Source of the DNA: Anaerolineae bacterium
GTDB taxonomy: Bacteria > Chloroflexota > Anaerolineae > B4-G1 > SLSP01
Assembly: GCA_035347995.1 (NCBI GenBank)
Contig: DAOPQD010000005.1
Span: forward strand, 6,433-70,432
Length of the DNA stretch: 64,000 bases
Direction of reading: 5' to 3'
Positions 1 to 64,000 of this stretch are shown here, piece by piece (the stretch's first letter is position 1; the number at the start of each line of letters is the position of its first letter). The position numbers and the translations under genes are program-made. The notes beneath the pieces were generated by a model that did no database searches, was not told the origin of the DNA, and was given only the letters and a program-made list of their open reading frames with translations.

Positions 1-281
1 AACCCGTGGCCCACCAGGGGAAGCCGCGGCAACCCCATCTGCTGCATGAATAGCGCCACCTGGGCCACGTAACTGTCAATGGAATAACGGGTGCGATTCT
101 TGTCCGAGTCCCCAAAGCCCCAGAAATCGAGCGCGTAGGCGCGATACGACGAGGACAACGCGACCATCGTCGGCACCCAGTAACGCCAGGAACCGAGCCA
201 GCCGTGCAGGAAAAGCAGCGGTTTTCCGCGGCCCAAAGCCTCGTAGTGGGCAAGGCTGCTTTCCAGAATGACGGCACTCAT
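1..281 (-). CDS. alpha/beta-fold hydrolase, N-terminal part only (gene runs off the left edge)
   Basis: Own translation of the minus strand from the ATG at 281-279 gives MSAVILESSLAHYEALGRGKPLLFLHGWLGSWRYWVPTM..YALDFWGFGDS..LVGHG. Clear paralogue of the 9133..9918 product. Absent from the ORF track because it is truncated. Confidence 0.8.
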   Translation of the reverse strand, partial: MSAVILESSLAHYEALGRGKPLLFLHGWLGSWRYWVPTMVALSSSYRAYALDFWGFGDSDKNRTRYSIDSYVAQVALFMQQMGLPRLPLVGHG

Positions 282-300
282 CCGTTCACGCTCCGCAAGT

Positions 301-678
301 TCAGGCTTTCCCGTACTGCTGCAGAATCTGCTTCACTTGTTTGATCAGCTCATCAGGCGCAAAGGGCTTGAGAATATACTGCGCCGCCCCGACGCTGAGC
401 CCTTCTTGAATTTCGCTTTCCTGGCCCTTGGCCGAAAGGAACACCACCGGCGTAGATTGCATCTCCGGTATCTGCATCAACGCGGCGCAGGCCTGATAGC
501 CGGTCATGCGCGGCATCCGCACGTCCATCAAGATGAGATCCGGCCTGACCTGCGGCGCCCTTTCCACCGCCTCGGCCCCGTTAGCCGCCAGTTCCACCTC
601 GAAACCGGCAAAGCGGAGGGTGAAGGCAATCAGCTCGCGAATATCACGTTCATCTTCGGCTACGAGGATCTTGACCAT
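301..678 (-). CDS. single-domain response regulator (CheY-like receiver)
   Basis: 125 aa. Motifs KILVAEDERDIRE, DLILMDVRMPRMTG, SAKG, ILKPF. Lies 3 nt downstream of the kinase stop. Confidence 0.9.
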   Translation of the reverse strand: MVKILVAEDERDIRELIAFTLRFAGFEVELAANGAEAVERAPQVRPDLILMDVRMPRMTGYQACAALMQIPEMQSTPVVFLSAKGQESEIQEGLSVGAAQYILKPFAPDELIKQVKQILQQYGKA

Positions 679-681
679 CCA

Positions 682-3600
682 TCACTCCTTGTTCCCGTCA
701 GCACTTTCTACCAGGCGGGAAATCTCCTCTCCCAACTCCTCCATCGAGAAAGGCTTCGTGACAAAACGTGTTGCCCCCAGCGCTTTCATCGCCGATGCGC
801 TCCCATTCCCCGGTTCGGCAAAACCCGTCATCACCACGACGGGGATGTTGGCCGTAGCGGGATGGCGCTTCAATTGTTGGAGCACCTCATAGCCATCCAT
901 GCCCGGCAACTTCAAATCCAGCAAAATCAGGGAGGGTGGCTGCTCCTGAGCCATCCGCAACGCCCGCTCACCGCGGGTCACCGTCCGCACCTGCAAGCCC
1001 TGCGCCCGCAAGGCCGTCCGCAGCAAAGTCAGGGTGTCCCGATCGTCATCTACTACCAGGACCGTGCCTTTGCCGGCCAATACCCGATTCACGACCTGCA
1101 ACAACCGGGCTTCATCCACCGGCTTGGTGAAATAATCCACCGCTCCCAATCGCAGCCCGCGATCCTGATCAAAAACCACTGAGACAATCACCACCGGGAT
1201 GGACGCCGTGTCGGGGTTGCGTTTGAGGAGCTGCAACACCTCAAAACCGTCCAGATCGGGGAGGCGGATATCCAGCGAGATCAAATCCGGCTGTTCCTGA
1301 CGCGCCAGGCGCAACGCCGCTTCCCCCGAGGCGGCCACCACAACCCGATGCCCCTCGTGTTCCAGCGTCAGCCGCAACATTTCGGCGACTTCGGGATCAT
1401 CCTCGACGACAAGAACGGTGGCCGCGGCATTCGCCCCCAATCCGGCAGGCGGACGCCCCACCGGCGCCGTCGCTTCCCCTTCCGCCAGCGGGAACGTCAC
1501 GGTGAAAATACTGCCCTCTCCCGGCTCACTTTCCACAGAAATTTGACCGCCGTGCATCTGCACCAGCGAGGCCGTGATCGCCAACCCCAGACCCGTGCCG
1601 CCCGCCTCCGACACCAGCGGGTTATCCACACGATAGAAGCGTGAGAAAATCCGGCTTTGATCCTCTGGCGAGATGCCAATGCCCGTATCGGCTACGGCGA
1701 TATGGAACATCTCCTCCCGGACATAAGCATAGATGGCGATCTCGCCGCCCAGCGGCGTGTATTTGAAGGCGTTTCCCACCAAGTTGGTGAGAATTTGCAC
1801 CATCCGATCGGGATCCCCGTAAGCCAACGGCAGGCCCTCCGGCAGAACGGTGCGGATCTGCAGCCCCTTCTCTTCAATCTTGGGCGTGAGTGTGACCGCC
1901 ACCTGCCGGATCAGCTCCGCCATGTCTACCGGCTGACAATGAAGCTCCACCTTGCCGCCCTCAATACGCGACATATCCAGCAAATCGTTCACCAGGCTCG
2001 TCAACCGATCGGTGTTGTTGCGAATGATGTTCAGGAATTGCACCTGCATGTCGGTGAGCGGGCCGGTAGCCCCCATCAACAGCAGATCCACATATCCCTT
2101 CACCGAGGTCATCGGCGTGCGCAACTCATGCGAAACCGTGGAGACAAACTCGCTCTTGGCGCGGTCGGCCTCCACCTCCGCCGTGATGTCGCGGAAGGCC
2201 GCCACGACCCCCAGGAACTCGCGGATCGGCGAGATGACCGGCGATAAATGCATACTCACGACTTGCCGCCCCAGTTCCAACCGTTCCGAGAGGAAATCAC
2301 CGCTCTGGTAGCTGCCCGGTTCCGCCTCCCACACCGCGATCTGCTCCAGCCAGCCGCGCACTTTGTCGCCGTAGAGCCCCAATACCTCACTCAGCGAACG
2401 TCCCATCGCCTGCGCGCGATTCAGCGTGAGGATGCGCTCCGCCGCCGCATTGAAGAGGATGATCTTGCCGCGAGCGTCTGCCACCAGCACGCCGTCGGCG
2501 ATGCCTTCGAGAATGGCCTGACTGCGAGCGGCTTCGTTCTGCTGGGTGCGCAGCATCGAGCCTACCCGCTCCGCCTGCTCGCGGATCAAACGATACAGCT
2601 CCGCGTTGTTGAGTGCATGACCGACCTGCACCGCGGCGGCTTCCACCAGCCGCTGATCCCCAGTGTCAAAGGCGTCCACCTCGGGCGAATGCAGAAAGAT
2701 CACGCCGACGGTTTCATCGCCGGCCGTGATCGGTACCGCAAGCACCGAGCGCGTGTCGTCCTCGATGGGAATCCAGCGCGCATCGAGACGCACGTCGGGC
2801 ACCATCGCCGATTGCCGGTTCGTGAGCACCCACCCCACCAGGCCCTCGTTGCGCTTGTAAGGCGCTCGCACACCCCCTGGCGGGACAGATTTGCCGCCCC
2901 CGACTGAGGCCCGTTGCTGCAAATGGCCCGTGTTCTGATCCAGCAGCAACACGGTCGCCCGCTCGGCGCGCACCGCGTCTTTGAGCATCGAGACCGTCTT
3001 GTGCAGCACCCGATCAATGTCGAGGCTGGCCACCAGGCCGGAGGCAATTTCGTACAGGATCGTCGAGCGGTCACGCTCAGTGCGCAGGCTATTCAGAGCT
3101 TCGGCCAGCTCCGCCGTGCGCTCTTCCACTCGCCGTTCCAGCTCCGCCGAGAAGTTCTTGACCTCCTCGAAGAGCTGCGCATTTTCCACCGCCACCGAGA
3201 TCTGGTCGGCGAGCATCGTCAACGTCGCCACCTGCAGCGGCTCGAGGATCCCGGCCTCGCGGCGTTCCGCGCTGAGCACTCCCACCGTGCGCCCGGCGAC
3301 CTGCAACGGCACAAGCAACGCCGACCCCACCGGCAACGGCCCCGGCGTGAAGCGCGGCTCGCCGCGCACGTCATCCAACGCCAACGGCATGCCGGATTCC
3401 ACGACGGCGCCCACCAGTCCTGCCCCCGGTTCCACCTGCAGCCCCTCGCCCAACAAACTCAGATCATACCCCGAGGACGCGCGCGGCGTCAGCGCCGTCT
3501 GACCCCGAGCTTGCAGGTACACCGTCGCATAATCATAGCCCAACAAATTGGTGACCGCTTGCGCCACCGTGTTGAGGACCAGCGAGAGGTCGAGTTTGGT

Positions 3601-5055
3601 CGTGATCGAGCGGCTCAGTTCGTTGAGCAACATCAGGGTGTTCAGCTGCAGCCGCAGGTTTTCCACCAGCCGGTTGTTGGCGATGACCACCCCAATCTGC
3701 GCCGCGAACAGCTCCAGGACTTCCAGGGAGGCCCGCGTCGGCGCCCGTCCGTCCAGAGGCTCGTCCACCGACAGATAGCCGACGGCATCGCCCTGCGGGC
3801 CATACAGCGGGACCAGCAACAGGTCCTGCGGATGCCACATGCCGGGGCGGCGAGCCTCAGGCAGGGCCACCTCCACCTCAAACACGTCCAGTTCCCCACG
3901 CCAGATGTGTTGCTGTTCAGCCGGAATGTAATAGCAGTTGCCGATGCGGAATTGCTCTTGCAGCAAGCGTGCGATCTGCGACCAGGGGCGGCGCACCTGC
4001 TTGAGGCGCTCCAAATCCACCAGGGGCATCCCTGCCCCGGCGACGCGCCGCACCATCTGCCCCTCAATCACGCTGATGAGCACGATCTCATAGCCGACCG
4101 CTTCTTGTGTGGCATACGCCATGTCCAACAGGGTCTCTTCGAGGGGGCGATCGGAACGCATCGTCCGCGTGGCTTCCAACAACAAGCGCATCTGCTCGGC
4201 GCGTTCCCGCACAAAGTTGCCCCGCAGCAGTTGCTCCTGATAGCGCCGATCGTTTCCCACCGCCAGCGCCGTTTCCGCCGCCAGCCCGTCCATGAAATCA
4301 ATCGCCGCCGGATTCAACGCCTGCGGTTGGCGGCAGTGCAGCACGATGGCCGCTGCCAGCTGCCCCTCATAAAAGACGGGCGACCACAATTCAGTCTGCA
4401 TCCCGGCCTGGTATGCCGGCGTCGGGTGCAGCTCGGCGAGATTGGGAATGTAGCGAGTGACTGGCTGCCGCATGAAAGCCACCAGCGAAGGGTCGGTCTC
4501 AGCATGGGCCAGTAGCTCCTCGTAAGCGGCGGAGGTGGCCTCCGGATAGCCCTGTGCCAGCGCCAGGGTAGGGAGCTCGTCGCGCCAGAGCCAGACCATC
4601 CCCGCATCCGCGTGAGTGAACCGCCGCGCTTCTTCCAGCACCAATTGGAGAATCCGCCCCAGTTCCAGCGTGCTGGCGATCTCCTGGGTGATGCGCCGCA
4701 AGGCGGCTTCCGAGGCAACGCGCCGCGCGACTTCCTGCTCCGCCGCCTGGGCGCGCCGGGCCTGCGCTTGCCATGCCGACGCCAGCGTAGCCCCGGCACC
4801 CGCTAAAAAGGCCGCCACGGCCCAATGCAACCACAGCGTCGGCGTGCGCCACACGGCCAACACCGCCAGCGCGAATAAAATGAGGGCCGTCAGCCAGACA
4901 CGCCGTCGCCCCTGCAGGCCCCCCAACACCGCCGGCAGGATCAACAGGTACAGCCCCACGGGCAGCGCGCCGCTATACAGCAGCAGCAACGCCAGCGCGC
5001 TGCTCAGCAACACCGCGCCCCATCCAGGCTGGAAAGAAGTCAACCGCTCACGCAT
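682..5055 (-). CDS. hybrid sensor histidine kinase (TM, multiple GAF, PAS, HisKA, HATPase_c, two receiver domains)
   Basis: 1457 aa. Hydrophobic N-terminus and repeated GAF-like blocks. H-box SHELRTPMTSV; N/G boxes NLVGNAFKYT, DTGIGI, GGTGLGL. Two C-terminal receivers (VLVVEDDPEV.., VLVVDDDRDT..). Confidence 0.9.
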   Translation of the reverse strand: MRERLTSFQPGWGAVLLSSALALLLLYSGALPVGLYLLILPAVLGGLQGRRRVWLTALILFALAVLAVWRTPTLWLHWAVAAFLAGAGATLASAWQAQARRAQAAEQEVARRVASEAALRRITQEIASTLELGRILQLVLEEARRFTHADAGMVWLWRDELPTLALAQGYPEATSAAYEELLAHAETDPSLVAFMRQPVTRYIPNLAELHPTPAYQAGMQTELWSPVFYEGQLAAAIVLHCRQPQALNPAAIDFMDGLAAETALAVGNDRRYQEQLLRGNFVRERAEQMRLLLEATRTMRSDRPLEETLLDMAYATQEAVGYEIVLISVIEGQMVRRVAGAGMPLVDLERLKQVRRPWSQIARLLQEQFRIGNCYYIPAEQQHIWRGELDVFEVEVALPEARRPGMWHPQDLLLVPLYGPQGDAVGYLSVDEPLDGRAPTRASLEVLELFAAQIGVVIANNRLVENLRLQLNTLMLLNELSRSITTKLDLSLVLNTVAQAVTNLLGYDYATVYLQARGQTALTPRASSGYDLSLLGEGLQVEPGAGLVGAVVESGMPLALDDVRGEPRFTPGPLPVGSALLVPLQVAGRTVGVLSAERREAGILEPLQVATLTMLADQISVAVENAQLFEEVKNFSAELERRVEERTAELAEALNSLRTERDRSTILYEIASGLVASLDIDRVLHKTVSMLKDAVRAERATVLLLDQNTGHLQQRASVGGGKSVPPGGVRAPYKRNEGLVGWVLTNRQSAMVPDVRLDARWIPIEDDTRSVLAVPITAGDETVGVIFLHSPEVDAFDTGDQRLVEAAAVQVGHALNNAELYRLIREQAERVGSMLRTQQNEAARSQAILEGIADGVLVADARGKIILFNAAAERILTLNRAQAMGRSLSEVLGLYGDKVRGWLEQIAVWEAEPGSYQSGDFLSERLELGRQVVSMHLSPVISPIREFLGVVAAFRDITAEVEADRAKSEFVSTVSHELRTPMTSVKGYVDLLLMGATGPLTDMQVQFLNIIRNNTDRLTSLVNDLLDMSRIEGGKVELHCQPVDMAELIRQVAVTLTPKIEEKGLQIRTVLPEGLPLAYGDPDRMVQILTNLVGNAFKYTPLGGEIAIYAYVREEMFHIAVADTGIGISPEDQSRIFSRFYRVDNPLVSEAGGTGLGLAITASLVQMHGGQISVESEPGEGSIFTVTFPLAEGEATAPVGRPPAGLGANAAATVLVVEDDPEVAEMLRLTLEHEGHRVVVAASGEAALRLARQEQPDLISLDIRLPDLDGFEVLQLLKRNPDTASIPVVIVSVVFDQDRGLRLGAVDYFTKPVDEARLLQVVNRVLAGKGTVLVVDDDRDTLTLLRTALRAQGLQVRTVTRGERALRMAQEQPPSLILLDLKLPGMDGYEVLQQLKRHPATANIPVVVMTGFAEPGNGSASAMKALGATRFVTKPFSMEELGEEISRLVESADGNKE

Positions 5056-5123
5056 CTTTTCCCATCAACCCCAAACAATTTTTACGTCCCAATAGGAAAA
5101 TATTGCAAAAAAAGTCCACGGAC

Positions 5124-6017
5124 TTAAGATTTCCGCGCCCGTCGGCGCGCCTCGGCTGCCGCCTCCGTCACCTCACGAATGTCAGTGAAAGGGCCCTCGT
5201 CGGCTGAAAGCATGCCGATCTGCAGGTGCATCAAGGGCACATGCTTTTCCTCACCCTTGCTGTCATGCACCACCAGGTATCCCTGCATTCGGGTCATGAA
5301 GTCGTAGTGCGTCCCCACATTCTCCTCGAAGCGCCGTTCGAGGTCCTCTTTGAGCTGCGGCATGATCGCTTTGCGGGTAATGACAATGAAGTTATCGCCT
5401 CCGATATGACCGATGAAATCCTCCGGATAGCCGAGACGCTCCACGGCCTCATTGAGCACCAGCGCCGTGAAGCGCAAGACCTCCTCGCCCGCCACGAAGC
5501 CATACACCTCGTTAAAGGCGTCCAGCCCCGGAATGCCGATGTAGAGGATGCCCCAATCCGCCAGGCGCAGCAGCTGCCGCAATTGTTGCTCGATCAGCCG
5601 GCCGCTCGGCAGGCCGGTCGTCGGGCTCGTCAGACTCTCGATCTCGGCGCGCTTGATGGTGTTCCGCACGCGCAACCGCAGCTCTTCCACGTCGAAGGGC
5701 TTGGTGATGTAGTCATCGGCACCCAACTCCAGGCCGTGGATTTTGTCGCTGCGTTCGTCTTTCTGCGTGAGGAAAAGAATGGGGATATGACTGGTACGCA
5801 GGTTGGTACGCAGCTGCCGGCAGACTTCATACCCGTCAATGTCGGGAAGCATGATGTCCAGGACGATCACATTGGGGAGCAACTGTCGCGTTGCCTCCAG
5901 CGCATCCTGTCCCCGCGGCGCAACATGCACTTCGTACTCCAGGGATCTGAAATACAGCTGTAACATGTTGGAGATGTCGGGATCGTCTTCCACTACCAGA
6001 ATACGGCCTTCACTCAT
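5124..6017 (-). CDS. response regulator with GGDEF-type output domain (signature degenerate: GGDNF)
   Basis: 297 aa. Receiver motifs ILVVEDDPDI, LDIMLPDIDG, ITKPF. The C-terminal cyclase-fold domain has IGGDNFIV where GG(D/E)EF is expected. Confidence 0.85.
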   Translation of the reverse strand: MSEGRILVVEDDPDISNMLQLYFRSLEYEVHVAPRGQDALEATRQLLPNVIVLDIMLPDIDGYEVCRQLRTNLRTSHIPILFLTQKDERSDKIHGLELGADDYITKPFDVEELRLRVRNTIKRAEIESLTSPTTGLPSGRLIEQQLRQLLRLADWGILYIGIPGLDAFNEVYGFVAGEEVLRFTALVLNEAVERLGYPEDFIGHIGGDNFIVITRKAIMPQLKEDLERRFEENVGTHYDFMTRMQGYLVVHDSKGEEKHVPLMHLQIGMLSADEGPFTDIREVTEAAAEARRRARKS

Positions 6018-6070
6018 GTCCTACCTCCTGCCCCGCGAATCCACAGTGGGTCGGGGGTGCCTTTGTGACC

Positions 6071-7147
6071 TCAGGTTGCTCGCGCTTGGGCCTTGACGCG
6101 CGCGATGGTCGCGTCAGGCAGCACCTGCTCGAAACTGCGCAGAGCCGCCAGGCGGAAGCCGTGCTTTTCCGCCACGGCGTCTATGTCCTCCATCTGCTCA
6201 AGCGTTAAGTCTTTGCCCAAAGAATAGTCCTCGAAGCGCCCTTCCAGCGCCAGGGTCATGGTCTCTGCCATACATCCAAAGGTCAACGTCGGCGGCAGCC
6301 CATAATCGAAGCCGAAATCTACCGCGCCGGGCACTTCCGCCAATCCGCCATCGAAGACAAGCACGTCATCTCGCGCCTGCGCCACCTGCCAGGAGACGTC
6401 CCTCGGACGCGAAACATCACAGACCACCGCTCCGCGACGCAAGTGCTCCGGACGCACCAGGTTCCCCCCCGCGCTGGTCACGGTGATCACCACTTCCGCC
6501 TGTTGAATATCGGCGACTTCTGTAGAAAGCCGCACCTCAGGCGCCCCGCCGGCCCGCAGTCGCTCGCCGAGGGGCTCCAGGTGTCGCAACTCACGTCCGA
6601 CCAACAGCACCGAGCCGAATTCACGCGCCAGACTTTGCGTCACGATGCTACCGATAGCCCCGGCCGCGCCGACTACCGCCAGGGTCACGGCGGCGGGATC
6701 GTACTCCATCCGCCGCACCGCCTCACGGGTCGCGCGAATGGCCAGCGCCGCGGTGTAGCTGTCGCCGGAAGTGACGGCCAGATCCAGAGCGCGGGCGATC
6801 GTCACCCCGCCATCTCCCACGACCGAGGTGTAAGCCCCTAACCCCAGGATTTGCGCCCCCAGGCGCTCCGCCATCCGTCCCGCGGCGATGATTTTACGGT
6901 ACACCTCCGTCGGCGGCAGCTGCAACATCCGCTGCACGGTGTAGGGCACGGCGAGCAGCCACCCCTCGATCTCTTTGCCCGTCGCCGCCGAGCGCACCCC
7001 CGTGACATGGGAGATGTACACCGGCGGCCAAAAACGCGAGGCAAAATCAATCACCGGCTCAGGCAACATCCGCCCCAGCAGGGGATACTTGCGTGCCACA
7101 TCGCGTTTGGCCGACAGCGGATGAATGATAAAGGCAAACGCATCCAT
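6071..7147 (-). CDS. acyl-ACP reductase (Aar)-family / shikimate-dehydrogenase-like NAD(P) oxidoreductase
   Basis: 358 aa. By-eye alignment to my recollection of cyanobacterial Aar: FAFIIHP, LGLGAYTSVV, Rossmann VVGAAGAIGS, FGCMAETMTLALEG (Cys aligned with the Aar catalytic Cys), LEQMEDIDAVAEKHGF. Confidence 0.7.
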   Translation of the reverse strand: MDAFAFIIHPLSAKRDVARKYPLLGRMLPEPVIDFASRFWPPVYISHVTGVRSAATGKEIEGWLLAVPYTVQRMLQLPPTEVYRKIIAAGRMAERLGAQILGLGAYTSVVGDGGVTIARALDLAVTSGDSYTAALAIRATREAVRRMEYDPAAVTLAVVGAAGAIGSIVTQSLAREFGSVLLVGRELRHLEPLGERLRAGGAPEVRLSTEVADIQQAEVVITVTSAGGNLVRPEHLRRGAVVCDVSRPRDVSWQVAQARDDVLVFDGGLAEVPGAVDFGFDYGLPPTLTFGCMAETMTLALEGRFEDYSLGKDLTLEQMEDIDAVAEKHGFRLAALRSFEQVLPDATIARVKAQARAT

Positions 7148-7161
7148 AAATTTTTCGTGTT

Positions 7162-8415
7162 TTAACGAGGATACAATCTTGGATGTGCGATCTCCGGATT
7201 CGGCAGCTTCCAGTGATCGCTGTCCTCGTAAGTAATATTCCGATCAATGACCCGGCGTTCAGGCGAGGCAAACAGGATCACATCGGACTCAATCATCCGC
7301 GCCGGGAAGATGACCATCCCCGAGCCAATGCGGACATGATGTCCTACCGCCGAACCGATCACCGACAGGCCGGTGTTTTCCAGGCGTCCGCCGAAGTGCG
7401 ATCGAATGGGAATAGTTGGGACCAGGTTGAAATCGGTGAAGGTGTTGCCCGCGCCGATGAACGTCTCCCGTCCCACGACGCACATCTGCAAGCAGGTATT
7501 CTGCGCCACCATGCAATCTTCCATCAGCACCGTTTCGAACAGCGAGGCGCGAAAAGGCAGGAACGTCCCGTCGCCGACGACGCTCAACAGCATCTGACAC
7601 CCGTGAGAGATATTCACATTGTCACCCAACACGCAGTTGGCGATCATGGCTCCCGCCCCAATCGTGACGTTGTTACCGATGATCGTCGGCCCCTGGATGA
7701 TTGCCGTAGGATCAATCTGACAATTCTTACCCACCTGCACCAGGGCAGAGCTCCCCAGCAGTTGCCGGCGCTCGAGCATCGCCTGCCACAACAAGCGCAG
7801 GTTCAGCCCCAAGTCCTTTTCCAGAGAGCGCTCGAAACGCGCCCCAATGGAAAAAATGCCAAACATGACGTTGGCAAAAAGAATGTGGATCCAATGCTCG
7901 ATAGAAAGGAACGCCTTGGTAGGCAGCTGATACACCAAATCGCCGTAGACGTTGGACATGTGAGTCGGCACATGGTAGTATCCCGCTTCTCGCGGCTCGG
8001 TGTGCATCACCAGCGGGCGCACCACCGGCTCGATGCCGTAGGGATAATACCACAAGTCCGCCACATACACGTTGCCCTGACGCCGAATGCCCCGCTGCAA
8101 ATAGATCGCATGTTGCGAAATGGCGGGGTCATCCAGCTCGAAGGCCACCTGACAGGCTTTCCCCAGGCTACGCGCCTGCACGATAAATTCGTCAATGAAG
8201 GGCTGATCGAAATAAAGATTCTCACGGTACACGAGCGTCTCGACGCGGTCATGCCCGATCTCGGAAAGAGAATCCACCTCCAACTCTTCGGTCGTGTAGG
8301 GTACCAGGATGTCCCGTTGATGAAGCCACAACGGCTTACACAGCACGCTCAGATCGCGCGCGGGCTCGTTGAACGGCGGTATTTTGCGTTTTTCGCGCAG
8401 GATGATTTTACGCAC
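7162..8415 (-). CDS. hexapeptide-repeat (left-handed beta-helix) protein with uncharacterised N-terminal half
   Basis: 417 aa. The C-terminal half shows imperfect [LIV]-G-x4 hexads (IIGNNVTIGAGAMIANCVLGDNVNISHGC..). I could not recognise the N-terminal ~210 aa. Confidence 0.65.
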   Translation of the reverse strand: MRKIILREKRKIPPFNEPARDLSVLCKPLWLHQRDILVPYTTEELEVDSLSEIGHDRVETLVYRENLYFDQPFIDEFIVQARSLGKACQVAFELDDPAISQHAIYLQRGIRRQGNVYVADLWYYPYGIEPVVRPLVMHTEPREAGYYHVPTHMSNVYGDLVYQLPTKAFLSIEHWIHILFANVMFGIFSIGARFERSLEKDLGLNLRLLWQAMLERRQLLGSSALVQVGKNCQIDPTAIIQGPTIIGNNVTIGAGAMIANCVLGDNVNISHGCQMLLSVVGDGTFLPFRASLFETVLMEDCMVAQNTCLQMCVVGRETFIGAGNTFTDFNLVPTIPIRSHFGGRLENTGLSVIGSAVGHHVRIGSGMVIFPARMIESDVILFASPERRVIDRNITYEDSDHWKLPNPEIAHPRLYPR

Positions 8416-8470
8416 CGAGCTGCTTCCTTATCCACCCAGCGTTACGGAACCCACCCAGCGTTACGGACGA

Positions 8471-9136
8471 TTACACCCCAGGCGTTCGCCCAATCTGGAA
8501 CGTGCAGGCGGGGTCCCCTAAGGCGATGCACGTCACTTCTGCAACCTCGAAGGGCTTGCCCCCACTTGCCCAATATAGCGTCTCCGCCAGCAATCCTGTC
8601 ATCAGAGAACAGACCGGATAGCTCGCCCGCCAGCCCCAACAAAAGCCGCACTGCTTCATGATCCAGAAGTAGCTCTCCGCCGTCTCCGACAATTGCACCT
8701 GCTGCGCCGCATAACGGTTGAGGATCTCCGCCAGGACCTCCAGGCTCAGGCGCACCCGAAAAGTGAGCGGCAGAATACGGAACATCACGTCGGCGACGCT
8801 CAGCAAGCCGCCAAAATCCTGGACGCCATACCGAAACGCGACACGCCCCGCGCGCAGGCAGAGCTGTTGCCCGCTGTGCGCCCCGTGCAATTCATCTATC
8901 GCCGTGAGCAGCTGCGCCACCGCCGTAAACGACAAGGCCGGCTCGAAGTTGGTCGGCAATGGCCGCTCGCCCAGCTCCGGAAGACGGGCCGCCGTCAACA
9001 CGGCCTTCAGGCTGTTAGCTCCGAGCACTTCCTCCAGCGACAGGAGCAAAATGCGTACGAATTTATTGGGAAAGTACCCCTCCGCGTGCGGGTCGTCACC
9101 CGCGAGCTCCGCCTCAAACCGCTGCGCCATCGTCAC
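8471..9136 (-). CDS. V4R (4-vinyl-reductase-type) domain protein
   Basis: 221 aa. C-terminal pattern CGFCWG..VCSLMTGLLAE..EVTCIALGDPACTFQI is typical of V4R domains. 4-nt overlap with the upstream hydrolase gene. Confidence 0.7.
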   Translation of the reverse strand: MTMAQRFEAELAGDDPHAEGYFPNKFVRILLLSLEEVLGANSLKAVLTAARLPELGERPLPTNFEPALSFTAVAQLLTAIDELHGAHSGQQLCLRAGRVAFRYGVQDFGGLLSVADVMFRILPLTFRVRLSLEVLAEILNRYAAQQVQLSETAESYFWIMKQCGFCWGWRASYPVCSLMTGLLAETLYWASGGKPFEVAEVTCIALGDPACTFQIGRTPGV

Positions 9137-9918
9137 TGCAGATCCAGGAAATCCTGCACAACCTGGTTAAAATGGTCTTTTTCATCCAGCATGGGAAAAT
9201 GCCCGGAGCCTTCAAAGTAATGGATCAGCGCATGTTTGACTCCGGCCTGCAACACGTTGCCCTGATGGGGATCCACGATATTGTCCTTGACCCCATAAAC
9301 GCCCATGACCGGGATGCGCAGCTCTTGTAAGCGAGGGCGCAAATCGGTAAAGCGCAAATCGCGGATGCTATCCGAAAAAGAGTTCATCGTGGTGCTGGAT
9401 AAGTCCTTTTGAAACATCTCGTACCAGGTGCGCCAGTCGCGGGCGTAAAACCGCGAGGCGATCCGCATCCCAAAAGCGAAAGCGCGCGGGAACCGATACA
9501 GCAATCCGGCAATGCGCCGGTTACCGGCCAGTTTGAGCGGCACCGCCAGCCCTGAACCGACCACGGGGGAGCCTACCACCGCCACACGCGAGACCCGCTG
9601 CGGATACATCAACGCCAGGCTCAGCGAGACGGTCCCCCCCATCGAGTGCCCCATCACCGGCGCACGCTCCACACCCAGGCGTTCCATGAACTGATTCACC
9701 ATCTCCACATATTCGCCGACGGTGAATGCCCCGTGTTTGGCCGACTCGCCAAAGCCCCAGAAATCAAGCGCGTAGGTCTTGTACCTGGAAGCCAACAGCT
9801 GCATCGTGGGAAGCCAATAGCTCCACGAACCCAACCAGCAATGCAGCAAGATCACCGGCTTGCCGCGTCCGATGGCTTCATAGTGGACGATTCCACGATC
9901 GGTGACAATGGCTACCAT
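9133..9918 (-). CDS. alpha/beta-fold hydrolase
   Basis: 261 aa. HCWLGSW oxyanion region, nucleophile elbow GHSMGG, C-terminal GSGHFP. Paralogue of the partial gene at 1..281. Confidence 0.85.
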   Translation of the reverse strand: MVAIVTDRGIVHYEAIGRGKPVILLHCWLGSWSYWLPTMQLLASRYKTYALDFWGFGESAKHGAFTVGEYVEMVNQFMERLGVERAPVMGHSMGGTVSLSLALMYPQRVSRVAVVGSPVVGSGLAVPLKLAGNRRIAGLLYRFPRAFAFGMRIASRFYARDWRTWYEMFQKDLSSTTMNSFSDSIRDLRFTDLRPRLQELRIPVMGVYGVKDNIVDPHQGNVLQAGVKHALIHYFEGSGHFPMLDEKDHFNQVVQDFLDLQ

Positions 9919-10011
9919 GACATCAATTCCGGCCTCTCCCCAGTGCTTCTATGATAACATACCTCTTGCGGCCGAAGCAAAAGGGGCCGTTGCGGTTCGG
10001 TTAAAAAACGG

Positions 10012-10551
10012 TTACTCTTCGGTCTGATCCATGACCTCGAGGATTGAATACAGGAGTTCCAGCAACACTTGCTTGACGCTCTCACGGTCGCGCGCCACGC
10101 ACGGGACGACCTTGACGCCCGGCTCAATCTTGAGCACGATGCGCAAGTCATCAGCCGGCCAGGCATCCGGTATGTCCTGCTTGTTGGCGGCGACGATGTA
10201 CGGCACAGGCGAATAGGCGCGGAAAGTGTCTAAAATGCGCTGCGCCTCGCGGAAGGTCTCCGGCCGGGTGCTGTCCACCATCACCACAAAGCCCAGCATC
10301 CCCTCAGAGAGGATTTCCCACATAAAATCGAAACGGCGCTGTCCCGGCGTGCCAAACAAATAGAGGATCAATTCCTCATCAATGGTAATGCGACCGAAGT
10401 CCATCGCCACCGTCGTCGCGTCCTTAATACGCTCGGCCCGGCTGGAGATCTTCCTTTCGGTCGAAACGACATCAATTTCACTCACACTCTGGATGAATTC
10501 GGTCTTCCCAGAAGCAAAGGGCCCCGTCACGACGATCTTCAGTGTTTGCAT
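10012..10551 (-). CDS. small Ras-like GTPase (conservon CvnD / COG2229-type ATP/GTP-binding protein)
   Basis: 179 aa. P-loop GPFASGKT, switch II FGTPGQ, NKQD specificity motif. Confidence 0.85.
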   Translation of the reverse strand: MQTLKIVVTGPFASGKTEFIQSVSEIDVVSTERKISSRAERIKDATTVAMDFGRITIDEELILYLFGTPGQRRFDFMWEILSEGMLGFVVMVDSTRPETFREAQRILDTFRAYSPVPYIVAANKQDIPDAWPADDLRIVLKIEPGVKVVPCVARDRESVKQVLLELLYSILEVMDQTEE

Positions 10552-10554
10552 GGA

Positions 10555-11415
10555 CTAGAGCTCCCGAATGCGATCAATGAGCTTGTGAATCAAGCTGCGC
10601 TTGACGTCAGGGCGACGCGCCCCCATCATGGCCTCAGGACGTTCCTTCTCCTCCGGCCGAACGCTCCGCGGCTCCCCGACCGTGGCTTCAGCCATCTGCC
10701 TCGGCGGACGAATGATTTCGACCAACCCCGCTTGCAGCAGGCCATAGACGATCTTGCGAATCTGAAATTCGCTCATGTTGTTGTACTGTGCGATCTGCCG
10801 GATGGCGTTGCGCGGATTGACGAAGGAAATCACCCGCCACTCCTCCACAGTCAGGTTCACATCCCGCAACGGGGTGTTGGGCTTCTCGGCAAATTTCAGC
10901 GCCACGTCGAGGGAAGGGATCTCTTCCTGCAGCCGTTCCCACTCTTTGAGCCGCCGGCTCCCCTCCATAATGACGTTTTCCAGGGCAATCGAGCTCACCA
11001 GCTTGCCCTGAATGGGCAACTCGTTCGGCTCGAAGCGGAACGTCCCCGCATTCCAGGAAAACACGCTGTAAGCCGTGTCCGTGATGTGTTGGCGCACGAG
11101 CTGCACCAGTTCCTGCTGCTGGACATGTCCCGACTGGATAAGCATCAGCGCCACATCCCGGTCGGGTTTGCTACCCATGTTGGTCGCAATAACGCGCGCC
11201 TGCTCCGCCGTCAACTTACCCGCTTTTTGTAGCAAAGGCAACAACGCGAGTTCCTGTCCATCCGCCGCCGCGTACACTAACGCTCCCTCGCGGAAACACA
11301 GGTAGGCCTTGCTTTGCGCACCCTCCAGGTAGAGCGTCCCCGTTTTACGGGCCAGGTTGATCAGGTTCAGCAGTTGTGTGATGCCGAAATCCTTCAAGTT
11401 GCCTTTTAGCGCCAT
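10555..11415 (-). CDS. DUF4388 (PATAN-like) domain protein with C-terminal wHTH-like region
   Basis: 286 aa. N-terminus LKGNLKDFGITQLLNLINLARKTGTLYL is the DUF4388 signature as I remember it. The C-terminal RQIAQYNNMSEFQIRKIVYGLLQAGLVEI looks like a winged helix. 3-nt gap to the GTPase gene. Confidence 0.7.
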   Translation of the reverse strand: MALKGNLKDFGITQLLNLINLARKTGTLYLEGAQSKAYLCFREGALVYAAADGQELALLPLLQKAGKLTAEQARVIATNMGSKPDRDVALMLIQSGHVQQQELVQLVRQHITDTAYSVFSWNAGTFRFEPNELPIQGKLVSSIALENVIMEGSRRLKEWERLQEEIPSLDVALKFAEKPNTPLRDVNLTVEEWRVISFVNPRNAIRQIAQYNNMSEFQIRKIVYGLLQAGLVEIIRPPRQMAEATVGEPRSVRPEEKERPEAMMGARRPDVKRSLIHKLIDRIREL

Positions 11416-11480
11416 TTCTGCCGTCCTTACTCCGATCTCAGGAAAACCAAAAGTGTGTCGTGAAAATCTTACATAACCCC

Positions 11481-11508
11481 ATTATAACTTGCTTCTAAGA
11501 GTCAGCAA
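11481..11508 (-). promoter_or_regulatory. candidate sigma70-type promoter for the DUF4388-GTPase gene string
   Basis: Minus strand reads TTGCTG-16 nt-TATAAT (perfect -10), about 65 nt upstream of the 11415 start and overlapping the recN 3' end. Confidence 0.3.
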
Positions 11509-13330
11509 ACCCGCCTTTATGCGCGGCCGCCTGCGCCAGAAGTTCTTCCGCGCCCTGCCGCGAGGCCGCGCCCTGCGTCCCCAACATCTGCGCCAGTTCC
11601 TCCAACCGCGACGCCGTTTCCAAACGCCGCACCGTGGTCACCGTGCGCCCTTCCACCACGGCCTTTTGCACGCCGTAATGGGCATCGCCAAACGCGGCCA
11701 GCTGCGGCAGATGGGTGATGCACAACACCTGATGCGCCGGCTGTGCGTCCCCCGTGGCCGCTCCCGTTGGCCGGGTCAGCCGCCAGAGCTTGGCGCCGAC
11801 AATGGCCCCAACGCGCCCGCCGATGCCCTGATCAATCTCGTCGAAAATCAACGTCGGTGTGCGATCGGCGCGCGAAAGCACCGTCTTGAGCGCCAGCATG
11901 AGCCGCGCCGTCTCTCCCCCCGAAGCAATGCGCGCCAGCGGCTTGAGTCCCTCGCCTACATTCGGCGCGATCAGGAATTCCACCTGCTCCACCCCCGTGA
12001 GATCGAAAGCGGCGGACGATACGGGAGTGTCGTCCTGGACCTCGACGTCGTCTGCCGTGACCCACACCTCCGCCGGCAGCGCCGTTTCCAGCGGCAGACC
12101 GGCGGGGTCCGTCTCACAGCGGAACGCGACGCCAAACCGCGTCCCCCCCATGCGCAGATCGGCCAGTTCCCCCTCAACGCCGGCAGCCAGCCGTCGCGCG
12201 GCATCTCGTCGCGCCGCCGACAGCGTCCCACACAGTTCCGCCGCCGCCACACTGCACGCCGCCGCCGCTTCTTCCAGCCCGGCGATGCGCTCGTCGCTGT
12301 GCTCCAGAGCTTCCAGCTCCGCCGCGATTCTGGTCGCGTAGGCCAGAATCTCAGGGATGTCGCCGCCGTATTTGCGCCGCAGGCTGTGAATCAGCGCCAG
12401 GCGCTCCTCGACCTGCTGCAGCCGGCGCGGGTTGAACTCGATGCGGCCCAGGTATTCCCGCAGGGAGCGCGCCAGATCCTCGAGCTGATACACTGCTTCC
12501 AGCCAGGCGCTCTCCTGAGAGCTCAGCGAGGGATCCACCCGCACCAGCGCGGCCATCTCCCGTTGCCCCTGGCCCAACAGATCAAGCACCGCCGGCGACT
12601 CTTCCGCGCCCTCCTCGAGCAGCGTCAGCAACGTCGCCGTCAGCGACGCCAGCTGCTCCGCATTCGCCAGGCGAACGCGCTCTGCCGCAAGCTCGTCCTC
12701 CTCGCCGATTTGCAACGCCGCGGCCGTGAGCTCCTGCAGCTGGAAGCGCAACAGGTCCTGCCGCTGCATCCGGCTGCTTTCGTCCTGGCGCAGCGCTTGC
12801 AACTCCCGCCGTACTGCCTGCAGGCGTCGGACCGCCTCAGCGACGCGCTCCCGCAATTCCCCGAGATCGGCAAAGCGATCCAGCAGCTGCACATGCTCCG
12901 CAACCCGCAGGAGGCTCAGATGCTCGCTCTGCCCGTGAATGTCCACCAACTGCTCGCCAAGCTGGCGCAACAACGCCGCCGCGACCACCGAGCCGTTGAC
13001 ACGCGCGACCGAACGGCCATTGTCGCGGAGCTCGCGACTCAGCCACAGCACATCGGCGGCCTCGCTATCCAGCCCCTCTTGCTCGAGGAGCGGCGCGAGC
13101 CGCGCCTGCTGCCCGGCGTCGAGCTGAAACATCCCTTCGACCAAGGCGCGCGTGGCGCCCTCGCGGATCGCCGTCGCATCGGCGCGCCCGCCCAGCAACA
13201 GCATCACCGCATCAATCACGATGGATTTACCGGCGCCGGTCTCCCCTGTGAGAATATTGAAACCCGGCTCCAGGTTCAAATGCAATTCGTCAATGATGGC
13301 AAAATCTCGAATATGCAGCTCTTTTAACAC
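11495..13330 (-). CDS. recN: DNA repair protein RecN
   Basis: 611 aa. LHIRDFAIIDEL..FNILTGETGAGKSI, coiled-coil middle, C-terminal ASGGETARLMLALK, LIFDEIDQGIGG. GTG start. Confidence 0.95.
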   Translation of the reverse strand: MLKELHIRDFAIIDELHLNLEPGFNILTGETGAGKSIVIDAVMLLLGGRADATAIREGATRALVEGMFQLDAGQQARLAPLLEQEGLDSEAADVLWLSRELRDNGRSVARVNGSVVAAALLRQLGEQLVDIHGQSEHLSLLRVAEHVQLLDRFADLGELRERVAEAVRRLQAVRRELQALRQDESSRMQRQDLLRFQLQELTAAALQIGEEDELAAERVRLANAEQLASLTATLLTLLEEGAEESPAVLDLLGQGQREMAALVRVDPSLSSQESAWLEAVYQLEDLARSLREYLGRIEFNPRRLQQVEERLALIHSLRRKYGGDIPEILAYATRIAAELEALEHSDERIAGLEEAAAACSVAAAELCGTLSAARRDAARRLAAGVEGELADLRMGGTRFGVAFRCETDPAGLPLETALPAEVWVTADDVEVQDDTPVSSAAFDLTGVEQVEFLIAPNVGEGLKPLARIASGGETARLMLALKTVLSRADRTPTLIFDEIDQGIGGRVGAIVGAKLWRLTRPTGAATGDAQPAHQVLCITHLPQLAAFGDAHYGVQKAVVEGRTVTTVRRLETASRLEELAQMLGTQGAASRQGAEELLAQAAAHKGGFADS

Positions 13331-13368
13331 ACGCGCCCCTCACCCCGCAGATATACTCGCGCTTCAGT

Positions 13369-13392
13369 TATACTTTCCACTATACTTTCCAC
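13369..13392. repeat. exact tandem duplication of a 12-mer (tatactttccac x2) in the recN upstream region
   Basis: Read directly: 13369-13380 is identical to 13381-13392. Confidence 0.9.
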
Positions 13393-13393
13393 G

Positions 13394-13414
13394 GTTACAA
13401 TCTTTCATTGTAAC
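13394..13414. promoter_or_regulatory. perfect inverted repeat GTTACAAT-N5-ATTGTAAC upstream of recN (candidate operator)
   Basis: Read directly. Centre is about 74 nt upstream of the recN start and abuts the 12-mer tandem. Confidence 0.35.
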
Positions 13415-13458
13415 GATTCAACCACCGACTGAGAAACGGCATAGATTTCAGAGCAATT

Positions 13459-13659
13459 GCTGAAAGAATCAAATTTGTAATACGTACCGCCTTTGCCCCC
13501 TATCCCCTTCCCCCCGCGCGCGCGGGGGGAAGGGGACTTTTTTGCCCCCTTATTTTTTCTCCCCCTCCCCAGTGCGTGCACTGGGGAGGGGCAAAAACTA
13601 CCGGTCACAAAGGTTCGTCCATTGCCGTCTGGATAGTTGACGCCAGGTTGAACAGTTAC
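13459..13659 (+). repeat. modular GC-hairpin repeat, copy A (about 200 nt)
   Basis: Colinear with 47836..48085. Shared blocks: GCTGAA.., CTTTGCCCCCTATCCCC, hairpin CCCCTTCCCCCCGCGCG..GGGGGGAAGGGG + T-run, CCCCTTATTTTTTCTCCCC, a CTCCCC..GGGGAG hairpin, ..ACAAAGGTTC.TCCAT.GCCGTC..GCCAGG.TGAACAGT.AC. Confidence 0.8.
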
Positions 13660-13969
13660 GAGATTTGAAAGATTATGGCCGTGAGCAGTATCACATCATC
13701 GAAAATTTACCAGAGATGCCGGAGACACAGGAAAAATCTGATAAGACGCCGTGTCCTCTGTGACTCCAGGGTTAAAATTATTTGCGCCGCTGAGGCCGTC
13801 TTATTTCCGATACCGTCCAATGAAAAAAAGCATATACCTGATTAGCCGAGAAAGCAAGTCCGCCGACGTTTGGAAGGCTTTGAAACAGGTCTGAGAGCTT
13901 TTGAGAGCTGCTTTATGCTAAGATGTGAGCGTTAAAAGATAGCCAGGACATCGGGAGTATAGTCTGCCT

Positions 13970-15271
13970 GTGGAACACAGTTCCCGTATTGCGGGATTTT
14001 ATAATCTGAGCGGCGCTGAACGTCTGCAGCTGGTTGCCGACTGGGCCGCGCTGAATGCCGAAGAGCAAGCCGTGCTCTCCGGCATTTTGGGCCTGGATGT
14101 GGAACACGGCGCGGCCATGATCGAGAACGTTATCGGGATCTACAGCCTGCCACTCGGCATCGCCGCCAATTTCACGGTGAACGGCCGCGACGTGCTGGTG
14201 CCCATGGTGATCGAGGAGCCGTCGGTCGTCGCGGGGGCCTCGCTGGCTGCCCGACTGGCGCGCGCCGGCGGTGGCTTCAGCGCAAGCACCGCCGAGCCGG
14301 TGATGATCGGACAGCTGCAGGTCATGGGCCTTGACGATCTCGAGGCCGCGCAGGCGCGCCTTCTGGCGGAGAAAGCGGCACTCCTGGCCCTGGCCCATGC
14401 CGTGGACCCTGTCCTCGCGCAGCTGGGCGGCGGCGCGCAAGACCTGGAAGTCCGCCTCCTGCCGGAGACGCCCGCCGGTCCCATGCTCATCGTGCACCTG
14501 CTCTACGACGTGCGCGACGCGATGGGCGCCAATGCTGTCAACACGGCCTGTGAACGCCTCGCGCCGGAAATCGCTCGGCTTACCGGCGGGAGAGTCTTCC
14601 TGCGCATTCTGAGCAACCTGGCGGATCGTCGCCTGGCGCGCGCCGGGGTCGTCATCCCCGAAAGCGCGCTGGCGTTTGATCACTTCAGCGGCGAAACGGT
14701 CGCCCTCGGCATCGAACAGGCCTGGGCCTTCGCTGCCGCCGATCCCTACCGCGCCGCGACGCACAACAAAGGCATCATGAATGGCGTGGATGCGGTCGTG
14801 CTCGCTACGGGGAACGACTGGCGCGCCATCGAAGCGGGGGCCCATGCCTACGCCGCCCGCGAGGGGCGCTACACGAGCCTCAGCACGTGGCAGCGCGATG
14901 GGAAGGGCAACCTCGTCGGCAGCCTGGAGCTGCCCCTGGCGTTGGGCATCGTCGGCGGGGCGACGCGCGTGCATCCGACGGCGCGGGTCGCGCTCAAAAT
15001 CCTGGGGGTGCAGACTGCCCGCGAGCTGGCGGAGATCGTCGCCAGCGTGGGACTGGCGCAGAATCTCGCCGCGCTCCGCGCCCTGGCGACAGAGGGCATC
15101 CAGAAGGGACACATGAGCCTGCACGCCCGGCAGGTCGCCATGGCAGCCGGCGCTACGGGAGAAGCCATCGAGCGCGTCGCCGAGGCCATGATCGCCGAGG
15201 GCGTTATCCGCGTGGATCGCGCCACGGCCTGGTTAGAGCATTTTTACCGCGAGGAGCACGGCGCCGCGTGA
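13970..15271 (+). CDS. mvaA: hydroxymethylglutaryl-CoA reductase, class II
   Basis: 433 aa. MIENVIGIYSLPLGIAANFTVNGRDVLVPMVIEEPSVVAGAS closely matches my recollection of the Pseudomonas mevalonii MvaA block. GTG start. Confidence 0.9.
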   Translation: MEHSSRIAGFYNLSGAERLQLVADWAALNAEEQAVLSGILGLDVEHGAAMIENVIGIYSLPLGIAANFTVNGRDVLVPMVIEEPSVVAGASLAARLARAGGGFSASTAEPVMIGQLQVMGLDDLEAAQARLLAEKAALLALAHAVDPVLAQLGGGAQDLEVRLLPETPAGPMLIVHLLYDVRDAMGANAVNTACERLAPEIARLTGGRVFLRILSNLADRRLARAGVVIPESALAFDHFSGETVALGIEQAWAFAAADPYRAATHNKGIMNGVDAVVLATGNDWRAIEAGAHAYAAREGRYTSLSTWQRDGKGNLVGSLELPLALGIVGGATRVHPTARVALKILGVQTARELAEIVASVGLAQNLAALRALATEGIQKGHMSLHARQVAMAAGATGEAIERVAEAMIAEGVIRVDRATAWLEHFYREEHGAA

Positions 15272-15319
15272 GGCGTCGCACCGTGTCCGGCGCGCCGAAA
15301 CTGGAATCAGGAGGTCATT

Positions 15320-16384
15320 GTGGCAGAACGTTGGACCATGCATCCACAACGCCCGGTGGGAATTGTCGGTTATGGCTCGTACGTGCCCATGTACCGCCTG
15401 CCCAATGCGGAAATCAGCCGCATCTGGGGCAGCGGCGATGAGGGGGGGCCCATCAAGGAAAAGGCCGTCGCCGGATTGGATGAGGACACAATCACCATTG
15501 CGATCGAGGCCGCGCGCAACGCTTTGAGTCGCGCCGGCATTGCTCCCGAAGACATCCGCGCGGTCTGGATAGGCAGCGAATCGCATCCCTACGCCGTCAA
15601 ACCGAGTTCGACGGTCGTGGCTGAAGCGCTCGGCACGTCCCCCTATCACCTGGCGGCGGACCTGGAATTCGCCTGCAAGGCCGGCACCGAGGCGCTGCAG
15701 GCGGCCATCGGCCTGGTCGGCTCTGGCATGGCGCGCTACGCCCTGGCCATCGGCGCGGACACGGCGCAAGGGCGGCCCGGCGATGCGCTGGAATACACCG
15801 CTGCTTCCGGCGGGACCGCCTTCATCGTAGGGCCGGCGGAGGAGGCGCTCGCGGTGCTGCGCGGGTCGCTCTCTTTCGTCACCGATACGCCCGACTTCTG
15901 GCGGCGCGCCTATCAACATTATCCCAGCCACGGCGGACGCTTTACCGGCGAACCGGCTTACTTCCACCACATTCAATCCGCTGCTGAGGCGCTGCTGGAG
16001 GAGATGGGATTGGGGCCCCAGGATTTCACCTACGCCATCTTCCATCAGCCCAACGTCAAATTCCCGGAGCGGGTAGGCAAGCGCCTGGGCTTCACCAAAG
16101 AGCAGCTGCAGCCGGGTCTGATCAGCAACCGCATTGGGAACACCTACGCCGGCGCGGCGGTGACGGGCCTCTCGGCGACGCTGGATGTCGCCAAAGCGGG
16201 GGATCGCATCCTCATGGTCAGCTTCGGCTCCGGCGCCGGCTCCGACGCTTTCGTGTGGGACGTCACGGGGGCGCTGGAAGAGCGGCGACATCACGCGCCG
16301 CTGGTACAAGACTATATCGCCCGCCGCGTGGAAATTGACTACGGTCTGTATGTCCGCTATCGCGGCAAACTGCTGGTGAAGTAG
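15320..16384 (+). CDS. HMG-CoA synthase, archaeal-type
   Basis: 354 aa. [14 protein letters not shown], condensing-enzyme core ([17 protein letters not shown]). GGAGG lies 5 nt before the GTG at 15320. Confidence 0.85.
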
Positions 16385-16393
16385 GAGGCACGG

Positions 16394-17551
16394 ATGCGCG
16401 ACGTAGCCATTATCGGCATCGGCCAGACGCCGGTTCAAGAACATTGGCCCATCAGCCTGCGGCATCTGGCGCTGGAAGCGGCGCTGAACGCGCTCCACGA
16501 TGCCAACATCGAAAAAGTGGACGCCATCTATGTCGGCAATATGCTTTCGGGTGAAATCACCGGCCAGGAGCATCTCGGCGCGTTGCTCGCCGACGAGCTG
16601 GGACAGTCGGGCGCTGAGGCTTTGAAGGTAGAAGCGGCGTGCGCTTCGGGCGCGGCGGCGCTGCGCGTGGGGATGATGGCGGTCGCCAGCGGGATGAACG
16701 ATCTGGTGTTGGTGACCGGCGTGGAGAAGATGACGGACACGTCGGGCCGTGAGACGACGGCGGCGCTGGCCATGGCGGCAGACGCGGAATATGAAGTCGC
16801 GCAGGGCGTGTCGTTTGTGAGCCTCAACGCGCTGTTGATGCGCCGCTACATGTACGAATACGGCTGGGAACGTAAGGATTTCGCCAATTTCGTGGTGACG
16901 GCGCACGCCAACGGGATGAAAAATCCCAACGCGATGTTTCACATGAAGGTGACGCCGGAACAATATGCGCATTGCGCCACCATCGCCGATCCGGTGGGCC
17001 TGCTCGACGCTTCGCCGGTCTGCGATGGAGCTGCGGCGGTAGTCCTGGCGCCCGCGGAGTACGCGCGCACCCTCAGCCCGGCGCCGATCCGCATTCGTGG
17101 GTCAGGCATCGCTACAGCGCCGATCGCCGTCCACGACCGCAAGGATCCGCTGGCGCTGGAAGCAGCGCGCCTGTCGGTCAAGCGCGCTTATGAAATGGCG
17201 AAGGTGAAGCCGCAGGACATCAGCTTCTTCGAACTGCACGACGCCTTCACCATCATGTCGGCGCTGAGCCTGGAGGCTGCCGGCTTCGCCGAGCGGGGGC
17301 AGGGCGTGCGGTTGGCGCTCGATGGGGAGATCACGCTGGAGGGGCGGATTCCCATCGCCACCATGGGCGGGCTGAAGTCGCGGGGGCATCCTGTCGGTGC
17401 GACGGGCATGTATCAGGTCGTGGAGGCCGTCCTGCAATTGCGGGGGTTGGCGGGGAAAAATCAGCTGCACCATCCGCGCCTGGGCATGACCCAGAACATC
17501 GGCGGCAGCGGCGCCACCATCATCACGACGATTTTGGAAGCGATGGGGTGA
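16394..17551 (+). CDS. acetyl-CoA acetyltransferase (thiolase), archaeal-type
   Basis: 385 aa. VAIIGIGQTP, active-site region EAACASGAAA, C-terminal GHPVGATG..NIGGSGAT. Confidence 0.9.
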   Translation: MRDVAIIGIGQTPVQEHWPISLRHLALEAALNALHDANIEKVDAIYVGNMLSGEITGQEHLGALLADELGQSGAEALKVEAACASGAAALRVGMMAVASGMNDLVLVTGVEKMTDTSGRETTAALAMAADAEYEVAQGVSFVSLNALLMRRYMYEYGWERKDFANFVVTAHANGMKNPNAMFHMKVTPEQYAHCATIADPVGLLDASPVCDGAAAVVLAPAEYARTLSPAPIRIRGSGIATAPIAVHDRKDPLALEAARLSVKRAYEMAKVKPQDISFFELHDAFTIMSALSLEAAGFAERGQGVRLALDGEITLEGRIPIATMGGLKSRGHPVGATGMYQVVEAVLQLRGLAGKNQLHHPRLGMTQNIGGSGATIITTILEAMG

Positions 17552-17646
17552 GCAGGAATGCGTAACGAGTGATGCGTCAAAGGGAACAGCCCTACACGGC
17601 GCGCATTATGTTTGACAATGCTTGATTCTCAGAAAGGAGAGCTCTC

Positions 17647-18057
17647 ATGGAAGGAAAAGTTGCTCACGATTGGCGGTTGAAGGGTCAGCGGTATCGTCTG
17701 GAGGGAGAAGAGTGCCCACATTGCAAGGCCAAGATTTTCCCGCCGCGGGACATCTGCCCGGAATGCAAGCAGCCGGCAAAGGAACCCTATCGCCTGAGCG
17801 GGCGCGGCGAGGTTTACACTTTCAGCACGCTCAACAGCGCGCCTGAGGGCTTCGAGGGGTTTGTTCCCTACACCGTGGCGCTGATTAAGCTGGAGGAAGG
17901 CCCGATGATCACGGCTCAGCTCACCGATGTGGCGCCAGAGGATGTGCGCATCGGGATGCCGGTGGAGATGGTCACCCGCAAGTTGCGCGCGCAAGGCGAC
18001 GAAGGCACGATCATCTACGGCTACAAGTTCCGCCCGGCGGGATGGGGGCACGTCTAG
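17647..18057 (+). CDS. DUF35 OB-fold / zinc-ribbon protein (thiolase-HMGS scaffold type)
   Basis: 136 aa. Zinc ribbon CPHC..CPEC followed by an OB-fold-like region. Good SD (AAAGGAGAG). Confidence 0.85.
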   Translation: MEGKVAHDWRLKGQRYRLEGEECPHCKAKIFPPRDICPECKQPAKEPYRLSGRGEVYTFSTLNSAPEGFEGFVPYTVALIKLEEGPMITAQLTDVAPEDVRIGMPVEMVTRKLRAQGDEGTIIYGYKFRPAGWGHV

Positions 18058-18083
18058 CCGATTCCCCATTGGTCACACGTCAT

Positions 18084-18133
18084 CGCCGTCTACGCGATTC
18101 CCGGATTTGGGGATCGCGTAGACGGCGTTTTTA
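18084..18133 (+). terminator. rho-independent terminator after the mevalonate-entry operon
   Basis: 15-bp perfect stem cgccgtctacgcgat / atcgcgtagacggcg followed by TTTTTA. Confidence 0.8.
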
Positions 18134-18289
18134 CTTTGGGGCACATGTAGCAGAACAGCGAAAACGCAGCTCATTGCCAGGCCCCGCCATGAATTCCGGG
18201 CCTGATACGTCAGGCCCGCTGAAGACAGTCTCCAAGCGACGCACGTGAGCGGGGGATCCGAGTGCTACCAGCGGTTTGATGGCAAAAAC

Positions 18290-18317
18290 TTGACTCTCAA
18301 ACGGTTGTCTCTATACT
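18290..18317 (+). promoter_or_regulatory. candidate promoter TTGACT-16-TATACT
   Basis: Read directly, about 130 nt upstream of the 18445 ORF. Confidence 0.35.
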
Positions 18318-18444
18318 GAAAAAAGAAGGTACCCCGTACGCCATGGCTCCCGGCCCGCCTGGTTGACTTGCCTGAAAGCAGGTCTCCGGTTATCATAGAG
18401 AAATCCATAGCAAGCGAAAAGCACGCGCCGCAAAAGGAGACTTC

Positions 18445-18855
18445 ATGCTGATCGAGCTGCTTTCGATTATCATCTTCACCTTCGCCCTGGCGCTGTTTGT
18501 GCTGGGCGGCTTCACCTTGTGGATCGAGAAGGCGCGGCGGCGCACGCTGGGCCTGGTGATGATGCTCAGCGCGCTCCTCGTTGCCGGGGGGTATGCCTTT
18601 CTGGGCAGCCGCTTCTCCATCGCCTTGCTGGGACGGTTGATCATCCTGGTGGATCTTCCCCGTTTGATGGCGACGGCCCTCGTCTACACCAGCGGCGTGC
18701 TCATCGGTCTGGCGCTGGCAGGCGGCTTGTTCCTGTGGATCTCGGGGCGCATCGTCCGTCCTACGCGGCTGGAACGTTACCTGGCGCTGTTCGTCGGCGT
18801 CACCTTGCTCATCGGTCTGCTCATCAGCCTGATGGCGATTGCCGTCAGCAGGTAA
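18445..18855 (+). CDS. hypothetical integral membrane protein (about 4 TM segments)
   Basis: 136 aa, four long hydrophobic stretches, SD AAAGGAGA. No family recognised. Confidence 0.6.
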   Translation: MLIELLSIIIFTFALALFVLGGFTLWIEKARRRTLGLVMMLSALLVAGGYAFLGSRFSIALLGRLIILVDLPRLMATALVYTSGVLIGLALAGGLFLWISGRIVRPTRLERYLALFVGVTLLIGLLISLMAIAVSR

Positions 18856-18877
18856 GAAGGACCGCTGCCATCGCAAG

Positions 18878-18967
18878 CACAAAAATGTGAGTTATGAGCG
18901 GTAAGCGGAGACTGCGACAGTTCTCGACTCACGATTCACCGATCTCTATTTGCTGAGGAGGCTCTGC
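18878..18967 (+). promoter_or_regulatory. structured 5' leader module, copy 1 (GTGAGT arm .. ACTCAC-N3-TCAC arm .. CTCTATTTGCTGAGGAGG SD)
   Basis: 57/74 positions identical by hand alignment, gap-free, to the module at 34348..34421. See findings. Confidence 0.5.
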
Positions 18968-20119
18968 ATGGTGCGTACACGCGAAGAATTGGAACGGATC
19001 GAGGACCTCACCCTCGCGCCCTATGCGATGCGCAGCGGGCACTCGCGTGGGCGCGTCTTCCCCGAAGAGGAAGCGCCTTACCGCACGGCTTTTCAGCGCG
19101 ATCGGGACCGCATCCTCCACAACACGGCCTTTCGTCGGCTGGAATACAAGACGCAGGTCTTCGTCATCCACGAGGGGGATCACTACCGCACTCGCCTGAC
19201 CCACACCCTGGAAGTCACGCAAATCGGGCGGACGATGGCCCGCGCGCTCGGCGCTAACGAGGATTTGGTGGAAGCCGTGTGCCTGGCGCATGACCTCGGA
19301 CATCCCGCCTTTGGCCATGCCGGCGAGATGACGTTGAACCGCCTGATGCAGGGACATGGCGGCTTCGATCACAATCGGCAATCACTGCGCATCGTGGAAC
19401 AACTCGCCGCGCATTACCCGGAATTCCACGGCCTCAACCTCACCTGGGAAGTCCGCGAAGGCATGGTGAAACACGAGACCGAGTACGACGTCGCCGACGC
19501 TTCCACTTTCGAGCCGGAAAAGCAGTGTACCCTCGAAGGGCAGCTGGCCAATCCTGCCGATGAGATCGCCTACACCGCTCACGACCTGGACGACGGCCTC
19601 CGCTCCGGCCTGCTGCGTCCGGAGCAACTCAACGGCCTGGCCTGGTGGGAACACCTCAAGGTCAGCCTGGGATGGGACGGCGGGCATTTCAATGACATGG
19701 TGCGCTATCGGCTGACGCGCCGCCTGCTGGGGCTGCTGGTCACCGACCTGATCGAGGCGACTTCAGCCCGGCTGGAGGCCGAGGGCTGCGCCAGCGTCGA
19801 AGACGTGCGTCAATGCCCCCAGAAAATGGTAGGACTTTCGCCCGGCGTTGCCGCTATGACCCGCGAGCTCAAACACTTCCTCTACGAAAACCTCTATCGC
19901 CATCCGCACGTCATGCGGATGCAGCTCAAGGCGGAACGGGTGATCACGGCGCTTTTCGAAGCCTACCTCAGCGAGCCGGCGCAACTGCCCTACGACGTGC
20001 AGGCCCAACTGCGAGAACGTCCTCTGGAGCGAGTGGTCTGTGACTACATCGCCGGCATGACCGATCGCTACGCGCTACAAGAATATGCCAAACTCTTCGA
20101 TCCTATGACGGCAGTGTGA
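18968..20119 (+). CDS. dGTPase-like dNTP triphosphohydrolase (HD domain)
   Basis: FQRDRDRILH, RLTHTLEVTQIGR, HDLGHPAFGH, C-terminal DYIAGMTDRYA. ATG at 18968 follows a GAGGAGG SD. Confidence 0.85.
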   Translation: MVRTREELERIEDLTLAPYAMRSGHSRGRVFPEEEAPYRTAFQRDRDRILHNTAFRRLEYKTQVFVIHEGDHYRTRLTHTLEVTQIGRTMARALGANEDLVEAVCLAHDLGHPAFGHAGEMTLNRLMQGHGGFDHNRQSLRIVEQLAAHYPEFHGLNLTWEVREGMVKHETEYDVADASTFEPEKQCTLEGQLANPADEIAYTAHDLDDGLRSGLLRPEQLNGLAWWEHLKVSLGWDGGHFNDMVRYRLTRRLLGLLVTDLIEATSARLEAEGCASVEDVRQCPQKMVGLSPGVAAMTRELKHFLYENLYRHPHVMRMQLKAERVITALFEAYLSEPAQLPYDVQAQLRERPLERVVCDYIAGMTDRYALQEYAKLFDPMTAV

Positions 20120-21042
20120 ACATGATTCGTACTGAACATTTGACCAAACGTTTCGGCCCCTTGTTGGCAGTAGAGGACCTGAATCTGCACGTCGAGCGGG
20201 GCGAGGTTTTCGGCTTTCTAGGGCCGAACGGCGCGGGCAAGACGACGACGCTGCGGATGCTCGCCGCCCTCATCGCGCCGACTTCCGGCGCAGCATGGAT
20301 CAACGACCGGCGCGTGGGGCAGGATGACGAAGCCATCCATGCCAGCATCGGCCTGCTCACCGAGACGCCGGGGCTCTATCCCCGCCTGAGCGCCAAAGAG
20401 AATCTGAGTTTCTTTGCCAAACTGCACGGCGTGGAAGACATCCCCGGCCAGGTGCGGAAATACCTCACGCTGCTCGAACTCTGGGAACGGCGCTCCGAGC
20501 CGGTAGGCGGTTTCTCCAAAGGGATGCAGCAGAAGCTGGCGATTGCCCGGGCCCTGCTGCACGAGCCGCCGGTCCTCTTCCTCGACGAGCCGACCTCGGC
20601 GCTGGACCCCGAAGCCGCGCGCCTCGTCCGTGATTTTATCGAGACCCTCAAAGGGGAAGGGCGCACCATCTTCCTGTGCACCCACAACCTGGAGGAAGCC
20701 GATCACCTCTGCGATCGAGTCGCGGTGATCAAACAGCGGCTCATTCGAGTAGACGCGCCGGACGCGCTGCGGCAAGACCTGTATGGGCGCTCGGTGCGGG
20801 TGCAGCTGCGGGAAGTCACGCCGGAGATCCTCGCCGCCGTGCGCGCGCTCCCCTTCGTCACCGCCGTCACAGAGGCGCCCCAAGGGTTACGGGTGGCGCT
20901 GGATGAGCCTGAAACGCACAATCCCGAGCTCATCCACGCGCTGACGACAGCCGGCGCGGCCATTCAGTTCGTGGAACGGGAATCGCATTCTCTTGAGCAG
21001 GTCTACCTCGATCTGCTGCACGAGTCGGAGGCAACAGCATGA
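20116..21042 (+). CDS. ABC transporter ATP-binding protein
   Basis: GPNGAGKTT, signature FSKGMQQKLAIA, Walker B LFLDEPTSALD. GTGA overlap with the upstream stop (alternative ATG at 20122). Confidence 0.9.
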   Translation: MNMIRTEHLTKRFGPLLAVEDLNLHVERGEVFGFLGPNGAGKTTTLRMLAALIAPTSGAAWINDRRVGQDDEAIHASIGLLTETPGLYPRLSAKENLSFFAKLHGVEDIPGQVRKYLTLLELWERRSEPVGGFSKGMQQKLAIARALLHEPPVLFLDEPTSALDPEAARLVRDFIETLKGEGRTIFLCTHNLEEADHLCDRVAVIKQRLIRVDAPDALRQDLYGRSVRVQLREVTPEILAAVRALPFVTAVTEAPQGLRVALDEPETHNPELIHALTTAGAAIQFVERESHSLEQVYLDLLHESEATA

Positions 21043-21836
21043 ATCGCAAACGCTTGCAAGCCGTGATCGAAAAAGAATGGCTCGATATGCGCAAGAACAA
21101 AATGGTGCTCAGCATGATGGCTCTGCTGCCTTTGCTGCTCGTCGGCATGATTTTGGGGACGGTCTACTTCATGGAGCGCGCCCCCGACTCTGAATACGAT
21201 CCGGCGACCGGGGACAGCGGCATGGCCTTGCCGCCTGAATTGGAGGCGCTGGGTTACAAAGAGGGGACCATCATCCTGTTGAACGATCAGTACATGTTCT
21301 ATCTGCTGCTCATTCCCCTGACCTTGCCGGTCTACGTCGCCGCGTACAGCATCATCGGCGAGAAGGAGACTCGCAGTCTGGAGCCGCTGCTGGCGACGCC
21401 GGTGAGCACGGCCGAGCTGCTGGTGGGGAAAACCATCTCGGCAGCGGCGCCGGCGATCGTCTTGACCTGGCTCAGTTTTGTGTTGACCGCCGTGGGGCTG
21501 AACTTCATTGCCAGCCCCACAGTATTGGCCTATTGGGTGCGCCCCGTTTGGTCATTGAGCATGGCGTTGCAGACGCCTTTCCTGGCAGTGCTATCCACCG
21601 CTTCTGGCGTCATCGCCTCGTCACGGCTCAACGATCCGCGCGCCGCACAGCAGGTGACGGGGTTGTTCATCGTGCCGCTCATCGCCCTGAGCTTAATCGT
21701 GCTGATGGGGAAGGTCTACCTCAACCTGCAGTTGATGAGCTGGGCGACCCTGCTGATTGCGGCAGTGACGGTCGGCGTGCTCTGGCTGGCAATCCGCCTG
21801 TTTCAGCGGGAAACGATCCTGACGCGCTGGAAATAG
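21039..21836 (+). CDS. ABC-2 type transporter permease
   Basis: 265 aa, about 6 hydrophobic segments, ATGA overlap with the ATPase gene. Confidence 0.8.
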   Translation: MNRKRLQAVIEKEWLDMRKNKMVLSMMALLPLLLVGMILGTVYFMERAPDSEYDPATGDSGMALPPELEALGYKEGTIILLNDQYMFYLLLIPLTLPVYVAAYSIIGEKETRSLEPLLATPVSTAELLVGKTISAAAPAIVLTWLSFVLTAVGLNFIASPTVLAYWVRPVWSLSMALQTPFLAVLSTASGVIASSRLNDPRAAQQVTGLFIVPLIALSLIVLMGKVYLNLQLMSWATLLIAAVTVGVLWLAIRLFQRETILTRWK

Positions 21837-21873
21837 GCGCCCGTCGCGCCGGCCATTGCCCCAAGACCTCGCC

Positions 21874-22191
21874 TCACGCGCGGATCATCACCAGCAGCAT
21901 CTTGAGCGGCGAGAGCGCCTTCAGCCCATGCGGTTCATGCGCGGGCATGATCAGCATCTCGCCAGCGTTGACCGTGAAAGGTTTGCCGGAAACGGTGATC
22001 TCGACCGCGCCCTCGAGCGCATAGACCAGCGCATCGTAAGGCGCGGTGTGCTCGCTGAGCCCCTGATCCACGTCGAAGGCGAACAGCGTCACCGTGCCGG
22101 CGCTGCGGCTCACAATCTCGCGGCTCACCACCGCGCCGGGCTGCACCGCGATCAAAGCATCCAATGATTGTACCTGGGGTTGTGTCATCAT
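21874..22191 (-). CDS. cupin domain protein
   Basis: 105 aa. Cupin motifs LSEHTAPYDALVYALEG and AGEMLIMPAHEPHGL. Confidence 0.8.
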   Translation of the reverse strand: MMTQPQVQSLDALIAVQPGAVVSREIVSRSAGTVTLFAFDVDQGLSEHTAPYDALVYALEGAVEITVSGKPFTVNAGEMLIMPAHEPHGLKALSPLKMLLVMIRA

Positions 22192-22304
22192 AGCCTCCTC
22201 TTCCGAATTCTGCCTTCAAAATAGCAGAAAAGCAAATCCAAAACTACGACAAAAGTCGTGGCGCCCTTGATCTACCCAAACTCCCAACCCCCGTGGGATG
22301 GCCT

Positions 22305-24824
22305 TCAATACCCCACGTAGATCTCCTTCAATAGCTTCGTCGTCGCGCCCTTGGCGCCCGGCTCGCTTTCCCCCACCGGCCCCACGCACGAGGGACAGCC
22401 CTCGGTGCAGGGACAAGTCTGCACGCGCTCCAGCGCCGCCGCAGCGATCTGCTCCCACAGCCCCAGCAGGCGGGGACTCAGGCCCACGCCGCCCGGCGCG
22501 GTGTCGTAGAGGATAATGGAGGGCTGCCCCGATTCCGCATCCCGCGCCTGCACCGAGGCCCCCAGGTCACCGGGATCGCACATGAGGAATACGGGCGCGA
22601 GATTCCGCAGCAGATAGGACAGGCCGCTCAGCGCCGTCCGCGCGCCGCGCGCCCGCTCCACTTTGGCGTGACAGAGCGCACACAACGTCAGCAGGTTTTC
22701 GGGGGCGTGCGCCAATCGCAGCGCCACCGAGGGCGGATACTGCGCGAGAAACGTCCGCAGCGGCGTGAGGTGATGCACCTCCAGCGGCGCTTCGGGGCGG
22801 GCTGGCGCCCCGCACAGGCGGCAGGTGTGGGCGTCGCGGGATAAAATCGTCTCGCGGATTTTGGGCCACTCCGGGCCATAATCCAGCGGCGCGACATGCA
22901 CCCCCTCCTCTGCCAGCAGCTCTACCAGCGTCTCCGCCAGCGTCACCCGGCAGGCCTCCGTCTCGAGCAGCTGCTCCGGCAGATCCATGTCCCCCCAGCC
23001 GAGGGTCTCGTGATTGGCCAGGCTCACCCGCCGGTACGAGGTGGGTTTGCTGTGGACCAACACCTCCTCATCAGTGAGCGTGAGCGCCCCGCGCGGCAGC
23101 GTCTCCCGCAGCGCCAGTCGTTCCACGGAAATCGCCGCTGCCGCGAGGGTATAGTAATCATAGTCGCCGGGCTGCGCCTGCGCCAGCCCGCGCTCCCAAT
23201 CCAGTGCCGTGATGAGATAGGGCGTCCCGCCATGGAAGTAGATCGCCCCCTCATGCACCATGGCCGCGGCGCTTGGACGGTCCATGAGGCCCAGCGTCTC
23301 CCCCGCCGTCGTCTGGATGATCACGTTGTCGGCGGTCGTCGTGCGCAACGAGACGCTCTGCGCAGGATAAGTCTCCCCCACCCAGGTAAAGCGCTCCGCA
23401 CTGCGGTGGAGCACGCCCTCCGCACTGAGTGCTTCGAGCAACGGCGCCACATCCGGCAGCGAGCCGAAAGATTCATCGCGCTCGAAGGGCAGCTCAAAGG
23501 CGGCGCAGGCCAGATGCGAGCCGAGCACCGCCAGCGCGTCGGCGTTCAGACGGGCCTCCTCCGGCGAACGCACGAAGAAATACTCCGGGTGCGTCACCAG
23601 GTATTGATCCAACGGCGCCGGCGTAGCGATCAACACCGACAGCGAGACGCCGGCCCGGCGTCCGGCGCGGCCCATCTGCTGTCGCGTCGCCGCGATGGTG
23701 CCGGGATAGCCCACCAGCACCGACGCATCCAGCGCGCCAATGTCAATGCCGAGCTCCAGGGCGTTGGTGGCGACCACCACCCGGGTGCGGCCCTCGCGCA
23801 GATCCCGCTCGATGGTGCGGCGCTCGTGCGGGAGATAGCCGCCGCGATAGCCCTGGATCACCTCAGCCGGGAAGCCGGCGCGCGCGGCCCGTTCCCGCAG
23901 CTCGCGCAACAGGAGTTCCACCGTCAGCCGCGATCGCGCGAAGACGATAGTCTGCACGCCGGCCTGCAACAGCCGCAGGGTGAGGAACACGGCCTCGGCG
24001 CTGGCGCTGGCGCGCAACCCCAGCTCCGCGTCCAGCAGCGGTGGATTGTAGCACAGCACATGTCGCCCGCCGTAGGGCGCCCCATCGGCCTCCACCGGGG
24101 TGACCGGCGCCTCCCACAGGGATTCGGCCAGCTGCTGTGGATTGGCGATCGTCGCGGAGGCGCCGATGAAGCGCGGCGCCGCGCCGTAGAAGGCCGCCAC
24201 ACGGCGCAGGCGACGCAACACGTTGGCGATGTGGCTGCCAAAGACGCCCCGGTAGGTATGCAGTTCATCGAGCACCACGTAGCGCAAGCCGCTCAGGAAC
24301 CGCAGCCATTGGGTGTGGTGCGGCAGAATGCCCAGGTGCAGCATGTCGGGGTTGGAGACGAGAATGCGCGCCTCCTTGCGGATGGCGGCCCGGCGGCTCT
24401 GCGGGGTGTCGCCGTCGTAGGGGCGCAGGGCGAGCGGTGCCTGCAGCTGGCCGATCCAGGCTTCCAGCGCCGCGATCTGATCGTGGGCCAGCGCCTTGGT
24501 GGGGAAGAGCAGCAGCGCGGTGGCGGTGGGATCGCGCAGCAGCGTGTGGAGCAGCGGCAGCGTGTAGCCCAACGTCTTGCCGGAAGCCGTCCCCGTGGCG
24601 AGCACCACATTTTCCCCGCGCAGGACCGCTTCCACGGCGCAGGCCTGATGGGTGTAAAGCGCAGGAATGCCCAGCGCGCGCCCGGCGGCGCTGAGCCGCG
24701 GATCCAGCTCGGCGGGCCAGGTGACGGTCTGCGCCGCCTGCGCCGGTAACGTGCGCCATGCTGTCACATTGCGGATGAAGCGCGGGTCCTCACGCAGTAC
24801 GGAGAGCAGGGATTCCAGAGCCAT
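22305..24824 (-). CDS. DExH-box helicase of the MrfA/YprA (DUF1998) type with an internal HNH-nuclease-like insert
   Basis: 839 aa. Walker A TGTASGKT, VLDELHTY, helicase C motifs (GYRGGY, TNALELGIDIG, QQMGRAGRR). HNH-like CRLCG..EVHHL..NLLTLCALCH at nt 22668-22823. C-terminal Cys cluster CPCTEGCPSC. Confidence 0.9.
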   Translation of the reverse strand: MALESLLSVLREDPRFIRNVTAWRTLPAQAAQTVTWPAELDPRLSAAGRALGIPALYTHQACAVEAVLRGENVVLATGTASGKTLGYTLPLLHTLLRDPTATALLLFPTKALAHDQIAALEAWIGQLQAPLALRPYDGDTPQSRRAAIRKEARILVSNPDMLHLGILPHHTQWLRFLSGLRYVVLDELHTYRGVFGSHIANVLRRLRRVAAFYGAAPRFIGASATIANPQQLAESLWEAPVTPVEADGAPYGGRHVLCYNPPLLDAELGLRASASAEAVFLTLRLLQAGVQTIVFARSRLTVELLLRELRERAARAGFPAEVIQGYRGGYLPHERRTIERDLREGRTRVVVATNALELGIDIGALDASVLVGYPGTIAATRQQMGRAGRRAGVSLSVLIATPAPLDQYLVTHPEYFFVRSPEEARLNADALAVLGSHLACAAFELPFERDESFGSLPDVAPLLEALSAEGVLHRSAERFTWVGETYPAQSVSLRTTTADNVIIQTTAGETLGLMDRPSAAAMVHEGAIYFHGGTPYLITALDWERGLAQAQPGDYDYYTLAAAAISVERLALRETLPRGALTLTDEEVLVHSKPTSYRRVSLANHETLGWGDMDLPEQLLETEACRVTLAETLVELLAEEGVHVAPLDYGPEWPKIRETILSRDAHTCRLCGAPARPEAPLEVHHLTPLRTFLAQYPPSVALRLAHAPENLLTLCALCHAKVERARGARTALSGLSYLLRNLAPVFLMCDPGDLGASVQARDAESGQPSIILYDTAPGGVGLSPRLLGLWEQIAAAALERVQTCPCTEGCPSCVGPVGESEPGAKGATTKLLKEIYVGY

Positions 24825-24938
24825 GCGCCTATTGTAGCGTAGTCAATGCAGTTGACCAGGACAACAAATTCAGTAAAATCAGGGACGTGGCAACGCCTCC
24901 CTTGTTGCCCCCATCTTATCACTGGAGGTTTTGTGAAC

Positions 24939-26348
24939 ATGCAGGCCGCACTCGTAGAGGAACATGTCCCTTTGAAGAGTCGCATTGCCATCTCAGCGGG
25001 AGATGCAGCAACCGGCATCCTCCAATCGCTGGCGGCGTCCGGGGCGCTGACGTATTACTTCGTCAGCCTGCGTGGGCTGGACCCCAAACTGGCGGGGACC
25101 GTCTGGTTGCTGTTTGGCATCTGGAATGCGGTTAATGACCCACTCTTCGGTTACATCAGTGACCGCACCAAAAGTGCCCTGGGGCGGCGCATCCCCTACA
25201 TCCGCTATGGCGCTCCCCTCTTCGTGTTGGGATTTATCCTCTTCTGGGTCGTGCTCCCCGGCATCGGCAACAGCCAGACCGCCCTCTTCATCCAGCTGCT
25301 GATAGGACTGTTCATCTATGACGTCCTCTACACCGCCATCGCGACCAGTTTCTGGGTCATGCCCTACGAGGTGGCCGTTTCCAACAAAGCGCGGGGCACC
25401 ATCTACATCTGGAAAATCATCTTCATGGTATTCACGCTCGTCGTGCCGTTTGCCGTAGAGGCCACGATTAAGCCAGAGGTAGGCGATGAAGCCGGCATTT
25501 TGCTCTTCCGCTGGGTGATGATCGGATTGGGTGTGGTAATGGGGCTGATCATTTTCTTCAGCACGTTCTTCTTCAAAGAAAAACAGTACATCCAGGAAGA
25601 GGAGCAATTCAATTTCGTCACGTCCTTCAAAGAATGCTTCACCAACCGCTCCTTCGTCGTTTTTGAGGTCTTGAGCTTCACCGTGATGTTCACGCAAACG
25701 GCGCTGATGACGGGTGTCTGGTATTACTTCGACATGCTGAACATGCCTCGCGCCCCCATGCTCGGCGCCCTGGCAGCCGGCATCGTGTTGGGCATCGTCG
25801 CCTGGATTCAGCTGCGGGATCGCTGGGGCATCAAACGCTGCACGCAGGCCTTCACCCTCCTGTTTGCGGTCGGCTGTGTTCTGGTGATGCTCTTCGGGCG
25901 CAATGTGATCCTGGGAACGGCGGGCTTCTTCCTCTTTGGGATCGGGTTCTCCGGCGGGATGTATTTGATTCCACTCATGAACGGCGACGTCGTGGATATG
26001 GACGAACACCGCACGGGGCTCCGCCGCGAAGGGATGTATGCAGGCATCAACAGCTTCATCACCAAACCGGCGATCAGTCTCGCGGCATGGGCATTGCTGA
26101 ACATCATGAAGGCTTACGGCTACAACGAAAATCTCCCTGCCGCAGCGCAGTCTTACTCCGCCGGGACCGGCGTGTTGATCGGTTGGGCTGGCCCAACAGC
26201 GCTGTTGTTGATCCTGTCATTCCTCTCGTTGTTCATGTACCCGCTGGCGGGCGCGGAATGGGAGCAGATCAAACTCAATCTGGCCAAAGCTCACGCCGAG
26301 AAGGAACGTGCGTACCTGGAAACGCACGGCTATAAGTTTGTCAAATAA
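24939..26348 (+). CDS. MFS / GPH-family (glycoside-pentoside-hexuronide type) transporter
   Basis: About 12 hydrophobic segments. DPLFGYISDRT..GRRIPY is the GPH-type loop motif. ATG at 24939 has GGAGG about 10 nt upstream; the track ORF starts earlier at 24846. Confidence 0.8.
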   Translation: MQAALVEEHVPLKSRIAISAGDAATGILQSLAASGALTYYFVSLRGLDPKLAGTVWLLFGIWNAVNDPLFGYISDRTKSALGRRIPYIRYGAPLFVLGFILFWVVLPGIGNSQTALFIQLLIGLFIYDVLYTAIATSFWVMPYEVAVSNKARGTIYIWKIIFMVFTLVVPFAVEATIKPEVGDEAGILLFRWVMIGLGVVMGLIIFFSTFFFKEKQYIQEEEQFNFVTSFKECFTNRSFVVFEVLSFTVMFTQTALMTGVWYYFDMLNMPRAPMLGALAAGIVLGIVAWIQLRDRWGIKRCTQAFTLLFAVGCVLVMLFGRNVILGTAGFFLFGIGFSGGMYLIPLMNGDVVDMDEHRTGLRREGMYAGINSFITKPAISLAAWALLNIMKAYGYNENLPAAAQSYSAGTGVLIGWAGPTALLLILSFLSLFMYPLAGAEWEQIKLNLAKAHAEKERAYLETHGYKFVK

Positions 26349-26498
26349 CCCTCCATCCGCTATCTGGGACGGCGGCCTTCCTCCACACGCTGCCGTCCCA
26401 GGCAGCGTTGGAACCGCGTCCAAAGAAGCGCCCGCAAACCAGAGCCTCATCAACAAGATTTTACGCGCGCGGCTGGAGGAGAGATAAAGCGCGGCGCA

Positions 26499-26526
26499 TT
26501 GACATCAAAGACGAGTATAGTATAAT
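26499..26526 (+). promoter_or_regulatory. near-consensus sigma70 promoter TTGACA-16-TATAAT
   Basis: Both hexamers are perfect. Located about 190 nt upstream of the 26715 start. Confidence 0.45.
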
Positions 26527-26714
26527 CCGCCCCGTTTGTGTGAAACATGGGCCGGGTGCTCTCTGGCAGAGAGCGGGCCGATGGCTCGTTGAAACGTTAA
26601 GGATGGTGGAGCTTGTAAAACTACCCGATCGTGCGCCTTCTTCTCGTCCTTAAGTTGTCCAACGGTATTTTTGTCCCTATTCAATTTGTTCAGGACTGAG
26701 AAGGAGAGCACAGG

Positions 26715-27767
26715 ATGTCATTGCAGCTGTATGTCTTGCGGATAGTAGCCAGCGTCGTAGTCGGCACCTCGGTTTTAACGTTGATTGGCCCCCTGGTAGG
26801 TGAGGTAGTAGCCACCCTCCCGCCCCTGTTCCTCGCGAAAGCCCGTTACGCACCAGACTCACTGGCCCTCCCTTACGAAGAGGTCGCTTTTCCCACCGCG
26901 GAGGGTCTGATCTTGCGTGGGTGGTTTTTCCCCACCGAACAACCGAACGCCCCGGCGGTGCTGTACGCCCCCTCTACGGCCCACGACCAACGCTCCGGCC
27001 TTTCGCTGGTCACGGCCCTTCACCACGCCGGTTATCAAGTGTTGCTGTTCAGCTATCGCGGCCAGGCTCGCAGTGAAGGGAACTATTTCGGCTTCACCTA
27101 TGGCTTTGCCGAGAGCGAGGACGTAGACGCTGCGGTGCGCTTCCTCTACGAGACCAGGGGCATTCACCGCATCGGGGCGATTGGCCACTCCGTCGGCGCC
27201 GTGTCCATCATCCTGAGCGCGGCACGCAATCCCCGGCTGGGAGCCGTCGTCGCCGCGTCGCCCTTCAATTGTGTGGACGAAGTGTGGCAGACCAGCCGCC
27301 CGTCATGGCTCCCCGGCTTCGTGTTCGATTTCATCCTCCGCCTCTCAGAGTTGCGCAAGGGATTTAGCCGCTCTGCGGTCTGCCCGCTGAAGGTTGTGAG
27401 CGAGATTGCCCCTCGCCCCGTGTTGATCATTCAAGGCACCCGCGATCAGCACATCACAGAGCAGCAAATGGAATCTCTGTTCGCCGCTGCAGCAGAACCC
27501 AAGACCTTGTGGCTGATAGAAGGAGCCACCCATGCCGACGTCCGCTCTCCGATGTTAGACGTCTTAATGTCGGACGTGATTGCCTTCCTGGATGATGCAC
27601 TGCGCGAGGAACTCCCCGCTCCGGAATGGGCTGCCGCTGCAGAGGTCAGCGGGGTAACAGGCGATAGCACAATCGAGGCGCAGGGGATACCGGAGCGCGC
27701 TTTGGCATTCGGCGCGGGGCAGCCGTGGCAGTCAAGGGTGCGCCTCCGCCCGCTCGTGCAGAGATAA
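26715..27767 (+). CDS. alpha/beta hydrolase (N-terminal TM anchor)
   Basis: 350 aa. Nucleophile elbow GHSVGA, hydrophobic N-terminus, SD GAAGGAG. Confidence 0.8.
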   Translation: MSLQLYVLRIVASVVVGTSVLTLIGPLVGEVVATLPPLFLAKARYAPDSLALPYEEVAFPTAEGLILRGWFFPTEQPNAPAVLYAPSTAHDQRSGLSLVTALHHAGYQVLLFSYRGQARSEGNYFGFTYGFAESEDVDAAVRFLYETRGIHRIGAIGHSVGAVSIILSAARNPRLGAVVAASPFNCVDEVWQTSRPSWLPGFVFDFILRLSELRKGFSRSAVCPLKVVSEIAPRPVLIIQGTRDQHITEQQMESLFAAAAEPKTLWLIEGATHADVRSPMLDVLMSDVIAFLDDALREELPAPEWAAAAEVSGVTGDSTIEAQGIPERALAFGAGQPWQSRVRLRPLVQR

Positions 27768-27829
27768 ACACAGATTTCTCCCGCTTGTACCGCCACCATG
27801 GCGAGAGGCTCCTGCAAGAATAGAGAGCC

Positions 27830-27876
27830 GTGAGTCGAGAGCCGTCACAACCTCTGCTCATGGCTCTCACGTTTTT
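27830..27876 (+). terminator. hairpin + T-run terminator built from the GTGAGTCG.GAGCCGT / GGCTCTCAC palindromic unit
   Basis: gagagcc..ggctctc stem followed by acgTTTTTAtt. The 5' arm shares GTGAGTCG-GAGCCGT with the leader module at 34348. Confidence 0.6.
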
Positions 27877-28044
27877 ATTCCCTGTGGGGTGCCGCAGGAA
27901 TATCTCAACTCCTCAAAGGATAAAAACGACCATTCCCAAAGCAATCTGCGCCGCCGTGAAACATATCCGCGTGAAAACGCGTCTTGCACAAACTGCAAAA
28001 AGTGGTAAATTGTATCGGAATACACACTCTGGCGGCGATACACC

Positions 28045-29094
28045 ATGGATCATCCAACCTGGACGCGACGGGAGTTCTTACAGCTGGGGCTGGGCGCGCT
28101 GACAGCGCTGCTCACGCCGCCCTTTCTGCCGGATGACGCTAACCTGCTGACGCACTGGCTGAGTAAGAAAGCGGCCATGCTGCCCGGCGCCGAGCCGCCG
28201 CCCGCCACACTAGGCCGCATCATCAGCTGGTATCAACAGGCCGTGCGGCAGGAACCCTCGCCCAACGCTCCGCTGGTCACCTGGAAGAGCCATGACACCG
28301 TCATCCCGCTCTACAGCGCCGTTGCCGGCGACCCGCCCTGGCCTACCAACCCCATCTGGTATCAGACCGAGGAAGGCTACATTCACAGCGGCTTCGTCCA
28401 GCCCGTGGAAAACGACCGCCAGACAGAGGTGCTCACCGACATCGCCCCGCCCGGTTTTTGGGCCGAAGTGTGCGTCCCCTACGCCGAGGCCCGGCAGCAG
28501 CCCGGCGGCTCTTATGTGCTCCGTCGGCTCTACTACCAGACCGTGTACCGCGTCATCGCGGCGACGCGCGACGCCGCCGGCGAATGGTGGTATCGCCTTC
28601 AGGAAGGCATCACCTGGTCCCCGGGGCCGTATGTCCCCTTCTGGTCAGTACGACGGATTGCGCCCACGGAGCTGACGCCCATCTCGCCGGGGCAACCCGA
28701 CAAATGGATCCAGATTGACATCCGCAATCAGATGCTCACCTGTTATGAGGGCGACCGGGCCGTATTCAGCACCGCCGTCGCCTCGGGGACGGCCAGAACG
28801 CCCACGCCCTTGGGCGAATTCCGCATCCTCTACAAACGCCACACCCGGCGCATGGTCGGCGAGGATTATGATCTTACCGGCGTGCCCTTTCCGACGTACT
28901 TCACCCGCAGCGGCGTTGCCATCCACGGCACCTACTGGCACAACGATTACGGACGGCGCTACAGTCATGGCTGCCTCAACGTTCCCAGCCGCGCCGCGAT
29001 GTGGGTTTTCCGGTGGACCGATCCCCAGGTCCCCTATGACCTGGAGACGATGGACGCACCCCCCAACACTGGCACACGGGTGGTAGTGAGCTAA
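28045..29094 (+). CDS. L,D-transpeptidase (YkuD domain) with Tat-type signal
   Basis: N-terminus TRREFLQLGLGAL. C-terminus IHGTYWHNDYGRRYSHGCLNV (HG..SHGC motif). Confidence 0.85.
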   Translation: MDHPTWTRREFLQLGLGALTALLTPPFLPDDANLLTHWLSKKAAMLPGAEPPPATLGRIISWYQQAVRQEPSPNAPLVTWKSHDTVIPLYSAVAGDPPWPTNPIWYQTEEGYIHSGFVQPVENDRQTEVLTDIAPPGFWAEVCVPYAEARQQPGGSYVLRRLYYQTVYRVIAATRDAAGEWWYRLQEGITWSPGPYVPFWSVRRIAPTELTPISPGQPDKWIQIDIRNQMLTCYEGDRAVFSTAVASGTARTPTPLGEFRILYKRHTRRMVGEDYDLTGVPFPTYFTRSGVAIHGTYWHNDYGRRYSHGCLNVPSRAAMWVFRWTDPQVPYDLETMDAPPNTGTRVVVS

Positions 29095-29549
29095 TGCCGC
29101 CCGACGCCGCGCGTGACACAGAGGACGGGGGGATTGAACGCGAAAGCGCCCGCGCTTCCTCAGCCGGGACCATGCACCGGCTAGGACGAGCGCGCTTCCA
29201 GCAATTCGTCGTCGAGGCTTTCGAAGCGCTGCCCGCGACATTCCGCGAAAAACTGGAAAACGTGGAAATTGTTGTGGAAGGGTGGCCCGATGCGGAGACA
29301 TTGCGCCAGGCGCACGTCAGTCAGCCGATAGGATTGCTGGGCTTCTATCATGGCGTGCCGCAGACGCGCCGTACTCACCATTACGGGCTGGTGCTGCCCG
29401 ACAAAATCAGCCTGTACTTCTATCCCATCGTCCTGCGTTGCGTCAGCGAGGACGAGGTGCGTGACCTGGTGCAGCACGTGCTGTACCACGAGATCGCACA
29501 TCATTTCGGCATTGATGACGACCGCCTCCAGGAGCTCGGCGCTTACTGA
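29094..29549 (+). CDS. small zinc-metallopeptidase-like protein (DUF1025-type, HExxH)
   Basis: LENVEIVVEGWPD and HEIAHHFG. The start is uncertain: ATG 29094 overlaps the upstream stop, and the internal ATG at 29172 (MHRLGRARF..) is equally plausible. Confidence 0.7.
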   Translation: MPPDAARDTEDGGIERESARASSAGTMHRLGRARFQQFVVEAFEALPATFREKLENVEIVVEGWPDAETLRQAHVSQPIGLLGFYHGVPQTRRTHHYGLVLPDKISLYFYPIVLRCVSEDEVRDLVQHVLYHEIAHHFGIDDDRLQELGAY

Positions 29550-29601
29550 GACGGCTTGCGGCTCACGGAGGCACACGAACACCCCGTGATGATTTTCCCC
29601 T

Positions 29602-30561
29602 CTAATGGCCAGATGCGGACGCCGGCTCTGCCTCAAGCCCGATCTCGGCCAGAAAAGCCCCCAACTCGCGGTCGTAGGCTTCCGGGTCCGTCGCCAAAGA
29701 CTGCGCATGGTCCGCGCCGGGCGCCAGGTACAGCCGCTTGACGCCGGGTTTGCGCTTGAAAAGCGCCTCGCTGGCTGCCGGCGGGATGTAAGCATCCTCC
29801 GCGCCGTGGATGAATAGGATCGGCGTCTCCACCTGCCCGATGACAGCAATGGGCGAAGCCTGGCCAAAAAACCAGCCGGCGCGCAGCCACGTGATCAGGC
29901 TGGCGAGCGGCAACAACGGCCATGCCGGCAGGTGATATTCCACTTTGAGGCGATAGGCGAACTGCTCGCGCGCGCTGGCATACGGACAATCCGCCACGGC
30001 GAAGGCGATGCGCGGATCTATCGCCGCATGTTGGAGCACCGTCGCCGCTCCCATGGATTCGCCGTGCGTGCCGATCACGCCCTCCGCCCCACAGCGCGTT
30101 ATCACCCAATCCACACACGCTTTGAGATCGTCCTTCTCGTAGAAGCCAAAGGAAGTGTTGCGGCCGCCGCTGCCGCCGTGATGGCGATGATCGTACAGGA
30201 GCACGTTGTAGCCGCGACGGTAGAAGAGCACCGCATACTTCACCGAGCCGTAAAGCGTCCAGGTGATGCCGTGCGCCAGGATGACCGTGCGCCTCGAGCC
30301 TGGGACGGGCGCGTAGAGCGCATGGAGCTCATAGCCGTGGGGCGAGGGGATCCACACCTCCTCTCGGGGCCAGCTGCCGAAGCCTTCCGGGGTGATACTC
30401 CCGTGTTCCACTTCCCAATCGTAGCTGTATTCCAGAGAATGCGTGCGCGGGAAAATGACGACGCCAGAAAAAAATCTGGCGGCGAAAATCACCAATCCCA
30501 CCAACACCCCCAGAACGATCCATAGCCCCATAGGCTCACTCCAACCGATGAAAGATGGCAT
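29602..30561 (-). CDS. alpha/beta hydrolase (N-terminal TM anchor)
   Basis: 319 aa. GESMGA nucleophile elbow, HGAEDAYIP, ADH. Confidence 0.8.
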   Translation of the reverse strand: MPSFIGWSEPMGLWIVLGVLVGLVIFAARFFSGVVIFPRTHSLEYSYDWEVEHGSITPEGFGSWPREEVWIPSPHGYELHALYAPVPGSRRTVILAHGITWTLYGSVKYAVLFYRRGYNVLLYDHRHHGGSGGRNTSFGFYEKDDLKACVDWVITRCGAEGVIGTHGESMGAATVLQHAAIDPRIAFAVADCPYASAREQFAYRLKVEYHLPAWPLLPLASLITWLRAGWFFGQASPIAVIGQVETPILFIHGAEDAYIPPAASEALFKRKPGVKRLYLAPGADHAQSLATDPEAYDRELGAFLAEIGLEAEPASASGH

Positions 30562-30636
30562 TCAAAAACGCCGTTTTGCGTCCTCGCCCTTGCCGCGCGG
30601 CTTCACACCGGGCTTCCGCCGCTGCCGGCGCTCGCG

Positions 30637-31071
30637 CTACGCGGACGACATCAAATAGATGGCGACAAGCGACAGCCCCAGGCCCACAAACTGCTTGGGG
30701 GTGATCGGCTCTTCGAGGGTGAGAGCCGCCAGCAACACCGTGATGACGGGATACATCGCCGTGAGCGGGATCACCACCGAAGTCTGCCCCTTGTTCACGG
30801 CCATGAGCATGAAGAGGGTCCCCACCGTGCCCGCGACACCGGTCAGCACTGAAAACAACACGCCGCGCGGGTGAAAGGTCAGCCGCACCTCCAGCACGGC
30901 CAACAACACGATGCTGGAAAGCAGGGTGCCGAGGTTCTGATACAGCAACGCTGTTCGCGGTTCCAGATGTTGCGTCGCCAGTTTAGGGAAATATCCCCAG
31001 AAGCCAAAGGTGAAGGTGGCCAGCAGCGCCCAAGTGACCCAGGAAGGCATGAGCCCTTCACTCCCCGGCAT
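30637..31071 (-). CDS. small EamA/DMT-like membrane protein
   Basis: 144 aa, about 4-5 TM segments, EamA-like C-terminus (LTLEEPITPKQFVGLGLSLVAIYLM). Confidence 0.65.
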   Translation of the reverse strand: MPGSEGLMPSWVTWALLATFTFGFWGYFPKLATQHLEPRTALLYQNLGTLLSSIVLLAVLEVRLTFHPRGVLFSVLTGVAGTVGTLFMLMAVNKGQTSVVIPLTAMYPVITVLLAALTLEEPITPKQFVGLGLSLVAIYLMSSA

Positions 31072-31618
31072 ACACGAAGTTGTTGTCGGCCTCGGCCAGC
31101 AACGGCTGACGCGCGTCCTTGGCGGAGAGCAGCGGCTCGGCGACAGGCCATCGCACGCCGATAGCGGGATCGTTCCACAAAATGCCGCGATCCAGCGCCT
31201 GGACGTATTCCGCCGTCGCCTGATAGATCACGTCCACCTCCGCGCTGAGCACACAGAAGCCATGCGCGAAGCCCGCCGGAAGATACAGCAGGCGATGGTT
31301 CTCCGCCGAGAGGGTCTCGCCTACCCACTGTCCATACGTTGGAGAGCCGCGCCGAATGTCCACGGCCACATCGTAGATTTCGCCCCGCACCACCGTGACC
31401 AGCTTGCCCTGGGCGGCGGGCTGCTTCTGAAAGTGCAGGCCGCGCAGCACGGCGTGGGTAGAATGGGAATGATTCGTCTGCACAAAGGGCGGGAATCCCG
31501 CCTCCGTGAATTCCGACAGACGATAGGTCTCCAGAAAGAAACCGCGCTCATCGGTAAAAGTCCGCGGCTCGACGAGAATGACCTCGGAAAGGGCAAGCGG
31601 AATAAATTTGAAAGGCAT
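31058..31618 (-). CDS. rfbC: dTDP-4-dehydrorhamnose 3,5-epimerase
   Basis: Starts MPFKFIPLALSEVILVEPRTFTDERGFF. Also LRGLHFQ, KLVTVVRGEIYDVAVDIR, AGFAHGF. The longer track ORF (to 31798) has a non-homologous N-terminal extension. Confidence 0.9.
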   Translation of the reverse strand: MPFKFIPLALSEVILVEPRTFTDERGFFLETYRLSEFTEAGFPPFVQTNHSHSTHAVLRGLHFQKQPAAQGKLVTVVRGEIYDVAVDIRRGSPTYGQWVGETLSAENHRLLYLPAGFAHGFCVLSAEVDVIYQATAEYVQALDRGILWNDPAIGVRWPVAEPLLSAKDARQPLLAEADNNFVYAGE

Positions 31619-31656
31619 GACGTTGCTCCTGAAAGAAATTTCCATAGGATGAGGGA

Positions 31657-32703
31657 TCACGCACCCGGCACGTGCCGCCGTACCAGACGCGCCAGCCGCA
31701 AGGCCCAAGGATACAGGGGACTGAGCGACTTCTCCCACAGCCCCACAAAGCGCACGATCCGTCCGCCGAAACCGCGCTTGAAACGGTAGACGCCCCACAA
31801 GCCGTCGTTGCGCGTCGCAAATTCCGCCTCGAGCGTTTCCTCATCGGCGTCGGGGATGCCCCACAAATCATAAGTCGTGCAGCCACGGCGCCGCGCCCAC
31901 CGCATGGCTTCCCATTGCAGGGCATACGTCGGCATCCATTCCCGGCAACGCTCCGAAGAGGCGCCGTAGAAGTACCAGGCCTTCGCGCCCCAGGCAAAGA
32001 CCATCAGCGCGGCGACCGTCTCACCCGCAACGTCGGCCAGCAGCAGCGCCGCCTGCCCCACGGGCTGAAATTGCTCCAGGGCGCGCCGATAATACGCCTC
32101 GCTGTGAATGGCGAAACCGTCGCGCTGCCCCGTTTCCACCATCAGCCGATAAAAGGCGGGGAGCTCCTCCGGACCGCCCTCGCGCACGGCGACACCCTTG
32201 CGCGCCGCTAGCCGGATGTTGTAGCGCGTCTTCTGCTTCATCTGCGCGAGGAGCGCCTCCTCGTCGCTGGCGAGGTCCACCACGATCGTCTGTCGCGGTT
32301 GGATCGTGCGCGCGGCGGGCCGATAGCCCAACGACGCGAGCAGGGCGCGACTGGCAGGATCATCGGGCAGCTCCGGCTCCAGCCACAGCGCCAACGCCCG
32401 TTTGCGGCGCGCTGTCCGTTCCACGGCCTGCACGAGCTCCCGCACCGGCGCTGCAGCGCGCCACTCCACCACGGGGCCGCGCGGCACATAGGCCAGCGTC
32501 GCCGCCTGGCTCAAGGCCCAGCGGCGGGTGAGCAACAGCGCTCCCCCCGCCAGCTGCTCCGCGCTTCCCAACGTCACCAGCTGCGAGTCCCAATCGAAGG
32601 CGGACTTCAACGCCCCCCAGCGCGAGGTCTGCAGCACCGTCCCATAGGGATGACGCGCCACCCACTGATCCCAGACTTCCGGCACGACGGGCGCAGGCGT
32701 CAC
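31657..32703 (-). CDS. FemAB-family peptidoglycan interpeptide-bridge peptidyltransferase-like protein
   Basis: VLQTSRWGALKSAFDW, YNIRLAARKG, AKAWYFYGASS. GTG at 32703 gives a GTGA overlap with the upstream methyltransferase stop. Confidence 0.75.
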   Translation of the reverse strand: MTPAPVVPEVWDQWVARHPYGTVLQTSRWGALKSAFDWDSQLVTLGSAEQLAGGALLLTRRWALSQAATLAYVPRGPVVEWRAAAPVRELVQAVERTARRKRALALWLEPELPDDPASRALLASLGYRPAARTIQPRQTIVVDLASDEEALLAQMKQKTRYNIRLAARKGVAVREGGPEELPAFYRLMVETGQRDGFAIHSEAYYRRALEQFQPVGQAALLLADVAGETVAALMVFAWGAKAWYFYGASSERCREWMPTYALQWEAMRWARRRGCTTYDLWGIPDADEETLEAEFATRNDGLWGVYRFKRGFGGRIVRFVGLWEKSLSPLYPWALRLARLVRRHVPGA

Positions 32704-33539
32704 ACTTTTTCCCCCACCACCAACAAGCCAGCGCCCACCCCGCCTTCCGGGACATCCATCTCGTAGGCGCGACGCCAGCTCCGGCTCAGGCGACGTACCA
32801 CTTCGCGCCGGAGGAGGGGCTGAAATCCCAGCCACCGCAGTCGCGGCGATGCCAGCCAGTGATACAAGGGACGCCGGGGCTCAGTAATGCCAAAATCGGC
32901 GTTGCTCTTGTCCCACATGGCCGCGACGCTCGCCGGCAGGTAATAACGCGCGGCGAGCAAGCGGATGCCCGCCCGCTCCAGCAACGCCGCCCATTCCTGG
33001 GGAGAATGGTAGTGATAATGCTCCAGCCGCTCGTCAATGTGTCGCGCATACAGTTCCGCCCCGTCGAAATCGCCCACTGCCGCGCAGTTCCGATAACCGG
33101 ACAGTAAGCGACGGAAAGCATCGCTCGGCACGGTAGTGATGAAACGCCCCCCCGGCCGCAACACCCGGCCGCTCTCCTGCAGCACCGGCTCCACATCAGG
33201 GATATGTTCCAGCACCGAATTGCTGAAGACGGTACCGAAACTGCCGCTGCGATAGGGCATGGCGTTTCCATACGCCTGCTGCACGCTGACGTATCTGCCG
33301 CTGGCAGCTCCCTGCCGCAGCTGTTCCCACCAGGGATCGAAGCCCGCCTCAAGCGGCGCTTCGCCATCGAAAAGCACGCTAGCGATCAGGCCATCGCCGC
33401 AACCCAGGTCGAGAATCGGCCGCAGGAAGGATTCGCACGCGAGGGTGCGCAGTTCCACCGAACGCCACAGCGCCACGGGCGGCGCGAACCAGTATGCCTC
33501 CAACAGCCGGGTCAGATAATCACGATTAGGAACTGGCAT
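32700..33539 (-). CDS. class I SAM-dependent methyltransferase
   Basis: Motif I ILDLGCGDG. Start taken at MPVPNRDYL (ATG at 33539). Confidence 0.8.
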   Translation of the reverse strand: MPVPNRDYLTRLLEAYWFAPPVALWRSVELRTLACESFLRPILDLGCGDGLIASVLFDGEAPLEAGFDPWWEQLRQGAASGRYVSVQQAYGNAMPYRSGSFGTVFSNSVLEHIPDVEPVLQESGRVLRPGGRFITTVPSDAFRRLLSGYRNCAAVGDFDGAELYARHIDERLEHYHYHSPQEWAALLERAGIRLLAARYYLPASVAAMWDKSNADFGITEPRRPLYHWLASPRLRWLGFQPLLRREVVRRLSRSWRRAYEMDVPEGGVGAGLLVVGEKV

Positions 33540-33612
33540 ACATTCCTTCCTGGAAGAGGCTTCAAAAGCGCCTGGCGAAATGGAAAACACGCCCCCTTTG
33601 GGGCAGCAGAGC

Positions 33613-33918
33613 TCAAAGCTCGTGCTGATTGATGAGGCGGGTCAGCTCGTCGGCGTGCACGTAATGGGTCACGGTGATGGATTGCTGGCGCACGCCGGGA
33701 ACGCTGCCTACGGCCTGTTTGATGTCGGCTGCCAGGCTCAACGCCAGCGGGCACAGCGGCGAGGAGGGCCGAAAGCTGTAGCTCACCCTGCCGGTCAGCT
33801 CGTCAACTTCGAGATCCTCCACCAGCTGCATCCGCAGCACGTCCACCCCTGTCTCCGGGTCAATCACTTCTACCAGCTTCAACAGGATTTGTTCCCGCAG
33901 CGTCGCTTCAAGATTCAT
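33613..33918 (-). CDS. DUF59 / Fe-S assembly (SufT/MIP18-like) protein
   Basis: 101 aa. VIDPETGVDVLRMQLV..SSPLCPLA is the DUF59 pattern. Confidence 0.8.
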   Translation of the reverse strand: MNLEATLREQILLKLVEVIDPETGVDVLRMQLVEDLEVDELTGRVSYSFRPSSPLCPLALSLAADIKQAVGSVPGVRQQSITVTHYVHADELTRLINQHEL

Positions 33919-34044
33919 GGCGCTTCATCCTTTGGCTAAATTAAGGCGTGCTCTGAATGGCCTTATTTTACCCCAAGTTGCAGGAATGCCTATCTCCAAA
34001 CTTTGATTGGACTTCCGCGCCATTTGTGGTACATTGGGGACGTT

Positions 34045-34080
34045 GGGCCGCACAACTGCATGAGCGCGGCCCTCTTTTAT
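34045..34080 (+). terminator. terminator-like hairpin early in the PfkB-kinase leader (possible attenuator)
   Basis: gggccgc-14 nt-gcggccc followed by TCTTTTAT. It lies just downstream of a candidate TTGGAC-17-(TGg)TACATT promoter at 34007-34035. Confidence 0.4.
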
Positions 34081-34100
34081 GGAAATCCATGGGAGACGCC

Positions 34101-34196
34101 ATGTGCTGGCGCACATCATCCAAGGATGAAAAGGTGAGTCGTGAGCAGCGACGGCGACGGCTCACGGGTCGGCCGGGGATGGAATCCCCAGCCTGA
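34101..34196 (+). CDS. leader small ORF 1 (31 codons, MCWRTSSKDEKVSRE..), speculative
   Basis: GGGAGA lies 5 nt upstream. The first 15 codons are paralogous to sORF2, with mostly conservative changes. It runs into leader-module copy 2a. Confidence 0.25.
   Translation: MCWRTSSKDEKVSREQRRRRLTGRPGMESPA
34124..34166 (+). promoter_or_regulatory. leader module, short copy 2a (GGATGAAAAGGTGAGTCGTGAGC..GCTCACG hairpin)
   Basis: The 23-nt 5' box is identical to copy 2b. 7-bp stem cgtgagc/gctcacg with a 13-nt loop. Confidence 0.45.
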
Positions 34197-34314
34197 CAGG
34201 AGCCAAGCGCGCTGAAGCGCGCTATTTGAGGACGTAGCAGCCCGGGGGCCAGGAATTTCTGATCTGATGCGTGAAATTCGTGTTCATTCGGGGCCCATTT
34301 TCTGAGGAGTTAAC

Positions 34315-34365
34315 ATGTTCTTCCGGCACACCACCGAGGATGAAAAGGTGAGTCGTGAGCCGTGA
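34315..34365 (+). CDS. leader small ORF 2 (16 codons, MFFRHTTEDEKVSREP), speculative
   Basis: Strong SD GAGGAG 5 nt upstream. The stop codon lies inside the 5' arm of module copy 2b. Confidence 0.3.
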   Translation: MFFRHTTEDEKVSREP

Positions 34366-34427
34366 ACCGCGACTGCAACGACTCTCTACTCACGGCTCAC
34401 GGAGCTCTACTTGCTGAGGAGAAAACG
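34338..34427 (+). promoter_or_regulatory. structured 5' leader module, copy 2b (full length)
   Basis: GTGAGTCGTGAGCCGTGA..TCACGGCTCACG can form a perfect 12-bp stem. It is followed by CTCTACTTGCTGAGGAG and then the ATG. Confidence 0.5.
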
Positions 34428-35381
34428 ATGCAAATCATCGTCACCGGCTCGATTGCGTTTGATTATCTGATGTCCTTTCCGGGGCATTTCACCGATCATC
34501 TGCTCATGGAGCGCGTCGGCAAGGTCAGCCTGAGTTTTCTGGTAGACGAGATGCGCCGCGTGCGCGGCGGCTGCGCTGCCAACATCGCCTATAATCTGGC
34601 ACTGCTGGGTGAGCGTCCCGCCATGATGGCGACCGCCGGACAGGACTTCGAAGACTATCGCAGCTGGCTTGAAGACCATGGCGTGGACACCCGCCTCACC
34701 CGCACCATCCCCGACGTTTTCACGGCGTCCTTCTTCGTCAACACCGACCTGGACCAAAACCAGATCGCTACTTTCTACACCGGCGCGATGGCGTATGCCC
34801 GGGAACTCTCGTTCCACGATTTGAAACCACGCCCCGATATGGTCATCCTCTCGCCCAACGACCCCATCGCCATGGACAAGTACGCCGTGGAGTGTAAGAC
34901 GCTCGGCATTCCCTACATCTACGATCCGGGACAACAAGTGGTGCGCGTCGGCGCTGATTCACTCTGTCTGGGACTGGAGGGCGCGGACATCCTCATCCTC
35001 AACGACTACGAATTCGAATTGCTCAAGACCCGCACGGGCCTCACGGATGCGCAAATTCGCGCCGCCGTCAAGCAAGCAGTCATCATCACCCGCGGCGCGG
35101 ATGGCTCCGAAATCTGGAGCGACCGCCGCGTCACGGTGCCCGTCGTCCCTCCCCAGCAGATCGCCGATCCGACCGGCGTGGGCGATGCCTATCGCGCGGG
35201 GCTCCTCAAGGGATTGGCGCTCGGGCTTCCCTGGGAGGTCTGTGGACGCATCGGCGCGCTTGCGGCGACCTACACGCTGGAATGCGTCGGACCGCAGAGC
35301 CAGCATTACACCCTGGCGGAGTTCAAGACGCGGTACCAGGAGCATTTTGGGGAAGATACATTTACGGAGAAGATTGGGTAA
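34428..35381 (+). CDS. PfkB-family carbohydrate/nucleoside kinase (adenosine-kinase-like by context)
   Basis: GGCAANIAYNLALLG and DPTGVGDAYRAG (PfkB signatures). Immediately upstream of ahcY. Start at MQIIVTGS (SD GAGGAG). Confidence 0.85.
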   Translation: MQIIVTGSIAFDYLMSFPGHFTDHLLMERVGKVSLSFLVDEMRRVRGGCAANIAYNLALLGERPAMMATAGQDFEDYRSWLEDHGVDTRLTRTIPDVFTASFFVNTDLDQNQIATFYTGAMAYARELSFHDLKPRPDMVILSPNDPIAMDKYAVECKTLGIPYIYDPGQQVVRVGADSLCLGLEGADILILNDYEFELLKTRTGLTDAQIRAAVKQAVIITRGADGSEIWSDRRVTVPVVPPQQIADPTGVGDAYRAGLLKGLALGLPWEVCGRIGALAATYTLECVGPQSQHYTLAEFKTRYQEHFGEDTFTEKIG

Positions 35382-35449
35382 AGCATAATGCGTGATACGT
35401 AACATTCATCAAATATAAGAGATGTCATGTGTTAGCGTATACTATCAAG

Positions 35450-36789
<1,340 letters not shown>

Positions 36790-36812
36790 GTCCTCCCCGC
36801 ATGAATCAGTGC

Positions 36813-36850
36813 AGCCCCCGAAGCGTCTCCCGTGCTTCGGGGGCTTTTGT
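36813..36850 (+). terminator. rho-independent terminator after ahcY
   Basis: gcccccgaagc / gcttcgggggc stem followed by TTTTGTGTG. Confidence 0.8.
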
Positions 36851-36943
36851 GTGCGCGCCCCGTTCCCTAAGCGGCAAGAGAGCCGGACGCCCCTCACGGC
36901 CTGAACAAAGATCACAGATCAGTCAAAATCCTATATTTGCTTA

Positions 36944-36985
36944 TTGACAATACTGTGTGATATATTGTATAATACAAAGTACAGC
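36944..36985 (+). promoter_or_regulatory. padR promoter (TTGACA-18-TATAAT) overlapped by palindrome TTGTAT-A-ATACAA
   Basis: Read directly: -35 at 36944-49, -10 at 36968-73. The inverted repeat spans the -10. Confidence 0.5.
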
Positions 36986-37002
36986 AAGAGAGGAGACACG
37001 CC

Positions 37003-37335
37003 ATGGAGGAAATCATCCAAAATCTGATTCTGGAACTGCGGCGAGGGACGCTCATCCTCAGCGTGCTCAGCCAGCTGCGCGAGCGGCAATACGGCTACGC
37101 GCTCAAAGAGCGGCTCGTGGAACAAGGGGTGGAAATTGATCAGGGGACGCTCTATCCCCTCCTACGTCGGCTAGAAAAGCAAGGGCTGCTGGATAGTGAG
37201 TGGGACGTGAGCGAAGCGCGTCCGAGGCGCTATTACGTCCTCAGCGAGCAGGGGCGCGAGGTGCTGACGATCATGGTCGCCGAATGGCAACAGCTGGTCA
37301 GCGTCATGGAACAGGTGTTAGCGGCGGATAAGTAA
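37003..37335 (+). CDS. PadR-family transcriptional regulator
   Basis: 110 aa. ILSVLSQ..YGYAL, GTLYPLLRRLEKQGLL, RRYYVLSEQG. Confidence 0.9.
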   Translation: MEEIIQNLILELRRGTLILSVLSQLRERQYGYALKERLVEQGVEIDQGTLYPLLRRLEKQGLLDSEWDVSEARPRRYYVLSEQGREVLTIMVAEWQQLVSVMEQVLAADK

Positions 37336-37365
37336 AAGCTCACCCCGTGGACTGCCGCGAACGCG

Positions 37366-38046
37366 GTGACGGAGGCGCGGGCTCTATTTTCGAAGGAGAC
37401 GGCGCCAGAGTCCATTAACATTCTGGCAGTCTTCGGCGGACTCATCGTCCAGTACCTCGGCGCGGCGACCAGCGCCCTGGGATTCACGACGCTCATCTTC
37501 GCCATTCTGGAGCGGACGCTTTCCGAGGAAGATCTCACCGATCTCCAGGACGAGGAAAAATGGGATCCCCGCAAGCTGCCGCCGGTTGAGGATTCCAATC
37601 GCATCCAACCGGTGAGCATGGTCGCGGGCATCTGCTTCACCGTCCTGGCACTGTTGCTCTTCAACCTGTTTGCAGATCGGTTGGGCATCATCTACACCCA
37701 AACAGAGGGAGGATGGAAGGTCATCCCCGTGCTCAGCCCGGCAGCCATCAAAACCTTCCTGCCGCTGTGGAACCTCAGCTGGGTGCTGACGCTGGCGCTA
37801 GACGTGGCGGTCTTGCAACAACGGCGATGGAACACGACCACACGCTCGCTGGAGCTGGGGCTGAAAGGATTCACCCTCTACATCCTGGTGCGGATGTTTT
37901 CCGGCCCGGTGCTGGGGAAGCCGTTCGAGATGGAAGTGATCGAGCAAGTCCTGACGCAGGTGTATCGCTGGGCGCTGATCTTCGGCATCATCGGCACCGT
38001 CGTGGAGATCGCCCAATCCGGCTACCGGCTGATCCGCCAGCGCTGA
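37366..38046 (+). CDS. membrane protein partnered with PadR
   Basis: 226 aa, several TM segments, GTG start. Family not recognised. Confidence 0.6.
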   Translation: MTEARALFSKETAPESINILAVFGGLIVQYLGAATSALGFTTLIFAILERTLSEEDLTDLQDEEKWDPRKLPPVEDSNRIQPVSMVAGICFTVLALLLFNLFADRLGIIYTQTEGGWKVIPVLSPAAIKTFLPLWNLSWVLTLALDVAVLQQRRWNTTTRSLELGLKGFTLYILVRMFSGPVLGKPFEMEVIEQVLTQVYRWALIFGIIGTVVEIAQSGYRLIRQR

Positions 38047-38051
38047 GCTGC

Positions 38052-38087
38052 CGAGAGGAGTGAGCAGTGCCGTCGGCTCACTCCTCT
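38052..38087. terminator. 13-bp perfect hairpin between convergent genes (bidirectional terminator candidate)
   Basis: gagaggagtgagc-10 nt-gctcactcctctc. It contains the same GTGAGC/GCTCAC core as the leader and terminator units. Confidence 0.55.
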
Positions 38088-38114
38088 CTTCACATCTGTC
38101 CAACGGGAAGGGCT

Positions 38115-38657
38115 TTAGCGGCGCGTCCTCAGATAATGGGCATAGCGCTCACACGAACGCTCGATTTCCGCCTCCGCGACGGCGCGCCCTTCCCAACCCC
38201 GCGCCGTCGCCTTCACCCCCTGCAGGTCTTTGTAGACGGTGAAGAAATGCGCGACTTCTTCCAGAAAATGCGGCGGGATGTCCTTCAGCTCGCGGTAGAC
38301 GTCAAAAAGGGGATCGGTCGCGGGAACCGCCAGGATCTTGTCATCGTGCAGCTCGCCATCCAACATGCGGAAAATGCCCACCGGGCGGGCCTCGATGATC
38401 GCGCCGGAGGCCGTCGGCTCATTCGTCATCACCAACACGTCGGCGGGATCGCCGTCTTCGTACACGGTGCGCGGGATGAAACCGTAGTCTCCGGGATAGT
38501 GCAGCGAGGAGAACAGCACCCGATCTAGCTTGACGAACCCGCCTTCCAGGTCATAGACGAACTTGTTGCGCGAGCCCTTGGGGATCTCCACGACGACATA
38601 GACGACATCCAATCCTGCCCCGGGGCCGGGCGTTAATTCATGCCAGAGATTTGCCAT
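38115..38657 (-). CDS. ppa: inorganic pyrophosphatase (family I)
   Basis: VVEIPKGSRNK.E, HYPGDYGFIP, EDGDPADVLV. Start at MANLWHEL; an alternative ATG lies 15 nt upstream. Confidence 0.9.
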   Translation of the reverse strand: MANLWHELTPGPGAGLDVVYVVVEIPKGSRNKFVYDLEGGFVKLDRVLFSSLHYPGDYGFIPRTVYEDGDPADVLVMTNEPTASGAIIEARPVGIFRMLDGELHDDKILAVPATDPLFDVYRELKDIPPHFLEEVAHFFTVYKDLQGVKATARGWEGRAVAEAEIERSCERYAHYLRTRR

Positions 38658-38752
38658 AGCCCATACCTCCACTCATGGCTCACAGATGGTCTCACTGATG
38701 CATCCAGCAGCGCTCTTCGCGGTGAATGCCGAGGCCCTTTCCCTCGCGCGCC

Positions 38753-39775
38753 TCAGAACAGCGTTCCCTGCTCGGTGCGGGTGTAGGGAAGACCCAGGTG
38801 CTCATAGGCCAGGCGCGTCGCCGTCCGACCGCGAGGCGTGCGATCGAGGAACCCCAGCTGCAAGAGATAGGGTTCCACCACGTCCATGATGGTGTCGGCT
38901 GCTTCGCCGATGGAAGCGGCGATGGTTTCCAGGCCCACGGGGCCGCCATCGAATTTCGCGATGATGGCGCGCAGCACGCGGCGGTCGAGGTCATCGAGGC
39001 CCATGGCGTCAATCTCCAGGAGCGCCAGCGCCTCGGCAGCCAGCCCGGCGGTGATGACGCCATCGCCGCGCACCTGCGCGTAATCGCGCACCCGCCGCAA
39101 CAGGCGCAGCGCCACGCGCGGCGTCCCCCGTCCGCGGCGGGCGATCTCATCGCGTCCTTCCGGCGCCATCTGCACCTTCAGCGCGCGCGCGGCCCGTTCC
39201 ACAATCTCGGCCAGCGCCGCCTGCTCGTAGAAATCAAGCCGGTAGACGGCACCAAAACGGGTGCGCAGCGGAGCCGAAAGCAGCGCCAGCCGTGTCGTCG
39301 CGCCGATGATGGTGAAGTGCGGCAGGCTCAGGCGCACCGTCCGCGCGCCGGGCCCCTGCCCAATGACGAGGTCCAGCGCGAAATCCTCCATGGCCGGATA
39401 GAGGATCTCCTCCACCACCTTGCCCAGGCGATGAATTTCATCAATGAAAAGCACTTCTTTTTCGCGCAGGTTGCTCAGAATGGCGGCGAGGTCGCCGGGG
39501 CGCTCGATGGCCGGCCCGGCGGTGATGCGAATGGGCGCGCCCATCTCGTTGGCGCAGATGTGCGCCAGGGTCGTCTTCCCCAGGCCGGGGGGACCGTAGA
39601 AGAGCGTGTGCTCGAGCGCTTCGTTGCGTCCCTGCGCCGCCGCGATAAGGATGCGGAGATTCTCACGCACGCGCTCCTGTCCGATGAGATCATCCAGGTG
39701 TTGCGGACGCAACGCCCGATCCAGGGCCGCCTCTTCCGGTTCAGCTTCGGGTGATAGATTGCGATTATGACTCAT
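38753..39775 (-). CDS. ruvB: Holliday junction helicase RuvB
   Basis: [31 protein letters not shown]-terminal winged helix. Confidence 0.95.
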
Positions 39776-39867
39776 CGTGTTTTCCAGTATTTGCGCACAG
39801 GTTCAGCGCCGCAGACATGCCCGCCTTCCATCCGGTTCGAGAGGACCGGGACTGCCTGAAATCGAAA

Positions 39868-40559
39868 TCAAGCCCCACACCATTCGCGGCGCAGGATGCC
39901 GTAGAGCACCATGTCGCCGACTTCCCCATCGCGGAACAGGAATTCGCGGAAAACGCCCTCGCGCCGGAAACCCAGGCGCTCGCAGTCTGTCGGAGCAAGA
40001 AATGCCATCCCTAAATTGGCGGATTTTTGCGGCAGAAGTGGGGCGCAAGGCCCGAACCAAAGGTTAAGATCGTGCTTGAGTGGGACAGCACTCCGCAAAA
40101 CGTGTTCTCCCCGACAGACTGCTCGTAGAGCGCGATTGCCGGCGCATTGTCGGCAAAGACGGTGAGCTGTACGCGGCGCAAATTGAGCTCGCGGAAGGCA
40201 AAATCCAGCCCCAGCGTCATCGCGGCATAGCCGTAGCCCTGCCCGCGATACCCCGGCTCGCCGATGCCCAGGCTGATCCAACCGGTGCCATGATTCCAGA
40301 AAATGCCGTCCACTTCCAGGTAGCCGATGAGCGCGTCGTTTTCCAGAAGCCGCACCGCAAACGGGAACGCCGTCGGCGATTGTTGCTGCTCCTCGATGTA
40401 CTTGATCACCTCGGCGACGGTTTTGGGCATCGCCGGGGAGGCGTCATACCGGCGCATGAAGTCCGCGTCCTCATACCAGCGGGCGATGAGCGGATAATCT
40501 GCCGGGGTCACTGCCGCCAGCCGTACCCGCTCATCGCGCAGGAGGGGGACACAGCTCAT
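39868..40559 (-). pseudogene. GNAT (RimJ/RimL-like) N-acetyltransferase interrupted by a 138-bp insertion
   Basis: The N-terminal half (MSCVPLLRDERV..AIALYE) is in one frame and the C-terminal half (LGFRREGVFREFLFRDGEVGDMVLYGILRREW) in another. Removing 39983-40120 plus one GCTCG copy restores ..ALYERLGFRREG.. in frame. Confidence 0.75.
39983..40120. mobile_element. MITE-like insertion (10-11-bp terminal inverted repeats, 5-bp direct flank duplication)
   Basis: cagtctgtcgg (39983-93) and ccgacagact (40111-20) are reverse complements. GCTCG occurs at 39978-82 and 40121-25. No ORF inside. Confidence 0.6.
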
Positions 40560-40954
40560 GCCGCCGCCTTGGCCGGGGGTCGAGACAAGGCCCACTCCGG
40601 CGGGCGCTGCGGCAGGACATAGAGGAAATAGGTGCAGGGCAACGCCACGAGGGGTAGCACGACGCAGCCAATCCCCAGCAAGACGCGCGCCGTATCGTTG
40701 CCGGCCCGGTTCAGGATGATGTGGCTCAGGTAGAAGAGTTGCAGCGCCAGCCGGAACCACGAGCCGCCGACGGCGATGAGCATGAAGATCATGAAGATGA
40801 AGAAGAAAAGCGGCCCTGGAGTGTCGCCCCGCCCCCCCGTCAGCGGCGCGAGCGCCATCAACATCAGCCACGTGACAAACATCGCCAGCGGGTAGATCAC
40901 CACCCATAGGGTCGCGATTCCCACCAGGATCTTGAGCGGTTGCGAGAGTTTCAT
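40556..40954 (-). CDS. hypothetical integral membrane protein
   Basis: 132 aa, about 4 TM segments, ATGA overlap with the GNAT start. Confidence 0.6.
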   Translation of the reverse strand: MKLSQPLKILVGIATLWVVIYPLAMFVTWLMLMALAPLTGGRGDTPGPLFFFIFMIFMLIAVGGSWFRLALQLFYLSHIILNRAGNDTARVLLGIGCVVLPLVALPCTYFLYVLPQRPPEWALSRPPAKAAA

Positions 40955-40966
40955 AACGGCTCCTTT

Positions 40967-41383
40967 CTAAAGATGATAATCGCCCGCAGCTTCGGGCTGA
41001 TAGAGAATCTCCAGCACCCGCAGGTGACTGATGCCCGCGGGCACTTCCCATTCAAAGGTATCGCCCACGCGATATCCCAGCATGGCCATCCCGATAGGCG
41101 CGAGCACCGAAACCTTGTCCTGTGCAGGATCGGCATCCTCCGGGAAAACCAGCGTGACCGTCATCTCCTCCTCGAATTCCAAATCATACAAACGAGCTTT
41201 CGAGTTCATGGTGATGACATCCGGCGGGACCTCGGTGGGCGCGACGATCTGTGCGCGAGCCAGCTCCCCTTCCAGGCGGCGTAAGGCGTCGCGGTTGGCA
41301 TAACCGGTGCGGTGCAATTCGTCAATCAGTTCAGATAGACGGTGCTTGTCGAATTCGGTGATGTAAATAGCACGTTCGTTCAT
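40967..41383 (-). CDS. rnk: GreA/GreB-family protein, Rnk-like (regulator of nucleoside diphosphate kinase)
   Basis: 138 aa. C-terminal GreA-type domain VSVLAPIGMAMLGYRVGDTFEWEVPAG; short N-terminal helical part as in Rnk. Confidence 0.75.
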   Translation of the reverse strand: MNERAIYITEFDKHRLSELIDELHRTGYANRDALRRLEGELARAQIVAPTEVPPDVITMNSKARLYDLEFEEEMTVTLVFPEDADPAQDKVSVLAPIGMAMLGYRVGDTFEWEVPAGISHLRVLEILYQPEAAGDYHL

Positions 41384-41402
41384 CGAAAAACTCCCAATTC
41401 AA

Positions 41403-41894
41403 TCAATGTTGACGCAGAAACTGACCCAGGTCAGGGTTCTGCTGAATGGCAAAATTTCCATGCCCGAAGGCGTGCAGCAATCTCCGCGATTGAGGGCTGT
41501 GAAATTGGGGAGCAGAGCCGCGCGTGCAAATATACGCCTTCCAAGTCGTTTGTTGTCGAAGCGGTTGAGCATGATTAGCGTTGAAATGCGGCGCAAGCGA
41601 TTGCAGCGTGTTGATGACTTGCTCGATGGCATGCGTGATATCGCTTCCCTTCAGCTCTACAATGCAAATGGTAGTGGACGCGCTTCCCTCAGGCGTGTAG
41701 AAAACCAATAGATCGCTCAAGGCGCCGCAGATGTGCAGTTCGGCACGCAAGGCACAGGGACGATTTGTCTGATCGTCAATGGCAAACCATTTCCAAGTCT
41801 CACCCTGGCGCGGGGTAACGCGCACGACAATACCTCTTTCTCTGTAAGCATTTCCTGGGTGCCGACAGCGTTCGCGCATGGTTGAACAAGGCAT
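41403..41894 (-). CDS. hypothetical 163-aa protein with a PD-(D/E)xK-like motif (predicted restriction-endonuclease fold)
   Basis: ..LSDLLVFY-x13-ICIVELKGSDITHAIEQV... 2 nt downstream of the ATPase stop. AT-richer than its flanks. The ORF call is firmer than the nuclease assignment, which rests on motif spacing only. Confidence 0.55.
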   Translation of the reverse strand: MPCSTMRERCRHPGNAYRERGIVVRVTPRQGETWKWFAIDDQTNRPCALRAELHICGALSDLLVFYTPEGSASTTICIVELKGSDITHAIEQVINTLQSLAPHFNANHAQPLRQQTTWKAYICTRGSAPQFHSPQSRRLLHAFGHGNFAIQQNPDLGQFLRQH

Positions 41895-41896
41895 CG

Positions 41897-43315
41897 TTAC
41901 TCAACCGCTCCCACAACATCAAGGACATCAAAATAAATTTGAGAAATACGGTCAGAAACCCGCCCAAAAGTGCCCCAGTCAATATCGCCCTGTTCATCCA
42001 GAATGCTGTGCGCGGTCCCCTTCTCAAAAAGGTAAACCGCAACTTGTGCCTGTGAGAGTAAGGCCGCCTCACGTTTCAGGAAGAAATGCTCAGCGGCTTC
42101 AGCAGGTCTTGGATGGCGTGCACCGGCTATCAGGTTGGCCAGGTGATCCACCACATACGGGCTATGGGTAGTGGCCATCACATTGATCCCGGCATTGACC
42201 ATCATGCCGAGGAATTCCACTAACCGTACCTGGGCTTCCGGATGAAGATTCATTTCGGGTTCATCAATCACCACTAAATCGCCTTCAGTGGCCAAATACC
42301 GCAGATAAAATACCAGCGGCGCCAATTCTTTGACCGCTGAAGAGGCTGCATTGATACCCAATGCCCCGCCAGGAATCGAGAAATGGATGCGTCGTTCGAT
42401 ACTTGGCTCCGGAGTGGAAAAGTCAACCTTTCCCCCCAATAAGTCATGTTCCAAAATTTCGGCAAGCCGCAGGTATTCGTTGATCTCAGGCTCTTGGCGC
42501 GCCTGCTGTTCCCGTTGAACGCGCGTGCCAGTCAAAAGAGCGGTCGTCATCCACCCCTGGTAAATAGTAATAGGAAAATTCACCATGGTGCGTTTTAGAT
42601 TCTCTGTCAAATCCGCATAAGATTGCATAGTCGAGCCATACCCAGGCAAGCCCCGCAATAATTGTCCAACTTGTTCTAACTGGGGGAAAAAACCACTACG
42701 TTCTGTGGGAAACGGCCAAACGAAGGCATATAAACAACGGTGTAACGCGGCAAAGATATTTCGGGCCACAAATTCACGGATGATGGTAGGATGTAGATTC
42801 GAGGCTTCGCCTTCGGTGTAAAAGTACAACGTTGTATTGCCAGTTTCTTTTAGCGCGCGCAAAACACCGCCGACCTGGTCTTTGACTTTCAGCTCAGCTA
42901 ATTTGTCCCATTTTTCTGAAGTATAATCTACTGTGACTTGTAGCTGTGTTTGTTTGAAATTGGTAACTGGCGCGCCAATCACGGTTGGGAGCCAATCTTG
43001 AGCAAGTCTGGCAATGCCGTCAAAGTACATCTCCCCATAGCGTTCCGCAAACGTCAATAAATCAACCTGAGAATTTCCTTTTCTTGATAATTCTTCAATA
43101 ATAGTTTCTATAACAGGATAATTCTCTGAAGTTTTTTGTTCTTTGAACGCATTTAAGTATTCTAACCAGCCATAACCGAATAGCCCCAGAAGGTTAGCAA
43201 TGGCATTTGCGGTCCAGGTTTTTCCCGCATTGCTAGGGCCAACAAAAATCGTCAGTGGGCGCAGTGCTATCTCGGCGTTTTCAACCGGGCCTAAATTTCT
43301 AATACTTATTTTCAT
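41897..43315 (-). CDS. ABC-type (AAA_15/AAA_21-like) ATPase with long helical insert
   Basis: 472 aa. Walker A GPSNAGKT, Walker B/D-loop LVVIDEPEMNLHP, H-loop ATTHSP. AT-rich 5' end. Confidence 0.85.
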   Translation of the reverse strand: MKISIRNLGPVENAEIALRPLTIFVGPSNAGKTWTANAIANLLGLFGYGWLEYLNAFKEQKTSENYPVIETIIEELSRKGNSQVDLLTFAERYGEMYFDGIARLAQDWLPTVIGAPVTNFKQTQLQVTVDYTSEKWDKLAELKVKDQVGGVLRALKETGNTTLYFYTEGEASNLHPTIIREFVARNIFAALHRCLYAFVWPFPTERSGFFPQLEQVGQLLRGLPGYGSTMQSYADLTENLKRTMVNFPITIYQGWMTTALLTGTRVQREQQARQEPEINEYLRLAEILEHDLLGGKVDFSTPEPSIERRIHFSIPGGALGINAASSAVKELAPLVFYLRYLATEGDLVVIDEPEMNLHPEAQVRLVEFLGMMVNAGINVMATTHSPYVVDHLANLIAGARHPRPAEAAEHFFLKREAALLSQAQVAVYLFEKGTAHSILDEQGDIDWGTFGRVSDRISQIYFDVLDVVGAVE

Positions 43316-43329
43316 GATTTTTACTTTCT

Positions 43330-45972
43330 CTACTTCCGCGACTTGCGCCCCTTAGGTTCCCCCGTCACGAGCCGCTGCCACTCGTACAATTTGGTCAGCG
43401 CCTCGAGTGGGGTGAGGCTGTTCACATCCAGCGTGCGCAGCGCCTCGATCACGGGGTGCTCTTTGGCGATGAGCAGCGGCTGGAACGGTTCCGGTTCCGC
43501 CGCGCCGGGCCGAAATTCGCCGCTCTCCAGCTGCACCAGCAACGCCTCGGCGCGATGGACGACCGGCGCGGGCACGCCCGCCAACCGCGCGACGTGAATG
43601 CCATAAGAGCGATCCGCCCCTCCCGGCGCCACCCGGTGCAGAAAAACCACGTCCTTCCCCTCTTCGACCACCGCCAGGTTGAAGTTACGGACGTGCGGGA
43701 GATGCTCTTCCATCTCGATGAGCTCGTGGTAGTGCGTGGCGAACAGGGTGCGCGCCCGGCGCTCCGGGTGATTGTGAAGATATTCTACCACAGCCCACGC
43801 AATTGCCATCCCGTCATAGGTGCTCGTGCCGCGCCCGATCTCGTCCAGAACCAGCAGGCTTTGCGGTGTGGCGTGATTGAGAATCGCGGCCGTTTCCACC
43901 ATCTCCACCATGAATGTGGATTGTCCCGCCGCCAGCTCGTCGGAGGCACCGATGCGCGTGAAGATGCGATCCGCTATGCCGATCTGCGCCGCGTCCGCCG
44001 GCACAAAACTGCCGATTTGCGCCATCAACACGATGAGTGCGCTTTGACGAAGGAACACTGATTTCCCGGCCATGTTAGGGCCGGTGATGATGTGGATCCG
44101 ACTGTCCTCATCCATCCGCAAGTCGTTGGGGACAAAGGGCGTCTTGAGCGTGCGTTCCACCACGGGATGCCGCCCGGCGCGGATATCGAGCACTGGCGCG
44201 GACGTGAGGGTGGGACGGACGTAGTGATAACGCGCGGCGACTTCCGCCAGCGCCGCCGCCACATCGAGCCGGGCCAGCGCCGCGGCGAGTGCCAGCAGCT
44301 CCGCCGCGTGAGCGGCCACCTGCGCACAGAGCTCGCGGAACAGCCGCGCCTCCAGCTCGTTGATGCGCTCCTCGGCATTGAGCACCAGGCTTTCGTATTC
44401 TTTGAGCTCCGGCGTGATGTAGCGCTCCGCGTTGACCAACGTCTGTTTGCGGATGTAATCCGCCGGCACGGCCCCGGCATTGGCGTGCGTGACCTCGATG
44501 TAGTAGCCAAAGACCTTATTGTAGCCCACCTTCAGGGTCTTGATGCCCGTGCGCGCGCGTTCCTTGCCCTCCAGGGCAGCGATCCACTCACGGGCGTCCC
44601 GGCTCGCCAGGATGATGCCATCGAGTTCGGCGGAAAAGCCGGGGCGGATGAGGCCGCCGCCATTCGCCTGCGGCGGGGGGTCGTCTACCAGCGCCGCCGC
44701 GATGAGCGCGGCCACCTCGGGCAAGGGCGCCAGGCCTTCGGTCAGCGCCGCAAAGCCCGGGGGCGCAGTCCGCGCCTCTGCCACGAGGGCGCACAGCTCA
44801 GGCACCGTCTCCAGCGCGGCGCGGATGCCGACGAGGTCACGAGGAGGCGCTTTCCCCGCCGTGACGCGATTGACCATCCGCTCCAGGTCGGGGACTGGTT
44901 TGAGCAAACGGCGCACGGAGGCCCGCAACAAGCCCTCTTCCACCAGCCCCTGCACCTGATCCAGGCGCGTCTCCAGGGCGGTGATGTCGAGCAACGGACG
45001 TTGCAGCCGGTGCAGCAGCAGCCGGCCGCCCATCGCCGTCAACGTCATATCGAGCACCCCCAGCAACGAACCGTGCTTCTCGCCGCGCAAGGTCTCCGTG
45101 AGTTCCAGATTGCGCCACGTCGCCGGATCCATCGCCATGAAGTGCCCGGTCGAATACGTCATCAGCCCCACGATCTGCGGCAGCATCCCCTGCTGCGTCT
45201 CCTGCAGATACGCCAGGATCGCGCCGGCAGCCCGCACCGCCAGCGGCTTGCCCTCGCAGCCGAAGCCCTCCAGCGTGCGCACCCCGAAATGTTCCAGGAG
45301 CGTTTGCCGCGCGGTCGTCTCCTCGAAGCGGTAAGCGGCCCACGGCGTGAAATGCGCCGGCAACGACCCGGCGAGCGCCTCTTCGGGGGATGTTTCTGGC
45401 TGATCGGAAGCGCGCTCCTTCCACGAGCCGACCTTGGGGAAAAGCACCTCACGCGGCTGAAGGCGCGCCAATTCCTGCCGCGCCGCCGCGAGGATGTCGC
45501 CATCCTCGCTGAGCTGGGTCGCGCCGAACTCGCCGGTGGAAATCTCCGCGTAGGCGATGCCCGCGCGTTCGCCCTCGATCACCACAGCGGCGAGGTAATT
45601 CGGACGTTTCTCGTCGAGCAGTGCCGGCTCGATGAGCGTGCCGGGCGTGACAACGCGCTCGATGCGGCGCTCCATCGGCCCACGACCGTCAGGCTCGCCT
45701 ACCTGCTCGGCAAGCGCCACACGATAGCCTTTCTCGATGAGGCGGGCGACGTAGTTTTCTACCGCGTGATAGGGCACCCCCGCCATCGGAATGCGCACGC
45801 CCTTCGCCACCGGGCGCGAGGTGAGGACAATATCCAGCTCCCCGGCCACCAGTTCGGCGTCGGCGTCGAAGGTCTCATAGAAATCGCCCAGCCGGAAGAA
45901 CAGGATAGTGTCCGGATAGCGGGCTTTCAATTCCAAATATTGCTTGCGGATGGGGGTCGTGTCTTCACTCAT
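43330..45972 (-). CDS. mutS: DNA mismatch repair protein MutS
   Basis: Starts MSEDTTPIRKQYLELKARYPD. Also GPNMAGKS, STFMVEM, DEIGRGTSTYDG. The track ORF extends 35 codons further upstream without homology. Confidence 0.95.
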   Translation of the reverse strand: MSEDTTPIRKQYLELKARYPDTILFFRLGDFYETFDADAELVAGELDIVLTSRPVAKGVRIPMAGVPYHAVENYVARLIEKGYRVALAEQVGEPDGRGPMERRIERVVTPGTLIEPALLDEKRPNYLAAVVIEGERAGIAYAEISTGEFGATQLSEDGDILAAARQELARLQPREVLFPKVGSWKERASDQPETSPEEALAGSLPAHFTPWAAYRFEETTARQTLLEHFGVRTLEGFGCEGKPLAVRAAGAILAYLQETQQGMLPQIVGLMTYSTGHFMAMDPATWRNLELTETLRGEKHGSLLGVLDMTLTAMGGRLLLHRLQRPLLDITALETRLDQVQGLVEEGLLRASVRRLLKPVPDLERMVNRVTAGKAPPRDLVGIRAALETVPELCALVAEARTAPPGFAALTEGLAPLPEVAALIAAALVDDPPPQANGGGLIRPGFSAELDGIILASRDAREWIAALEGKERARTGIKTLKVGYNKVFGYYIEVTHANAGAVPADYIRKQTLVNAERYITPELKEYESLVLNAEERINELEARLFRELCAQVAAHAAELLALAAALARLDVAAALAEVAARYHYVRPTLTSAPVLDIRAGRHPVVERTLKTPFVPNDLRMDEDSRIHIITGPNMAGKSVFLRQSALIVLMAQIGSFVPADAAQIGIADRIFTRIGASDELAAGQSTFMVEMVETAAILNHATPQSLLVLDEIGRGTSTYDGMAIAWAVVEYLHNHPERRARTLFATHYHELIEMEEHLPHVRNFNLAVVEEGKDVVFLHRVAPGGADRSYGIHVARLAGVPAPVVHRAEALLVQLESGEFRPGAAEPEPFQPLLIAKEHPVIEALRTLDVNSLTPLEALTKLYEWQRLVTGEPKGRKSRK

Positions 45973-45978
45973 ACGCGC

Positions 45979-46007
45979 ATTATACCCGTGGGATAAAAAT
46001 CGGGCAA
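45979..46007 (-). promoter_or_regulatory. mutS promoter TTGCCC-17-TATAAT positioned for a leaderless transcript
   Basis: Perfect -10 at 45984-45979 (minus strand). Only 6 nt (gcgcgt) separate it from the ATG at 45972, and there is no SD. Confidence 0.45.
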
Positions 46008-46078
46008 GAATCACCGGAGGGCAAAATCGCTCTGGGGGGGCGCAGTCGCCCGTGACGTCTCGACGCGGGATAACCAAC

Positions 46079-46106
46079 AGTCCCCCTGAAGCGCTCCAGG
46101 GGGACT
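46079..46106 (-). terminator. hairpin downstream of the LysM gene (weak terminator candidate)
   Basis: agtccccctg / cagggggact 10-bp stem. The following minus-strand tract GTTGGTTAT is only moderately U-rich. Confidence 0.35.
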
Positions 46107-46128
46107 ATCTTGAGGATCAAGGGGACGG

Positions 46129-46668
46129 CTATTCGGGCAAGTGCAATTCCTGACCCACGCGGATGAGGTTGGGGTCCTTGATCTGATCGCGGTTGAGTTC
46201 GAAGATCTCCGGCCAGCGGGCGGCGCTGCCCAGCTGTTCCCTGGCGATCTTGCTCAGGCTGTCGCCGGGCTTGACCACATAAGTCCGCTTTTTAGCCTCC
46301 GCGGCAGCCTGGACCGCTGCAGCGCGTTCCTCCGCAATCCGGGCTGCTTCCTCAGCCAGCTGCTTCTCCAACTCCTGTTTGCGCGCCGCCGCTTCCGCCT
46401 CGAACTTCGCATGGGAAGCCGCCACACGCGCCTGAGCCTCAGCGGCCTTAACGGCCTCTTCGGCCTCTTTAGCCTTGCGCTCCGCTTCAGCCGCCCGCGC
46501 CTCAGCGAGTTGACGCAAGGCCGCTTCACGCGCCGCTTCAGCCTTGGCTTCTTCCGCGGCCTTGGCAGCTTCTGCAGCGGCCTCTTTCTCATCGCGCGTG
46601 GTCAGCGCATCAACAGCCCTGTCAAACAACCCGGGCTTCTTTTTTTTCTCCTCTTCAGCCATTTCCAT
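46129..46668 (-). CDS. LysM domain protein with Ala/Glu/Lys-rich coiled-coil N-terminus
   Basis: C-terminus YVVKPGDSLSKIAREQLG..RWPEIFELNRDQIKDPNLIRVGQEL is a LysM domain. Confidence 0.85.
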   Translation of the reverse strand: MEMAEEEKKKKPGLFDRAVDALTTRDEKEAAAEAAKAAEEAKAEAAREAALRQLAEARAAEAERKAKEAEEAVKAAEAQARVAASHAKFEAEAAARKQELEKQLAEEAARIAEERAAAVQAAAEAKKRTYVVKPGDSLSKIAREQLGSAARWPEIFELNRDQIKDPNLIRVGQELHLPE

Positions 46669-46713
46669 TCCTCCTCTACTAAAATGTTTGATCGTATGAA
46701 GTATGAACTGGAA

Positions 46714-47529
46714 CTACTTGCGACCCAGAAAAGCCTGCAACATACTCTGCGCGATCAGGCTACCCGCTGCGGCGCGCGGCGTCACAGGTTTCTGAGTCTG
46801 CCCACCCAACAAGGCTTTGATCAAAGCCTGCTGCATGGCCTGTGAAGAGTCGGCGCCCGTCTGCCGGGCCTGGAAGTAAGCGATGCCGGCAGGGAGCAAC
46901 CGCTCCAGTACCTCCCCCAGGTCAAGGGTGTCGTCCTGAGCGGGAGCCGTTGGCTGCGCCGGCGGGGGAGGCGCCGTCTGTGAGGGCGACACGCCTATCA
47001 GCCCCTTCAACAGATCCATCAAGCTCCCGCCTGACGTAGGTTGCGGCTCAGGAGCTGGCTCCGGCTGCGCCTGCCGGGCACCGGCCATGCCCAACACCAT
47101 ATCGAGCACGCTTTCCGTCGGCTGCCCTTCCTGCGGATTGCCGGTTGCCGGCACAGCTCCCAGAAGCGATTCGATCAACGTCATCACGTCGCCCTGTTCC
47201 AGCGACGTATGTCCACCCAGCTTTTGGGCGGCCTGAGCTAAACCCTGGCTGTAATAAGGGCTGGTTCCACCTCGCCCCTGCACCTGCAACGTCTCAGCGG
47301 CGCGCTGCAGCGCCTCAGCAGGCGGTTTGTCTCCCTGCGAGGACAGCGCCCCGGTGATGATTTGCAGGTTCTGCACCATATTGTCGCCGTGATTGCCATT
47401 GAAACCATCCAGCGCATTGATTTCTTCTCGCTGCGCCGCCACACTGCGAAGTGCGGCTCCAAAAAGGTCGGCAAGAGTTGGGGAAGTTTGTGATTTAACC
47501 GTCTCTGACATAGCGCCTCCATCACTCAT
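46714..47529 (-). CDS. hypothetical protein, weak DAK2/DhaL-like N-terminal motif
   Basis: 271 aa. INALDGFNGNHGDNMVQN resembles the DhaL LD..GDGDHG.NM motif. Pro/Gln-rich linker. Function uncertain. Confidence 0.55.
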   Translation of the reverse strand: MSDGGAMSETVKSQTSPTLADLFGAALRSVAAQREEINALDGFNGNHGDNMVQNLQIITGALSSQGDKPPAEALQRAAETLQVQGRGGTSPYYSQGLAQAAQKLGGHTSLEQGDVMTLIESLLGAVPATGNPQEGQPTESVLDMVLGMAGARQAQPEPAPEPQPTSGGSLMDLLKGLIGVSPSQTAPPPPAQPTAPAQDDTLDLGEVLERLLPAGIAYFQARQTGADSSQAMQQALIKALLGGQTQKPVTPRAAAGSLIAQSMLQAFLGRK

Positions 47530-47835
47530 CGCTCTGAAAGAAGAACAGTGGCGTGCCAGACGTCACCCTGGCGAACTTTGACTGCAGGAGTAACAACGTT
47601 ACCTTCATCTTAGCGGAGTTCATAATAATGTCAATACCCCGGACATCAATTCAAAATGCATTATTTTAACATATAACAAAATATCCCATGGCCCCGACGT
47701 CTCAAGAAGCCCGCCCGGCGCCGGGGCGACTTTCTCCGGGATGTTTCTGCGACCACAGCCGATACACCCAGCAATAGCCTTTGTAGAGGTAACTGTTCAG
47801 CCACTGACTAAAAAACGCAAGATTTCCTGGTGATC

Positions 47836-48085
47836 GCTGAAGATTGAGAATCAACTTTTGCCCCCTATCCCCTGGCCCCTTCCCCCCGCGCGCGGGGGGA
47901 AGGGGAACTTTTTTTGTGGGGTTTTGCAGGCGGGCTACGCCCGCCTGCAAAACCCCTTATTTTTTCTCCCCCTCCCCAACGGCGCAAACGCCGTTGGGGA
48001 GGGGGCAGGGGGTGGGGCAAAAGCTACAGCTTACAAAGGTTCATCCATCGCCGTCGAGCTACCTGGCGCCAGGCTGAACAGTCAC
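47836..48085 (+). repeat. modular GC-hairpin repeat, copy B (about 250 nt, carries one extra hairpin module)
   Basis: Colinear with 13459..13659. The extra perfect 17-bp hairpin at 47918-47956 is absent from copy A. The right end overlaps the stop codon of the pentapeptide gene. Confidence 0.8.
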
Positions 48086-48936
48086 TTGTAGAGAATATCA
48101 GGAGCAAAACAGAACGTCAGCCCTCCCACAAGCGCCGCCGGGACGCCGCCGATGAGTAAGCCTCGCGTTTCGGGGAGTTGAAGCCAGGCCGTCATTGCCA
48201 CCATCAGCCACAGGAAAAGCGCCAGCGAGAATGGCACGATGGCAGCAAAAACGCTGAGCCTGGTGAATAACGGCATGAGCCGGCTTTCCAGAGCCTTGGG
48301 ATTCCGCAAACCGCGCACCAGCAGCCAGATGCGTCCGGAAATCTGGGCGTCGCGTAAATCCGTGCCACCGACCGTCGTGCGATCCCAGATAGCGCCTTCC
48401 AGGTGCGCCCCTTTCAAAACCGTGTGCTGGAATTTCGCCCTCAGGAGAATGGCGCCCTCCAAATCGGCGCCGGTCAAATCGGCATAGGCGAGATCCGCCC
48501 CGCTAAGATCGGCGCGCAGGAAGGTGGCCCCGCGCAAATCCGCGCCAACAAGGTTCGCCCCGGTCAGGGTAGCATGATCCAAGACAGCGCCGGGCAGCTG
48601 CGCCCGTTGCAGCATGGCCGCGCTCAGGTCAGCATGTTCAAGGTTGGCGTGCGCCAGCGCCGCGCTGGTGAGATTCGCCTCACAGAACATCGCGCCGGCA
48701 GCCTGGGCCGTCTCTAAATCCGCGTGGACGAGACTGGCTTTGGTGAAATCGGCCTGGTGCAGATTCAGGTTGCGCAATCTGGCATTATCAAGGCGCGCGT
48801 GGCAGAATCTGGCCCCCGCGAGTTCACACTTCTCGAAAGCCGCCTCTCGCAAATCCGCATACGCAAAATCGCGGAGGGTGAAATCTTCCCCTTTAAATGT
48901 CTGGCCAAAGAACTGCTTATCTGTCGCGCCTGCCAT
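48082..48936 (-). CDS. pentapeptide-repeat protein with C-terminal TM segments
   Basis: 284 aa. Long run of A(D/N)LxG-type pentads (ADLRGATFLRADLSGADLAYADLTGADLEGA). Confidence 0.85.
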   Translation of the reverse strand: MAGATDKQFFGQTFKGEDFTLRDFAYADLREAAFEKCELAGARFCHARLDNARLRNLNLHQADFTKASLVHADLETAQAAGAMFCEANLTSAALAHANLEHADLSAAMLQRAQLPGAVLDHATLTGANLVGADLRGATFLRADLSGADLAYADLTGADLEGAILLRAKFQHTVLKGAHLEGAIWDRTTVGGTDLRDAQISGRIWLLVRGLRNPKALESRLMPLFTRLSVFAAIVPFSLALFLWLMVAMTAWLQLPETRGLLIGGVPAALVGGLTFCFAPDILYK

Positions 48937-49057
48937 CTTCCCCTCCTTATCATGCCGCGCCTGAAACGCCGCTCACATCTTAGTACAGCAAGACATCGCG
49001 GATATATCAACGCGGATTGAATGTTGACCTCACCACCGCAACGGACAATGCTCCGAC

Positions 49058-50032
49058 TCAAGCGTAGACTTGAGGGTTGACGCAATGCGGCAGGCGTTCG
49101 CCGCGCAGGCCCGCCAGCAGGTTTTCGGCAGCGAGGACGGCCATCCGCGTGCGCGCAGTGACACTGGCGCTAGCGATGTGCGGCGTGATGAGGCAATTGG
49201 GCAGTCCTACCAGCGGATGGGTCGGCGGCAGCGGCTCGGGATCGGTCACATCGAGCGCGGCGCCGGCGATCCAGCCCTCGCGCAACGCCTGGAGCAGCGC
49301 CTCCTGTTGCACCACCGCCCCACGCGCCGTGTTGATGAGGATCGCGGTAGGCCGCATCCTTCGCAGCTCGCGCGCCCCGATCAGACCGCGCGTCTCCGGC
49401 GTGAGCGGGCAGTGGAGGCTCACGAAATCCGCCTCAGCCAACAACGTCTCCAAGGGCACACACTCCGCGCCCAGCGCTGCCCCTTCCGCCTTGCAGCGCG
49501 GGTCGGTGAACAGGACCCGCATGGCAAACCCCTTGCCGCGCCGCGCCATCGCCTGCCCGATGCGGCCCAGTCCGATCACGCCGAGCGTCGCGCCCCAGAC
49601 ATCCTGACCCAGCAACGTCTGCGGTCCCCACGTATGCCATTCGCCCTGCCGGACGTTGGCGCTGCCCTCCGGGAGGCGTCGCGCCGCCGCCATCAACAAG
49701 GCGAAGGCGAAATCAGCGGTCGCGTCGGTGAGGACGTCGGGGGTATTGCCCACGGGAATGCGCCGCGCCGTCGCCGCGGCGACGTCAATGTTGTCATAGC
49801 CCACGGCATATTGGCTGATGACGCGCAAGCGCGGGGCGGCGGCCAGAAGCGCCGCATCAATCGGATCCGAAAGCAGGGTAAGCAGCCCTTCCGCCTCGGC
49901 GACGGCCTCCAGCAACGTCTCGCGGGGCACCGGCAGAGGCGAGGGCCAGACCTGGACTTCGCCTTCGGCCCGGAGCAAGTCCAGGCCGGCAGCGGGAATT
50001 TGGCGGGTGACATAGATGCGAGGGCGGTTCAT
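49058..50032 (-). CDS. D-2-hydroxyacid dehydrogenase (glyoxylate/hydroxypyruvate reductase-like)
   Basis: 324 aa. [35 protein letters not shown]. Confidence 0.9.
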
Positions 50033-50477
50033 GGTCGGATTCCTCCTTTTGGGAAAATGCCCCTTGTCAAAATGCCTGTTTCAGTGTACACTTGTTGAGT
50101 ATACGGTTGGTGGCGGATTTGACAAACCGACCGCATGAAAGAGCTTTTTTCCGGCAATCATTGCCGCCGCCAGGAATTGAATGCCGTTTTGAGCCGCGCC
50201 GGACTGCTACTGGAGTAGAAAGCGCAGTTCAAGACTCTCAGGGTGACACACCCTGACGCTGGAAAGCTGTAGCCGTTGACGAACCCCGGCCGGGGATAAA
50301 TCAGGTTTTGCGCGAGGCCGGGTTCAAGCATTGACCAGCTACCTCAGACAGGCTCTTAGCCTTAAAGGGTTTATGCGACTGCTGCCAGATAAAGGGTAGG
50401 GCAGCGGCAAGAGGGTTAAGAGAAAGATGGTGTAGGCCGTTCCCAACACTTTGGGGAACGGTGGTTTGTGCTATACA

Positions 50478-50517
50478 ACACGGCTACGGCCTTCTGGCTG
50501 TAGCCGTGTCTGTTTTG
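50478..50517 (+). terminator. terminator-like hairpin 9 nt upstream of the recX start
   Basis: acacggctac / gtagccgtgt stem followed by CTGTTTTGG. It closes a roughly 490-nt ORF-free region. Confidence 0.45.
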
Positions 50518-50525
50518 GAGAGTGC

Positions 50526-51167
50526 ATGAGCGGAAGGATCACCGCCCTGGAACCGCAGAAGCATTCCAGTGAGCGGGTCAACGTGTATCTGGATGGGGAA
50601 TTCGCGTTTGGGTTGGCTCTCAGCGCCGCAGTATCGCTGCACCTCGGGGAAACCCTCACTGACCCCGAGATTGCCGCGCTAAAGGCCACCGATGAAGTGG
50701 AACGCGCCCGCGAGAAAGCGTTAAATTATCTCTCATATCGCCCGCGCAGCGAGGCTGAAGTCCGACGCTATCTCGAGGAACGGGAATTCTCCCCCCAGAC
50801 CGTGGATGAGGTCATCGAGCGTCTTTGCCAGGTGGGGTTGATAGATGACGATGCTTTCGCCAGATTCTGGGTCGAGAACCGCAGCCGGTTCCGTCCCCGA
50901 GGCGAACGCGCGTTGGCGCAGGAATTGCGACAGCACGGCATTGCTCCCGCGGTCATCACCAAAGCATTGGGCGATTATGATGCCGTCGCGGCAGCCGAGA
51001 CGTATGCCCGCGAGCAAGCGCGGCGGTTAGCCGGCTTGCCCCCTGAACAATTCCGTCGCCGTCTGGCTGAACGCCTGGCACGTCGTGGCTTTGCGTATGA
51101 CCTCATTGAAGACCTCCTCACGCGCTATGCCTCTCCCGATGCCATCAATCTAGAAATCGAGGAGTGA
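50526..51167 (+). CDS. recX: recombination regulator RecX
   Basis: Starts MSGRITALEPQ. Also RVNVYLDGEFAFGL, ALNYLSYRPRSEAEVRRYL, three-repeat helical layout. Confidence 0.85.
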   Translation: MSGRITALEPQKHSSERVNVYLDGEFAFGLALSAAVSLHLGETLTDPEIAALKATDEVERAREKALNYLSYRPRSEAEVRRYLEEREFSPQTVDEVIERLCQVGLIDDDAFARFWVENRSRFRPRGERALAQELRQHGIAPAVITKALGDYDAVAAAETYAREQARRLAGLPPEQFRRRLAERLARRGFAYDLIEDLLTRYASPDAINLEIEE

Positions 51168-52702
51168 AATACATGGAATGGATCTACGCAGTCATCGCAG
51201 CACTGCTGGGATTGGCTATTGGCGGAGCGGTCGGCTACTTCTTCCGCCAACAGCAATATCAACAGCAAATGGGGAATCTGGAGGGCATGCGCAAGCGGCT
51301 CTTGGAGGAATCCGAGAAGCAAGCGCGCGAAATCGTGCTCGCCGCACGCGACGAGAGCTACCGCCTGCGAGAGGAGGCCGACAAGGAGCTCGAGACGCGC
51401 CGCACGCAGTTGCGACAGGAAGAAGAACGCCTGCAACGCCGGCGGGAACAGCTGGACCAGCGCCAGGAACAGATGGACCGCAAAGAGCAGGCGCTGAACA
51501 AACGGCAGAGCACCGTTGACAAGCGCTGGAACGAGTTGGAAAAACTGGAGACCCAACGTCGGGAAGAATTGGAGCGGGTCGCCAATCTTTCTACTGAAGA
51601 AGCGCGCAACATTCTGCTGGAGCAGGTAGCGCAGGAGACCCGGCAGGACATGGCGCGGGTGATCCGCGAAGAGGAGTTCTACGCTCAGGAAGAGGCCGAG
51701 CGGCGGGCGCGACAGATCATCACCACGGCGGTGCAGCGCATCGCCGGCGAGCAGGTGGCGGAACTGACCACCAAGACCATCGAAATCCCCTCCGACGAAC
51801 TCAAAGGTCGCATCATCGGGCGCGGCGGACGCAACATCCGCGTCTTCGAGCAAAAAGCCGGCGTGGATGTGATTGTGGATGACAGCCCTGAGGTGATCAC
51901 CATCTCGTCCTTCGACCCCATCCGGCGCGAGGTGGCGGCGCGAACGATGCACAAGCTCGTCGCCGATGGACGCATCCACCCGGCGCGCATCGAGCAATTG
52001 CTGGCGAAATCCCGCAAGGAAGTGGCGGACACGATCCGCGAACAGGGCGAGCGCGCCGTCTATGAGGCGGAAGTGCCGGGCCTGCATCCTGAAATCGTCA
52101 AACTGTTGGGACAGCTCTACTTCCGCACCAGCTACGGCCAGAATCAGCTGGCACATTCGATCGAGGTTGCCAAGCTCGCCAGCCTGTTGGCGGCAGAGCT
52201 CGGCGCTGACGAGAAAATCTCCCGCATGGGAGGGCTGCTGCACGACCTGGGAAAGGCCGTGGATTTTGAGGTCGAGGGCACCCACGCGGCCATCGGGGCC
52301 GAAATCGCCCGGCGGTACGGCGTGCCCGAGACGGTGGTCAACTGCATTGAGGGGCACCATCACGAAGTGGATCAGACGTCCCTGGAGGCGGTGCTCGTCG
52401 AAGCGGCCGATGCCATCTCTGGCGCACGCCCCGGGGCGCGGCGCGAAAGCCTGGAGCACTACATCAAGCGCATCCGCACGCTGGAGGAAATCGCCCACTC
52501 CTTCAACGGCGTCGAGGAATCCTACGCGATCCAGGCCGGGCGCGAGGTGCGCATCATCGTCAAGCCCGGCGAGATTGATGACCTGGATGCCCTGCGGCTT
52601 TCCCGCGAGGTCGCCCGCAAGATCGAGGACACGCTGCAATATCCGGGGCAGATCAAGGTGACGGTGATCCGCGAGACGCGCTCGGTAGAATACGCCAAGT
52701 AA
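51164..52702 (+). CDS. rny: ribonuclease Y
   Basis: 512 aa. N-terminal TM helix, coiled coil, KH (LKGRIIGRGGRNIR), HD domain (HSIEVA..LLHDLGKA). Confidence 0.9.
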   Translation: MKYMEWIYAVIAALLGLAIGGAVGYFFRQQQYQQQMGNLEGMRKRLLEESEKQAREIVLAARDESYRLREEADKELETRRTQLRQEEERLQRRREQLDQRQEQMDRKEQALNKRQSTVDKRWNELEKLETQRREELERVANLSTEEARNILLEQVAQETRQDMARVIREEEFYAQEEAERRARQIITTAVQRIAGEQVAELTTKTIEIPSDELKGRIIGRGGRNIRVFEQKAGVDVIVDDSPEVITISSFDPIRREVAARTMHKLVADGRIHPARIEQLLAKSRKEVADTIREQGERAVYEAEVPGLHPEIVKLLGQLYFRTSYGQNQLAHSIEVAKLASLLAAELGADEKISRMGGLLHDLGKAVDFEVEGTHAAIGAEIARRYGVPETVVNCIEGHHHEVDQTSLEAVLVEAADAISGARPGARRESLEHYIKRIRTLEEIAHSFNGVEESYAIQAGREVRIIVKPGEIDDLDALRLSREVARKIEDTLQYPGQIKVTVIRETRSVEYAK

Positions 52703-52725
52703 GCACGGGCTTCCCGAACGTCCAT

Positions 52726-52758
52726 CCGGCGCAGCGACGCAGCTGCGCCGGATTTTTT
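52726..52758 (+). terminator. rho-independent terminator after rny
   Basis: ccggcgcagc / gctgcgccgg perfect 10-bp stem followed by ATTTTTTAA. Confidence 0.8.
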
Positions 52759-53085
52759 AACCGTCGGCAGCGGGGGACTCCAGCCGCGGCAGACGGACCC
52801 GCACCGCGCTGCCCTCCTCCGGCCAGCTCTCGATGGTGATGACGCCATGCAGCCCTTCGACCAGGGCTTTGGCGATCGGCAGTCCCAACCCGAATCCCGC
52901 AGCCTCCGTAGCCGCGTCCCGGTAAAAGCGGTCGAAGACGGGCGGCAGCAGCTCCGGCGCGATGCCCGGCCCTCCATCGCGCACTTCGAGCAGCACAGAC
53001 GTGGCTTCCACCGTGACGGTGACCGTGATGGGACCTTGCGAGTGCTTCGGCGACGGGATCGAGGAACAGCGCGTTGGGGTCGGCG
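52757..53085 (-). pseudogene. remnant of a histidine-kinase gene (HATPase_c fragment only)
   Basis: G1/F/G2 boxes are intact (VRDGGPGI, FDRFYR, GFGLGLPI). The N-box region is frameshifted and shortened (ADPNAL in one frame, KHS in another). No HisKA or sensor part upstream. Confidence 0.6.
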
Positions 53086-53189
53086 CCAAGCCGTGACCCC
53101 GCGCAGAACGCGCACACTTGTCAGACTTCCAAGAGTGAGTATACTGAAAACACTGGCGTATGACAGTAACTCGCACACGAGGGAATAAC

Positions 53190-54125
53190 ATGAATCCACG
53201 GTTCTCAGTTGTAGCCCCAGTATTTAATGAAGAAGCGCTGATCGAGGAATTCTACCAGCGCGTCCGCAATGTGATGGAAGGGATAGGCGAGCCGTGGGAG
53301 CTCGTGCTCGTCAACGATGGCAGCCGCGACCGCTCCCCGCAGCTGCTGGATCAACTTTACGCCCAAGACCCCGAACATGTCGTCGTCCTCCATTTCTCCC
53401 GCAATTTTGGGCACCAGCTGGCCATCACCGCCGGGTCGGATTACGCCCGCGGGGACGCCGTGACCGTCATTGATTCCGACCTGCAAGATCCGCCGGAGGT
53501 CATCCCCGAATTTATCGCCAAATGGCGCGAGGGATACGAGGTCGTCTACGGCGTGCGCGCTGAACGCGAGGGGGAGACGTGGTTCAAGCTCTTCACCGCC
53601 GACCTCTTCTACCGGCTCATCCAGGCGCTCACGGATGTCGTCATCCCCATGGAAGCGGGCGATTTCCGCCTGCTGGACCGCAAGGTGGTGGAAGTGATGC
53701 GGGAGATGCACGAGGGGCACCGCTTCGTGCGCGCGATGGTGTCGTGGGTCGGCTTCCGGCAGATCGGCGTGCCCTATCGCCGGTTAGCGCGCAAAGCGGG
53801 GGAGAGCAAGTATCCCTTCCGCAAGATGTTTCGGCTGGCGCTGGACGCCATCACGGGCTTCTCCTTCCTCCCCCTGAAGCTGGCCCTGTGGTGCGGCGCG
53901 CTGGCCACGGTCGCCGGGCTGATCATGGCGCTGGTATTACTCATCCTGCGGCTCAACGGCAGCATGCCCCTCGCCGGACAAGGACTCACCGCCAGCCTCG
54001 TCCTCTTCATGGGCGGCGTGCAGCTCCTGGTCATGGGCATCTTGGGCGAGTACCTCGGACGCATCTACGATGAAGTCCGGCGCCGTCCGCTATACATCAT
54101 CCGCGAAATCAAACGCCAGGAATAA
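53190..54125 (+). CDS. family 2 glycosyltransferase (polyprenol-phosphate glycosyltransferase-like, C-terminal TM pair)
   Basis: FSVVAPVFNEE, VNDGSRD, DSDLQDPP, two C-terminal TM helices. Confidence 0.85.
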   Translation: MNPRFSVVAPVFNEEALIEEFYQRVRNVMEGIGEPWELVLVNDGSRDRSPQLLDQLYAQDPEHVVVLHFSRNFGHQLAITAGSDYARGDAVTVIDSDLQDPPEVIPEFIAKWREGYEVVYGVRAEREGETWFKLFTADLFYRLIQALTDVVIPMEAGDFRLLDRKVVEVMREMHEGHRFVRAMVSWVGFRQIGVPYRRLARKAGESKYPFRKMFRLALDAITGFSFLPLKLALWCGALATVAGLIMALVLLILRLNGSMPLAGQGLTASLVLFMGGVQLLVMGILGEYLGRIYDEVRRRPLYIIREIKRQE

Positions 54126-54190
54126 GTGCCGCAGCTGCTTTCCCTGGAAAGTCTGTTTTCAACAATGAGCTTTATCACAAGGAGCATCAC

Positions 54191-55666
54191 ATGGGCCTCT
54201 GGGAAGCATATTACACCGCCACCAGCGTCGAAGAAGCGGTGCGCCTGCTCGCCGAGTATGGGGAGCGCGCGCGCATCGTCGCCGGCGGCACCGATTTGCT
54301 CATCGAGATCGAGCATCAGACGCGCACGCCTGCCGTGCTCATTGACATCACCCGCATTGGCGGATTGGACGAGCTCCGCCTGCGGGATGACGGCCTCATC
54401 CATCTGGGACCGATGGTGACGCACGCGCAGGCAGCCGCCTCGCCACTGCTCCAGGAGCACGCCCTGCCGCTGGCCCAGGCCTGTTGGGGGGTCGGCGCGC
54501 CGGCGCTCCGCAACCGGGGCACCCTCGCCGGGAATCTGGTCACCGCCTCGCCGGCCAACGATACCATCACCGCGCTCCGTGCCCTCGACGCCCATGTCAC
54601 CCTGCGAAGTGCGCACGGCGAACGGCAGGTCCCCCTCGCCGATTTCTACACCGGCGTGCGGCGTACCATCATGGAACCCGAAGAGCTGCTCGTAGGGATC
54701 AGCTTTAAGCCCCTCAAAGAGTCGTATCAAGGGATTTATCTCAAGCTGGGACTGCGGCGCGTCCTTGCCATTGCCGTCACGAATGTCGCCATCGTGCTCG
54801 GCCTCGAGGGAGAACGGGTGAGCGAAGCGCGCCTGGCGCTGGGGAGCGTCGCCCCCACCATCATCCGCGCGCCTGAAGCCGAAGCAGCGCTGCACGGACA
54901 GCCGCTGGATGAAGCGCACATCGCCCAGGCGGCGGAGCTGGCAGCGCAAGCCGCACGGCCCATTGATGACGTGCGCGGCTCCGCCTGGTTCCGCAAGGAA
55001 GAGGTGGCCGCGCTGGTCCGGCGGGGCCTGCAGGCCCTGGCGCGCCATGAACCGCGACTCGACCTGCCCCAACCCGAAACGATGCCGCTGTTGTGGGGCA
55101 AATCCCGCTGCCGTCCGCGACTGGCCGGCCCCACGATCGCCCATCACAGCGAGGGCGAGGAGCCCATCCAGTTCACCGTCAACGGTGAGAATGTCGCCGT
55201 GCGCGGCGCCAACGGCACCACCCTGCTGCATCTCCTGCGCGATGACCTGGGACTCACGGGCACCAAAGTCGGCTGCGAGGAGGGCGAATGCGGCGCCTGC
55301 ACCGTCTGGATGGACGGCGTCGCCGTGCTGGCGTGTCTTACCCCCGCGCCGAGAGCGCACGGGACCAACATCGTCACCATCGAGGGGCTCTCCAAAGGCG
55401 AGTCCCGGCATCCCGTCCAGGAGGCTTTTGTGGAGGAAGACGCCGTCCAGTGCGGCTATTGCACGCCGGGCTTCGTGATGAGCGCCGCGAAGCTATTGGA
55501 AGAACGTCCGCATCCCAGCCGGGAGCAAATTGTCGCCGCCCTCAGTGGCAATCTCTGCCGCTGCACGGGCTACTACAAGATCATCACCGCTGTGGAAAAC
55601 GCCAGCCGGCAACTAAGCGAGAAGCGAGCAGACGCCAGCGATGAAACGCACAGTGCCGACAGTTGA
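54191..55666 (+). CDS. xanthine-dehydrogenase-family FAD-binding subunit fused to a [2Fe-2S] subunit
   Basis: N-terminus AGGTDLL.. (CoxM-like). C-terminus GCEEGECGACTV..CGYCTPGF..NLCRCTGY (CoxS-like). Confidence 0.85.
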   Translation: MGLWEAYYTATSVEEAVRLLAEYGERARIVAGGTDLLIEIEHQTRTPAVLIDITRIGGLDELRLRDDGLIHLGPMVTHAQAAASPLLQEHALPLAQACWGVGAPALRNRGTLAGNLVTASPANDTITALRALDAHVTLRSAHGERQVPLADFYTGVRRTIMEPEELLVGISFKPLKESYQGIYLKLGLRRVLAIAVTNVAIVLGLEGERVSEARLALGSVAPTIIRAPEAEAALHGQPLDEAHIAQAAELAAQAARPIDDVRGSAWFRKEEVAALVRRGLQALARHEPRLDLPQPETMPLLWGKSRCRPRLAGPTIAHHSEGEEPIQFTVNGENVAVRGANGTTLLHLLRDDLGLTGTKVGCEEGECGACTVWMDGVAVLACLTPAPRAHGTNIVTIEGLSKGESRHPVQEAFVEEDAVQCGYCTPGFVMSAAKLLEERPHPSREQIVAALSGNLCRCTGYYKIITAVENASRQLSEKRADASDETHSADS

Positions 55667-57371
55667 CGCGGATCGCATCAACCTCTACCTGCGAACCTAC
55701 TATTCCCTGCTCCGCACTACCGAGGAGGTGCAAATCCGCACGCTGGAAGAGACGCACACCTCGCTGCACTCCATCCTGCACCAGGGAGCCAGGGAGATGG
55801 CGGTGGATATGTCCGCCTTCATCTACAGCGGCCTGCGCCTCCCTCAATGCATTCGGGACACCCGGTTGATCGTGTTGGGACAGACCGAGGAGGTTTTTCG
55901 GCGCCGCGGCTTCGCCGACTTCAGCTCCTGGACGCCGGTGTCGGCGCCGGGGCGCCGGCGCCGGATGCTCTACGACGGCAAAGAGACCCTCGCCGCCTTC
56001 ATCGCCAGCATCTCCGACGTGGATGACCTCATTCCCATCCTCGTCGCCTTTCAGATCGAATGGAATAAGATTCACCTGCTGATCACGCAGGCGGGATTGC
56101 AGGGGCGTGTGGCCGCCTGGGCGGAAACAAGAGCCGCCGACACCACATTGAACGAAGAGCTGCAGAAGGCGCTGGGCATCACCGCCGAAGAGTGGGAACG
56201 GCTCACGCGCGTCTGGGGCGCCGACCTGCCAGGATTCCTGGCGGACATCGCCGCACGCCGCAAACGGATGGCCGTGCGGCTTCTCGCCGGTTCGTATGTG
56301 GATTACCGACGCGCGACGCAGCGATGGTGGTGGCACGTGAGCGACAACGCTCCCATTGACCTGCAAGACCGGGACGTCTACTTCGTCTCCAGCAACACGC
56401 ACAGCCTGACCAACATGCTCACCGGTTTCGCCCAACGGCACGAGCAGCTGCTCATGGATTACATCGCCCATTGCGGCGACGTCGAGCTGCAGACAGAGGC
56501 GCACCACATCCAGCAGGGGGTCGTCCGCAGCAATTGGGCGAATTTCCTCTACTACGTGCTCAAGAAGTACCTGGCGACCCCAGAGGGCGCGGCCTTGTCG
56601 CAGGAACGCAAAGAATATGAAGCGGCTCACGGCGTCACCCGCATCCCCAGCAGCCAGACCTTCGACCTCGAGGCGCAGGTGATTGAGCTGGCGCGCCTCG
56701 ACCCGCAAGTGGTAGATCGGCGACTGCGGGATTTGCCGCTGGAACGCCTGGCGGACAGCAAATCCGTCATCCTCAACATTGATTATCCGTTGGGATTTGC
56801 CGCCTATCATTTGCTCTCGCGCATCGTGGCGAACGTGGGCGACCTGCGCGGCCTCTACGTCATCGGCAAAGCCGCCACGCTCAACGCGCGCATCGGCGAT
56901 GTGTTGATCCCCAACGTGGTCTATGACGAGCATTCGCACAATACCTATCTTTTCAACAATGTTTTCACGGCCACGGATGTGGCGTGCTATGCCGTCTACG
57001 GGGACGTGCTCGACAATCAACGCGCGCTGACGGTGTGGGGGACTTTCCTGCAGACCGAAGCCTACATGAAGGGCTTCCTCGACGCCGGCTACACCGACGC
57101 AGAAATGGAAGCCGGGCCCTATCTCTCGGCGGTCTACGAATTCATCCGCCCGCGCCGCTATCCTACCGATGAAGTGGTCAATCTGTACCGCACGCCCTTC
57201 GAGATCGGCATCCTGCACTACGCCTCGGACACGCCCATCAGCAAGGGACAGAACCTGGGCGCGCAGAATCTCTCGTACTACGGCATGGATCCGACGTATG
57301 CGGCGACGGTGGCCGTGCTGCGCCGCATCTTCACTCTGGAAACGGCGGACTTGCCCCGAGCCGACAAATAA
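55641..57371 (+). CDS. hypothetical 576-aa protein with a C-terminal nucleoside-phosphorylase-like (PNP_UDP_1-like) region
   Basis: NIDYPLGFAAYHLLSRIVANVGDLRGLYVIGKAATLNARIGDVLIP resembles the phosphorylase-superfamily core. N-terminal ~380 aa not recognised. 26-nt overlap with the upstream gene. Confidence 0.55.
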   Translation: MKRTVPTVDADRINLYLRTYYSLLRTTEEVQIRTLEETHTSLHSILHQGAREMAVDMSAFIYSGLRLPQCIRDTRLIVLGQTEEVFRRRGFADFSSWTPVSAPGRRRRMLYDGKETLAAFIASISDVDDLIPILVAFQIEWNKIHLLITQAGLQGRVAAWAETRAADTTLNEELQKALGITAEEWERLTRVWGADLPGFLADIAARRKRMAVRLLAGSYVDYRRATQRWWWHVSDNAPIDLQDRDVYFVSSNTHSLTNMLTGFAQRHEQLLMDYIAHCGDVELQTEAHHIQQGVVRSNWANFLYYVLKKYLATPEGAALSQERKEYEAAHGVTRIPSSQTFDLEAQVIELARLDPQVVDRRLRDLPLERLADSKSVILNIDYPLGFAAYHLLSRIVANVGDLRGLYVIGKAATLNARIGDVLIPNVVYDEHSHNTYLFNNVFTATDVACYAVYGDVLDNQRALTVWGTFLQTEAYMKGFLDAGYTDAEMEAGPYLSAVYEFIRPRRYPTDEVVNLYRTPFEIGILHYASDTPISKGQNLGAQNLSYYGMDPTYAATVAVLRRIFTLETADLPRADK

Positions 57372-57401
57372 TCTACCGGGTGACTTACACAGGAGTACGC
57401 G

Positions 57402-59648
57402 ATGAAAAAAACTTACGTTGGTGAAGCGCATCCCCGCATTGACGGCCTCGCCAAGGTCACGGGGCAGGCACCCTATTCCGGCGATTTCAACATGGAGGGC
57501 CAGCTGCACATGAAACTGCGCTTCGCCGGCCGCCCGCACGCGCGGGTGCTCGGCGTGGACGCCAGCAAGGCCCTGGCTGTGCCCGGCGTTGTCGCGGTCT
57601 TCACCTCACGGGATGTGCCCGTGAACGAATACGGCCTGCAATATCCCGATCAACCGGTGCTGTGCGGCCCTGGCGATCCCAAAGAGGGCACCGATATCGC
57701 TCGTTTTGTGGGCGATCAAATCGCGGCGGTGGTCGCGGAGACCGAAGAAGCCGCGGCCAGGGGACGCGATCTCCTCGAGGTGGACTTCGAGGAGTTGCCG
57801 GCCGTGACCGATCCGCGCGCCGCGCTGGAACCGGGTGCGCCCATCCTGCACCCCGCCTACCCCGGCACCCCCATCCACCCGGAGCTGATCTTCGAGGGCA
57901 ACCTCGCCTCGCGGCATCGCATCCGGCGGGGCGATGTAGACGCCGCCTGGGATCAGGCCGCTGTCATCGTCGAATCGGACTACGAGATTCCGGGGCAGGA
58001 GCACGCCTTCCTGCAGCCTGAAGCGGCGCTCGCTTACATAGATGAAGCGGGGCGCGTGACTATCATCGCCAGCACGCAATGGATTCACGAGGACCGCCGT
58101 CAGATCGCGCACGCGCTGGGGCTGCCCGAAGAGCAGGTGCGGATCATTCTGCCTGCCATTGGCGGCGCTTTTGGGGGCAAAGAAGACCTCTCCGTGCAGA
58201 TCGTCGCCGCGCTGGCCGCGATGAAATTGCAACGTCCCGTCAAAATCGTGTGGACGCGGCGCGAGTCCATCATCGGACATCACAAACGCCATCATGTCTT
58301 TGCCCGCGCGCGCTGGGCGGCGGATGCCGAAGGGCGACTTCTGGCCGCCGAGACCCAGGTCGTCGCCGACGCCGGCGCTTACGTGTACACCACCAACAAG
58401 GTCCTGGGCAATCTGTTGCTCACCGTCAACGGCGCCTACCGCATCCCGAACGTCAAGACCGAGGTGCTGGGAATCTACACCAACAACGTGCCGGGCGGCG
58501 CTTTCCGGGGCTTCGGCGCGCCGCAGGGCAATTTCATCGCCGAATCGCAGATGAACAAACTGGCCGAGGCTCTGGGACTCGATCCGGTGGAAATCCGCCT
58601 GCGCAATCTCGTCCATGACGGCGACCCGATGCCGTGGGGCAAACCGCTCCCCGATGACGGGCGCGGGCTGGAGGAAAGCCTCCTCGCGGCGGCGCGAGCG
58701 CTGGGCTGGGAACAAACGCCGCAGGGCTGGCGCGCTCCCCGGGTCGAGCCGCGCCCCGGCGATCCACCCACCCGGCGGCGGGGGGTGGGGATCGCCCTGG
58801 CGTTCAAAAACGTGGGGTTTTCCTTCGGCTATCAGGAAAATGCCTGGGCCGCCATCGAATTGCGCGGCGATGCCGAGATCGAAAGCGCGACCGTCTTCGC
58901 CGCCAGCGCCGATGTGGGACAGGGAACGCGCACGGTGATCCGACAGATGGCAGCGGAGGCGTTGGGAGTTCCCATCGAGCGTGTCGAGGTGGCCGCCGCC
59001 GATAGCGCGATCACCCAAAGCTCCGGCTCCTGCTCCGCCTCGCGGATGACGTTTATGATCGGCAATGCAGTCCGGGGGGCGGCGGCCGCGGCGCTGGAGA
59101 AATGGCGCGCGGAGGAACGTCCCGCCAGGGCTGAAGTCACCTATCTCGCGCCGCAGACTACGCCCATTGATCCGCTGACCGGCTACGGACATCCCAATTT
59201 CTCGTATGGCTACGTCGCTCTCGGCGTGGACCTCAGCATTGACACGGAGACGGGGGAGCTGCACGTGGCCAAAGTCGCCTGCGCCAACGATGTCGGACAG
59301 GCGATCAATCCCCGGCTGGTGCAAGGGCAAATCGAGGGCGGGGTCATCCAGGCGCTGGGCTGGACCACCACGGAGCACTTCATCGAGAAAGACGGCCGGC
59401 CGCTCACCGATTCGCTCAGCACGTATCTGATTCCCACCATCGCCGATATTCCCGATCAGCTAGAGACGCTCATCCTCGAGAATCCAGAACCCAACGGTCC
59501 GTGGGGCGCTCGCGGCATGGGGGAGATGCCCTTCATCCCAATGGCAGCGGCCATGCATCAGGCAGTGCATGAGGCGACGGGCGTCTGGTACAACCGCTTC
59601 CCCTTCAACGCCGAGCGGATTTTGCGCGGAATTAAGGGGATCTATTGA
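57402..59648 (+). CDS. xanthine-dehydrogenase-family molybdopterin-binding large subunit
   Basis: 748 aa. GEAHPRIDGLAKVTGQAPY, GGAFGGKE, GFGAPQ, GEMP. CoxL/XdhB-like throughout. Confidence 0.9.
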   Translation: MKKTYVGEAHPRIDGLAKVTGQAPYSGDFNMEGQLHMKLRFAGRPHARVLGVDASKALAVPGVVAVFTSRDVPVNEYGLQYPDQPVLCGPGDPKEGTDIARFVGDQIAAVVAETEEAAARGRDLLEVDFEELPAVTDPRAALEPGAPILHPAYPGTPIHPELIFEGNLASRHRIRRGDVDAAWDQAAVIVESDYEIPGQEHAFLQPEAALAYIDEAGRVTIIASTQWIHEDRRQIAHALGLPEEQVRIILPAIGGAFGGKEDLSVQIVAALAAMKLQRPVKIVWTRRESIIGHHKRHHVFARARWAADAEGRLLAAETQVVADAGAYVYTTNKVLGNLLLTVNGAYRIPNVKTEVLGIYTNNVPGGAFRGFGAPQGNFIAESQMNKLAEALGLDPVEIRLRNLVHDGDPMPWGKPLPDDGRGLEESLLAAARALGWEQTPQGWRAPRVEPRPGDPPTRRRGVGIALAFKNVGFSFGYQENAWAAIELRGDAEIESATVFAASADVGQGTRTVIRQMAAEALGVPIERVEVAAADSAITQSSGSCSASRMTFMIGNAVRGAAAAALEKWRAEERPARAEVTYLAPQTTPIDPLTGYGHPNFSYGYVALGVDLSIDTETGELHVAKVACANDVGQAINPRLVQGQIEGGVIQALGWTTTEHFIEKDGRPLTDSLSTYLIPTIADIPDQLETLILENPEPNGPWGARGMGEMPFIPMAAAMHQAVHEATGVWYNRFPFNAERILRGIKGIY

Positions 59649-59668
59649 ACATTAAAGGGGAATGAAAA

Positions 59669-61078
59669 ATGTATCTCAAAAAAATCCGATTAAAAAACAT
59701 CAAATGTTTCTCGGATATCACCCTGGATTTTTCACCGGAGGGACAGCCGCGGCTTTGGACTGTGATTCTCGGACAGAACGGATTAGGCAAAAGCACCTTG
59801 CTTCAAGCTATTGGCATTGTATTGGCCGGCCCCATAGCTATACGTGAATTGCTCCCTGTAGCCGAAGGATGGGTGAAACGCGACTGCCCCTATGGAGAGA
59901 TTGAAGCCGAGCTTTTGTGGACCGAAGGCGATGCACAAATTCCAAAATGGCCCAAAAAAACGCCCTACACTGTAAAATACGCCATAGTTGGTGAAGATAT
60001 AGACAATGGAAGCCTGCCTTCTAATCTGGCGTCACAATATACTGGCGTTCCAATTGTGACAGAATGGGCGGGGGACGGCATTTCTAAAAAACAGGAAAAT
60101 ATTTCTAAGGATTTGAATCGCCTGAGACAGACAGCCTACGCGGAGGGAAAGACCGGCTGGCTGGGGTGCGGATATGGACCTTTCAGGCGTTTGAGTGGCG
60201 GAGCACAGAATGCAGATAGAATTTTGTATTCTGGTAGAAAATCTGCCCGCTTCATCACCTTATTCAGAGAAGACGCAGCCCTCACAAATGCCACCGAGTG
60301 GCTAATCTCACTCTACAACACCGGGCGAGATGGAAATGAATTAAGCCAGCGGACCTTGAGACAGGTAAAACGAATTTTCGAAGCCGAATTCTTACCTCGC
60401 CCTGCAGAATTGTTAGTAAATGCTCAATCAGCGCTTCTAAGGATTGAGGGACATAATCCGGTTCCTTTTCGAGACTTGAGTGATGGATATCGAAGTATGC
60501 TGGCGATGGGGATTGACCTGCTAAGATGGGTTAGCGTAGCTTTTCCAGAAAAAGAAGATCTCATGGAGGTCGCTGGGGTAGTGGTCATTGATGAACTCGA
60601 TGCCCATGCCCATCCCGCATGGCAACGTGAGATCGGCCATTGGCTACGACGAAAATTTCCAAAATTACAATTTATCATTGCAACCCATAGTCCTTTTTTG
60701 GCACAAGTCGCAGATGAACCCGGCGGGAATATTGTTTTAGTCCAGACCGAAGCAGGGGTACAAAAACGCGATGATGTGGAACTGGTTGAAGCCTGGCGAG
60801 CAGACCAAATTCTTACAGATCTTATGGAATTAAACTCTACTCGCTCACCAGAAGTGGATCGAAAAATCCATAAACTCAATGAATTAAGTCAAAAACGGGA
60901 AGCATTAGAGCAAAAACAGGAAAGGCTCCCCCCAGCACAAGAGGATGAATACCAACAACTCAGACTATGGGTTGAACAACTCCCGCCAGCCATTGAGGAT
61001 CCATGGCAACGGCGGCAGGCAGAAAGGGTTCAACAAGAAATCGCCCAAGCGCTTCCACAACTAGAGGAGCTTGAATGA
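59669..61078 (+). CDS. ptuA: Septu-type PtuA-like ABC/AAA ATPase
   Basis: 469 aa. IRLKNIKCF, Walker A GQNGLGKST, Walker B VVVIDELDAHAHP, H-loop ATHSP. AT-rich. Confidence 0.75.
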   Translation: MYLKKIRLKNIKCFSDITLDFSPEGQPRLWTVILGQNGLGKSTLLQAIGIVLAGPIAIRELLPVAEGWVKRDCPYGEIEAELLWTEGDAQIPKWPKKTPYTVKYAIVGEDIDNGSLPSNLASQYTGVPIVTEWAGDGISKKQENISKDLNRLRQTAYAEGKTGWLGCGYGPFRRLSGGAQNADRILYSGRKSARFITLFREDAALTNATEWLISLYNTGRDGNELSQRTLRQVKRIFEAEFLPRPAELLVNAQSALLRIEGHNPVPFRDLSDGYRSMLAMGIDLLRWVSVAFPEKEDLMEVAGVVVIDELDAHAHPAWQREIGHWLRRKFPKLQFIIATHSPFLAQVADEPGGNIVLVQTEAGVQKRDDVELVEAWRADQILTDLMELNSTRSPEVDRKIHKLNELSQKREALEQKQERLPPAQEDEYQQLRLWVEQLPPAIEDPWQRRQAERVQQEIAQALPQLEELE

Positions 61079-61830
61079 TAAAAGTTCGCCGTGGGCCACA
61101 ACCGGAAGGATTTCATGAACGAGCGATTAGCTGGCAAACTCGCTTTGAGCAAGAGCGAGAAAGTAATCCTTCGCTTACCATCACAAGATTCTGGGACAGA
61201 ATCCGAAATGAAATCCGCGCAGATGCAGAGCACCTATATCATGTTTCGCATGGGAAATGTGCTTTCTGTGAAAGTTACATGGCTGATGTATCTACCCCAC
61301 ACATAGAACACTATCGCCCCAAGAGCAAATTTCCGGAGCTGGCATTCGTTTGGGACAACTGGTTACTGTCATGCCAATGCTGCAATGGCAAAAAATGGGG
61401 ACACTTTCCAATATGTGAAGATCTGCCATGTTTGATAGATCCTGGAAATGAAGATCCAGAAATGCACATAACCTTCGAAGGATACACTCCAATCTCAAAA
61501 ACACCGCGTGGCGAAAAAACGATTGAATTGCTCGGGTTAAGACGAAGTCCCCTGGAAGACGAACGTAGCCGATGGTTAAACTATGTCAGCATATTATTGC
61601 TGAGCTGGTGTAATACTAAAGATTCAATGCTAAAAGACGAAATACGCGAGCTGCTTATCTGGGCCATGCAAGATGAGGCGCCATACGCCGCAATGACACG
61701 CTGCTTCTTGCAAAAGTATGCCCCGCGATTGGCTTCAAAAGCACATCCCCCTGTAACCTGCCCCAGGCCCTTGATGCGTATTCAAGAGCTAGTTGAACAA
61801 TGGAGTCATGAATTCGTTGGACTCGAGTGA
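61075..61830 (+). CDS. ptuB: Septu-type PtuB-like HNH endonuclease
   Basis: 251 aa. CAFCE..HIEHYRPKS..NWLLSCQCCN (HNH with two CxxC knuckles). ATGA overlap with the ATPase gene. Confidence 0.75.
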   Translation: MIKVRRGPQPEGFHERAISWQTRFEQERESNPSLTITRFWDRIRNEIRADAEHLYHVSHGKCAFCESYMADVSTPHIEHYRPKSKFPELAFVWDNWLLSCQCCNGKKWGHFPICEDLPCLIDPGNEDPEMHITFEGYTPISKTPRGEKTIELLGLRRSPLEDERSRWLNYVSILLLSWCNTKDSMLKDEIRELLIWAMQDEAPYAAMTRCFLQKYAPRLASKAHPPVTCPRPLMRIQELVEQWSHEFVGLE

Positions 61831-62437
61831 GAAGAGCCTCCGTTTCGGAGTCTTGGGCGGGAGCTTTGATCCGCCGCATTACGGCCATCTGGCGCTGGCG
61901 GAGACCGCGCGGGTGCAGCTGCAACTGGCGCGCGTGCTGTTCGTCCCAGCGGGAGAGCCGCCTCACAAAACGGACGTGGATTTGAGCCCGATTGCGAAAC
62001 GGGTCGCGCTCGTCCAGGCCGCCATCGCCGACAACGGCTCCTTCGCCCTCTCCCGCGTGGATGTGGATCGCGCCGGCCCCCATTACACGGTGGACATGCT
62101 GCGCCTGCTGCGCACGGAATTCCCGCAGGTGACCGACTGGTTTCTGCTGCTCGGCGAGGATTCGCTCCACGATTTTCTGAGCTGGCGCGCGCCAGAGGAA
62201 ATCCTCGAGCTGGCAGAACTCGCGGTGATGCGGCGCCCCGAAAAGCCCGCGCCGCTTGAGACATTGCAGGAACGCCTTCCCACGCTGGAGCGGCGGCTCA
62301 CCTGGTTGGATGTGCCACCGCTCCACCTCAGCGCCACCGAACTACGGCGCCGCGTCCGCGAGGGGTTGCCCCTGCGTTACCTGGTCCCGTTGCCGGTAGA
62401 GGTACTGATCCGCAAACACCAGCTCTACACGGGCTGA
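61808..62437 (+). CDS. nadD: nicotinate-nucleotide adenylyltransferase
   Basis: FGVLGGSFDPPHYGHL and SATELR. ATG at 61808 overlaps the ptuB-like 3' end by 23 nt; TTG alternatives lie at 61793 and 61817. Confidence 0.9.
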   Translation: MNSLDSSEKSLRFGVLGGSFDPPHYGHLALAETARVQLQLARVLFVPAGEPPHKTDVDLSPIAKRVALVQAAIADNGSFALSRVDVDRAGPHYTVDMLRLLRTEFPQVTDWFLLLGEDSLHDFLSWRAPEEILELAELAVMRRPEKPAPLETLQERLPTLERRLTWLDVPPLHLSATELRRRVREGLPLRYLVPLPVEVLIRKHQLYTG

Positions 62438-64000
62438 TCCGCCAGCTCTAACGCGCCGTTCGCCGGCATTGCCAGTGGCTCCATCTGCAGCTGCACCAGA
62501 TTGAGGTGCCGATACAGCCCCTCTTGCGCGATCAGTTCCCGATGCGTCCCCATCTGCACGATGGTGTTGCCCTCCAGCACCACGATCTTGTCGGCGTTGC
62601 GCACCGTCGAGAGGCGATGCGCGATGATCAACGTCGTGCGCCCCACCATCAACCGCTCCAGCGCCTGCTGAATCAGCAGCTCCGTTTCGGTGTCCACCGA
62701 TGAAGTCGCCTCGTCCAAAATGAGGATGGGCGCATTTTTGAGCACGGCTCGCGCGATCGCCAGGCGCTGCTTCTGCCCGCCGGAAAGTTTCACCCCACGT
62801 TCGCCGATGAGGGTGTCGTAGCCATTGGGCAGCCGCCTGATGAAATCATGCGCATTGGCGACCTGCGCGGCGCGGAGAACTTCTTCCTCCGTGGCGTCCG
62901 GCTTCCCGAAAAGGATGTTTTCTCGCGCCGTGCCGTGGAAGAGAAACACGTCCTGCAACACAATGCTGATCTGCCGGCGCAGATACTCGAGCTTGAGCGC
63001 CCGCAGGTCGTAGCCATCGAGGGTGATGCTTCCCTCGCAGACGTCGTAGAAGCGAGGGATGAGGCTTGCCAGGGTGGTTTTGCCCACGCCCGTCGGTCCC
63101 ACCAACGCCACCACACCGTGCGCGGGAATCTCCAGGTTGATGTGTTCCAACACCGGTTCGCCCTCGTTGTACCAGAAACTCACATCGTGGAAAGCGATCG
63201 CGCCCTGGATCGGGGTCGGCAGCTCCCTCGCGTCCGGCGCTTCCACGACCGTCGGCTGCTCGTTGAGCAACTCCGAGACGCGCTCGGCGCCGGCGAGCGC
63301 TTCCTGCACCCCTTCCCATGCATCCGCCAGAACGCGGATGGGCTGATAAAACAGGTCGAGGTAAAGGTAAAAGGCGACCCAATCCTCCAGCGGCAAGACT
63401 TGCTGCAGCACCAATCGCCCGCCGAAGTAGATCATCAAAATCACGCCCAGGGAGGAGGTGAACTCCACGAAGGGGTGGAAGGTCGCCATGAGCCGCAGCG
63501 CACGCAACAGGGCGTCCCGGTACCGGGCGATGTGTTCCCCCACGTGTCCCGCCTCCAGCTCCTCACGCGTGAAGGCCTTGATCTCCCGAATGCCGGCGAT
63601 GTTGTCGTTGAGCGTGGCGTTGAGCTCGCCCAGCTCCTTCTGTCGCACCACGAATGCGGGACGAACGTAGCGGGCGAAACTGCGCATCGAGAGGATAATG
63701 AAAGGCACCGGGATCAGGCTGAGCAGCATCAACTGCCAGTTGATGGTGACGAGGACCGCCGTCACGCCGATCAAAGTGAGCGCATTGACGGTAATATCGG
63801 GGATAGCATGCGCGATGAGGCGCTCGAACATGTCCGAATCGTTCACCACGCGCGACATCAGTTGCCCGGTCTGTTTGTCCTCATAGAAGCGCAGCGACAG
63901 GCGCTGCAGGTGCACATAAATCTGATGCCGCACGTCCGCGACGACGCCCCATCCCGCGACATGTCCCATGTAGCTCCGCACGAACTGCAATCCGCCGCGG
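62425..64000 (-). CDS. ABC exporter, fused permease/ATPase (MsbA-like), N-terminus beyond the right edge
   Basis: TMD then GPTGVGKTT, LSGGQKQRLAIARA, ILILDEATSSVD. The reading frame is open to nt 64000. Confidence 0.85.
   Translation of the reverse strand, partial: RGGLQFVRSYMGHVAGWGVVADVRHQIYVHLQRLSLRFYEDKQTGQLMSRVVNDSDMFERLIAHAIPDITVNALTLIGVTAVLVTINWQLMLLSLIPVPFIILSMRSFARYVRPAFVVRQKELGELNATLNDNIAGIREIKAFTREELEAGHVGEHIARYRDALLRALRLMATFHPFVEFTSSLGVILMIYFGGRLVLQQVLPLEDWVAFYLYLDLFYQPIRVLADAWEGVQEALAGAERVSELLNEQPTVVEAPDARELPTPIQGAIAFHDVSFWYNEGEPVLEHINLEIPAHGVVALVGPTGVGKTTLASLIPRFYDVCEGSITLDGYDLRALKLEYLRRQISIVLQDVFLFHGTARENILFGKPDATEEEVLRAAQVANAHDFIRRLPNGYDTLIGERGVKLSGGQKQRLAIARAVLKNAPILILDEATSSVDTETELLIQQALERLMVGRTTLIIAHRLSTVRNADKIVVLEGNTIVQMGTHRELIAQEGLYRHLNLVQLQMEPLAMPANGALELADQPV

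Follow-up and report, generated by a model that had tools for sequence, protein, structure and literature searches.

Organization of the gene block

The DNA analyzed here is a stretch of 64,000 nucleotides (the window) which carries, within positions 1-11415, a row of ten minus-strand genes whose neighbours are separated by 3-93 nt or share a 4-nt overlap. From the second hydrolase gene to the PATAN gene, the first gene of the block, the intergenic distances are 19, 3, 68, 53, 14, 55, -4, 93 and 3 nt, and recN, oriented in the same direction, lies 79 nt from the end of the row. A preliminary description of this DNA had reported a co-directional run of ten genes with tiny gaps or overlaps, which the gene coordinates confirm, and had placed it at 301-11415; the row itself stands, although that start leaves out the second hydrolase (<1-281). 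Its domain calls were each upheld by Pfam, and the HMM searches reassigned none of the key V4R, PATAN and degenerate GGDEF domains. On the other hand, the term "island" does not hold in its mobile sense. The surroundings are housekeeping genes, GC content is even and no plasmid or defence match was obtained, and a mobile element was therefore ruled out.

A candidate sigma-70-type promoter proposed earlier for the recN-proximal end (TTGCTG-16 nt-TATAAT, 11481-11508, minus strand) is present in the sequence, with the recN stop codon inside its spacer. A generic promoter scan omitted it because the -35 element matches at just 3 of 6 positions. Of 59 related loci, 46 have a comparable motif (TTGnnn-N16-18-TAnnnT) no more than 200 nt ahead of the PATAN gene; among internal gaps it occurs in 5/33, 2/20 and 1/14 (at most 15%), and among random windows of 200 nt in 6%. 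Median junction gaps in the related loci were 3, -4, 9, 9, 19, 42, 9 and 22 nt, and 4-nt overlaps recurred at several junctions; the junctions across the block look operon-like.

The GTPase-hydrolase junction is the widest internal one (median 90 nt). In the window it spans 93 nt (9919-10011, minus strand) and contains a terminator-like hairpin (9984-9962) and two non-coding blocks, GTAACCnTTTTTTAACCGAAnTGCAACGGCC and TGTGGTATGAT, that are kept in 12 relatives. A candidate 10-bp helix in this gap was 73.7% paired as against 44-57% when slid, and RNAalifold returned no consensus structure for the gap. In 8 of the 80 related loci a Roadblock/LC7 gene is present at this junction, after the GTPase gene. 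The conserved -10-like box found here may point to two transcription units.

PATAN-wHTH protein and GTPase

The first gene (10555-11415, minus strand) encodes a 286-aa PATAN (DUF4388/PatA_N)-wHTH protein that matches PF14332 over residues 4-160 (103.6 bits, cut-off 25). The C-terminal wHTH suggested previously is borne out by a profile match to the MarR regulator 7kua (E 1.5e-5), and no DUF742 match was found. Among the proteins of the block only this one has a DNA-binding-type domain. The adjacent gene (10012-10551, minus strand) encodes a 179-aa small GTPase (Pfam ATP_bind_1, Ras, Arf) of the MglA family, groups 2-5 type, whose closest solved relative is Thermus thermophilus MglA (6.7e-9). 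Its motifs, assigned by the criteria of PMC4316618, are GPFASGKT (G1), TT (G2), GTPGQ (G3) and NKQD (G4), and mean column conservation over 68 orthologues was 0.83.

Alpha/beta hydrolases and V4R protein

Two alpha/beta hydrolase paralogues are encoded in the block. Earlier estimated to be roughly 50-60% identical, they share 51% identity over 92 aa. Hydrolase 1 (9133-9918, minus strand; 261 aa; Abhydrolase_1 2.6e-30) has an intact Ser-Asp-His triad, with Ser92 present in all 63 orthologues that have a residue at that position (one has a gap) and Asp212 and His240 in 64/64, and its nearest solved relatives are MhpC/BphD-type hydrolases. The second hydrolase (<1-281, minus strand) is represented by its N-terminal 93 codons, cut off by the window start; the complete protein has 262 aa in the close relative L004. 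It reads G-H-G where hydrolase 1 reads G-H-S, and the nucleophile position is G, A or T in 35 of 36 orthologues (G19/A13/T3/S1), with Asp kept in 35/36 and His in 36/36. It is thus a probable pseudo-hydrolase. The lack of the serine nucleophile makes a role as serine hydrolase impossible, contrary to the proposal that both paralogues act in production of a small molecule.

The V4R gene (8471-9136, minus strand) overlaps that of hydrolase 1 by 4 nt and encodes a stand-alone 221-aa protein (PF02830, 37.8 bits, cut-off 31). A Foldseek search with its AlphaFold model (pLDDT 85.6) returned H-NOX, PoxR/MopR and Bet3/TRAPPC3 with probability 1.0. Cys163, Cys203 and Cys211 are invariant, and neither a conserved His nor a YxSxR motif was seen in this protein. 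On the basis of the model, it is a full single ligand-binding domain of the H-NOX/PoxR/Bet3 fold, of the Zn-Cys type.

LbH protein and thioester reductase

The hexapeptide protein (7162-8415, minus strand; 417 aa; Hexapep, LbH_EIF2B, GMPPB_C) consists of a degenerate nucleotidyltransferase-like N-domain followed by a left-handed beta-helix (LbH). Over the LbH domain the family profile matched ST0452 (5z09) with E 4.4e-16, a weak match covered N-terminal positions 10-47, and Foldseek with a poor model (pLDDT 60) returned ST0452, GlmU, GMPPA/B and eIF2B at 2.6e-7 and weaker. The protein is thus GlmU/ST0452-like and not of the acyl-ACP acyltransferase type assumed before. Its N-terminus reads ILREKRKIPPF at the place of GGxGxR in ST0452/GlmU-type enzymes, so that the GxGxR signature is gone and the nucleotidyltransferase domain is, judged by sequence, dead.

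The thioester reductase (6071-7147, minus strand; 358 aa) matched the PigE model over positions 2-355 (E 1.9e-61), and its structural relatives are PDB 4ppm (6e-36) and AAR (6jzq, 1.2e-22). It retains GxxGxxG, and its catalytic cysteine Cys292, invariant in 63/63 orthologues, lies in a GCMAET motif aligned to the GCMAET of PigE, whose Cys296 corresponds to AAR Cys294 (PMC8341465). Enzymes of the PigE N-domain family are thioester reductases that yield aldehydes (PMC8341465). The Aar-type assignment made earlier is therefore retained at the level of the AAR/PigE-N family and not as the AAR equivalog, since TIGR04058 scored 98.9 bits (cut-off 449.7). With the score below this cut-off and aldehyde-deformylating oxygenase (ADO) absent, an AAR-ADO alkane pathway was rejected. 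No aldehyde-consuming enzyme (ADO, aminotransferase or alcohol dehydrogenase) was found within the block.

Hybrid kinase and response regulators

The largest gene (682-5055, minus strand) encodes a membrane-anchored hybrid histidine kinase of 1457 aa in which Pfam detects, behind an N-terminal hydrophobic segment, four GAF stretches, PAS, HisKA, HATPase and two REC domains. The hydrophobic residues (8-76) leave no space for an extracytoplasmic domain, so the signal read must be cytoplasmic or membrane. In related loci the kinase ranges from 1209 to more than 2988 aa. Separated from it by 3 nt is a single-domain response regulator (301-678, minus strand; 125 aa; Response_reg 2e-30). The second regulator (5124-6017, minus strand; 297 aa; Response_reg 1.4e-29, GGDEF 2.2e-10) has an invariant Asp54 (68/68). 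Its GGDEF domain, described as degenerate before, is indeed so: the match covers only positions 5-105 of the 161 in the profile, and the motif is GGDNF in the window and GGD[D42/N18/E3]F in the family.

Conservation of the block in Chloroflexota

The same order (PATAN-wHTH, MglA-type GTPase, hydrolase, V4R, LbH protein, thioester reductase, REC-degenerate-GGDEF, hybrid kinase, REC, second hydrolase) was found in 80 species-level Chloroflexota genomes, with each gene retained in position in 84-97% of the loci having enough flank. These loci were picked by LbH similarity, so that the presence of LbH is true by construction. Since LbH identity to the protein of the window is only 56-88% across these genomes, recurrence of the arrangement far exceeds chance. 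The complete order still holds at 52% LbH identity, and order and strand remain where block proteins have diverged to 45-60% identity. Synteny extends over an entire lineage of class rank; a loss of it, which would have spoken against the block as a unit, was not observed in most of the 80 genomes.

The PATAN gene was in place in 52/54 loci, the GTPase in 61/63, hydrolase 1 in 63/69 (missing in 6), V4R in 61/73 (missing in 12) and the reductase in 63/72 (missing in 9). REC-GGDEF directly followed the reductase or LbH gene in 66/69 loci, the kinase lay downstream in 56/59, and REC-only orthologues (at least 55% identity) followed the kinase in 45/59. The block edges are exactly the PATAN gene and the second hydrolase, outside of which flanking genes are reshuffled from lineage to lineage. 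All proteins diverge in parallel towards Thermoflexus (GTPase 74% identity, LbH 65%, reductase 56%, hydrolase 56%, PATAN 51%), and Thermoflexus-type loci retain PATAN, GTPase, hydrolase, LbH and reductase without any kinase.

Three loci (L048, L053, L055) have lost hydrolase 1 together with the reductase, and in L084 V4R has moved to the block end. Each of reductase, V4R and hydrolase 1 is absent in some loci that retain GTPase, LbH and kinase, indicating that each is dispensable for the signalling core. Three other loci (L071, L085, L089) have LbH, reductase, REC-GGDEF and kinase without the GTPase pair. LbH relatives occur in more than 527 species-level genomes; distant ones (26-28% identity) have a non-homologous SDR reductase directly upstream (L090/L091, L095) or a sensor kinase directly downstream (L090/L091, L094).

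Proposed function of the gene block

The block joins a Ras-like GTPase switch and a large sensor kinase relay to small-molecule-handling proteins, some apparently inactive. The reading we tentatively favour, at somewhat less than an even chance, is a single signalling machine, encoded by one operon, by which a small, hydrophobic, acyl-derived ligand is produced or trimmed and is sensed through V4R, GAF domains and the pseudo-hydrolase. Speaking for it are the conserved order between variable flanks, the operon-like junctions with promoter-like motifs concentrated ahead of the PATAN gene, the parallel divergence of the proteins, the retained catalytic residues of reductase and hydrolase 1, the V4R fold, the joint loss of hydrolase 1 and reductase, the V4R gene that moved inside the block, the SDR reductases and kinases beside distant LbH relatives, and the lack of an extracytoplasmic kinase domain. 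The ten genes would form a vertically inherited, largely co-transcribed operon of Anaerolineae-type Chloroflexota with three hard-wired parts: a nucleotide switch (MglA-family GTPase and PATAN-wHTH partner, in some lineages with a Roadblock/MglB-like protein), a ligand-handling part (intact serine hydrolase, V4R Zn-Cys protein, nucleotidyltransferase-dead LbH protein and AAR/PigE-type reductase) and a phosphorelay (membrane GAF/PAS hybrid kinase, REC-only, REC-degenerate-GGDEF and nucleophile-less hydrolase). Starting from an acyl-thioester, the reductase and hydrolase 1, perhaps with the LbH protein, would yield a small hydrophobic product, for example an aldehyde or derivative; this product or its precursor would be bound by V4R, the pseudo-hydrolase and/or the cytoplasmic GAF/PAS array of the kinase, and binding would set kinase activity and the nucleotide state of the GTPase. 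Since a DNA-binding-type domain is confined to the PATAN protein, output would probably occur through protein-protein contacts (PATAN, REC, dead GGDEF), possibly through the wHTH. What the sequences show is gene order, conservation, domain identity and the condition of the catalytic residues; the chemistry, the ligand binders, the route by which information flows, the cellular output, the lipid nature of the ligand and its being both made and sensed by the block are inferred.

With catalysis apparently lost in part or in whole from both the LbH protein and the second hydrolase, the biosynthetic "pathway" may comprise just two enzymes. Several observations run against this ligand-signalling reading: the LbH domain resembles amino-sugar-1-phosphate acetyltransferases, unlike acyl-ACP acyltransferases; Thermoflexus-type loci have no kinase, and reductase, V4R and hydrolase 1 are dispensable; the block contains no aldehyde-consuming enzyme; and the GTPase-hydrolase gap has a -10-like box.

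Alternatively, the enzymes could be the output, with LbH and reductase (and hydrolase 1) modifying a cell-envelope precursor, for instance a sugar-phosphate or lipid-linked intermediate, while the kinase relay and GTPase merely tune its timing or place along the filament. The membrane anchoring of the kinase and the kinship of LbH with ST0452/GlmU acetyltransferases agree with this, as do the neighbours of distant LbH family members (nucleotide-sugar-type SDR epimerase/dehydratase genes, a GT2/LPG_synthase_TM protein, PEMT/DUF1295, or PKS/MatE genes). However, without its nucleotidyltransferase signature the LbH protein cannot synthesize nucleotide sugars, glycosyltransferase, flippase and transporter are absent from the block in all 80 loci, and LbH is accompanied more faithfully by REC-GGDEF, kinase and GTPase (95-97%) than by the reductase (63/72) or hydrolase 1 (63/69). 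Five signalling proteins among ten genes would also be disproportionate for controlling two or three enzymes, and we consider an envelope-modification operon unlikely.

Less probable still is a polarity, type IV pilus or motility module, in which GTPase and PATAN position a machine for motility or division, or switch it, in the manner of MglA and cyanobacterial PatA-type regulators and the enzyme-like proteins act for the most part as pseudo-enzyme sensors or scaffolds. PATAN genes are already known to be associated with those of MglA and MglB (PMC4316618), and in Synechocystis PATAN is an output domain that binds PilB1/PilC (bioRxiv 10.1101/2021.06.11.447907); the MglA-family identity of the GTPase, the Roadblock/MglB-like genes of 8 loci, the degenerate state of three enzyme-like domains and regulators without DNA-binding outputs fit as well. 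Against this, the GTPase belongs to the GTPGQ type, which lacks the arginine finger, and not to the polarity-controlling group 1 MglA, and no pilus, gliding or division genes lie in or beside the block in the window or the 80 loci. In addition, catalytic residues are intact in the reductase and hydrolase 1, and the PATAN protein bears a wHTH instead of a REC domain.

That the PATAN-GTPase pair, the enzymes and the two-component system are adjacent by descent and functionally uncoupled seems to us very improbable. The stand-alone sub-blocks (L071, L085 and L089 without the GTPase pair, Thermoflexus without the kinase) and the wide GTPase-hydrolase gap with its conserved -10-like box could be so explained, but not readily the constancy of order and strand beside a reshuffled exterior, the recurrent 4-nt overlaps, a V4R gene that shifted yet remained within the block, or the re-association of distant LbH relatives with kinases and reductases of other families.

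Comparison with known systems

A search for a published description of the ten-gene block found none. A Chloroflexota orthologue of the actinobacterial conservon (CvnA kinase, CvnB Roadblock, CvnC DUF742, CvnD GTPase) is scarcely credible and was rejected, as three of four defining components do not match: the GTPGQ G3 motif common to MglA groups 2-5, CvnD included, a kinase within the block, a small wHTH-like module alongside the GTPase and the Roadblock genes of 8 related loci recall it, but the kinase is a GAF/PAS hybrid ending in two REC domains instead of a CvnA-type with a C-terminal LPxR extension, response regulators occur here and none in the conservon, and five additional enzyme or ligand-binding genes are present here. 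The earlier statement that the classical conservon partners are missing is correct for the window, which has neither a Roadblock gene nor a DUF742 match; as regards Roadblock it does not hold for those 8 of 80 loci. The V4R fold, in turn, is that of the hydrophobic-ligand sensors PoxR/MopR (phenol) and Bet3 (palmitate-binding), and of H-NOX (PMC10933270).

Gene content and conservation of the block

Ten consecutive minus-strand genes occupy positions 1-11415 of the window. In the direction of transcription they encode a DUF4388 protein (10555-11415; Pfam DUF4388, since renamed PatA_N, here called PATAN), a GTPase (10012-10551; ATP_bind_1/Ras), an alpha/beta hydrolase (hydrolase 1, 9133-9918; Abhydrolase_1), a V4R protein (8471-9136; V4R), a hexapeptide left-handed beta-helix (LbH) protein (7162-8415; Hexapep/LbH), a predicted thioester reductase (6071-7147; Shikimate_DH), a response regulator carrying a GGDEF-type domain (REC-GGDEF, 5124-6017; REC and partial GGDEF), a hybrid kinase (682-5055; four GAF stretches, PAS, HisKA, HATPase_c and two REC), a single-domain regulator of 125 aa (REC, 301-678; Response_reg) and a second alpha/beta hydrolase (hydrolase 2, <1-281), which is cut by the window edge. 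The intergenic gaps, counted from hydrolase 2 to PATAN, are 19, 3, 68, 53, 14, 55, -4, 93 and 3 nt, and recN lies on the same strand 79 nt beyond the PATAN gene. The ORFs and gaps bear out the preliminary description of a ten-gene minus-strand row with tiny gaps or overlaps, and Pfam confirmed all of its domain calls. The row is real, but the extent assigned to it, 301-11415, omits the tenth gene, hydrolase 2. The two hydrolases, put at roughly 50-60% identity from a hand alignment, are 51% identical over 92 aa.

The LbH protein was used as search anchor for related loci because its N-terminal half is family-specific and has no Pfam model. The best 120 clusters listed were 64-100% identical over the full length, and when 1.8 billion representatives were searched exhaustively, only 51 clusters were obtained at E <=1e-30. 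With one exception, the best 80 species-level loci, chosen by LbH similarity, come from Anaerolineae, Anaerolineales, Thermoflexales, Caldilineaceae, unclassified Chloroflexota MAGs or entries named 'uncultured bacterium'. The exception (L041, QMZE01000099.1) is a 5-kb contig filed under an 'Archaeoglobales archaeon' MAG; its PATAN, GTPase, hydrolase, V4R and LbH genes encode products 47-77% identical to the window proteins, and it most probably derives from Chloroflexota and was binned wrongly.

Synteny over the 80 loci was mapped twice, by tblastn of all window proteins and by an independent map of ORFs and families. Both maps agree on a common order on one strand, namely PATAN, GTPase, hydrolase 1, V4R, LbH, reductase, REC-GGDEF, kinase, REC and hydrolase 2. 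Among the loci with enough flank to be counted, PATAN was in place in 52/54, the GTPase in 61/63, hydrolase 1 in 63/69, V4R in 61/73, the reductase in 63/72, REC-GGDEF in 66/69 and the kinase in 56/59; the constancy of LbH is by construction, since it was the search anchor. LbH is accompanied more regularly by the signalling proteins than by the enzymes, and gene order is unchanged at 52% LbH identity. It had been held that the reading of these genes as an island would fall if they were not syntenic in related genomes; the order is clearly retained among the 80 related loci. The flanks 5' of PATAN and 3' of hydrolase 2 vary by lineage, with recN, a DUF3048 protein, an amidase or ABC-2 permeases as neighbours, and the conserved unit therefore starts and ends exactly at the limits previously set for the gene row.

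No protein of the block is more conserved than the GTPase (mean column conservation 0.83). Its identity of 74% to the Thermoflexus protein and that of 65% for LbH suggest a central function in the cell, as do the LbH relatives encountered in at least 527 genomes when a single genome for each GTDB species was scanned with a 9-sequence alignment. Anaerolineae count among the commonest filamentous bacteria of sediments, digesters and activated sludge, and to our knowledge almost nothing is known of their signalling. A mobile island was rejected on the basis of an LbH protein with no plasmid match, even composition and housekeeping neighbours. Anti-phage defence was also rejected, PADLOC giving only weak REC-domain matches and no non-receiver component.

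Operon structure and non-coding elements

The median gap in related loci is 3 nt between PATAN and GTPase, -4 nt between hydrolase 1 and V4R, 9 nt at each of the V4R-LbH, LbH-reductase and kinase-REC junctions, 19 nt between reductase and REC-GGDEF, 22 nt between REC and hydrolase 2 and 42 nt between REC-GGDEF and kinase. The GTPase-hydrolase 1 gap has a median of 90 nt and reaches 588 nt.

In the approximately 200 nt 5' of the PATAN gene the motif TTGnnn-N16-18-TAnnnT was found in 46/59 loci, compared with 6% of random 200-nt windows and, among internal gaps with a comparable GC, with 5/33, 2/20 and 1/14. The window copy, TTGCTG (11508-11503)-16-TATAAT (11486-11481), is the candidate promoter proposed earlier at 11481-11508, whose sequence was confirmed and whose motif is the one enriched at this position. 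A generic promoter scan skipped it because the -35 element matches only 3/6.

The GTPase-hydrolase 1 gap (9919-10011 in the window) contains nearly invariant non-coding blocks in 12 relatives (alignment of the L008-L020 equivalents). One block, GTAACCnTTTTTTAACCGAAnTGCAACGGCC, directly follows the stop codon; the second is the extended -10-like TGTGGTATGAT. Conserved sequence of the gap includes AACCGnnnnnnAACCG...TTGCAA. A candidate 10-bp helix, GCCTCTTTTC/GAAAAGAGGC, brackets the -10-like block, with 73.7% paired versus 44-57% in slid controls. RNAalifold gave no consensus structure for the gap, and Rfam matched no family in the 64-kb window at gathering scores; within the block it gave no credible match at E up to 1. 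Judged by these blocks, the gap possibly holds an internal start or promoter with operator, an RNA hairpin, an anti-SD or another regulatory element, so that the block may be one operon with an internal control point.

The best terminator-like site of the region, a very strong 15-bp GC-rich palindrome (TCCCCTTCCCCCCGCGCGCGCGGGGGGAAGGGGA) followed by a T-run (13503-13536), separates recN from the HMG-CoA reductase gene. The latter gene belongs to a divergent plus-strand mevalonate-entry cluster (13970-17551) encoding HMG-CoA reductase, an ACP_syn_III_C/HMG-CoA-synthase-like protein and thiolase. In the close relative L004 (707-4733) the cluster is followed by a gene for a DUF35-type zf-ChsH2/OB protein, which recalls the archaeal-type thiolase/HMGCS/DUF35 arrangement.

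The GTPase, PATAN and Roadblock proteins

The closest solved structure to the GTPase is T. thermophilus MglA (6.7e-9). The motifs of the block GTPase are G1 GPFASGKT, G2 Thr-Thr (DATTVAMDFG), G3 GTPGQ (LFGTPGQRRF) and G4 NKQD, and the GTPGQ column is conserved across 68 orthologues. MglA groups 2-5 are defined by GTPGQ and the lack of an arginine finger (Wuichet and Sogaard-Andersen, PMC4316618); the block GTPase carries this G3 rather than DxxGQ or TVPGQ, and has Thr in place of the intrinsic Arg finger. Group 1 (polarity MglA/SofG) was ruled out by the same features, GTPGQ instead of TVPGQ and Thr-Thr without an intrinsic Arg finger. Group 5 is found in Chloroflexi, 'occasionally' beside PATAN genes, in variable neighbourhoods for which no partner set was named (PMC4316618). 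The PATAN-MglA link is thus already published; the block adds a fixed list of candidate partners for group 5 GTPases, namely PATAN-wHTH, V4R, a pseudo-GlmU, a thioester reductase and a hybrid kinase.

The PATAN domain (PF14332, 103.6 bits) spans residues 4-160, and the C-terminus of the protein matches MarR-family winged helices (profile, 7kua, 1.5e-5). It shares the PATAN domain with PatA-type (PATAN-REC) regulators but has no C-terminal receiver, Pfam finding none in the protein, whose C-terminus is the MarR-like wHTH. DUF742 gave no Pfam match to this region up to E 10, the only matches being MarR_2 (0.028) and Rrf2 (0.07). The reported absence of a stand-alone DUF742 stands, and no similarity to DUF742 was found for the C-terminal wHTH, which had been named as its only possible trace.

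No Roadblock/MglB gene was found in the window, either as an ORF or by tblastn. On the other hand, a Roadblock/LC7 (MglB-like) gene of 122-152 aa lies between GTPase and hydrolase 1 in 8/80 loci (L043, L045, L047, L058, L062, L077, L078 and L084), some 1.2-2.0 kb upstream of LbH. Pfam Robl_LC7 matches one type at 7e-18 and the second at 9e-4, under the family cut-off. An MglB-type partner thus belongs to an ancestral or variable repertoire and is dispensable in most lineages; its absence, noted in the preliminary description, holds for the window but not for all relatives.

The V4R and LbH proteins

The single-domain V4R protein scores 37.8 bits against a Pfam threshold of 31. A profile search of the PDB gave only a marginal match to MJ1460, and the fold was identified from a confident structure model (pLDDT 85.6), which Foldseek matched with probability 1.0 to H-NOX, to the phenol-sensing V4R domain of PoxR/MopR and to palmitate-binding Bet3/TRAPPC3. 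The top matches were H-NOX proteins (TM 0.65-0.70 on target). A heme sensor of the H-NOX type was nevertheless rejected: the alignment has no His among invariant or near-invariant columns and no YxSxR heme-propionate motif, and the likeness is in fold only. Cys163, Cys203 and Cys211 do not vary, and at least 90% of sequences have Cys176; a comparable Cys cluster binds Zn in PoxR and Thor-TRAPPC3 (PMC10933270). The original V4R call is upheld by the Pfam score, this cluster and the modelled PoxR/MopR/Bet3-like fold.

The LbH profile matches ST0452 (5z09/2ggo), a Sulfolobus sugar-1-phosphate nucleotidyltransferase/acetyltransferase, at 4.4e-16; positions 225-375 of the profile align with residues 244-379 of the chain, in the LbH domain, whereas the N-terminal strand-loop-helix aligns only weakly. 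Foldseek returned ST0452, GlmU, GMPPA/B and eIF2B with a poor model (pLDDT 60) that can be read at the level of architecture only, and the best Pfam LbH-domain matches were LbH_EIF2B and GMPPB_C. In the N-terminus, ILREKRKIPPF stands opposite the glycine-rich GxGxR loop, upstream of the aligned ST0452 segment ERLEPIT, and Pfam NTP_transferase matched neither the window protein nor 10 distant relatives. The N-domain therefore appears to be a dead nucleotidyltransferase fold, and by these features resembles the dead nucleotidyltransferase of GMPPA and eIF2B gamma/epsilon. The profile comparison places the LbH domain with the amino-sugar-1-phosphate acetyltransferase type. Phe288, invariant in 42 close relatives, aligns opposite ST0452 His308, presumably the catalytic residue of the acetyltransferase site, close to a 16-residue alignment gap; most members of the family keep His359. 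Many NCBI records (P0004, P0008, P0013 and others) name LbH orthologues 'multidrug transporter', a propagated annotation error, since neither a transporter domain nor a membrane segment is present.

The reductase and the hydrolases

The reductase matches the N-terminal half of PigE at 1.9e-61 and, more weakly, cyanobacterial acyl-ACP reductase (PDB matches 4ppm and 6jzq). Its score with the AAR model (TIGR04058), 98.9 bits, falls well short of the 449.7 required for the equivalog, indicating that it is a member of the AAR family and not an AAR orthologue. Cys292 is present in 63/63 orthologues, and the GCMAET around it lines up with the identical motif in PigE; the GxxGxxG motif is kept as a conserved GAAGAIG. 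PigE Cys296, equivalent to AAR Cys294, is the acyl-accepting cysteine, and reduction of a thioester to an aldehyde has been shown for PigE (PMC8341465). The protein is thus predicted to be a thioester reductase of the AAR/PigE-N type; the former label of Aar-type reductase is right as to family, catalytic Cys and GxxGxxG, but not as to AAR itself. Neither an aldehyde-deformylating oxygenase (ADO) nor a fused aminotransferase was found among the ten genes or in the 80 loci, and the AAR-ADO alkane pathway was ruled out by the lack of ADO and by the score under the cut-off.

Hydrolase 1, whose closest solved relatives are MhpC/BphD-type enzymes, has a conserved triad with the nucleophile in the G-x-S-x-G elbow (Ser in 63/63 orthologues with one sequence gapped, Asp in 64/64, His in 64/64). 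At the nucleophile position of hydrolase 2 the residue is Gly in 19, Ala in 13, Thr in 3 and Ser in 1 of 36 sequences, the window copy reading G-H-G, while Asp and His are kept. Since 35/36 sequences have no Ser nucleophile, hydrolase 2 cannot be a serine hydrolase. The alpha/beta-hydrolase fold includes ligand-binding pseudo-enzymes and His/Asp-dyad enzymes, and from its residues hydrolase 2 may be either.

The kinase and the receiver proteins

At the N-terminus of the kinase, residues 8-76 are hydrophobic and leave no space for an outside domain. Pfam then places an array of GAF domains, a single PAS, the catalytic core and a pair of receivers. Its length varies from 1209 to >2988 aa in relatives, with neighbouring genes constant in length; the longest annotated kinase (L089, 5553 onward), the one long orthologue annotated with Pfam, has many extra GAF-family matches.

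The phospho-acceptor Asp54 of REC-GGDEF is kept in 68/68 sequences. The active-site motif is GGDNF in the window, the fourth position being D in 42, N in 18 and E in 3 members of the family, and the GGDEF profile matches only positions 5-105 of 161, the first two-thirds. The motif GGD[D/N]F, instead of GG[D/E]EF, and the partial match agree with the earlier call of a degenerate GGDEF, and REC-GGDEF would not be expected to make c-di-GMP. Pfam found no DNA-binding domain in REC-GGDEF or in the 125-aa REC. In two loci (L057 and L083) a gene for a SAM-dependent methyltransferase of about 250 aa (Methyltransf_19/LCM-like) lies between the REC-GGDEF and kinase genes. Counting the dead GGDEF domain with the nucleophile-less hydrolase and the dead nucleotidyltransferase domain, several enzyme folds have apparently been recruited to signalling in this block.

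Gains, losses and distant relatives

Thermoflexus-type loci have PATAN, GTPase, hydrolase, LbH and reductase, and lack V4R, kinase and receivers. LbH, reductase, REC-GGDEF and kinase occur without the GTPase pair in L071, L085 and L089. Hydrolase 1 and reductase are jointly missing from L048, L053 and L055, where V4R, LbH, REC-GGDEF and kinase remain, suggesting that the two enzymes act as a pair. In L084, a locus of Caldilineaceae, V4R is absent from its usual place and stands directly after hydrolase 2, at the far end but still inside the block; a weak partial tblastn match to V4R was obtained at the same offset in L079.

A distant LbH clade (26-28% identity; L090, L091, L094 and L095) partly rebuilds the reductase-LbH-kinase association from non-homologous parts. 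An SDR reductase (3beta-HSD/epimerase/NAD_binding_4 type) is encoded directly upstream of LbH in L090/L091 and L095, and a HisKA_7TM kinase immediately downstream of it in L090/L091 and L094. No other observation hints so strongly that an LbH-reductase pair and a sensor kinase act on one small molecule. Further distant LbH members lie in PKS/MatE, radical-SAM, GT2/LPG-synthase or PEMT contexts.

A model for the block

From the observed gene content, conservation and residue states we tentatively propose that the block may be one signalling machine that makes or trims, and also senses, a small hydrophobic acyl-derived ligand, a reading that we consider possible, at somewhat under an even chance. 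The reductase and hydrolase 1, perhaps with LbH, would produce or trim a small hydrophobic compound derived from an acyl-thioester. This compound might be bound by V4R, by the pseudo-hydrolase (hydrolase 2) and/or by the GAF/PAS array of the kinase, and readout would pass through the kinase relay and the GTPase/PATAN-wHTH switch, in which both the direction of flow and the output are conjectural.

The main alternative reverses this logic, with the enzymes as the regulated output, acting on an envelope precursor. The GlmU-like LbH domain and the genomic contexts of the distant LbH relatives both favour it; we regard the envelope role as somewhat improbable. Control of polarity or of a pilus would fit the functions of PATAN and MglA in other systems, but no polarity or pilus genes lie nearby, which makes such a module decidedly doubtful. 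A purely historical neighbourhood of the block genes is quite unlikely, because the surroundings are thoroughly reshuffled.

Comparison with known systems

The proposed ligand-making and ligand-sensing machine can be set beside several described systems. As in TRAPP, where Bet3/TRAPPC3 acts with Rab, a V4R/Bet3-fold protein is genetically linked to a small Ras-superfamily GTPase, with Roadblock added in some lineages, and Bet3 binds an acyl chain. The block differs in having no longin subunit, the V4R protein resembles Bet3 only in fold (12-13% identity), 12/73 loci do without it, and a role as exchange factor would be by analogy. It would be a long shot to regard the block as a bacterial counterpart, encoded in one operon, of GTPase platforms of the eukaryote type such as TRAPP/Ragulator, in which V4R would serve the GTPase as a docking platform, GAP or exchange factor gated by a ligand, the acyl ligand would be loaded and removed by reductase, hydrolase and LbH, and the kinase relay would report the same ligand; the V4R ligand is here modelled on the palmitate carried by Bet3, with Roadblock joining in some lineages. 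If true, the block would offer a tractable bacterial operon for studying the coupling of V4R/Roadblock to small GTPases.

H-NOX/HnoK-type pairs, in which a stand-alone sensor is encoded beside its kinase or cyclase, resemble the block in the fold class of V4R and in an operon shared with a kinase and a GGDEF-type protein. However, V4R shows no heme-ligating His or YxSxR, has a Zn-type Cys cluster, and its gene does not adjoin that of the kinase. With AAR-ADO and PigE-N the block shares the reductase family, the catalytic cysteine and the Rossmann motif; those family members pass the aldehyde to a partner enzyme, whereas the block has no ADO or fused aminotransferase and the neighbours of its reductase are signalling proteins. 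LbH has the two-domain architecture and lost nucleotide-binding signature of the pseudo-enzyme regulators GMPPA and eIF2B gamma/epsilon, but no catalytic paralogue is encoded beside it. Alpha/beta-hydrolase-fold proteins are also known as signalling partners, as in RsbQ-RsbP and plant D14/KAI2 and GID1. In the block, too, a hydrolase-fold gene directly follows a PAS/GAF signalling gene, and one copy would by analogy be non-hydrolytic and receptor-like, although no specific sequence relationship to RsbQ or D14 was seen.

Neighbourhoods of PATAN genes with MglA/MglB genes are already known (Wuichet and Sogaard-Andersen 2014) and were reportedly noted by Makarova in 2006. Such neighbourhoods and the block have in common the GTPase family, a PATAN gene directly upstream (3-nt gap) and an occasional Roadblock, but the block GTPase lacks the group 1 hallmarks of the MglA/MglB switch, TVPGQ and the intrinsic Arg finger. 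Compared with the variable neighbourhoods of group 5 (PMC4316618), that of the block is fixed and much larger.

No description of the ten-gene combination, or of its link to V4R, pseudo-GlmU, thioester reductase and hybrid kinase, was found in the literature, in agreement with the preliminary description, which knew of no system of such composition; literature coverage was incomplete, and this is absence of evidence only. In the actinobacterial conservon (CvnA-D, MglA group 2), too, genes for small accessory proteins and a sensor kinase accompany that of a GTPGQ-type MglA-family GTPase, which is probably the switch or the output of a pathway linked to the kinase. An orthologue of the conservon was rejected, on the other hand, since the Roadblock protein CvnB has no counterpart in the window (and one in just 8/80 relatives), the DUF742 protein CvnC is replaced by PATAN-wHTH, the kinase is a GAF/PAS hybrid ending in two REC whereas CvnA has a C-terminal LPxR extension, and two receiver proteins are added to a system that has no response regulator. 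The five-gene ligand-handling set of the block is also missing from conservons. We rate the block as a variant of GTPase-coupled two-component signalling whose fixed ten-gene set is apparently new.

What the first reader, a model, noticed from the sequence alone, without database searches (positions are those of the whole stretch)
13459..13659. Two-copy, 200-250-nt modular hairpin element (second copy at 47836-48085) with stem swapping and a presence/absence hairpin module
Seen in sequence: the copies are colinear and in the same orientation.

Shared modules:
- GCTGAA..AATCAA.
- CTTTGCCCCCTATCCCC.
- Hairpin H1, CCCCTTCCCCCC(GC)nGGGGGGAAGGGG, followed by T6-T7.
- CCCCTTATTTTTTCTCCCC.
- Hairpin H3.
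- A 60-nt tail, ..ACAAAGGTTCrTCCATyGCCGTC..GCCAGGyTGAACAGTyAC.

Differences:
- Copy B alone has a perfect 17-bp hairpin, H2 (47918-47956, ggggttttgcaggcggg-ctacg-cccgcctgcaaaacccc), followed by a T-run.
- In H3 the outer CTCCCC/GGGGAG pairs are conserved. The inner stem is entirely different yet still self-complementary (AGTGC..GCACT in copy A, AACGGCG-caaa-CGCCGTT in copy B).

On the plus strand, H1 and H2 look like intrinsic terminators, yet no plus-strand gene lies upstream at either locus. Both copies lie upstream of the 5' end of a minus-strand gene (recN; the 46714..47529 ORF). Copy B also abuts the stop codon of the pentapeptide gene.

Inference: a MITE/BIME-like mosaic repeat, a small structured RNA gene family, or an insulator against antisense transcription.
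Basis: seen in the sequence. Interest (0 to 1): 0.5.

Follow-up and report, generated by a model that had tools for sequence, protein, structure and literature searches.

The report
Mobile miniature transposon with palindromic hairpins
The two look-alike hairpin-rich stretches are copies of a small non-coding jumping element (a MITE with the end sequences and 8-bp target duplication of IS66-family transposons) that is scattered through the genomes of uncultured sludge-digester Anaerolineae; it is an ordinary kind of thing, though a well-documented new family.

Summary
Copy B is exactly 47789-48085 (297 bp). It has 14-bp terminal inverted repeats (GTAACTGTTCAGCC / GGCTGAACAGTCAC) and a perfect 8-bp target-site duplication (TTGTAGAG). 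It landed inside the 3' end of the pentapeptide gene. A syntenic ortholog has the uninterrupted gene.

Copy A (13410-13659) lies within a 323-bp block (13369-13691). That block is missing from a strain whose RecN is 97% identical.

One metagenome scan returned at least 115 stretches. These cover at least 61 distinct flank contexts, next to 65 unrelated left-hand genes. Eight insertions carry perfect 8-bp duplications, and one 297/297 identical copy sits at another locus.

The repeats and the duplication length match IS66-family (ISBst12-group) elements. No transposase was found.

Hairpins H1-H3 are 97-99% paired across 79 copies, with many two-sided changes. Their loops occur as reverse-complement pairs (H2: TAC 33, GTA 33). 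G·T mismatches are no commoner than A·C. This points to DNA-level palindrome maintenance, not an RNA gene.

H1 and H2 plus their T-runs look like one-way terminators. In tandem gene contexts they face against the genes (29 to 0-1).

Verdict: a new MITE family, a known kind of element. Any insulator role is untested.

The parts
47789..48085 (+). Copy B: complete 297-bp MITE, from terminal repeat to terminal repeat.
   Evidence: A 297/297 identical copy lies at a different locus, L027. The element is absent from the syntenic ortholog L134.
47781..47788 (.). Left copy of the 8-bp target-site duplication TTGTAGAG of copy B.
   Evidence: The ortholog carries a single copy of the site.
48086..48093 (.). 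Right copy of the 8-bp target-site duplication TTGTAGAG of copy B.
47789..47802 (+). Left terminal inverted repeat of copy B, GTAACTGTTCAGCC.
   Evidence: It matches the ISDge4 repeat GTAACTGCTCAGCA at 12 of 14 positions.
48072..48085 (+). Right terminal inverted repeat of copy B, GGCTGAACAGTCAC. It contains the TGA stop (48082-48084, minus strand) now used by the pentapeptide gene.
47876..47905 (+). Hairpin H1 of copy B (13 pairs), followed by T7. Terminator-like on the plus strand only.
   Evidence: Family-wide pairing is 95.6-98.0%.
47918..47956 (+). Hairpin H2 of copy B (18 pairs, loop TAC), followed by TTATTTTTT. Terminator-like on the plus strand only.
   Evidence: Paired in 99.1% of cells. 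The loop is TAC in 33 copies and GTA in 33.
47968..48005 (+). Hairpin H3 of copy B (17 pairs, loop CAAA).
   Evidence: 98.7% paired, and 10 of 17 pairs show two-sided changes.
47702..47780 (-). Orphaned 3' remnant of the pentapeptide ORF (GYCWVYRLWSQKHPGESRPGAGRAS*), cut off by the insertion.
   Evidence: It aligns with the C-terminus of the intact ortholog P0001.
48082..48936 (-). Pentapeptide-repeat gene, truncated by copy B to 284 aa. The reconstructed length is 309 aa and the ortholog is 315 aa.
13410..13659 (+). Copy A: 250-bp inner element from terminal repeat to terminal repeat. It lacks H2.
13369..13691 (+). The whole 323-bp block holding copy A. It is present in the window and absent from a strain with 97%-identical RecN. 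It consists of copy A plus outer imperfect inverted-repeat arms (13369-13409 and 13660-13691). It begins 38 nt upstream of the recN GTG start.
   Evidence: alignment A5; L137/L138, L140, L141. The outer arms recur at an unrelated locus, L041/L065.
13410..13423 (+). Left terminal inverted repeat of copy A, GTAACGATTCAACC.
13646..13659 (+). Right terminal inverted repeat of copy A, GGTTGAACAGTTAC.
13503..13536 (+). Hairpin H1 of copy A (15 pairs), followed by a T-run. Terminator-like on the plus strand only.
13562..13591 (+). Hairpin H3 of copy A (CCCCTCCCCAGTGC-GT-GCACTGGGGAGGGG). Its inner stem differs from that of copy B.

Best explanation
The two copies belong to a family of miniature inverted-repeat transposable elements (MITEs) in uncultured Anaerolineae from anaerobic digesters.

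The mobile unit (shown):
- It is about 300 bp, non-coding and globally palindromic.
- It ends in 14-bp terminal inverted repeats that begin with GTAAC.
- It inserts with an 8-bp target-site duplication.

How it moves (inferred): a DDE transposase of the IS66 family, ISBst12 group, acts in trans. The terminal repeats are 12 of 14 identical to those of ISDge4, and the duplication length is the same. That transposase was not found.

The central hairpins:
- The centre carries three G+C-rich perfect palindromes, H1 to H3. They are cargo of the element, not independent repeats.
- Their integrity is kept up at the DNA level (inferred). The likely process is template switching or arm-to-arm correction within the palindrome. 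This also flips the loops and produces the 'stem swapping' and compensatory changes.
- Loss of H2 in copy A is a lineage-specific deletion.

Likely effect on transcription (inferred):
- On the element's plus strand, H1 and H2 with their T-runs should act as one-way intrinsic terminators.
- Surviving copies between co-oriented genes almost always point these terminators against the genes. Transcription therefore reads through the element, while transcripts running the other way would be stopped.
- The most economical reading is selection against the polar orientation, plus spread as part of oriented leader composites. A dedicated function is not needed.

Effects in this window (shown):
- Copy B truncated a pentapeptide-repeat gene by 25 codons.
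- The block holding copy A landed 38 nt upstream of the recN start codon.
For: Terminal inverted repeats are visible in both copies.

Target-site duplications:
- Eight independent loci carry perfect 8-bp duplications with unrelated sequences: ATGCAAGG, ACGCAAAC, CTTATCTT, GTCAAATC, CTTCTACG, TGCGTGGC, CGCTGGGT, TTGTAGAG.
- The match distribution is bimodal.

Empty site for copy B:
- Removing the element and one duplication restores an ORF whose extra 25 residues align with the syntenic 315-aa ortholog. Compare PDILYK|GYCWVYRLWSQKHPGE with PDILFKGYCWFNNLWSRKHPGE.
- The neighbouring gene order is the same.
- The DNA alignment shows the 297+8 bp missing from the ortholog.

Empty site for copy A: a strain with 97%-identical RecN lacks 13369-13691, and so do relatives at 80% and 77%.

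Recent activity: a 297/297 identical copy sits in a different context.

Abundance:
- These include 80 unique sequences and at least 61 flank pairs.
- The left-hand genes fall into 65 unrelated clusters.
- One 150-kb contig holds five or more copies.
- Contigs break inside the element.

IS66 link: the family has inverted repeats starting GTAAGCG and 8-bp direct repeats (PMC11946415). ISDge4 has repeats GTGACTACTCAGCA and GTAACTGCTCAGCA with an 8-bp direct repeat (PMC12898284).

Palindromes:
- 97-99% Watson-Crick pairing against about 84% median copy identity.
- 30 pairs show two-sided changes against 11.5 in shuffles, 0 of 500 shuffles reaching that. Slid controls pair at 45-53%.
- Loops occur as reverse-complement pairs, and G·T mismatches number 20 against 30 A·C.
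- Template switching is a published cause of arm homogenisation and spacer inversion (PMC8604942, PMC8794818).
- H2 is found only inside the element, 114 of 118 occurrences.

Terminators and orientation:
- Terminator-like sites occur only on the plus strand.
- The T-run after H1 is invariant across copies.
- Tandem gene contexts: 29 antisense, 0 sense. One sense case occurs in a 49% G+C organism.
Against: - No IS66-type transposase, and no full-length element with these terminal repeats, was found in the window or in about 1 Mb of fetched loci. The genome collection could not be scanned a second time.
- Copy A has no 8-bp duplication at its inner repeats. It appears to have moved as a larger composite whose own ends show no clear duplication. 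The simple model does not cover how that copy moved.
- Most copies (class 1) have imperfect flanks (CTCACAGG / CGCACATT). They sit inside other repeated modules, so they may have spread as composites by an unknown route.
- About a quarter of copies have the left terminal repeat replaced.
- Among the eight insertions with clean duplications, orientation in tandem contexts is only 4 to 1. That is not significant alone.
- Gene calls for the orientation statistics come from my own simple codon model.
- Terminator activity is inferred from sequence pattern only.
Confidence: 0.8

Rival explanations
1. Exapted antisense insulator. The element is kept upstream of genes because its one-way terminators stop divergent or antisense transcripts that start near the downstream promoter. 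This would protect the upstream gene from antisense transcription. It can hold together with a MITE origin.
For: - Terminator-like hairpins occur on the plus strand only.
- The T-run after H1 is invariant.
- In tandem contexts the element is antisense to both genes in 29 of 29 or 30 loci.
- It is nearly absent from convergent regions: 1 of 50 loci with both neighbours called.
- Stems are kept 97-99% paired.
Against: - Purging of the polar orientation would give the same pattern. So would spread of already-oriented leader composites.
- Clean de novo insertions show only 4 to 1.
- Palindrome integrity and loop flips are explained by DNA-level template switching without selection.
- There are no transcript data.
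Confidence: 0.2
2. A family of small structured RNA genes or cis-regulatory RNAs, transcribed from the plus strand and ending at the H1 or H2 terminators.
For: - Very stable predicted folds, z = -12.1 and -6.5.
- Covariation in three helices.
- Terminator-like 3' ends.
Against: - No Rfam match at gathering threshold, and only noise at E-values up to 10.
- No plus-strand promoter-like site upstream of H1 in copy B.
- Loops are freely replaced by their reverse complement, and G·T mismatches are not enriched over A·C. Neither is expected under strand-specific RNA selection.
- Terminal repeats, target duplications and empty sites show a transposon.
- Whole modules can be lost: H2 in copy A, H3 in L044, and all hairpins in L107:3887-4007.
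Confidence: 0.05
3. A REP/BIME-type mosaic of palindromic units. These would be spread by a RAYT (IS200/IS605-like) enzyme or by recombination, not by a DDE transposase.
For: - Modular, mosaic arrangement with other repeats (W, Z and X modules) in intergenic regions.
- Palindromic units.
- Replacement of the left end in about 25% of copies.
Against: - REP and REPIN elements have no terminal inverted repeats of this type and make no 8-bp target duplications. Here eight perfect duplications flank the unit bounded by the terminal repeats.
- The hairpins never occur outside the element.
- The terminal repeats match an IS66-family element.
Confidence: 0.04
4. Part of a mobile promoter or 5'-leader cassette. 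The MITE, together with the W, Z and X modules, would form portable upstream regions that supply a leader and a Shine-Dalgarno sequence, and perhaps a promoter, to unrelated genes.
For: - In most loci the left flank reads gene start, then SD, then CTCCTTCGAAAAT..., then a conserved ~180-nt module, then the element, in front of dozens of unrelated genes.
- Minus-strand promoter-like hexamers span the left end of copy A.
- Putative mobile promoters are a described phenomenon (PMC3488235).
Against: - Neither window copy is attached to these modules.
- Copy B lies upstream of an independent promoter-like site, TTGACA-16-TAAGAT at 47634-47607.
- No conserved outward promoter is evident in the left arm of the family consensus (my own reading of the sequence).
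Confidence: 0.1

Closest known systems
IS66 family, ISBst12 group (for example ISDge4 of Deinococcus geothermalis)
   Same: - The terminal inverted repeats start with GTAAC or GTGAC and are 12 of 14 identical to those of ISDge4.
- The target-site duplication is 8 bp.
   Different: - The element has no transposase gene and is about 300 bp instead of about 1.5-2.7 kb.
- Its interior is made of palindromic hairpins.
- The cognate autonomous element was not identified.
Bacterial MITEs with functional cargo, such as Neisseria Correia elements, enterobacterial ERIC/IRU and MITEAba12 (comparison from general knowledge and PMC6382973)
   Same: - Short and non-coding.
- Terminal inverted repeats and target duplications.
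- High copy number.
- Located near genes, with possible effects on transcription.
- Presence/absence polymorphism between strains.
   Different: - Different terminal repeats and duplication length.
- Three long perfect G+C-rich palindromes with T-runs in one orientation.
- Frequent embedding in other repeated leader modules.
- Host is uncultured Anaerolineae.
REP/BIME and REPIN elements
   Same: Intergenic palindromic repeats arranged as mosaics. Their orientation is non-random with respect to transcription.
   Different: - REPs lack these terminal repeats and the 8-bp duplications.
- REPs are mobilised by RAYT enzymes.
- REPs typically sit at 3' ends of genes and in convergent regions. This family sits upstream of gene starts.
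Palindromes maintained by template switching (PMC8794818, PMC8604942)
   Same: Arm homogenisation gives apparent compensatory substitutions, and the loop or spacer inverts to its reverse complement.
   Different: Here the process is seen across about 80 paralogous copies of a bacterial MITE. The published cases compare orthologous loci.

Membership tests
MITE (non-autonomous DDE-transposon derivative) | Terminal inverted repeats at both ends | tested here: met
   The repeats are GTAACTGTTCAGCC / GGCTGAACAGT(C/T)AC in both window copies and in most family members. Column pairing is 74%, a figure that includes the roughly 25% of copies with a replaced left end.
MITE (non-autonomous DDE-transposon derivative) | Target-site duplication of fixed length flanking the element | tested here: met
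   Eight independent loci carry perfect 8-bp duplications of unrelated sequence, copy B among them. Copy A and the class-1 copies do not show one.
MITE (non-autonomous DDE-transposon derivative) | Empty sites (presence/absence) in related genomes | tested here: met
   For copy B, the syntenic ortholog L134 has an intact gene. For copy A, the strain L137/L138 with 97%-identical RecN lacks 13369-13691.
MITE (non-autonomous DDE-transposon derivative) | Small, non-coding and multi-copy | tested here: met
   Copies are 249-304 bp and differ by 1-2 nt indels in T-runs and loops, so no reading frame is kept. There are at least 61 distinct contexts.
MITE (non-autonomous DDE-transposon derivative) | Cognate autonomous IS with the same terminal repeats in the same lineage | tested here: inconclusive
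   None was found in the window or in about 1 Mb of fetched loci.
IS66 family (ISBst12 group) derivative | Inverted repeats beginning GTAA... | tested here: met
   The repeats begin GTAAC or GTGAC. The family definition is in PMC11946415. They are 12 of 14 identical to the ISDge4 repeats (PMC12898284).
IS66 family (ISBst12 group) derivative | 8-bp direct repeats on insertion | tested here: met
   compared.
IS66 family (ISBst12 group) derivative | Mobilisation by a DDE_Tnp_IS66 transposase | not testable with these tools
   No such gene was seen. This needs complete genomes or an experiment.
REP/BIME | Roughly 35-nt REP units without terminal repeats or duplications, associated with a RAYT enzyme | tested here: not met
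   The element has terminal repeats and 8-bp duplications. Its hairpins occur only inside the element. RAYT genes were not searched for.
Small RNA gene / Rfam family | Match to a curated covariance model, or a promoter plus terminator delimiting a transcript | tested here: not met
   There are no matches at gathering threshold. Both regions give only noise at E-values up to 10. No plus-strand promoter-like site lies upstream of H1 in copy B.
Rho-independent terminator | G+C-rich stem-loop followed directly by a T-run on the transcribed strand | tested here: met
   H1 (both copies) and H2 (copy B) match on the plus strand only. The T-run is invariant across copies. Activity was not tested.

The most novel reading that the evidence does not exclude
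This Anaerolineae lineage may run a system of portable upstream cassettes, made of the MITE plus the W, Z and X leader modules. In this reading the cassettes place a ready-made leader and Shine-Dalgarno sequence in front of dozens of unrelated genes. The MITE's one-way terminators would serve as built-in insulators against divergent or antisense transcription. They would then be functional parts rather than junk.
Probability: 0.12. Interest if true: 0.6.

Novelty: new member of a known kind. Interest (0 to 1): 0.3.

Why it matters
- It explains two odd intergenic regions in the window as recent transposon insertions. One shortened a pentapeptide-repeat protein by 25 residues. The other sits 38 nt upstream of the recN start codon.
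- It documents an abundant, apparently still active MITE family in an uncultured, industrially relevant group, the digester Anaerolineae. The family breaks metagenome assemblies in that group.
- With about 80 paralogous copies, it is a clean natural dataset for DNA-level palindrome maintenance: loop flip-flop and apparent compensatory changes. This is a caution against reading covariation in repeated hairpins as proof of an RNA gene.
- The strong orientation pattern gives a testable case for how one-way terminators carried by mobile DNA are filtered or recruited.

Tried and rejected
- Rfam, on the whole window at gathering threshold and on both regions at E-values up to 10, gave nothing meaningful.
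- The genome-collection scan with the 22-nt H2/H3 linker found only 3 hits. The pattern was too strict and the MAGs are fragmented.
- I looked for an autonomous IS in three ways: pairs of terminal-repeat-like sites 1-3 kb apart in all loci, ORFs in L009, and Pfam on the low-G+C and low-scoring window genes. No transposase turned up. Those genes are AAA ATPases, an HNH protein, FemAB, hydrolases and others.
- L041/L065 first looked like orthologs of the recN locus. Alignment showed unrelated flanks, so they are independent copies of the same composite.
- Covariation between the two terminal repeats (CAACC/GGTTG in copy A, CAGCC/GGCTG in copy B) looked like a closing RNA stem. It does not hold across the family; L052 is one exception. 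I rejected it.
- An outward promoter in the left arm is not convincing in the family consensus. Only copy A has junction-spanning hexamers.
- Hairpins as independently dispersed repeats: rejected.
- A literature search for MITEs in Anaerolineae found nothing.

Full report
**1. Observation**

Both stretches are present and colinear on the plus strand. The 23-nt tail motif ACAAAGGTTCRTCCATYGCCGTC occurs exactly twice in the window, against 0.00 expected. The pattern scan finds H1 in both copies and H2 in copy B as plus-strand stem-loops followed by T-runs. Predicted folds are far more stable than shuffles, z = -12.1 for B and -6.5 for A. Rfam has no match.

Both copies begin with GTAAC(T/G)(G/A)TTCA(G/A)CC and end with its reverse complement. 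These are 14-bp terminal inverted repeats.

**2. Host and gene context**

- RecN, the pentapeptide protein and their neighbours occur identically in several sludge-digester MAGs and contigs labelled Anaerolineae.
- Copy A lies in a 639-bp divergent region between recN (11495-13330, minus) and an HMG-CoA reductase gene (13970-15271, plus). The minus-strand ORF 13913-15124 is a shadow ORF.
- Copy B lies between a pentapeptide-repeat gene (48082-48936, minus) and a Dak2-like gene (46714-47529, minus).

**3. Copy B is a transposon insertion**

The element is 47789-48085 (297 bp). It is flanked by TTGTAGAG at 47781-47788 and at 48086-48093.

The pentapeptide gene takes its TGA from inside the right terminal repeat. 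Deleting the element and one duplication restores the reading frame...PDILYK|GYCWVYRLWSQKHPGESRPGAGRAS*.

A 315-aa ortholog (63% identity) aligns straight across the junction as PDILFKGYCWFNNLWSRKHPGENTPDS. It sits in the same gene order: RNase Y, RecX, 2-hydroxyacid dehydrogenase, pentapeptide, Dak2, LysM, MutS. The DNA alignment shows the 297+8 bp absent there.

All nine contigs that encode the exact 284-aa protein carry the insertion. Five of them end inside it, as expected for a multi-copy repeat.

**4. Copy A is also an insertion, as part of a larger block**

A strain whose RecN is 97% identical (L137/L138, GCA_035384195.1) has the same flanks but lacks window 13369-13691 (323 bp). Relatives at 80% and 77% lack it too (alignment A5).

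The block is copy A (13410-13659) plus two outer arms (13369-13409 and 13660-13691). The arms form a further imperfect inverted repeat. The same composite occurs at an unrelated locus, L041/L065, and there it retains H2. The missing H2 of copy A is therefore a lineage-specific deletion.

The block starts 38 nt upstream of the recN GTG. I found no 8-bp duplication for copy A, so how it moved is not settled.

**5. The family**

- They yielded 88 full copies, 80 unique sequences and at least 61 distinct flank pairs.
- The left-hand genes fall into 65 unrelated homology clusters.
- One 150-kb contig carries five or more copies.
- Median pairwise identity is 84%. L027 nevertheless holds a 297/297 identical copy of copy B in a different context, which implies recent movement.
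- Eight independent loci have perfect 8-bp duplications of unrelated sequence. The remaining copies cluster at 4-6 of 8 matches.

Variants include:
- a 121-bp 'core' with both terminal repeats and no hairpins (L107:3887-4007);
- a copy with H2 and H3 only;
- a different cargo with the same terminal repeat in another Anaerolineae MAG (L009);
- a 92%-identical copy in a 49% G+C organism (L048).

**6. Which transposon?**

The IS66 family is defined by inverted repeats starting GTAAGCG and by 8-bp direct repeats (PMC11946415). ISDge4, of the ISBst12 group, has repeats GTGACTACTCAGCA and GTAACTGCTCAGCA with an 8-bp direct repeat (PMC12898284). These are 12 of 14 identical to the ends found here.

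No transposase gene was found in the window or in the fetched loci. The link is therefore an inference from the ends and the duplication length.

**7. The hairpins**

Across 79 aligned copies (A3), Watson-Crick pairing is 97.4% for H1, 99.1% for H2 and 97.9% for H3.

Formal counting on the alignment gives:
- 92.9% of cells paired, a figure that includes the terminal repeats;
- 30 pairs with two-sided changes, against 11.5 in shuffles (0 of 500 shuffles reach 30);
- 45-53% pairing when the partner columns are slid.

Two features argue that this reflects DNA-level palindrome dynamics rather than selection on an RNA.

- Loops occur as exact reverse-complement pairs at comparable frequencies:

| Hairpin | Loop pairs (counts) |
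|---|---|
| H1 | CTG 14 / CAG 11 |
| H2 | TAC 33 / GTA 33 |
| H3 | TTTG 12 / CAAA 5; CCTG 10 / CAGG 9; TCTG 9 / CAGA 4; TATG 9 / CATA 5 |

- Mismatches are G·T in 20 cases and A·C in 30, so there is no wobble excess on either strand.

Template switching between inverted-repeat arms is known to homogenise the arms and to invert the spacer (PMC8604942, PMC8794818). H2 is found only inside the element, 114 of 118 occurrences.

**8. Orientation and possible function**

I called genes with a simple codon model trained on database gene calls and checked it on the window.

- The gene on the element's left is on the opposite strand, with its start facing the element, in 63 of 65 gene clusters.
- Only tandem contexts say anything about orientation. 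These give 29 antisense and 0 sense, plus one sense case (L048) read by hand.
- Convergent regions hold 1 of the 50 loci where both neighbours were called.

In this orientation the hairpin-plus-T-run terminators point against the flanking genes. Gene transcription can therefore pass through, and opposite-strand transcripts would stop.

Most of these copies are embedded in larger repeated modules. On the left is a ~180-nt leader that runs up to the Shine-Dalgarno sequence of the neighbouring gene. On the right is a module carrying SD, ATG and a 13-codon mini-ORF closed by the terminal repeat's TAA. The bias may therefore be inherited from composites that spread already oriented.

Among the eight clean insertions the tandem-context ratio is 4 to 1.

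I regard purging of the polar orientation as the most likely cause. An insulator role is possible but unproven.

For copy B, a good promoter-like site (TTGACA-16-TAAGAT, 47634-47607, minus strand) lies between the element and the Dak2-like gene. The element is therefore not needed as a promoter at that locus.

**9. Verdict**

This is a real and well-supported finding of an ordinary kind: a new MITE family with IS66/ISBst12-type ends in uncultured Anaerolineae. The features of some interest are:
- the clean evidence for loop flip-flop and palindrome correction across paralogous copies;
- the truncation of a gene;
- the insertion next to the recN start codon;
- the strong orientation pattern.

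The RNA-gene reading is not supported.

Noticed in passing
window 18882-18960, 34120-34151, 34343-34421, 35460-35519: A second repeat family. Each unit is an ~80-nt hairpin-forming module (GTGAGYCGTGAGCC...GGCTCACG...) ending in CTCTATTT..GAGGAG, immediately upstream of a plus-strand gene start (genes called at 18950, 34362 and 35530). The same kind of module flanks most copies of the MITE in other loci.
   Followed up: partly
L010-L124, flanks of most copies (for example L012:14000-14852, L027, L035, L072): The MITE is usually embedded in a mosaic. On the left is a conserved ~180-nt module (CTCCTTCGAAAATGGCCCCGAATGAACACGAATTTCACGAAT...GGCTCACAGG) that runs up to the Shine-Dalgarno sequence of dozens of unrelated genes. 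On the right is a ~60-nt module whose reverse strand reads GAAGGAGACGCC-ATG plus 13 codons (MCWRTSSKDENVR), closed by the TAA of the terminal repeat. These look like portable 5' leaders.
   Followed up: partly
L137:1760-1900 compared with window about 13800: The strain that lacks copy A carries a different insertion in the same recN/HMG-CoA reductase spacer. It is a Z/X-type leader module (TCCTCGGAAAATAGAGAGCAGTGAGCC...), inserted after GGTATATGCTTT and absent from the window. These modules are therefore also polymorphic between close strains.
   Followed up: no
alignment A3 (79 copies), hairpin loops: The loops of all three hairpins exist as reverse-complement pairs at near-equal frequency (H2: TAC 33, GTA 33). 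This is a clear case of loop flip-flop in bacterial palindromes.
   Followed up: yes
window 13369-13392: A tandem duplication, TATACTTTCCAC twice, at the outer left end of the copy A block. On the minus strand it creates two -10-like hexamers (TATAGT, TATAAC) about 40-55 nt upstream of the recN start.
   Followed up: no
window 59669-61830: A low-G+C island (about 49% against 61% for the window) with two overlapping genes: a 469-aa AAA_15/AAA_21 ATPase and a 251-aa HNH-domain protein. This pairing is reminiscent of two-gene anti-phage systems such as Septu. It was not tested against PADLOC.
   Followed up: partly
window 41897-43315: Another gene with lower G+C and atypical codon usage. It encodes a 472-aa AAA_15/AAA_21 ATPase.
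   Followed up: partly
L048:5430-5729 (also L082 and L123): A copy 92% identical to copy B, with the perfect duplication GTCAAATC. It sits in a contig of only 49% G+C, between two plus-strand genes, which is the one sense-oriented case. This suggests transfer of the element between quite different organisms.
   Followed up: partly
L107:3887-4007 and L009:6042-6152, 7572-7682: L107 holds a 121-bp minimal element with both terminal repeats and a left arm like that of copy A, but no hairpins. L009 holds unrelated cargo behind the same terminal repeat (GTAACTATTCAGCC) in another Anaerolineae MAG. The terminal repeats define a wider superfamily.
   Followed up: no
window 100-249 and 9737-9886: A 150-nt direct repeat at 72% identity, inside two minus-strand coding regions. 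These are probably paralogous gene segments.
   Followed up: no

Follow-up and report, generated by a model that had tools for sequence, protein, structure and literature searches.

Does the gene at positions 22305..24824 of the window (the whole stretch of DNA that was analysed, 64 kb) encode a DNA-repair helicase with a nuclease built into it, and what would such a protein do in the cell? The earlier note on this sequence described a helicase of the MrfA/YprA type with an HNH motif, took it for a self-contained helicase-nuclease variant, and left its role between repair and defence.

Domain layout of the helicase and its HNH insert

The open reading frame on the reverse strand is complete, comprising 839 aa and a stop codon, and its product is a DExH helicase of the MrfA/YprA type into which an HNH domain is inserted. 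The protein sequence is identical to NCBI HOC20201.1 / HQM13556.1, annotated as 'DEAD/DEAH box helicase [Anaerolineae bacterium]'. MrfA, a DExH DNA helicase of SF2 with 3'-to-5' polarity, carries the accessory domains WH-OB-CON-MZB. A phmmer comparison aligned the window protein to B. subtilis MrfA/YprA (6znp) with an E-value of 7e-202 in two collinear blocks, residues 8-628 corresponding to MrfA 9-631 and residues 731-818 to MrfA 647-734. Relative to B. subtilis MrfA this leaves a net gain of approximately 87 aa at the CON/MZB junction. The full-length AF2 model (pLDDT 85.8) had 6znp_A as its best Foldseek match (E 9e-81; target-normalised TM 0.82; 40% identity by structure alignment) and displayed long beta strands at aa 500-629, covering OB and CON. 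DEAD (E 6e-31), Helicase_C (E 3e-15), WHD_HRQ1, HNH, and MZB were found with Pfam, the SF2 DExH core motifs I, II, and VI are all present, and the zinc cysteines of the MZB domain, C804, C806, C810, and C813, do not vary among 60 homologues (Table 1).

Judged by alignment and model, the gene encodes an orthologue, at family level, of MrfA (YprA), a helicase of DNA repair. The 6znp alignment, the Pfam domains, and the top structural match of the model thus bear out the earlier identification as an MrfA/YprA-type helicase, and every one of the motifs on which it was based (TGTASGKT, DELH, QQMGRAGRR, and CPCTEGCPSC) is present in the translated ORF. The actinobacterial equivalog TIGR03817 (helicase/secretion neighbourhood DEAH-box helicase) was considered as well. 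It scored 617.5 bits versus a cut-off of 874.1, with the score split into two stretches flanking the HNH domain; by this profile the window protein is related to the equivalog, and membership was rejected. HNH-bearing MrfA proteins are named "DEAD/DEAH box helicase" in the databases, with one cluster member called "putative ATP-dependent helicase Lhr". The nuclease part is hidden by these names.

Table 1. Positions of protein domains, motifs, and flanking signals of the HNH-bearing mrfA gene in the window.
Feature	Residues	Position (nt)	Strand	Basis or remark
NTR	1-39	24708..24824	-	boundary carried over from B. subtilis MrfA: 6znp alignment, limits from PMC7797055
RecA1	40-250	24075..24707	-	Pfam DEAD 58-230, E 6e-31
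Motif I, TGTASGKT	77-84	24573-24596	-	within RecA1
Motif II, DELH	186-189	24258-24269	-	within RecA1
RecA2	251-423	23556..24074	-	Pfam Helicase_C 286-390
Motif VI, QQMGRAGRR	382-390	23655-23681	-	within RecA2
Winged-helix (WH) domain	424-495	23340..23555	-	Pfam WHD_HRQ1 428-495, E 3.5e-9
OB fold and CON beta-sheet connector	496-560 (OB), 561-628 (CON)	22941..23339	-	collinear with MrfA 491-630
HNH (His-Me finger) endonuclease domain, inserted	645-730	22635..22892	-	
HNH core motif, C668 to H719		22668..22823	-	
MZB / DUF1998 zinc-binding domain	731-820	22365..22634	-	Pfam MZB 735-814, E 2e-21; MrfA 647-734 alignment
Four-Cys cluster C804, C806, C810, C813 (CPCTEGCPSC)	804-813	22386-22415	-	within MZB
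Sigma-70-like promoter match, TGGTCA-16-TACAAT		24831..24858	-	ends 7 nt upstream of ATG; weak evidence
Weak terminator-like hairpin and T-run		22246..22259	-	46 nt past the stop codon

The motif CRLCG-x10-EVHHLTP-x22-NLLTLCALCH, noticed earlier in the translated sequence, was confirmed at aa 668-719, nt 22668-22823 exactly as reported. Its placement between the helicase accessory domains and DUF1998/MZB is upheld. The domain is made up of a helix with W653 and R657, the CxxC formed by C668 and C671, a beta strand carrying H684-H685, a pair of short helices, a further beta strand carrying N710, and a CxxCH (C715, C718, H719) opening an alpha helix. In the HMM annotation that the earlier note had suggested, the insert did not fail, since PF01844 (HNH) scored above its gathering score of 21.4, with 23.7 bits (E 5e-5) on the whole window protein and 30.2 bits (E 5e-7) on the excised HNH segment. 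The same family was matched by 32 out of 32 diverse inserts, and a profile built from these matches solved HNH nucleases (5h0m, 3e-10; IscB, 4e-8; McrA, 1e-5). The isolated HNH model reached a pLDDT of 90.8 and has the beta-beta-alpha-metal fold; its Foldseek matches were nearly all HNH nucleases.

C668, C671, H684, H685, N710, C715, C718, and H719 are invariant across 60 close homologues, and the equivalents of the Cys4 zinc and His/Asn/His positions are invariant across 32 diverse homologues. Among 286 full-length proteins the HH pair is kept in 279 and the CxxCH in 285. A residue other than His occupies the first His position in 7 of the 286, and an altered HNH with VYH and CxxCY was seen in P0198. 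With 63%, conservation of the HNH domain equals that of WH and exceeds that of OB and CON, and the GC and GC3 of the segment match the remainder of the gene. This purifying conservation and the host-like composition indicate that the HNH domain is an integral part of the protein, without signs of recent insertion. The insert is a bona fide, zinc-stabilised HNH module of 86 residues, placed exactly at the CON/MZB junction, and apparently catalytically intact. In the literature searched, a description of an MrfA-type helicase with an HNH insert was not found.

Phyletic spread and association with MrfB

All of the 120 best homologues of the window protein contain the HNH domain, and among representatives clustered at 50% identity 75 of the best 150 have it. 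A second HNH-bearing clade was found in Cloacimonadota, Fidelibacterota, and other bacteria of the FCB group (118 out of 119 homologues), with an overall identity of 38% between the two clades. As the window protein shares 38% identity with the HNH-positive FCB-clade protein and 40% (structure alignment) with B. subtilis MrfA, which lacks HNH, the insertion may have arisen once or repeatedly. The cluster look-up gave Thermoflexus sp. (WP_352428514.1) as a named organism among the divergent representatives. Our GTDB scan used the alignment subset A3 with the pattern NLxTLCP[ATS]CH and samples only part of the family; the CALCH of the window protein itself would not fit this pattern. The scan resulted in 573 "relatives", which are no census and may include free-standing HNH genes, as these can pass the filter and did so in the viral scan. 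For the best 80 of the 573 the MrfA context was verified. These genomes belong almost entirely to Chloroflexota, and in all 80 species loci, as far as the contigs extend, the HNH domain separates the MrfA core from MZB. The helicase-HNH architecture was absent from the viral contigs scanned.

Hence, HNH-bearing MrfA is widespread, common in Chloroflexota, and found in a few other phyla. Since it is the usual form in all Anaerolineae relatives sampled, it can be called "standard" for Anaerolineae, yet it is uncharacterised. The earlier note had called for a survey of the fusion and had reckoned with a standard, already characterised form of the helicase family; the first half of this description applies within Anaerolineae, the second does not.

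A gene for an MrfB-like DEDDh exonuclease was located within 10 kb in 12 out of the 80 verified GTDB loci (best 80 of 573), in 6 of the 12 immediately downstream in the style of the canonical mrfAB operon. The Cloacimonadota-like (FCB) clade showed an mrfAB operon with HNH-bearing mrfA in 2 out of 3 loci. Loci with the MrfB-like gene directly downstream were L067, L071, L079, L080, L082, L083, L145, and L146, and the downstream gene matched PDB 8un9 with an E-value of 6e-36. In the fragment P0143, the OB-CON-HNH-MZB part is fused to an MrfB-like exonuclease in one polypeptide. These operons and this fusion indicate that the HNH domain is an activity probably added to the MrfB exonuclease and in general no substitute for it. 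The self-contained character proposed earlier is therefore no general rule; for the window itself, tblastn found no mrfB-like gene in the 64 kb. No mrfB was found within 10 kb in the seven GTDB loci nearest to the window protein (L005-L011), and 68 out of the 80 loci are mrfB-less within this distance. As a consequence, and as the window also contains none, coupling to MrfB in the window organism is only putative. MrfB/YprB homologues are plentiful in Anaerolineae (6953 matches), and a comparison of NCBI accession series linked none of the homologues searched to the genome of the window.

In the window, the gene is surrounded by genes for a cupin, an ABC transporter, an HD phosphohydrolase, and an MFS transporter. 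Throughout, the neighbours are housekeeping genes that vary by lineage, the sole recurring functional partners being MrfB, Ogt, and Fpg. One subclade carries a divergent HAD-Ogt-...-MrfB-Fpg cluster. Conserved defence partners were not found among the clustered neighbours of the 80 loci. This gene context favours repair over defence. Of these two roles left side by side in the earlier note, repair is backed by the collinearity with MrfA and by the Ogt/Fpg/MrfB subclade; defence lost ground for want of partner genes at these loci and of the architecture in the scanned viral contigs. The promoter match lies back to back with a match on the + strand for the divergent MFS transporter gene (2 found in the consensus scan versus 0.3 expected). 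Terminator-like hairpins were not above chance (2 found versus 1.6 expected). A LexA/Cheo-type box (GAACN4GTTC) was matched once in the window, at 34803, a site remote from the gene and no more than chance would give, and the Rfam and tRNA scans of the window gave no matches. A Septu system is located in the window, 35 kb from the HNH-bearing mrfA gene.

Proposed role and alternative explanations

MrfAB is a recently recognised second route of bacterial excision repair, and its models are silent on the creation of the DNA end (10.1101/426304; PMC11194089). In these models, which contain no named incision enzyme, MrfA recognises and unwinds and MrfB then degrades; MrfB did not degrade covalently closed plasmid and was weak on nicked DNA, and further partners of the pathway were raised as a possibility (10.1101/426304; PMC11194089). 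The junction of CON and MZB in B. subtilis MrfA lies on the rim of a wide DNA-entry funnel, and the displaced strand was proposed to exit close by, between MZB and RecA2 (PMC7797055). We propose, with a probability of roughly 55%, that HNH-bearing MrfA couples strand incision to its helicase and so feeds excision by MrfA/MrfB. The HNH domain would act as a nickase held on the side where the duplex enters the motor, a position of the active site relative to the DNA path that is suggested by the insertion point. One strand would be cut by the HNH domain as the helicase engages or stalls at a lesion or at branched DNA, and MrfA would start unwinding at the end so created. If MrfB is there as well, this 3'-to-5' exonuclease would use that end too and degrade the damaged strand. 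The result would be an excision machine that is independent of UvrABC and brings its own incision step. Nuclease activity, the strand that is cut, a link between cutting and ATP-driven translocation, and the substrate of repair are predictions of this model. Against it stands that B. subtilis MrfAB works without HNH, so that incision may be no inherent part of the pathway.

A more far-reaching version, to which we attach only tentative credence, is that HNH-bearing MrfA, by itself or together with MrfB, carries out the whole of a UvrABC-independent excision repair, in which one polypeptide recognises the lesion, cuts, and unwinds, and in which triple fusions also degrade. If this was true, MrfAB-type repair would generally need a dedicated incision step, including in Bacillus.

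A replacement of MrfB by the HNH domain in this lineage, with a single protein acting as helicase and as sole nuclease of the pathway, appears unlikely. It would agree with the mrfB-less window, with the mrfB-less surroundings of the closest GTDB loci (L005-L011) and of the 68 out of 80 overall, and with a gene that looks monocistronic, its promoter-like and terminator-like sites being weak. However, canonical mrfAB operons with HNH-bearing MrfA occur in several lineages, P0143 is fused to MrfB, thousands of MrfB/YprB homologues were matched in Anaerolineae, and an endonuclease and a 3'-5' exonuclease are functionally non-equivalent. Less probable still is a non-catalytic DNA-binding or zinc-finger module, e.g. 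a sensor of lesions or junctions or a clamp modulating rotation of the MZB 'drum'. Conservation of His/Asn/His could also serve metal-dependent DNA binding without cleavage, binding-only HNH folds exist, and DotN/IcmJ was among the fold matches. Furthermore, MZB makes few DNA contacts, lesion recognition by MrfAB lacks an explanation, and a few members are substituted at the His positions. Such binding-only domains usually lose their catalytic residues, whereas none of the 32 diverse sequences from Chloroflexota and other lineages departs from the general-base His, the Asn, or the metal-binding His, some 98% of the 286 proteins retain the catalytic positions, and the nearest solved relatives are active nucleases.

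We consider it improbable to a high degree that the protein is an anti-phage helicase-nuclease degrading invading DNA, comparable to the effectors that the YprA family contributes to DISARM, Druantia, and ARMADA. The YprA family has repeatedly been recruited to defence, its members often carrying fused nucleases (PMC12458937), the PADLOC models BrxHI, SngC, and DruE match the helicase core, and the window contains the Septu system. The PADLOC matches, however, are limited to the generic core (aa 48-397), and the protein is collinear with MrfA of the repair branch, with HNH as the only extra region and no room for a BrxA-like insert or a C-terminal nuclease. The lineage-specific housekeeping neighbours, whose recurring partners are only MrfB, Ogt, and Fpg, the failure to find the architecture in viral contigs, and a gene GC typical of the genome, unlike that of the Septu island, also speak against defence. 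A defence effector was rejected as none of the conserved operon partners (methyltransferase, PLD nuclease, DruH, ArmB-D), no BrxA-like insert, and no C-terminal nuclease were found. Hardly credible at all is a selfish in-frame insertion, that is a homing endonuclease or intein-like element without host function. HNH domains are commonly mobile, and among free-standing proteins phage HNH endonucleases come closest to the insert. Yet no Hint/intein family was detected with Pfam at E <= 1, and the domain occupies the same site between homologous flanks in all lineages examined, fixed in every sampled relative. It also equals the host domains in conservation, is identical in composition to the host gene, and keeps all catalytic and zinc residues despite the deep divergence (38% identity) of the clades. 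An intein or homing insertion was rejected on account of the lacking Hint family, the fixed site, and the host-like composition.

The helicase-coupled incision preferred here would make a large natural clade of MrfA proteins, with an intact endonuclease predicted at the DNA-entry side and often paired with or fused to MrfB, a testable candidate for the incision step. HNH-bearing MrfA may thereby supply the cutting step of the MrfAB repair pathway, and these proteins constitute a ready set for biochemistry.

Comparison with known systems

The window protein shares with B. subtilis MrfA (6znp/6znq/6zns) the domain order NTR-RecA1-RecA2-WH-OB-CON-MZB, the DExH motifs, and the four-Cys zinc site, and the mrfA-mrfB operon is kept among its relatives. 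In contrast, CON and MZB are connected by 15 residues in B. subtilis MrfA, where the window protein has about 87 extra residues as HNH; the window gene has no adjoining mrfB, and its host is an uncultured Anaerolineae bacterium of anaerobic digesters. MrfA has a role in the repair of mitomycin C adducts; to our knowledge, there is no link to mitomycin for this organism. MrfB (YprB) is the nuclease partner of MrfA helicases, encoded downstream or fused in relatives of the window protein. It differs from the HNH domain in being a DnaQ-fold 3'-5' exonuclease that needs a DNA end, whereas HNH is an endonuclease domain of unrelated fold inside MrfA. Since the two co-occur, they are not alternatives. 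Fusions of MrfA and MrfB have been documented (10.1101/426304; PMC12458937).

Defence helicases of the YprA-like type (ARMADA with Vsr, Druantia III with PLD, TALON with an RNase H-like nuclease) likewise join OB-CON-DUF1998 to a nuclease within a single chain (PMC12458937). In them the nuclease sits at the C-terminus and has a PD-(D/E)xK, PLD, or RNase H fold, whereas the window protein ends 21 aa past the MZB alignment and only its HNH domain is unaligned to MrfA. Neither the BrxA-like inserts nor the conserved defence operons of these helicases were seen for the window protein. Phage GVE2 HNH and EcoKMcrA (His-Me finger group 1) have the same [CxxC]x2 zinc site and His-Asn-His residues as the insert, and GVE2 HNH is a nicking enzyme (PMC5304195). 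Unlike the HNH domain studied here, they stand alone or are joined to other recognition domains, without helicase coupling, and act in phage DNA packaging or modification-dependent restriction.

Human ZRANB3 (AH2) also unites an SF2 DNA motor and a group-1 His-Me finger domain in one polypeptide. It is an ATP-dependent structure-specific endonuclease that nicks branched DNA to leave a 3'-OH in replication-stress repair (PMC5481773; PMC5714182). Its motor is an annealing translocase of the SNF2 type, whereas the window protein is an unwinding DExH helicase, and its HNH domain is C-terminal, whereas that of the window protein is inserted. ZRANB3 is moreover a eukaryotic protein under regulation by PCNA. 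The likeness is functional, without homology beyond generic folds or family membership. As an analogy, ZRANB3 is the best guide to how the window protein may act, and HNH-bearing MrfA would be a bacterial counterpart to such motor-plus-HNH repair enzymes.

HNH domain within an MrfA/YprA-type helicase

The SF2, Cys-cluster, and HNH motifs that the earlier note had read from the sequence were all recovered at the same positions of the translated minus-strand ORF. HMM annotation likewise found the expected HNH domain, above the Pfam gathering score, as well as MZB/DUF1998.

Features of the MrfA-type protein and of other regions of the window
Feature	Residues (aa)	Window position (nt)	Strand	Remark
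MrfA/YprA-type ORF	839 in total	22305-24824	-	
TGTASGKT	77-84			
DELH	186-189			
QQMGRAGRR	382-390			
CPCTEGCPSC	804-813			
HNH signature CRLCG...EVHHLTP...NLLTLCALCH	668-719	22668-22823	-	
DEAD	58-230			Pfam
Helicase_C	286-390			Pfam
WHD_HRQ1	428-495			Pfam
HNH	668-722			Pfam, 23.7 bits (gathering score 21.4)
MZB/DUF1998	735-814			Pfam
HMG-CoA reductase		13970-15271		
Synthase-like protein		15320-16384		ACP_syn_III_C domain
Thiolase-like protein		16394-17551		
ChsH2/DUF35-type protein		17647-18057		OB + zinc ribbon
PtuA/PtuB genes		59669-61830	+	Overlapping

Among solved structures, B. subtilis MrfA/YprA (6znp) was by far the top match (E 7e-202). The alignment consists of two collinear blocks, query residues 8-628 corresponding to MrfA 9-631 and 731-818 to MrfA 647-734. 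Together with the published MrfA domain limits (CON 557-630, MZB 631-749; Roske et al., PMC7797055), this places about 87 additional residues exactly at the CON/MZB junction. A full-length AlphaFold2 model, with 60 homologues as input, reached a pLDDT of 85.8 and a pTM of 0.81, and its top Foldseek match was DNA-bound MrfA (E 9e-81, target-normalised TM 0.82, 40% identity). NCBIfam TIGR03817 scored 617 bits, short of the 874 it requires, with the match split into two pieces flanking the insert. Matches to PADLOC defence models were confined to the generic helicase core. The NCBI entries (HOC20201.1 / HQM13556.1) carry no more specific name than "DEAD/DEAH box helicase [Anaerolineae bacterium]"; "putative ATP-dependent helicase Lhr" is the label of one cluster member.

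The excised insert scored 30.2 bits against PF01844, which was also matched by all 32 diverse inserts from other lineages. A sequence profile of these 32 inserts retrieved HNH nucleases of solved structure, namely GVE2 HNH (3e-10), IscB (4e-8), and EcoKMcrA (1e-5). Modelled in isolation, residues 643-733 reached a pLDDT of 90.8 and showed the strand(HH)-strand(N)-helix(CxxCH) order that was expected, the two strands being separated by a pair of short helices. Since the full-length model gave the same secondary structure, the two predictions suggest that the insert folds independently, as the lobe considered earlier. Both CxxC pairs, H684-H685, N710, and H719 were invariant in 60 close homologues, as were their equivalents in the 32 diverse ones; among 286 full-length proteins, HH was found in 279 and CxxCH in 285. 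Profiles and models thus confirm a real HNH domain with an intact residue set. In a rare member, P0198 (855 aa), HVYH replaces VHH and CxxCY replaces CxxCH; this protein may be an inactivated copy.

An HNH module is not known to be part of the described MrfA or SftH proteins, and full-text searches on MrfA, DUF1998, and YprA with HNH indeed found no description of one inside MrfA/YprA. For the defence branches, the 2025 YprA-family survey (PMC12458937) lists C-terminal nucleases of the Vsr, PLD, and RNase H types, and it also reports that MrfB can be associated or fused; neither this survey nor the helicase fusions in the His-Me finger classification include this insertion. Since precomputed Pfam annotations already show the combination, it has gone unremarked but is not hidden.

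Distribution of HNH-bearing MrfA proteins

The motif was present in all 120 best homologues (56-97% identity), which derive from MAGs of Anaerolineae and other Chloroflexota. Residues 629-839 were also compared exhaustively, using HMMER, with 1.84 billion representatives at 50% identity; 3494 matches had E <= 1e-3, of which 497 reached <= 1e-10 and 61 reached <= 1e-30. The full motif occurred in 75 of the best 150 matches, many of the 75 being fragments.

The survey of the fusion's frequency suggested earlier was extended to GTDB, scanning one genome per species with the pattern NLxTLCP[ATS]CH. Since this filter can also let through free-standing HNH genes, the 573 "relatives" obtained do not represent a count of the architecture. 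In all of the best 80 loci, which were retained, the HNH domain lies between MrfA helicase core and MZB as far as the contig extends. Nearly all belong to the Chloroflexota (Anaerolineae/Anaerolineales, Ardenticatenales, Thermoflexales, Promineifilaceae). The others are single MAGs labelled Zixiibacteriota (L058) and Trueperaceae (L083) and one "uncultured bacterium" (L067, unclassified, 472 kb contig); horizontal transfer or binning errors could account for these three. In L083 and L067, mrfB also lies downstream of the HNH-bearing mrfA.

A second, divergent clade is collinear with the window protein including the HNH domain, which was found in 118 of its 119 homologues; those members that carry a name are assigned to Cloacimonadota, Fidelibacterota, "FCB group", and Anaerolineaceae. 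Identity of the window protein to the HNH-positive protein of this clade (38%) does not exceed that to B. subtilis MrfA, which lacks the HNH (40%, structure alignment). Hence, either a single origin of the insertion with later losses or its spread between lineages may apply.

Gene neighbourhood and MrfB

Genes around mrfA in the window code for a cupin, an ABC-2 transporter pair, and an HD phosphohydrolase; an MFS transporter gene next to it is oriented divergently. Upstream of mrfA (24825-24940), a minus-strand promoter match has its -10-like hexamer ending 7 nt before the ATG, pointing to a transcript with no leader or hardly any. On the MFS side, GGAGG followed by GTG/ATG occurs at about 24926-24941; the listed MFS start (24846) is probably too early. 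Elsewhere in the window, the four genes from HMG-CoA reductase to the DUF35-type protein resemble an archaeal-type thiolase/HMG-CoA synthase/DUF35 mevalonate module. The lowest-GC stretch (GC 0.486) holds a Septu anti-phage system, with a full-length PADLOC match to PtuA (469 aa, E 6e-90) and a match to PtuB (251 aa, E 6e-45). It was probably acquired horizontally and, 35 kb apart, is unrelated to the MrfA gene.

By tblastn, no MrfB-like sequence was detected in the whole 64 kb window. Of the 80 GTDB loci, 12 contain, at a distance of up to 10 kb, an MrfB-like gene; its product matches the solved MrfB exonuclease (8un9, E 6e-36) and shows DEDDh motifs as well as a TPR tail. In six it lies directly downstream on the same strand, the canonical mrfAB order (L067, L071, L079, L080, L082, L083), and in six divergently upstream (L020, L022, L023, L031-L033), as also in the separately fetched L004. 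Of three loci from the Cloacimonadota-like clade, two have mrfB after the HNH-bearing mrfA, with overlapping stop and start codons in one. In the Cloacimonadota locus L146, a 128-aa DUF559 gene (Vsr-like endonuclease fold family; 8621-9007, plus strand) lies between the two and possibly encodes a third nuclease of the operon. In P0143, a 775-aa, N-terminally truncated metagenomic fragment, OB-CON-HNH-MZB runs on into an MrfB-like DEDDh exonuclease with TPR repeats; the full-length polypeptide presumably also contains the helicase part.

Clustering of all ORFs from the 80 loci revealed neither a universal partner gene nor a recurring defence-type partner. In one Anaerolineae subclade (L004, at 888-5902 on the minus strand, L015, L018, L020, L022, L023, L031-L033, L041), the HNH-bearing mrfA divergently adjoins genes for a HAD hydrolase and Ogt (O6-alkylguanine transferase), mostly together with MrfB-like genes and in L004 additionally with Fpg. 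This set looks like a small DNA-repair gene cluster.

Possible function of the HNH domain

The earlier note had proposed a self-contained helicase-nuclease variant. That the HNH domain replaces MrfB is possible for this organism, given the window without MrfB-like sequence, but not as a rule: because of the mrfAB operons, the P0143 fusion, and the abundance of MrfB/YprB homologues in Anaerolineae, it is in general an addition to the MrfA-MrfB pair and no replacement of MrfB. Of the alternatives "repair or defence", repair is favoured by collinearity with the repair protein MrfA and by the HAD-Ogt-MrfB-Fpg subclade. A defence effector is further argued against by the variable, housekeeping neighbourhood and the missing recurrent defence partner; in IMG/VR viral contigs, the same pattern retrieved only free-standing HNH genes (27-43% identity), none with MrfA core or MZB.

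A domain that merely binds is argued against by the invariant catalytic residues. Against a selfish insertion stand the fixed insertion site, GC and GC3 values equal to those of the remaining gene, and conservation, the mean identity to the window protein being 63% for HNH, as for the winged helix, 53% for OB, and 49% for CON. Pfam detected no intein-type families in the protein. By these sequence criteria, the HNH is an integral domain under purifying selection, neither a recent nor a selfish insertion.

MrfA is a 3'-5' helicase with a funnel for ssDNA entry that is at least 24 A wide, fits duplex DNA, and is built by RecA2, OB, CON, and MZB; exit of the displaced strand between MZB and RecA2 was proposed, and MZB rotates by about 63 degrees over the cycle (PMC7797055). 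Tethered at the CON/MZB junction, the HNH domain would sit on the funnel rim ahead of the motor, a position from which one strand of the entering duplex could be nicked. Such a nick would supply the end that unwinding requires; in the presence of MrfB, the exonuclease would need the same end to remove the damaged strand. MrfB, a 3'-5' exonuclease, is efficient on linear DNA and acts only slightly on nicked plasmid; on closed circles the paper makes no comment (10.1101/426304). Published MrfAB models name no incision enzyme and leave room for unknown partners; through HNH-bearing MrfA, the question of who makes the incision becomes directly testable. In function, the best analogue is ZRANB3, where the HNH of an SF2 motor protein nicks DNA in an ATP-dependent and structure-specific manner, leaving a 3'-OH (PMC5481773; PMC5714182). 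For the inserted domain itself, the closest relative of solved structure, GVE2 HNH, acts by nicking DNA (PMC5304195).
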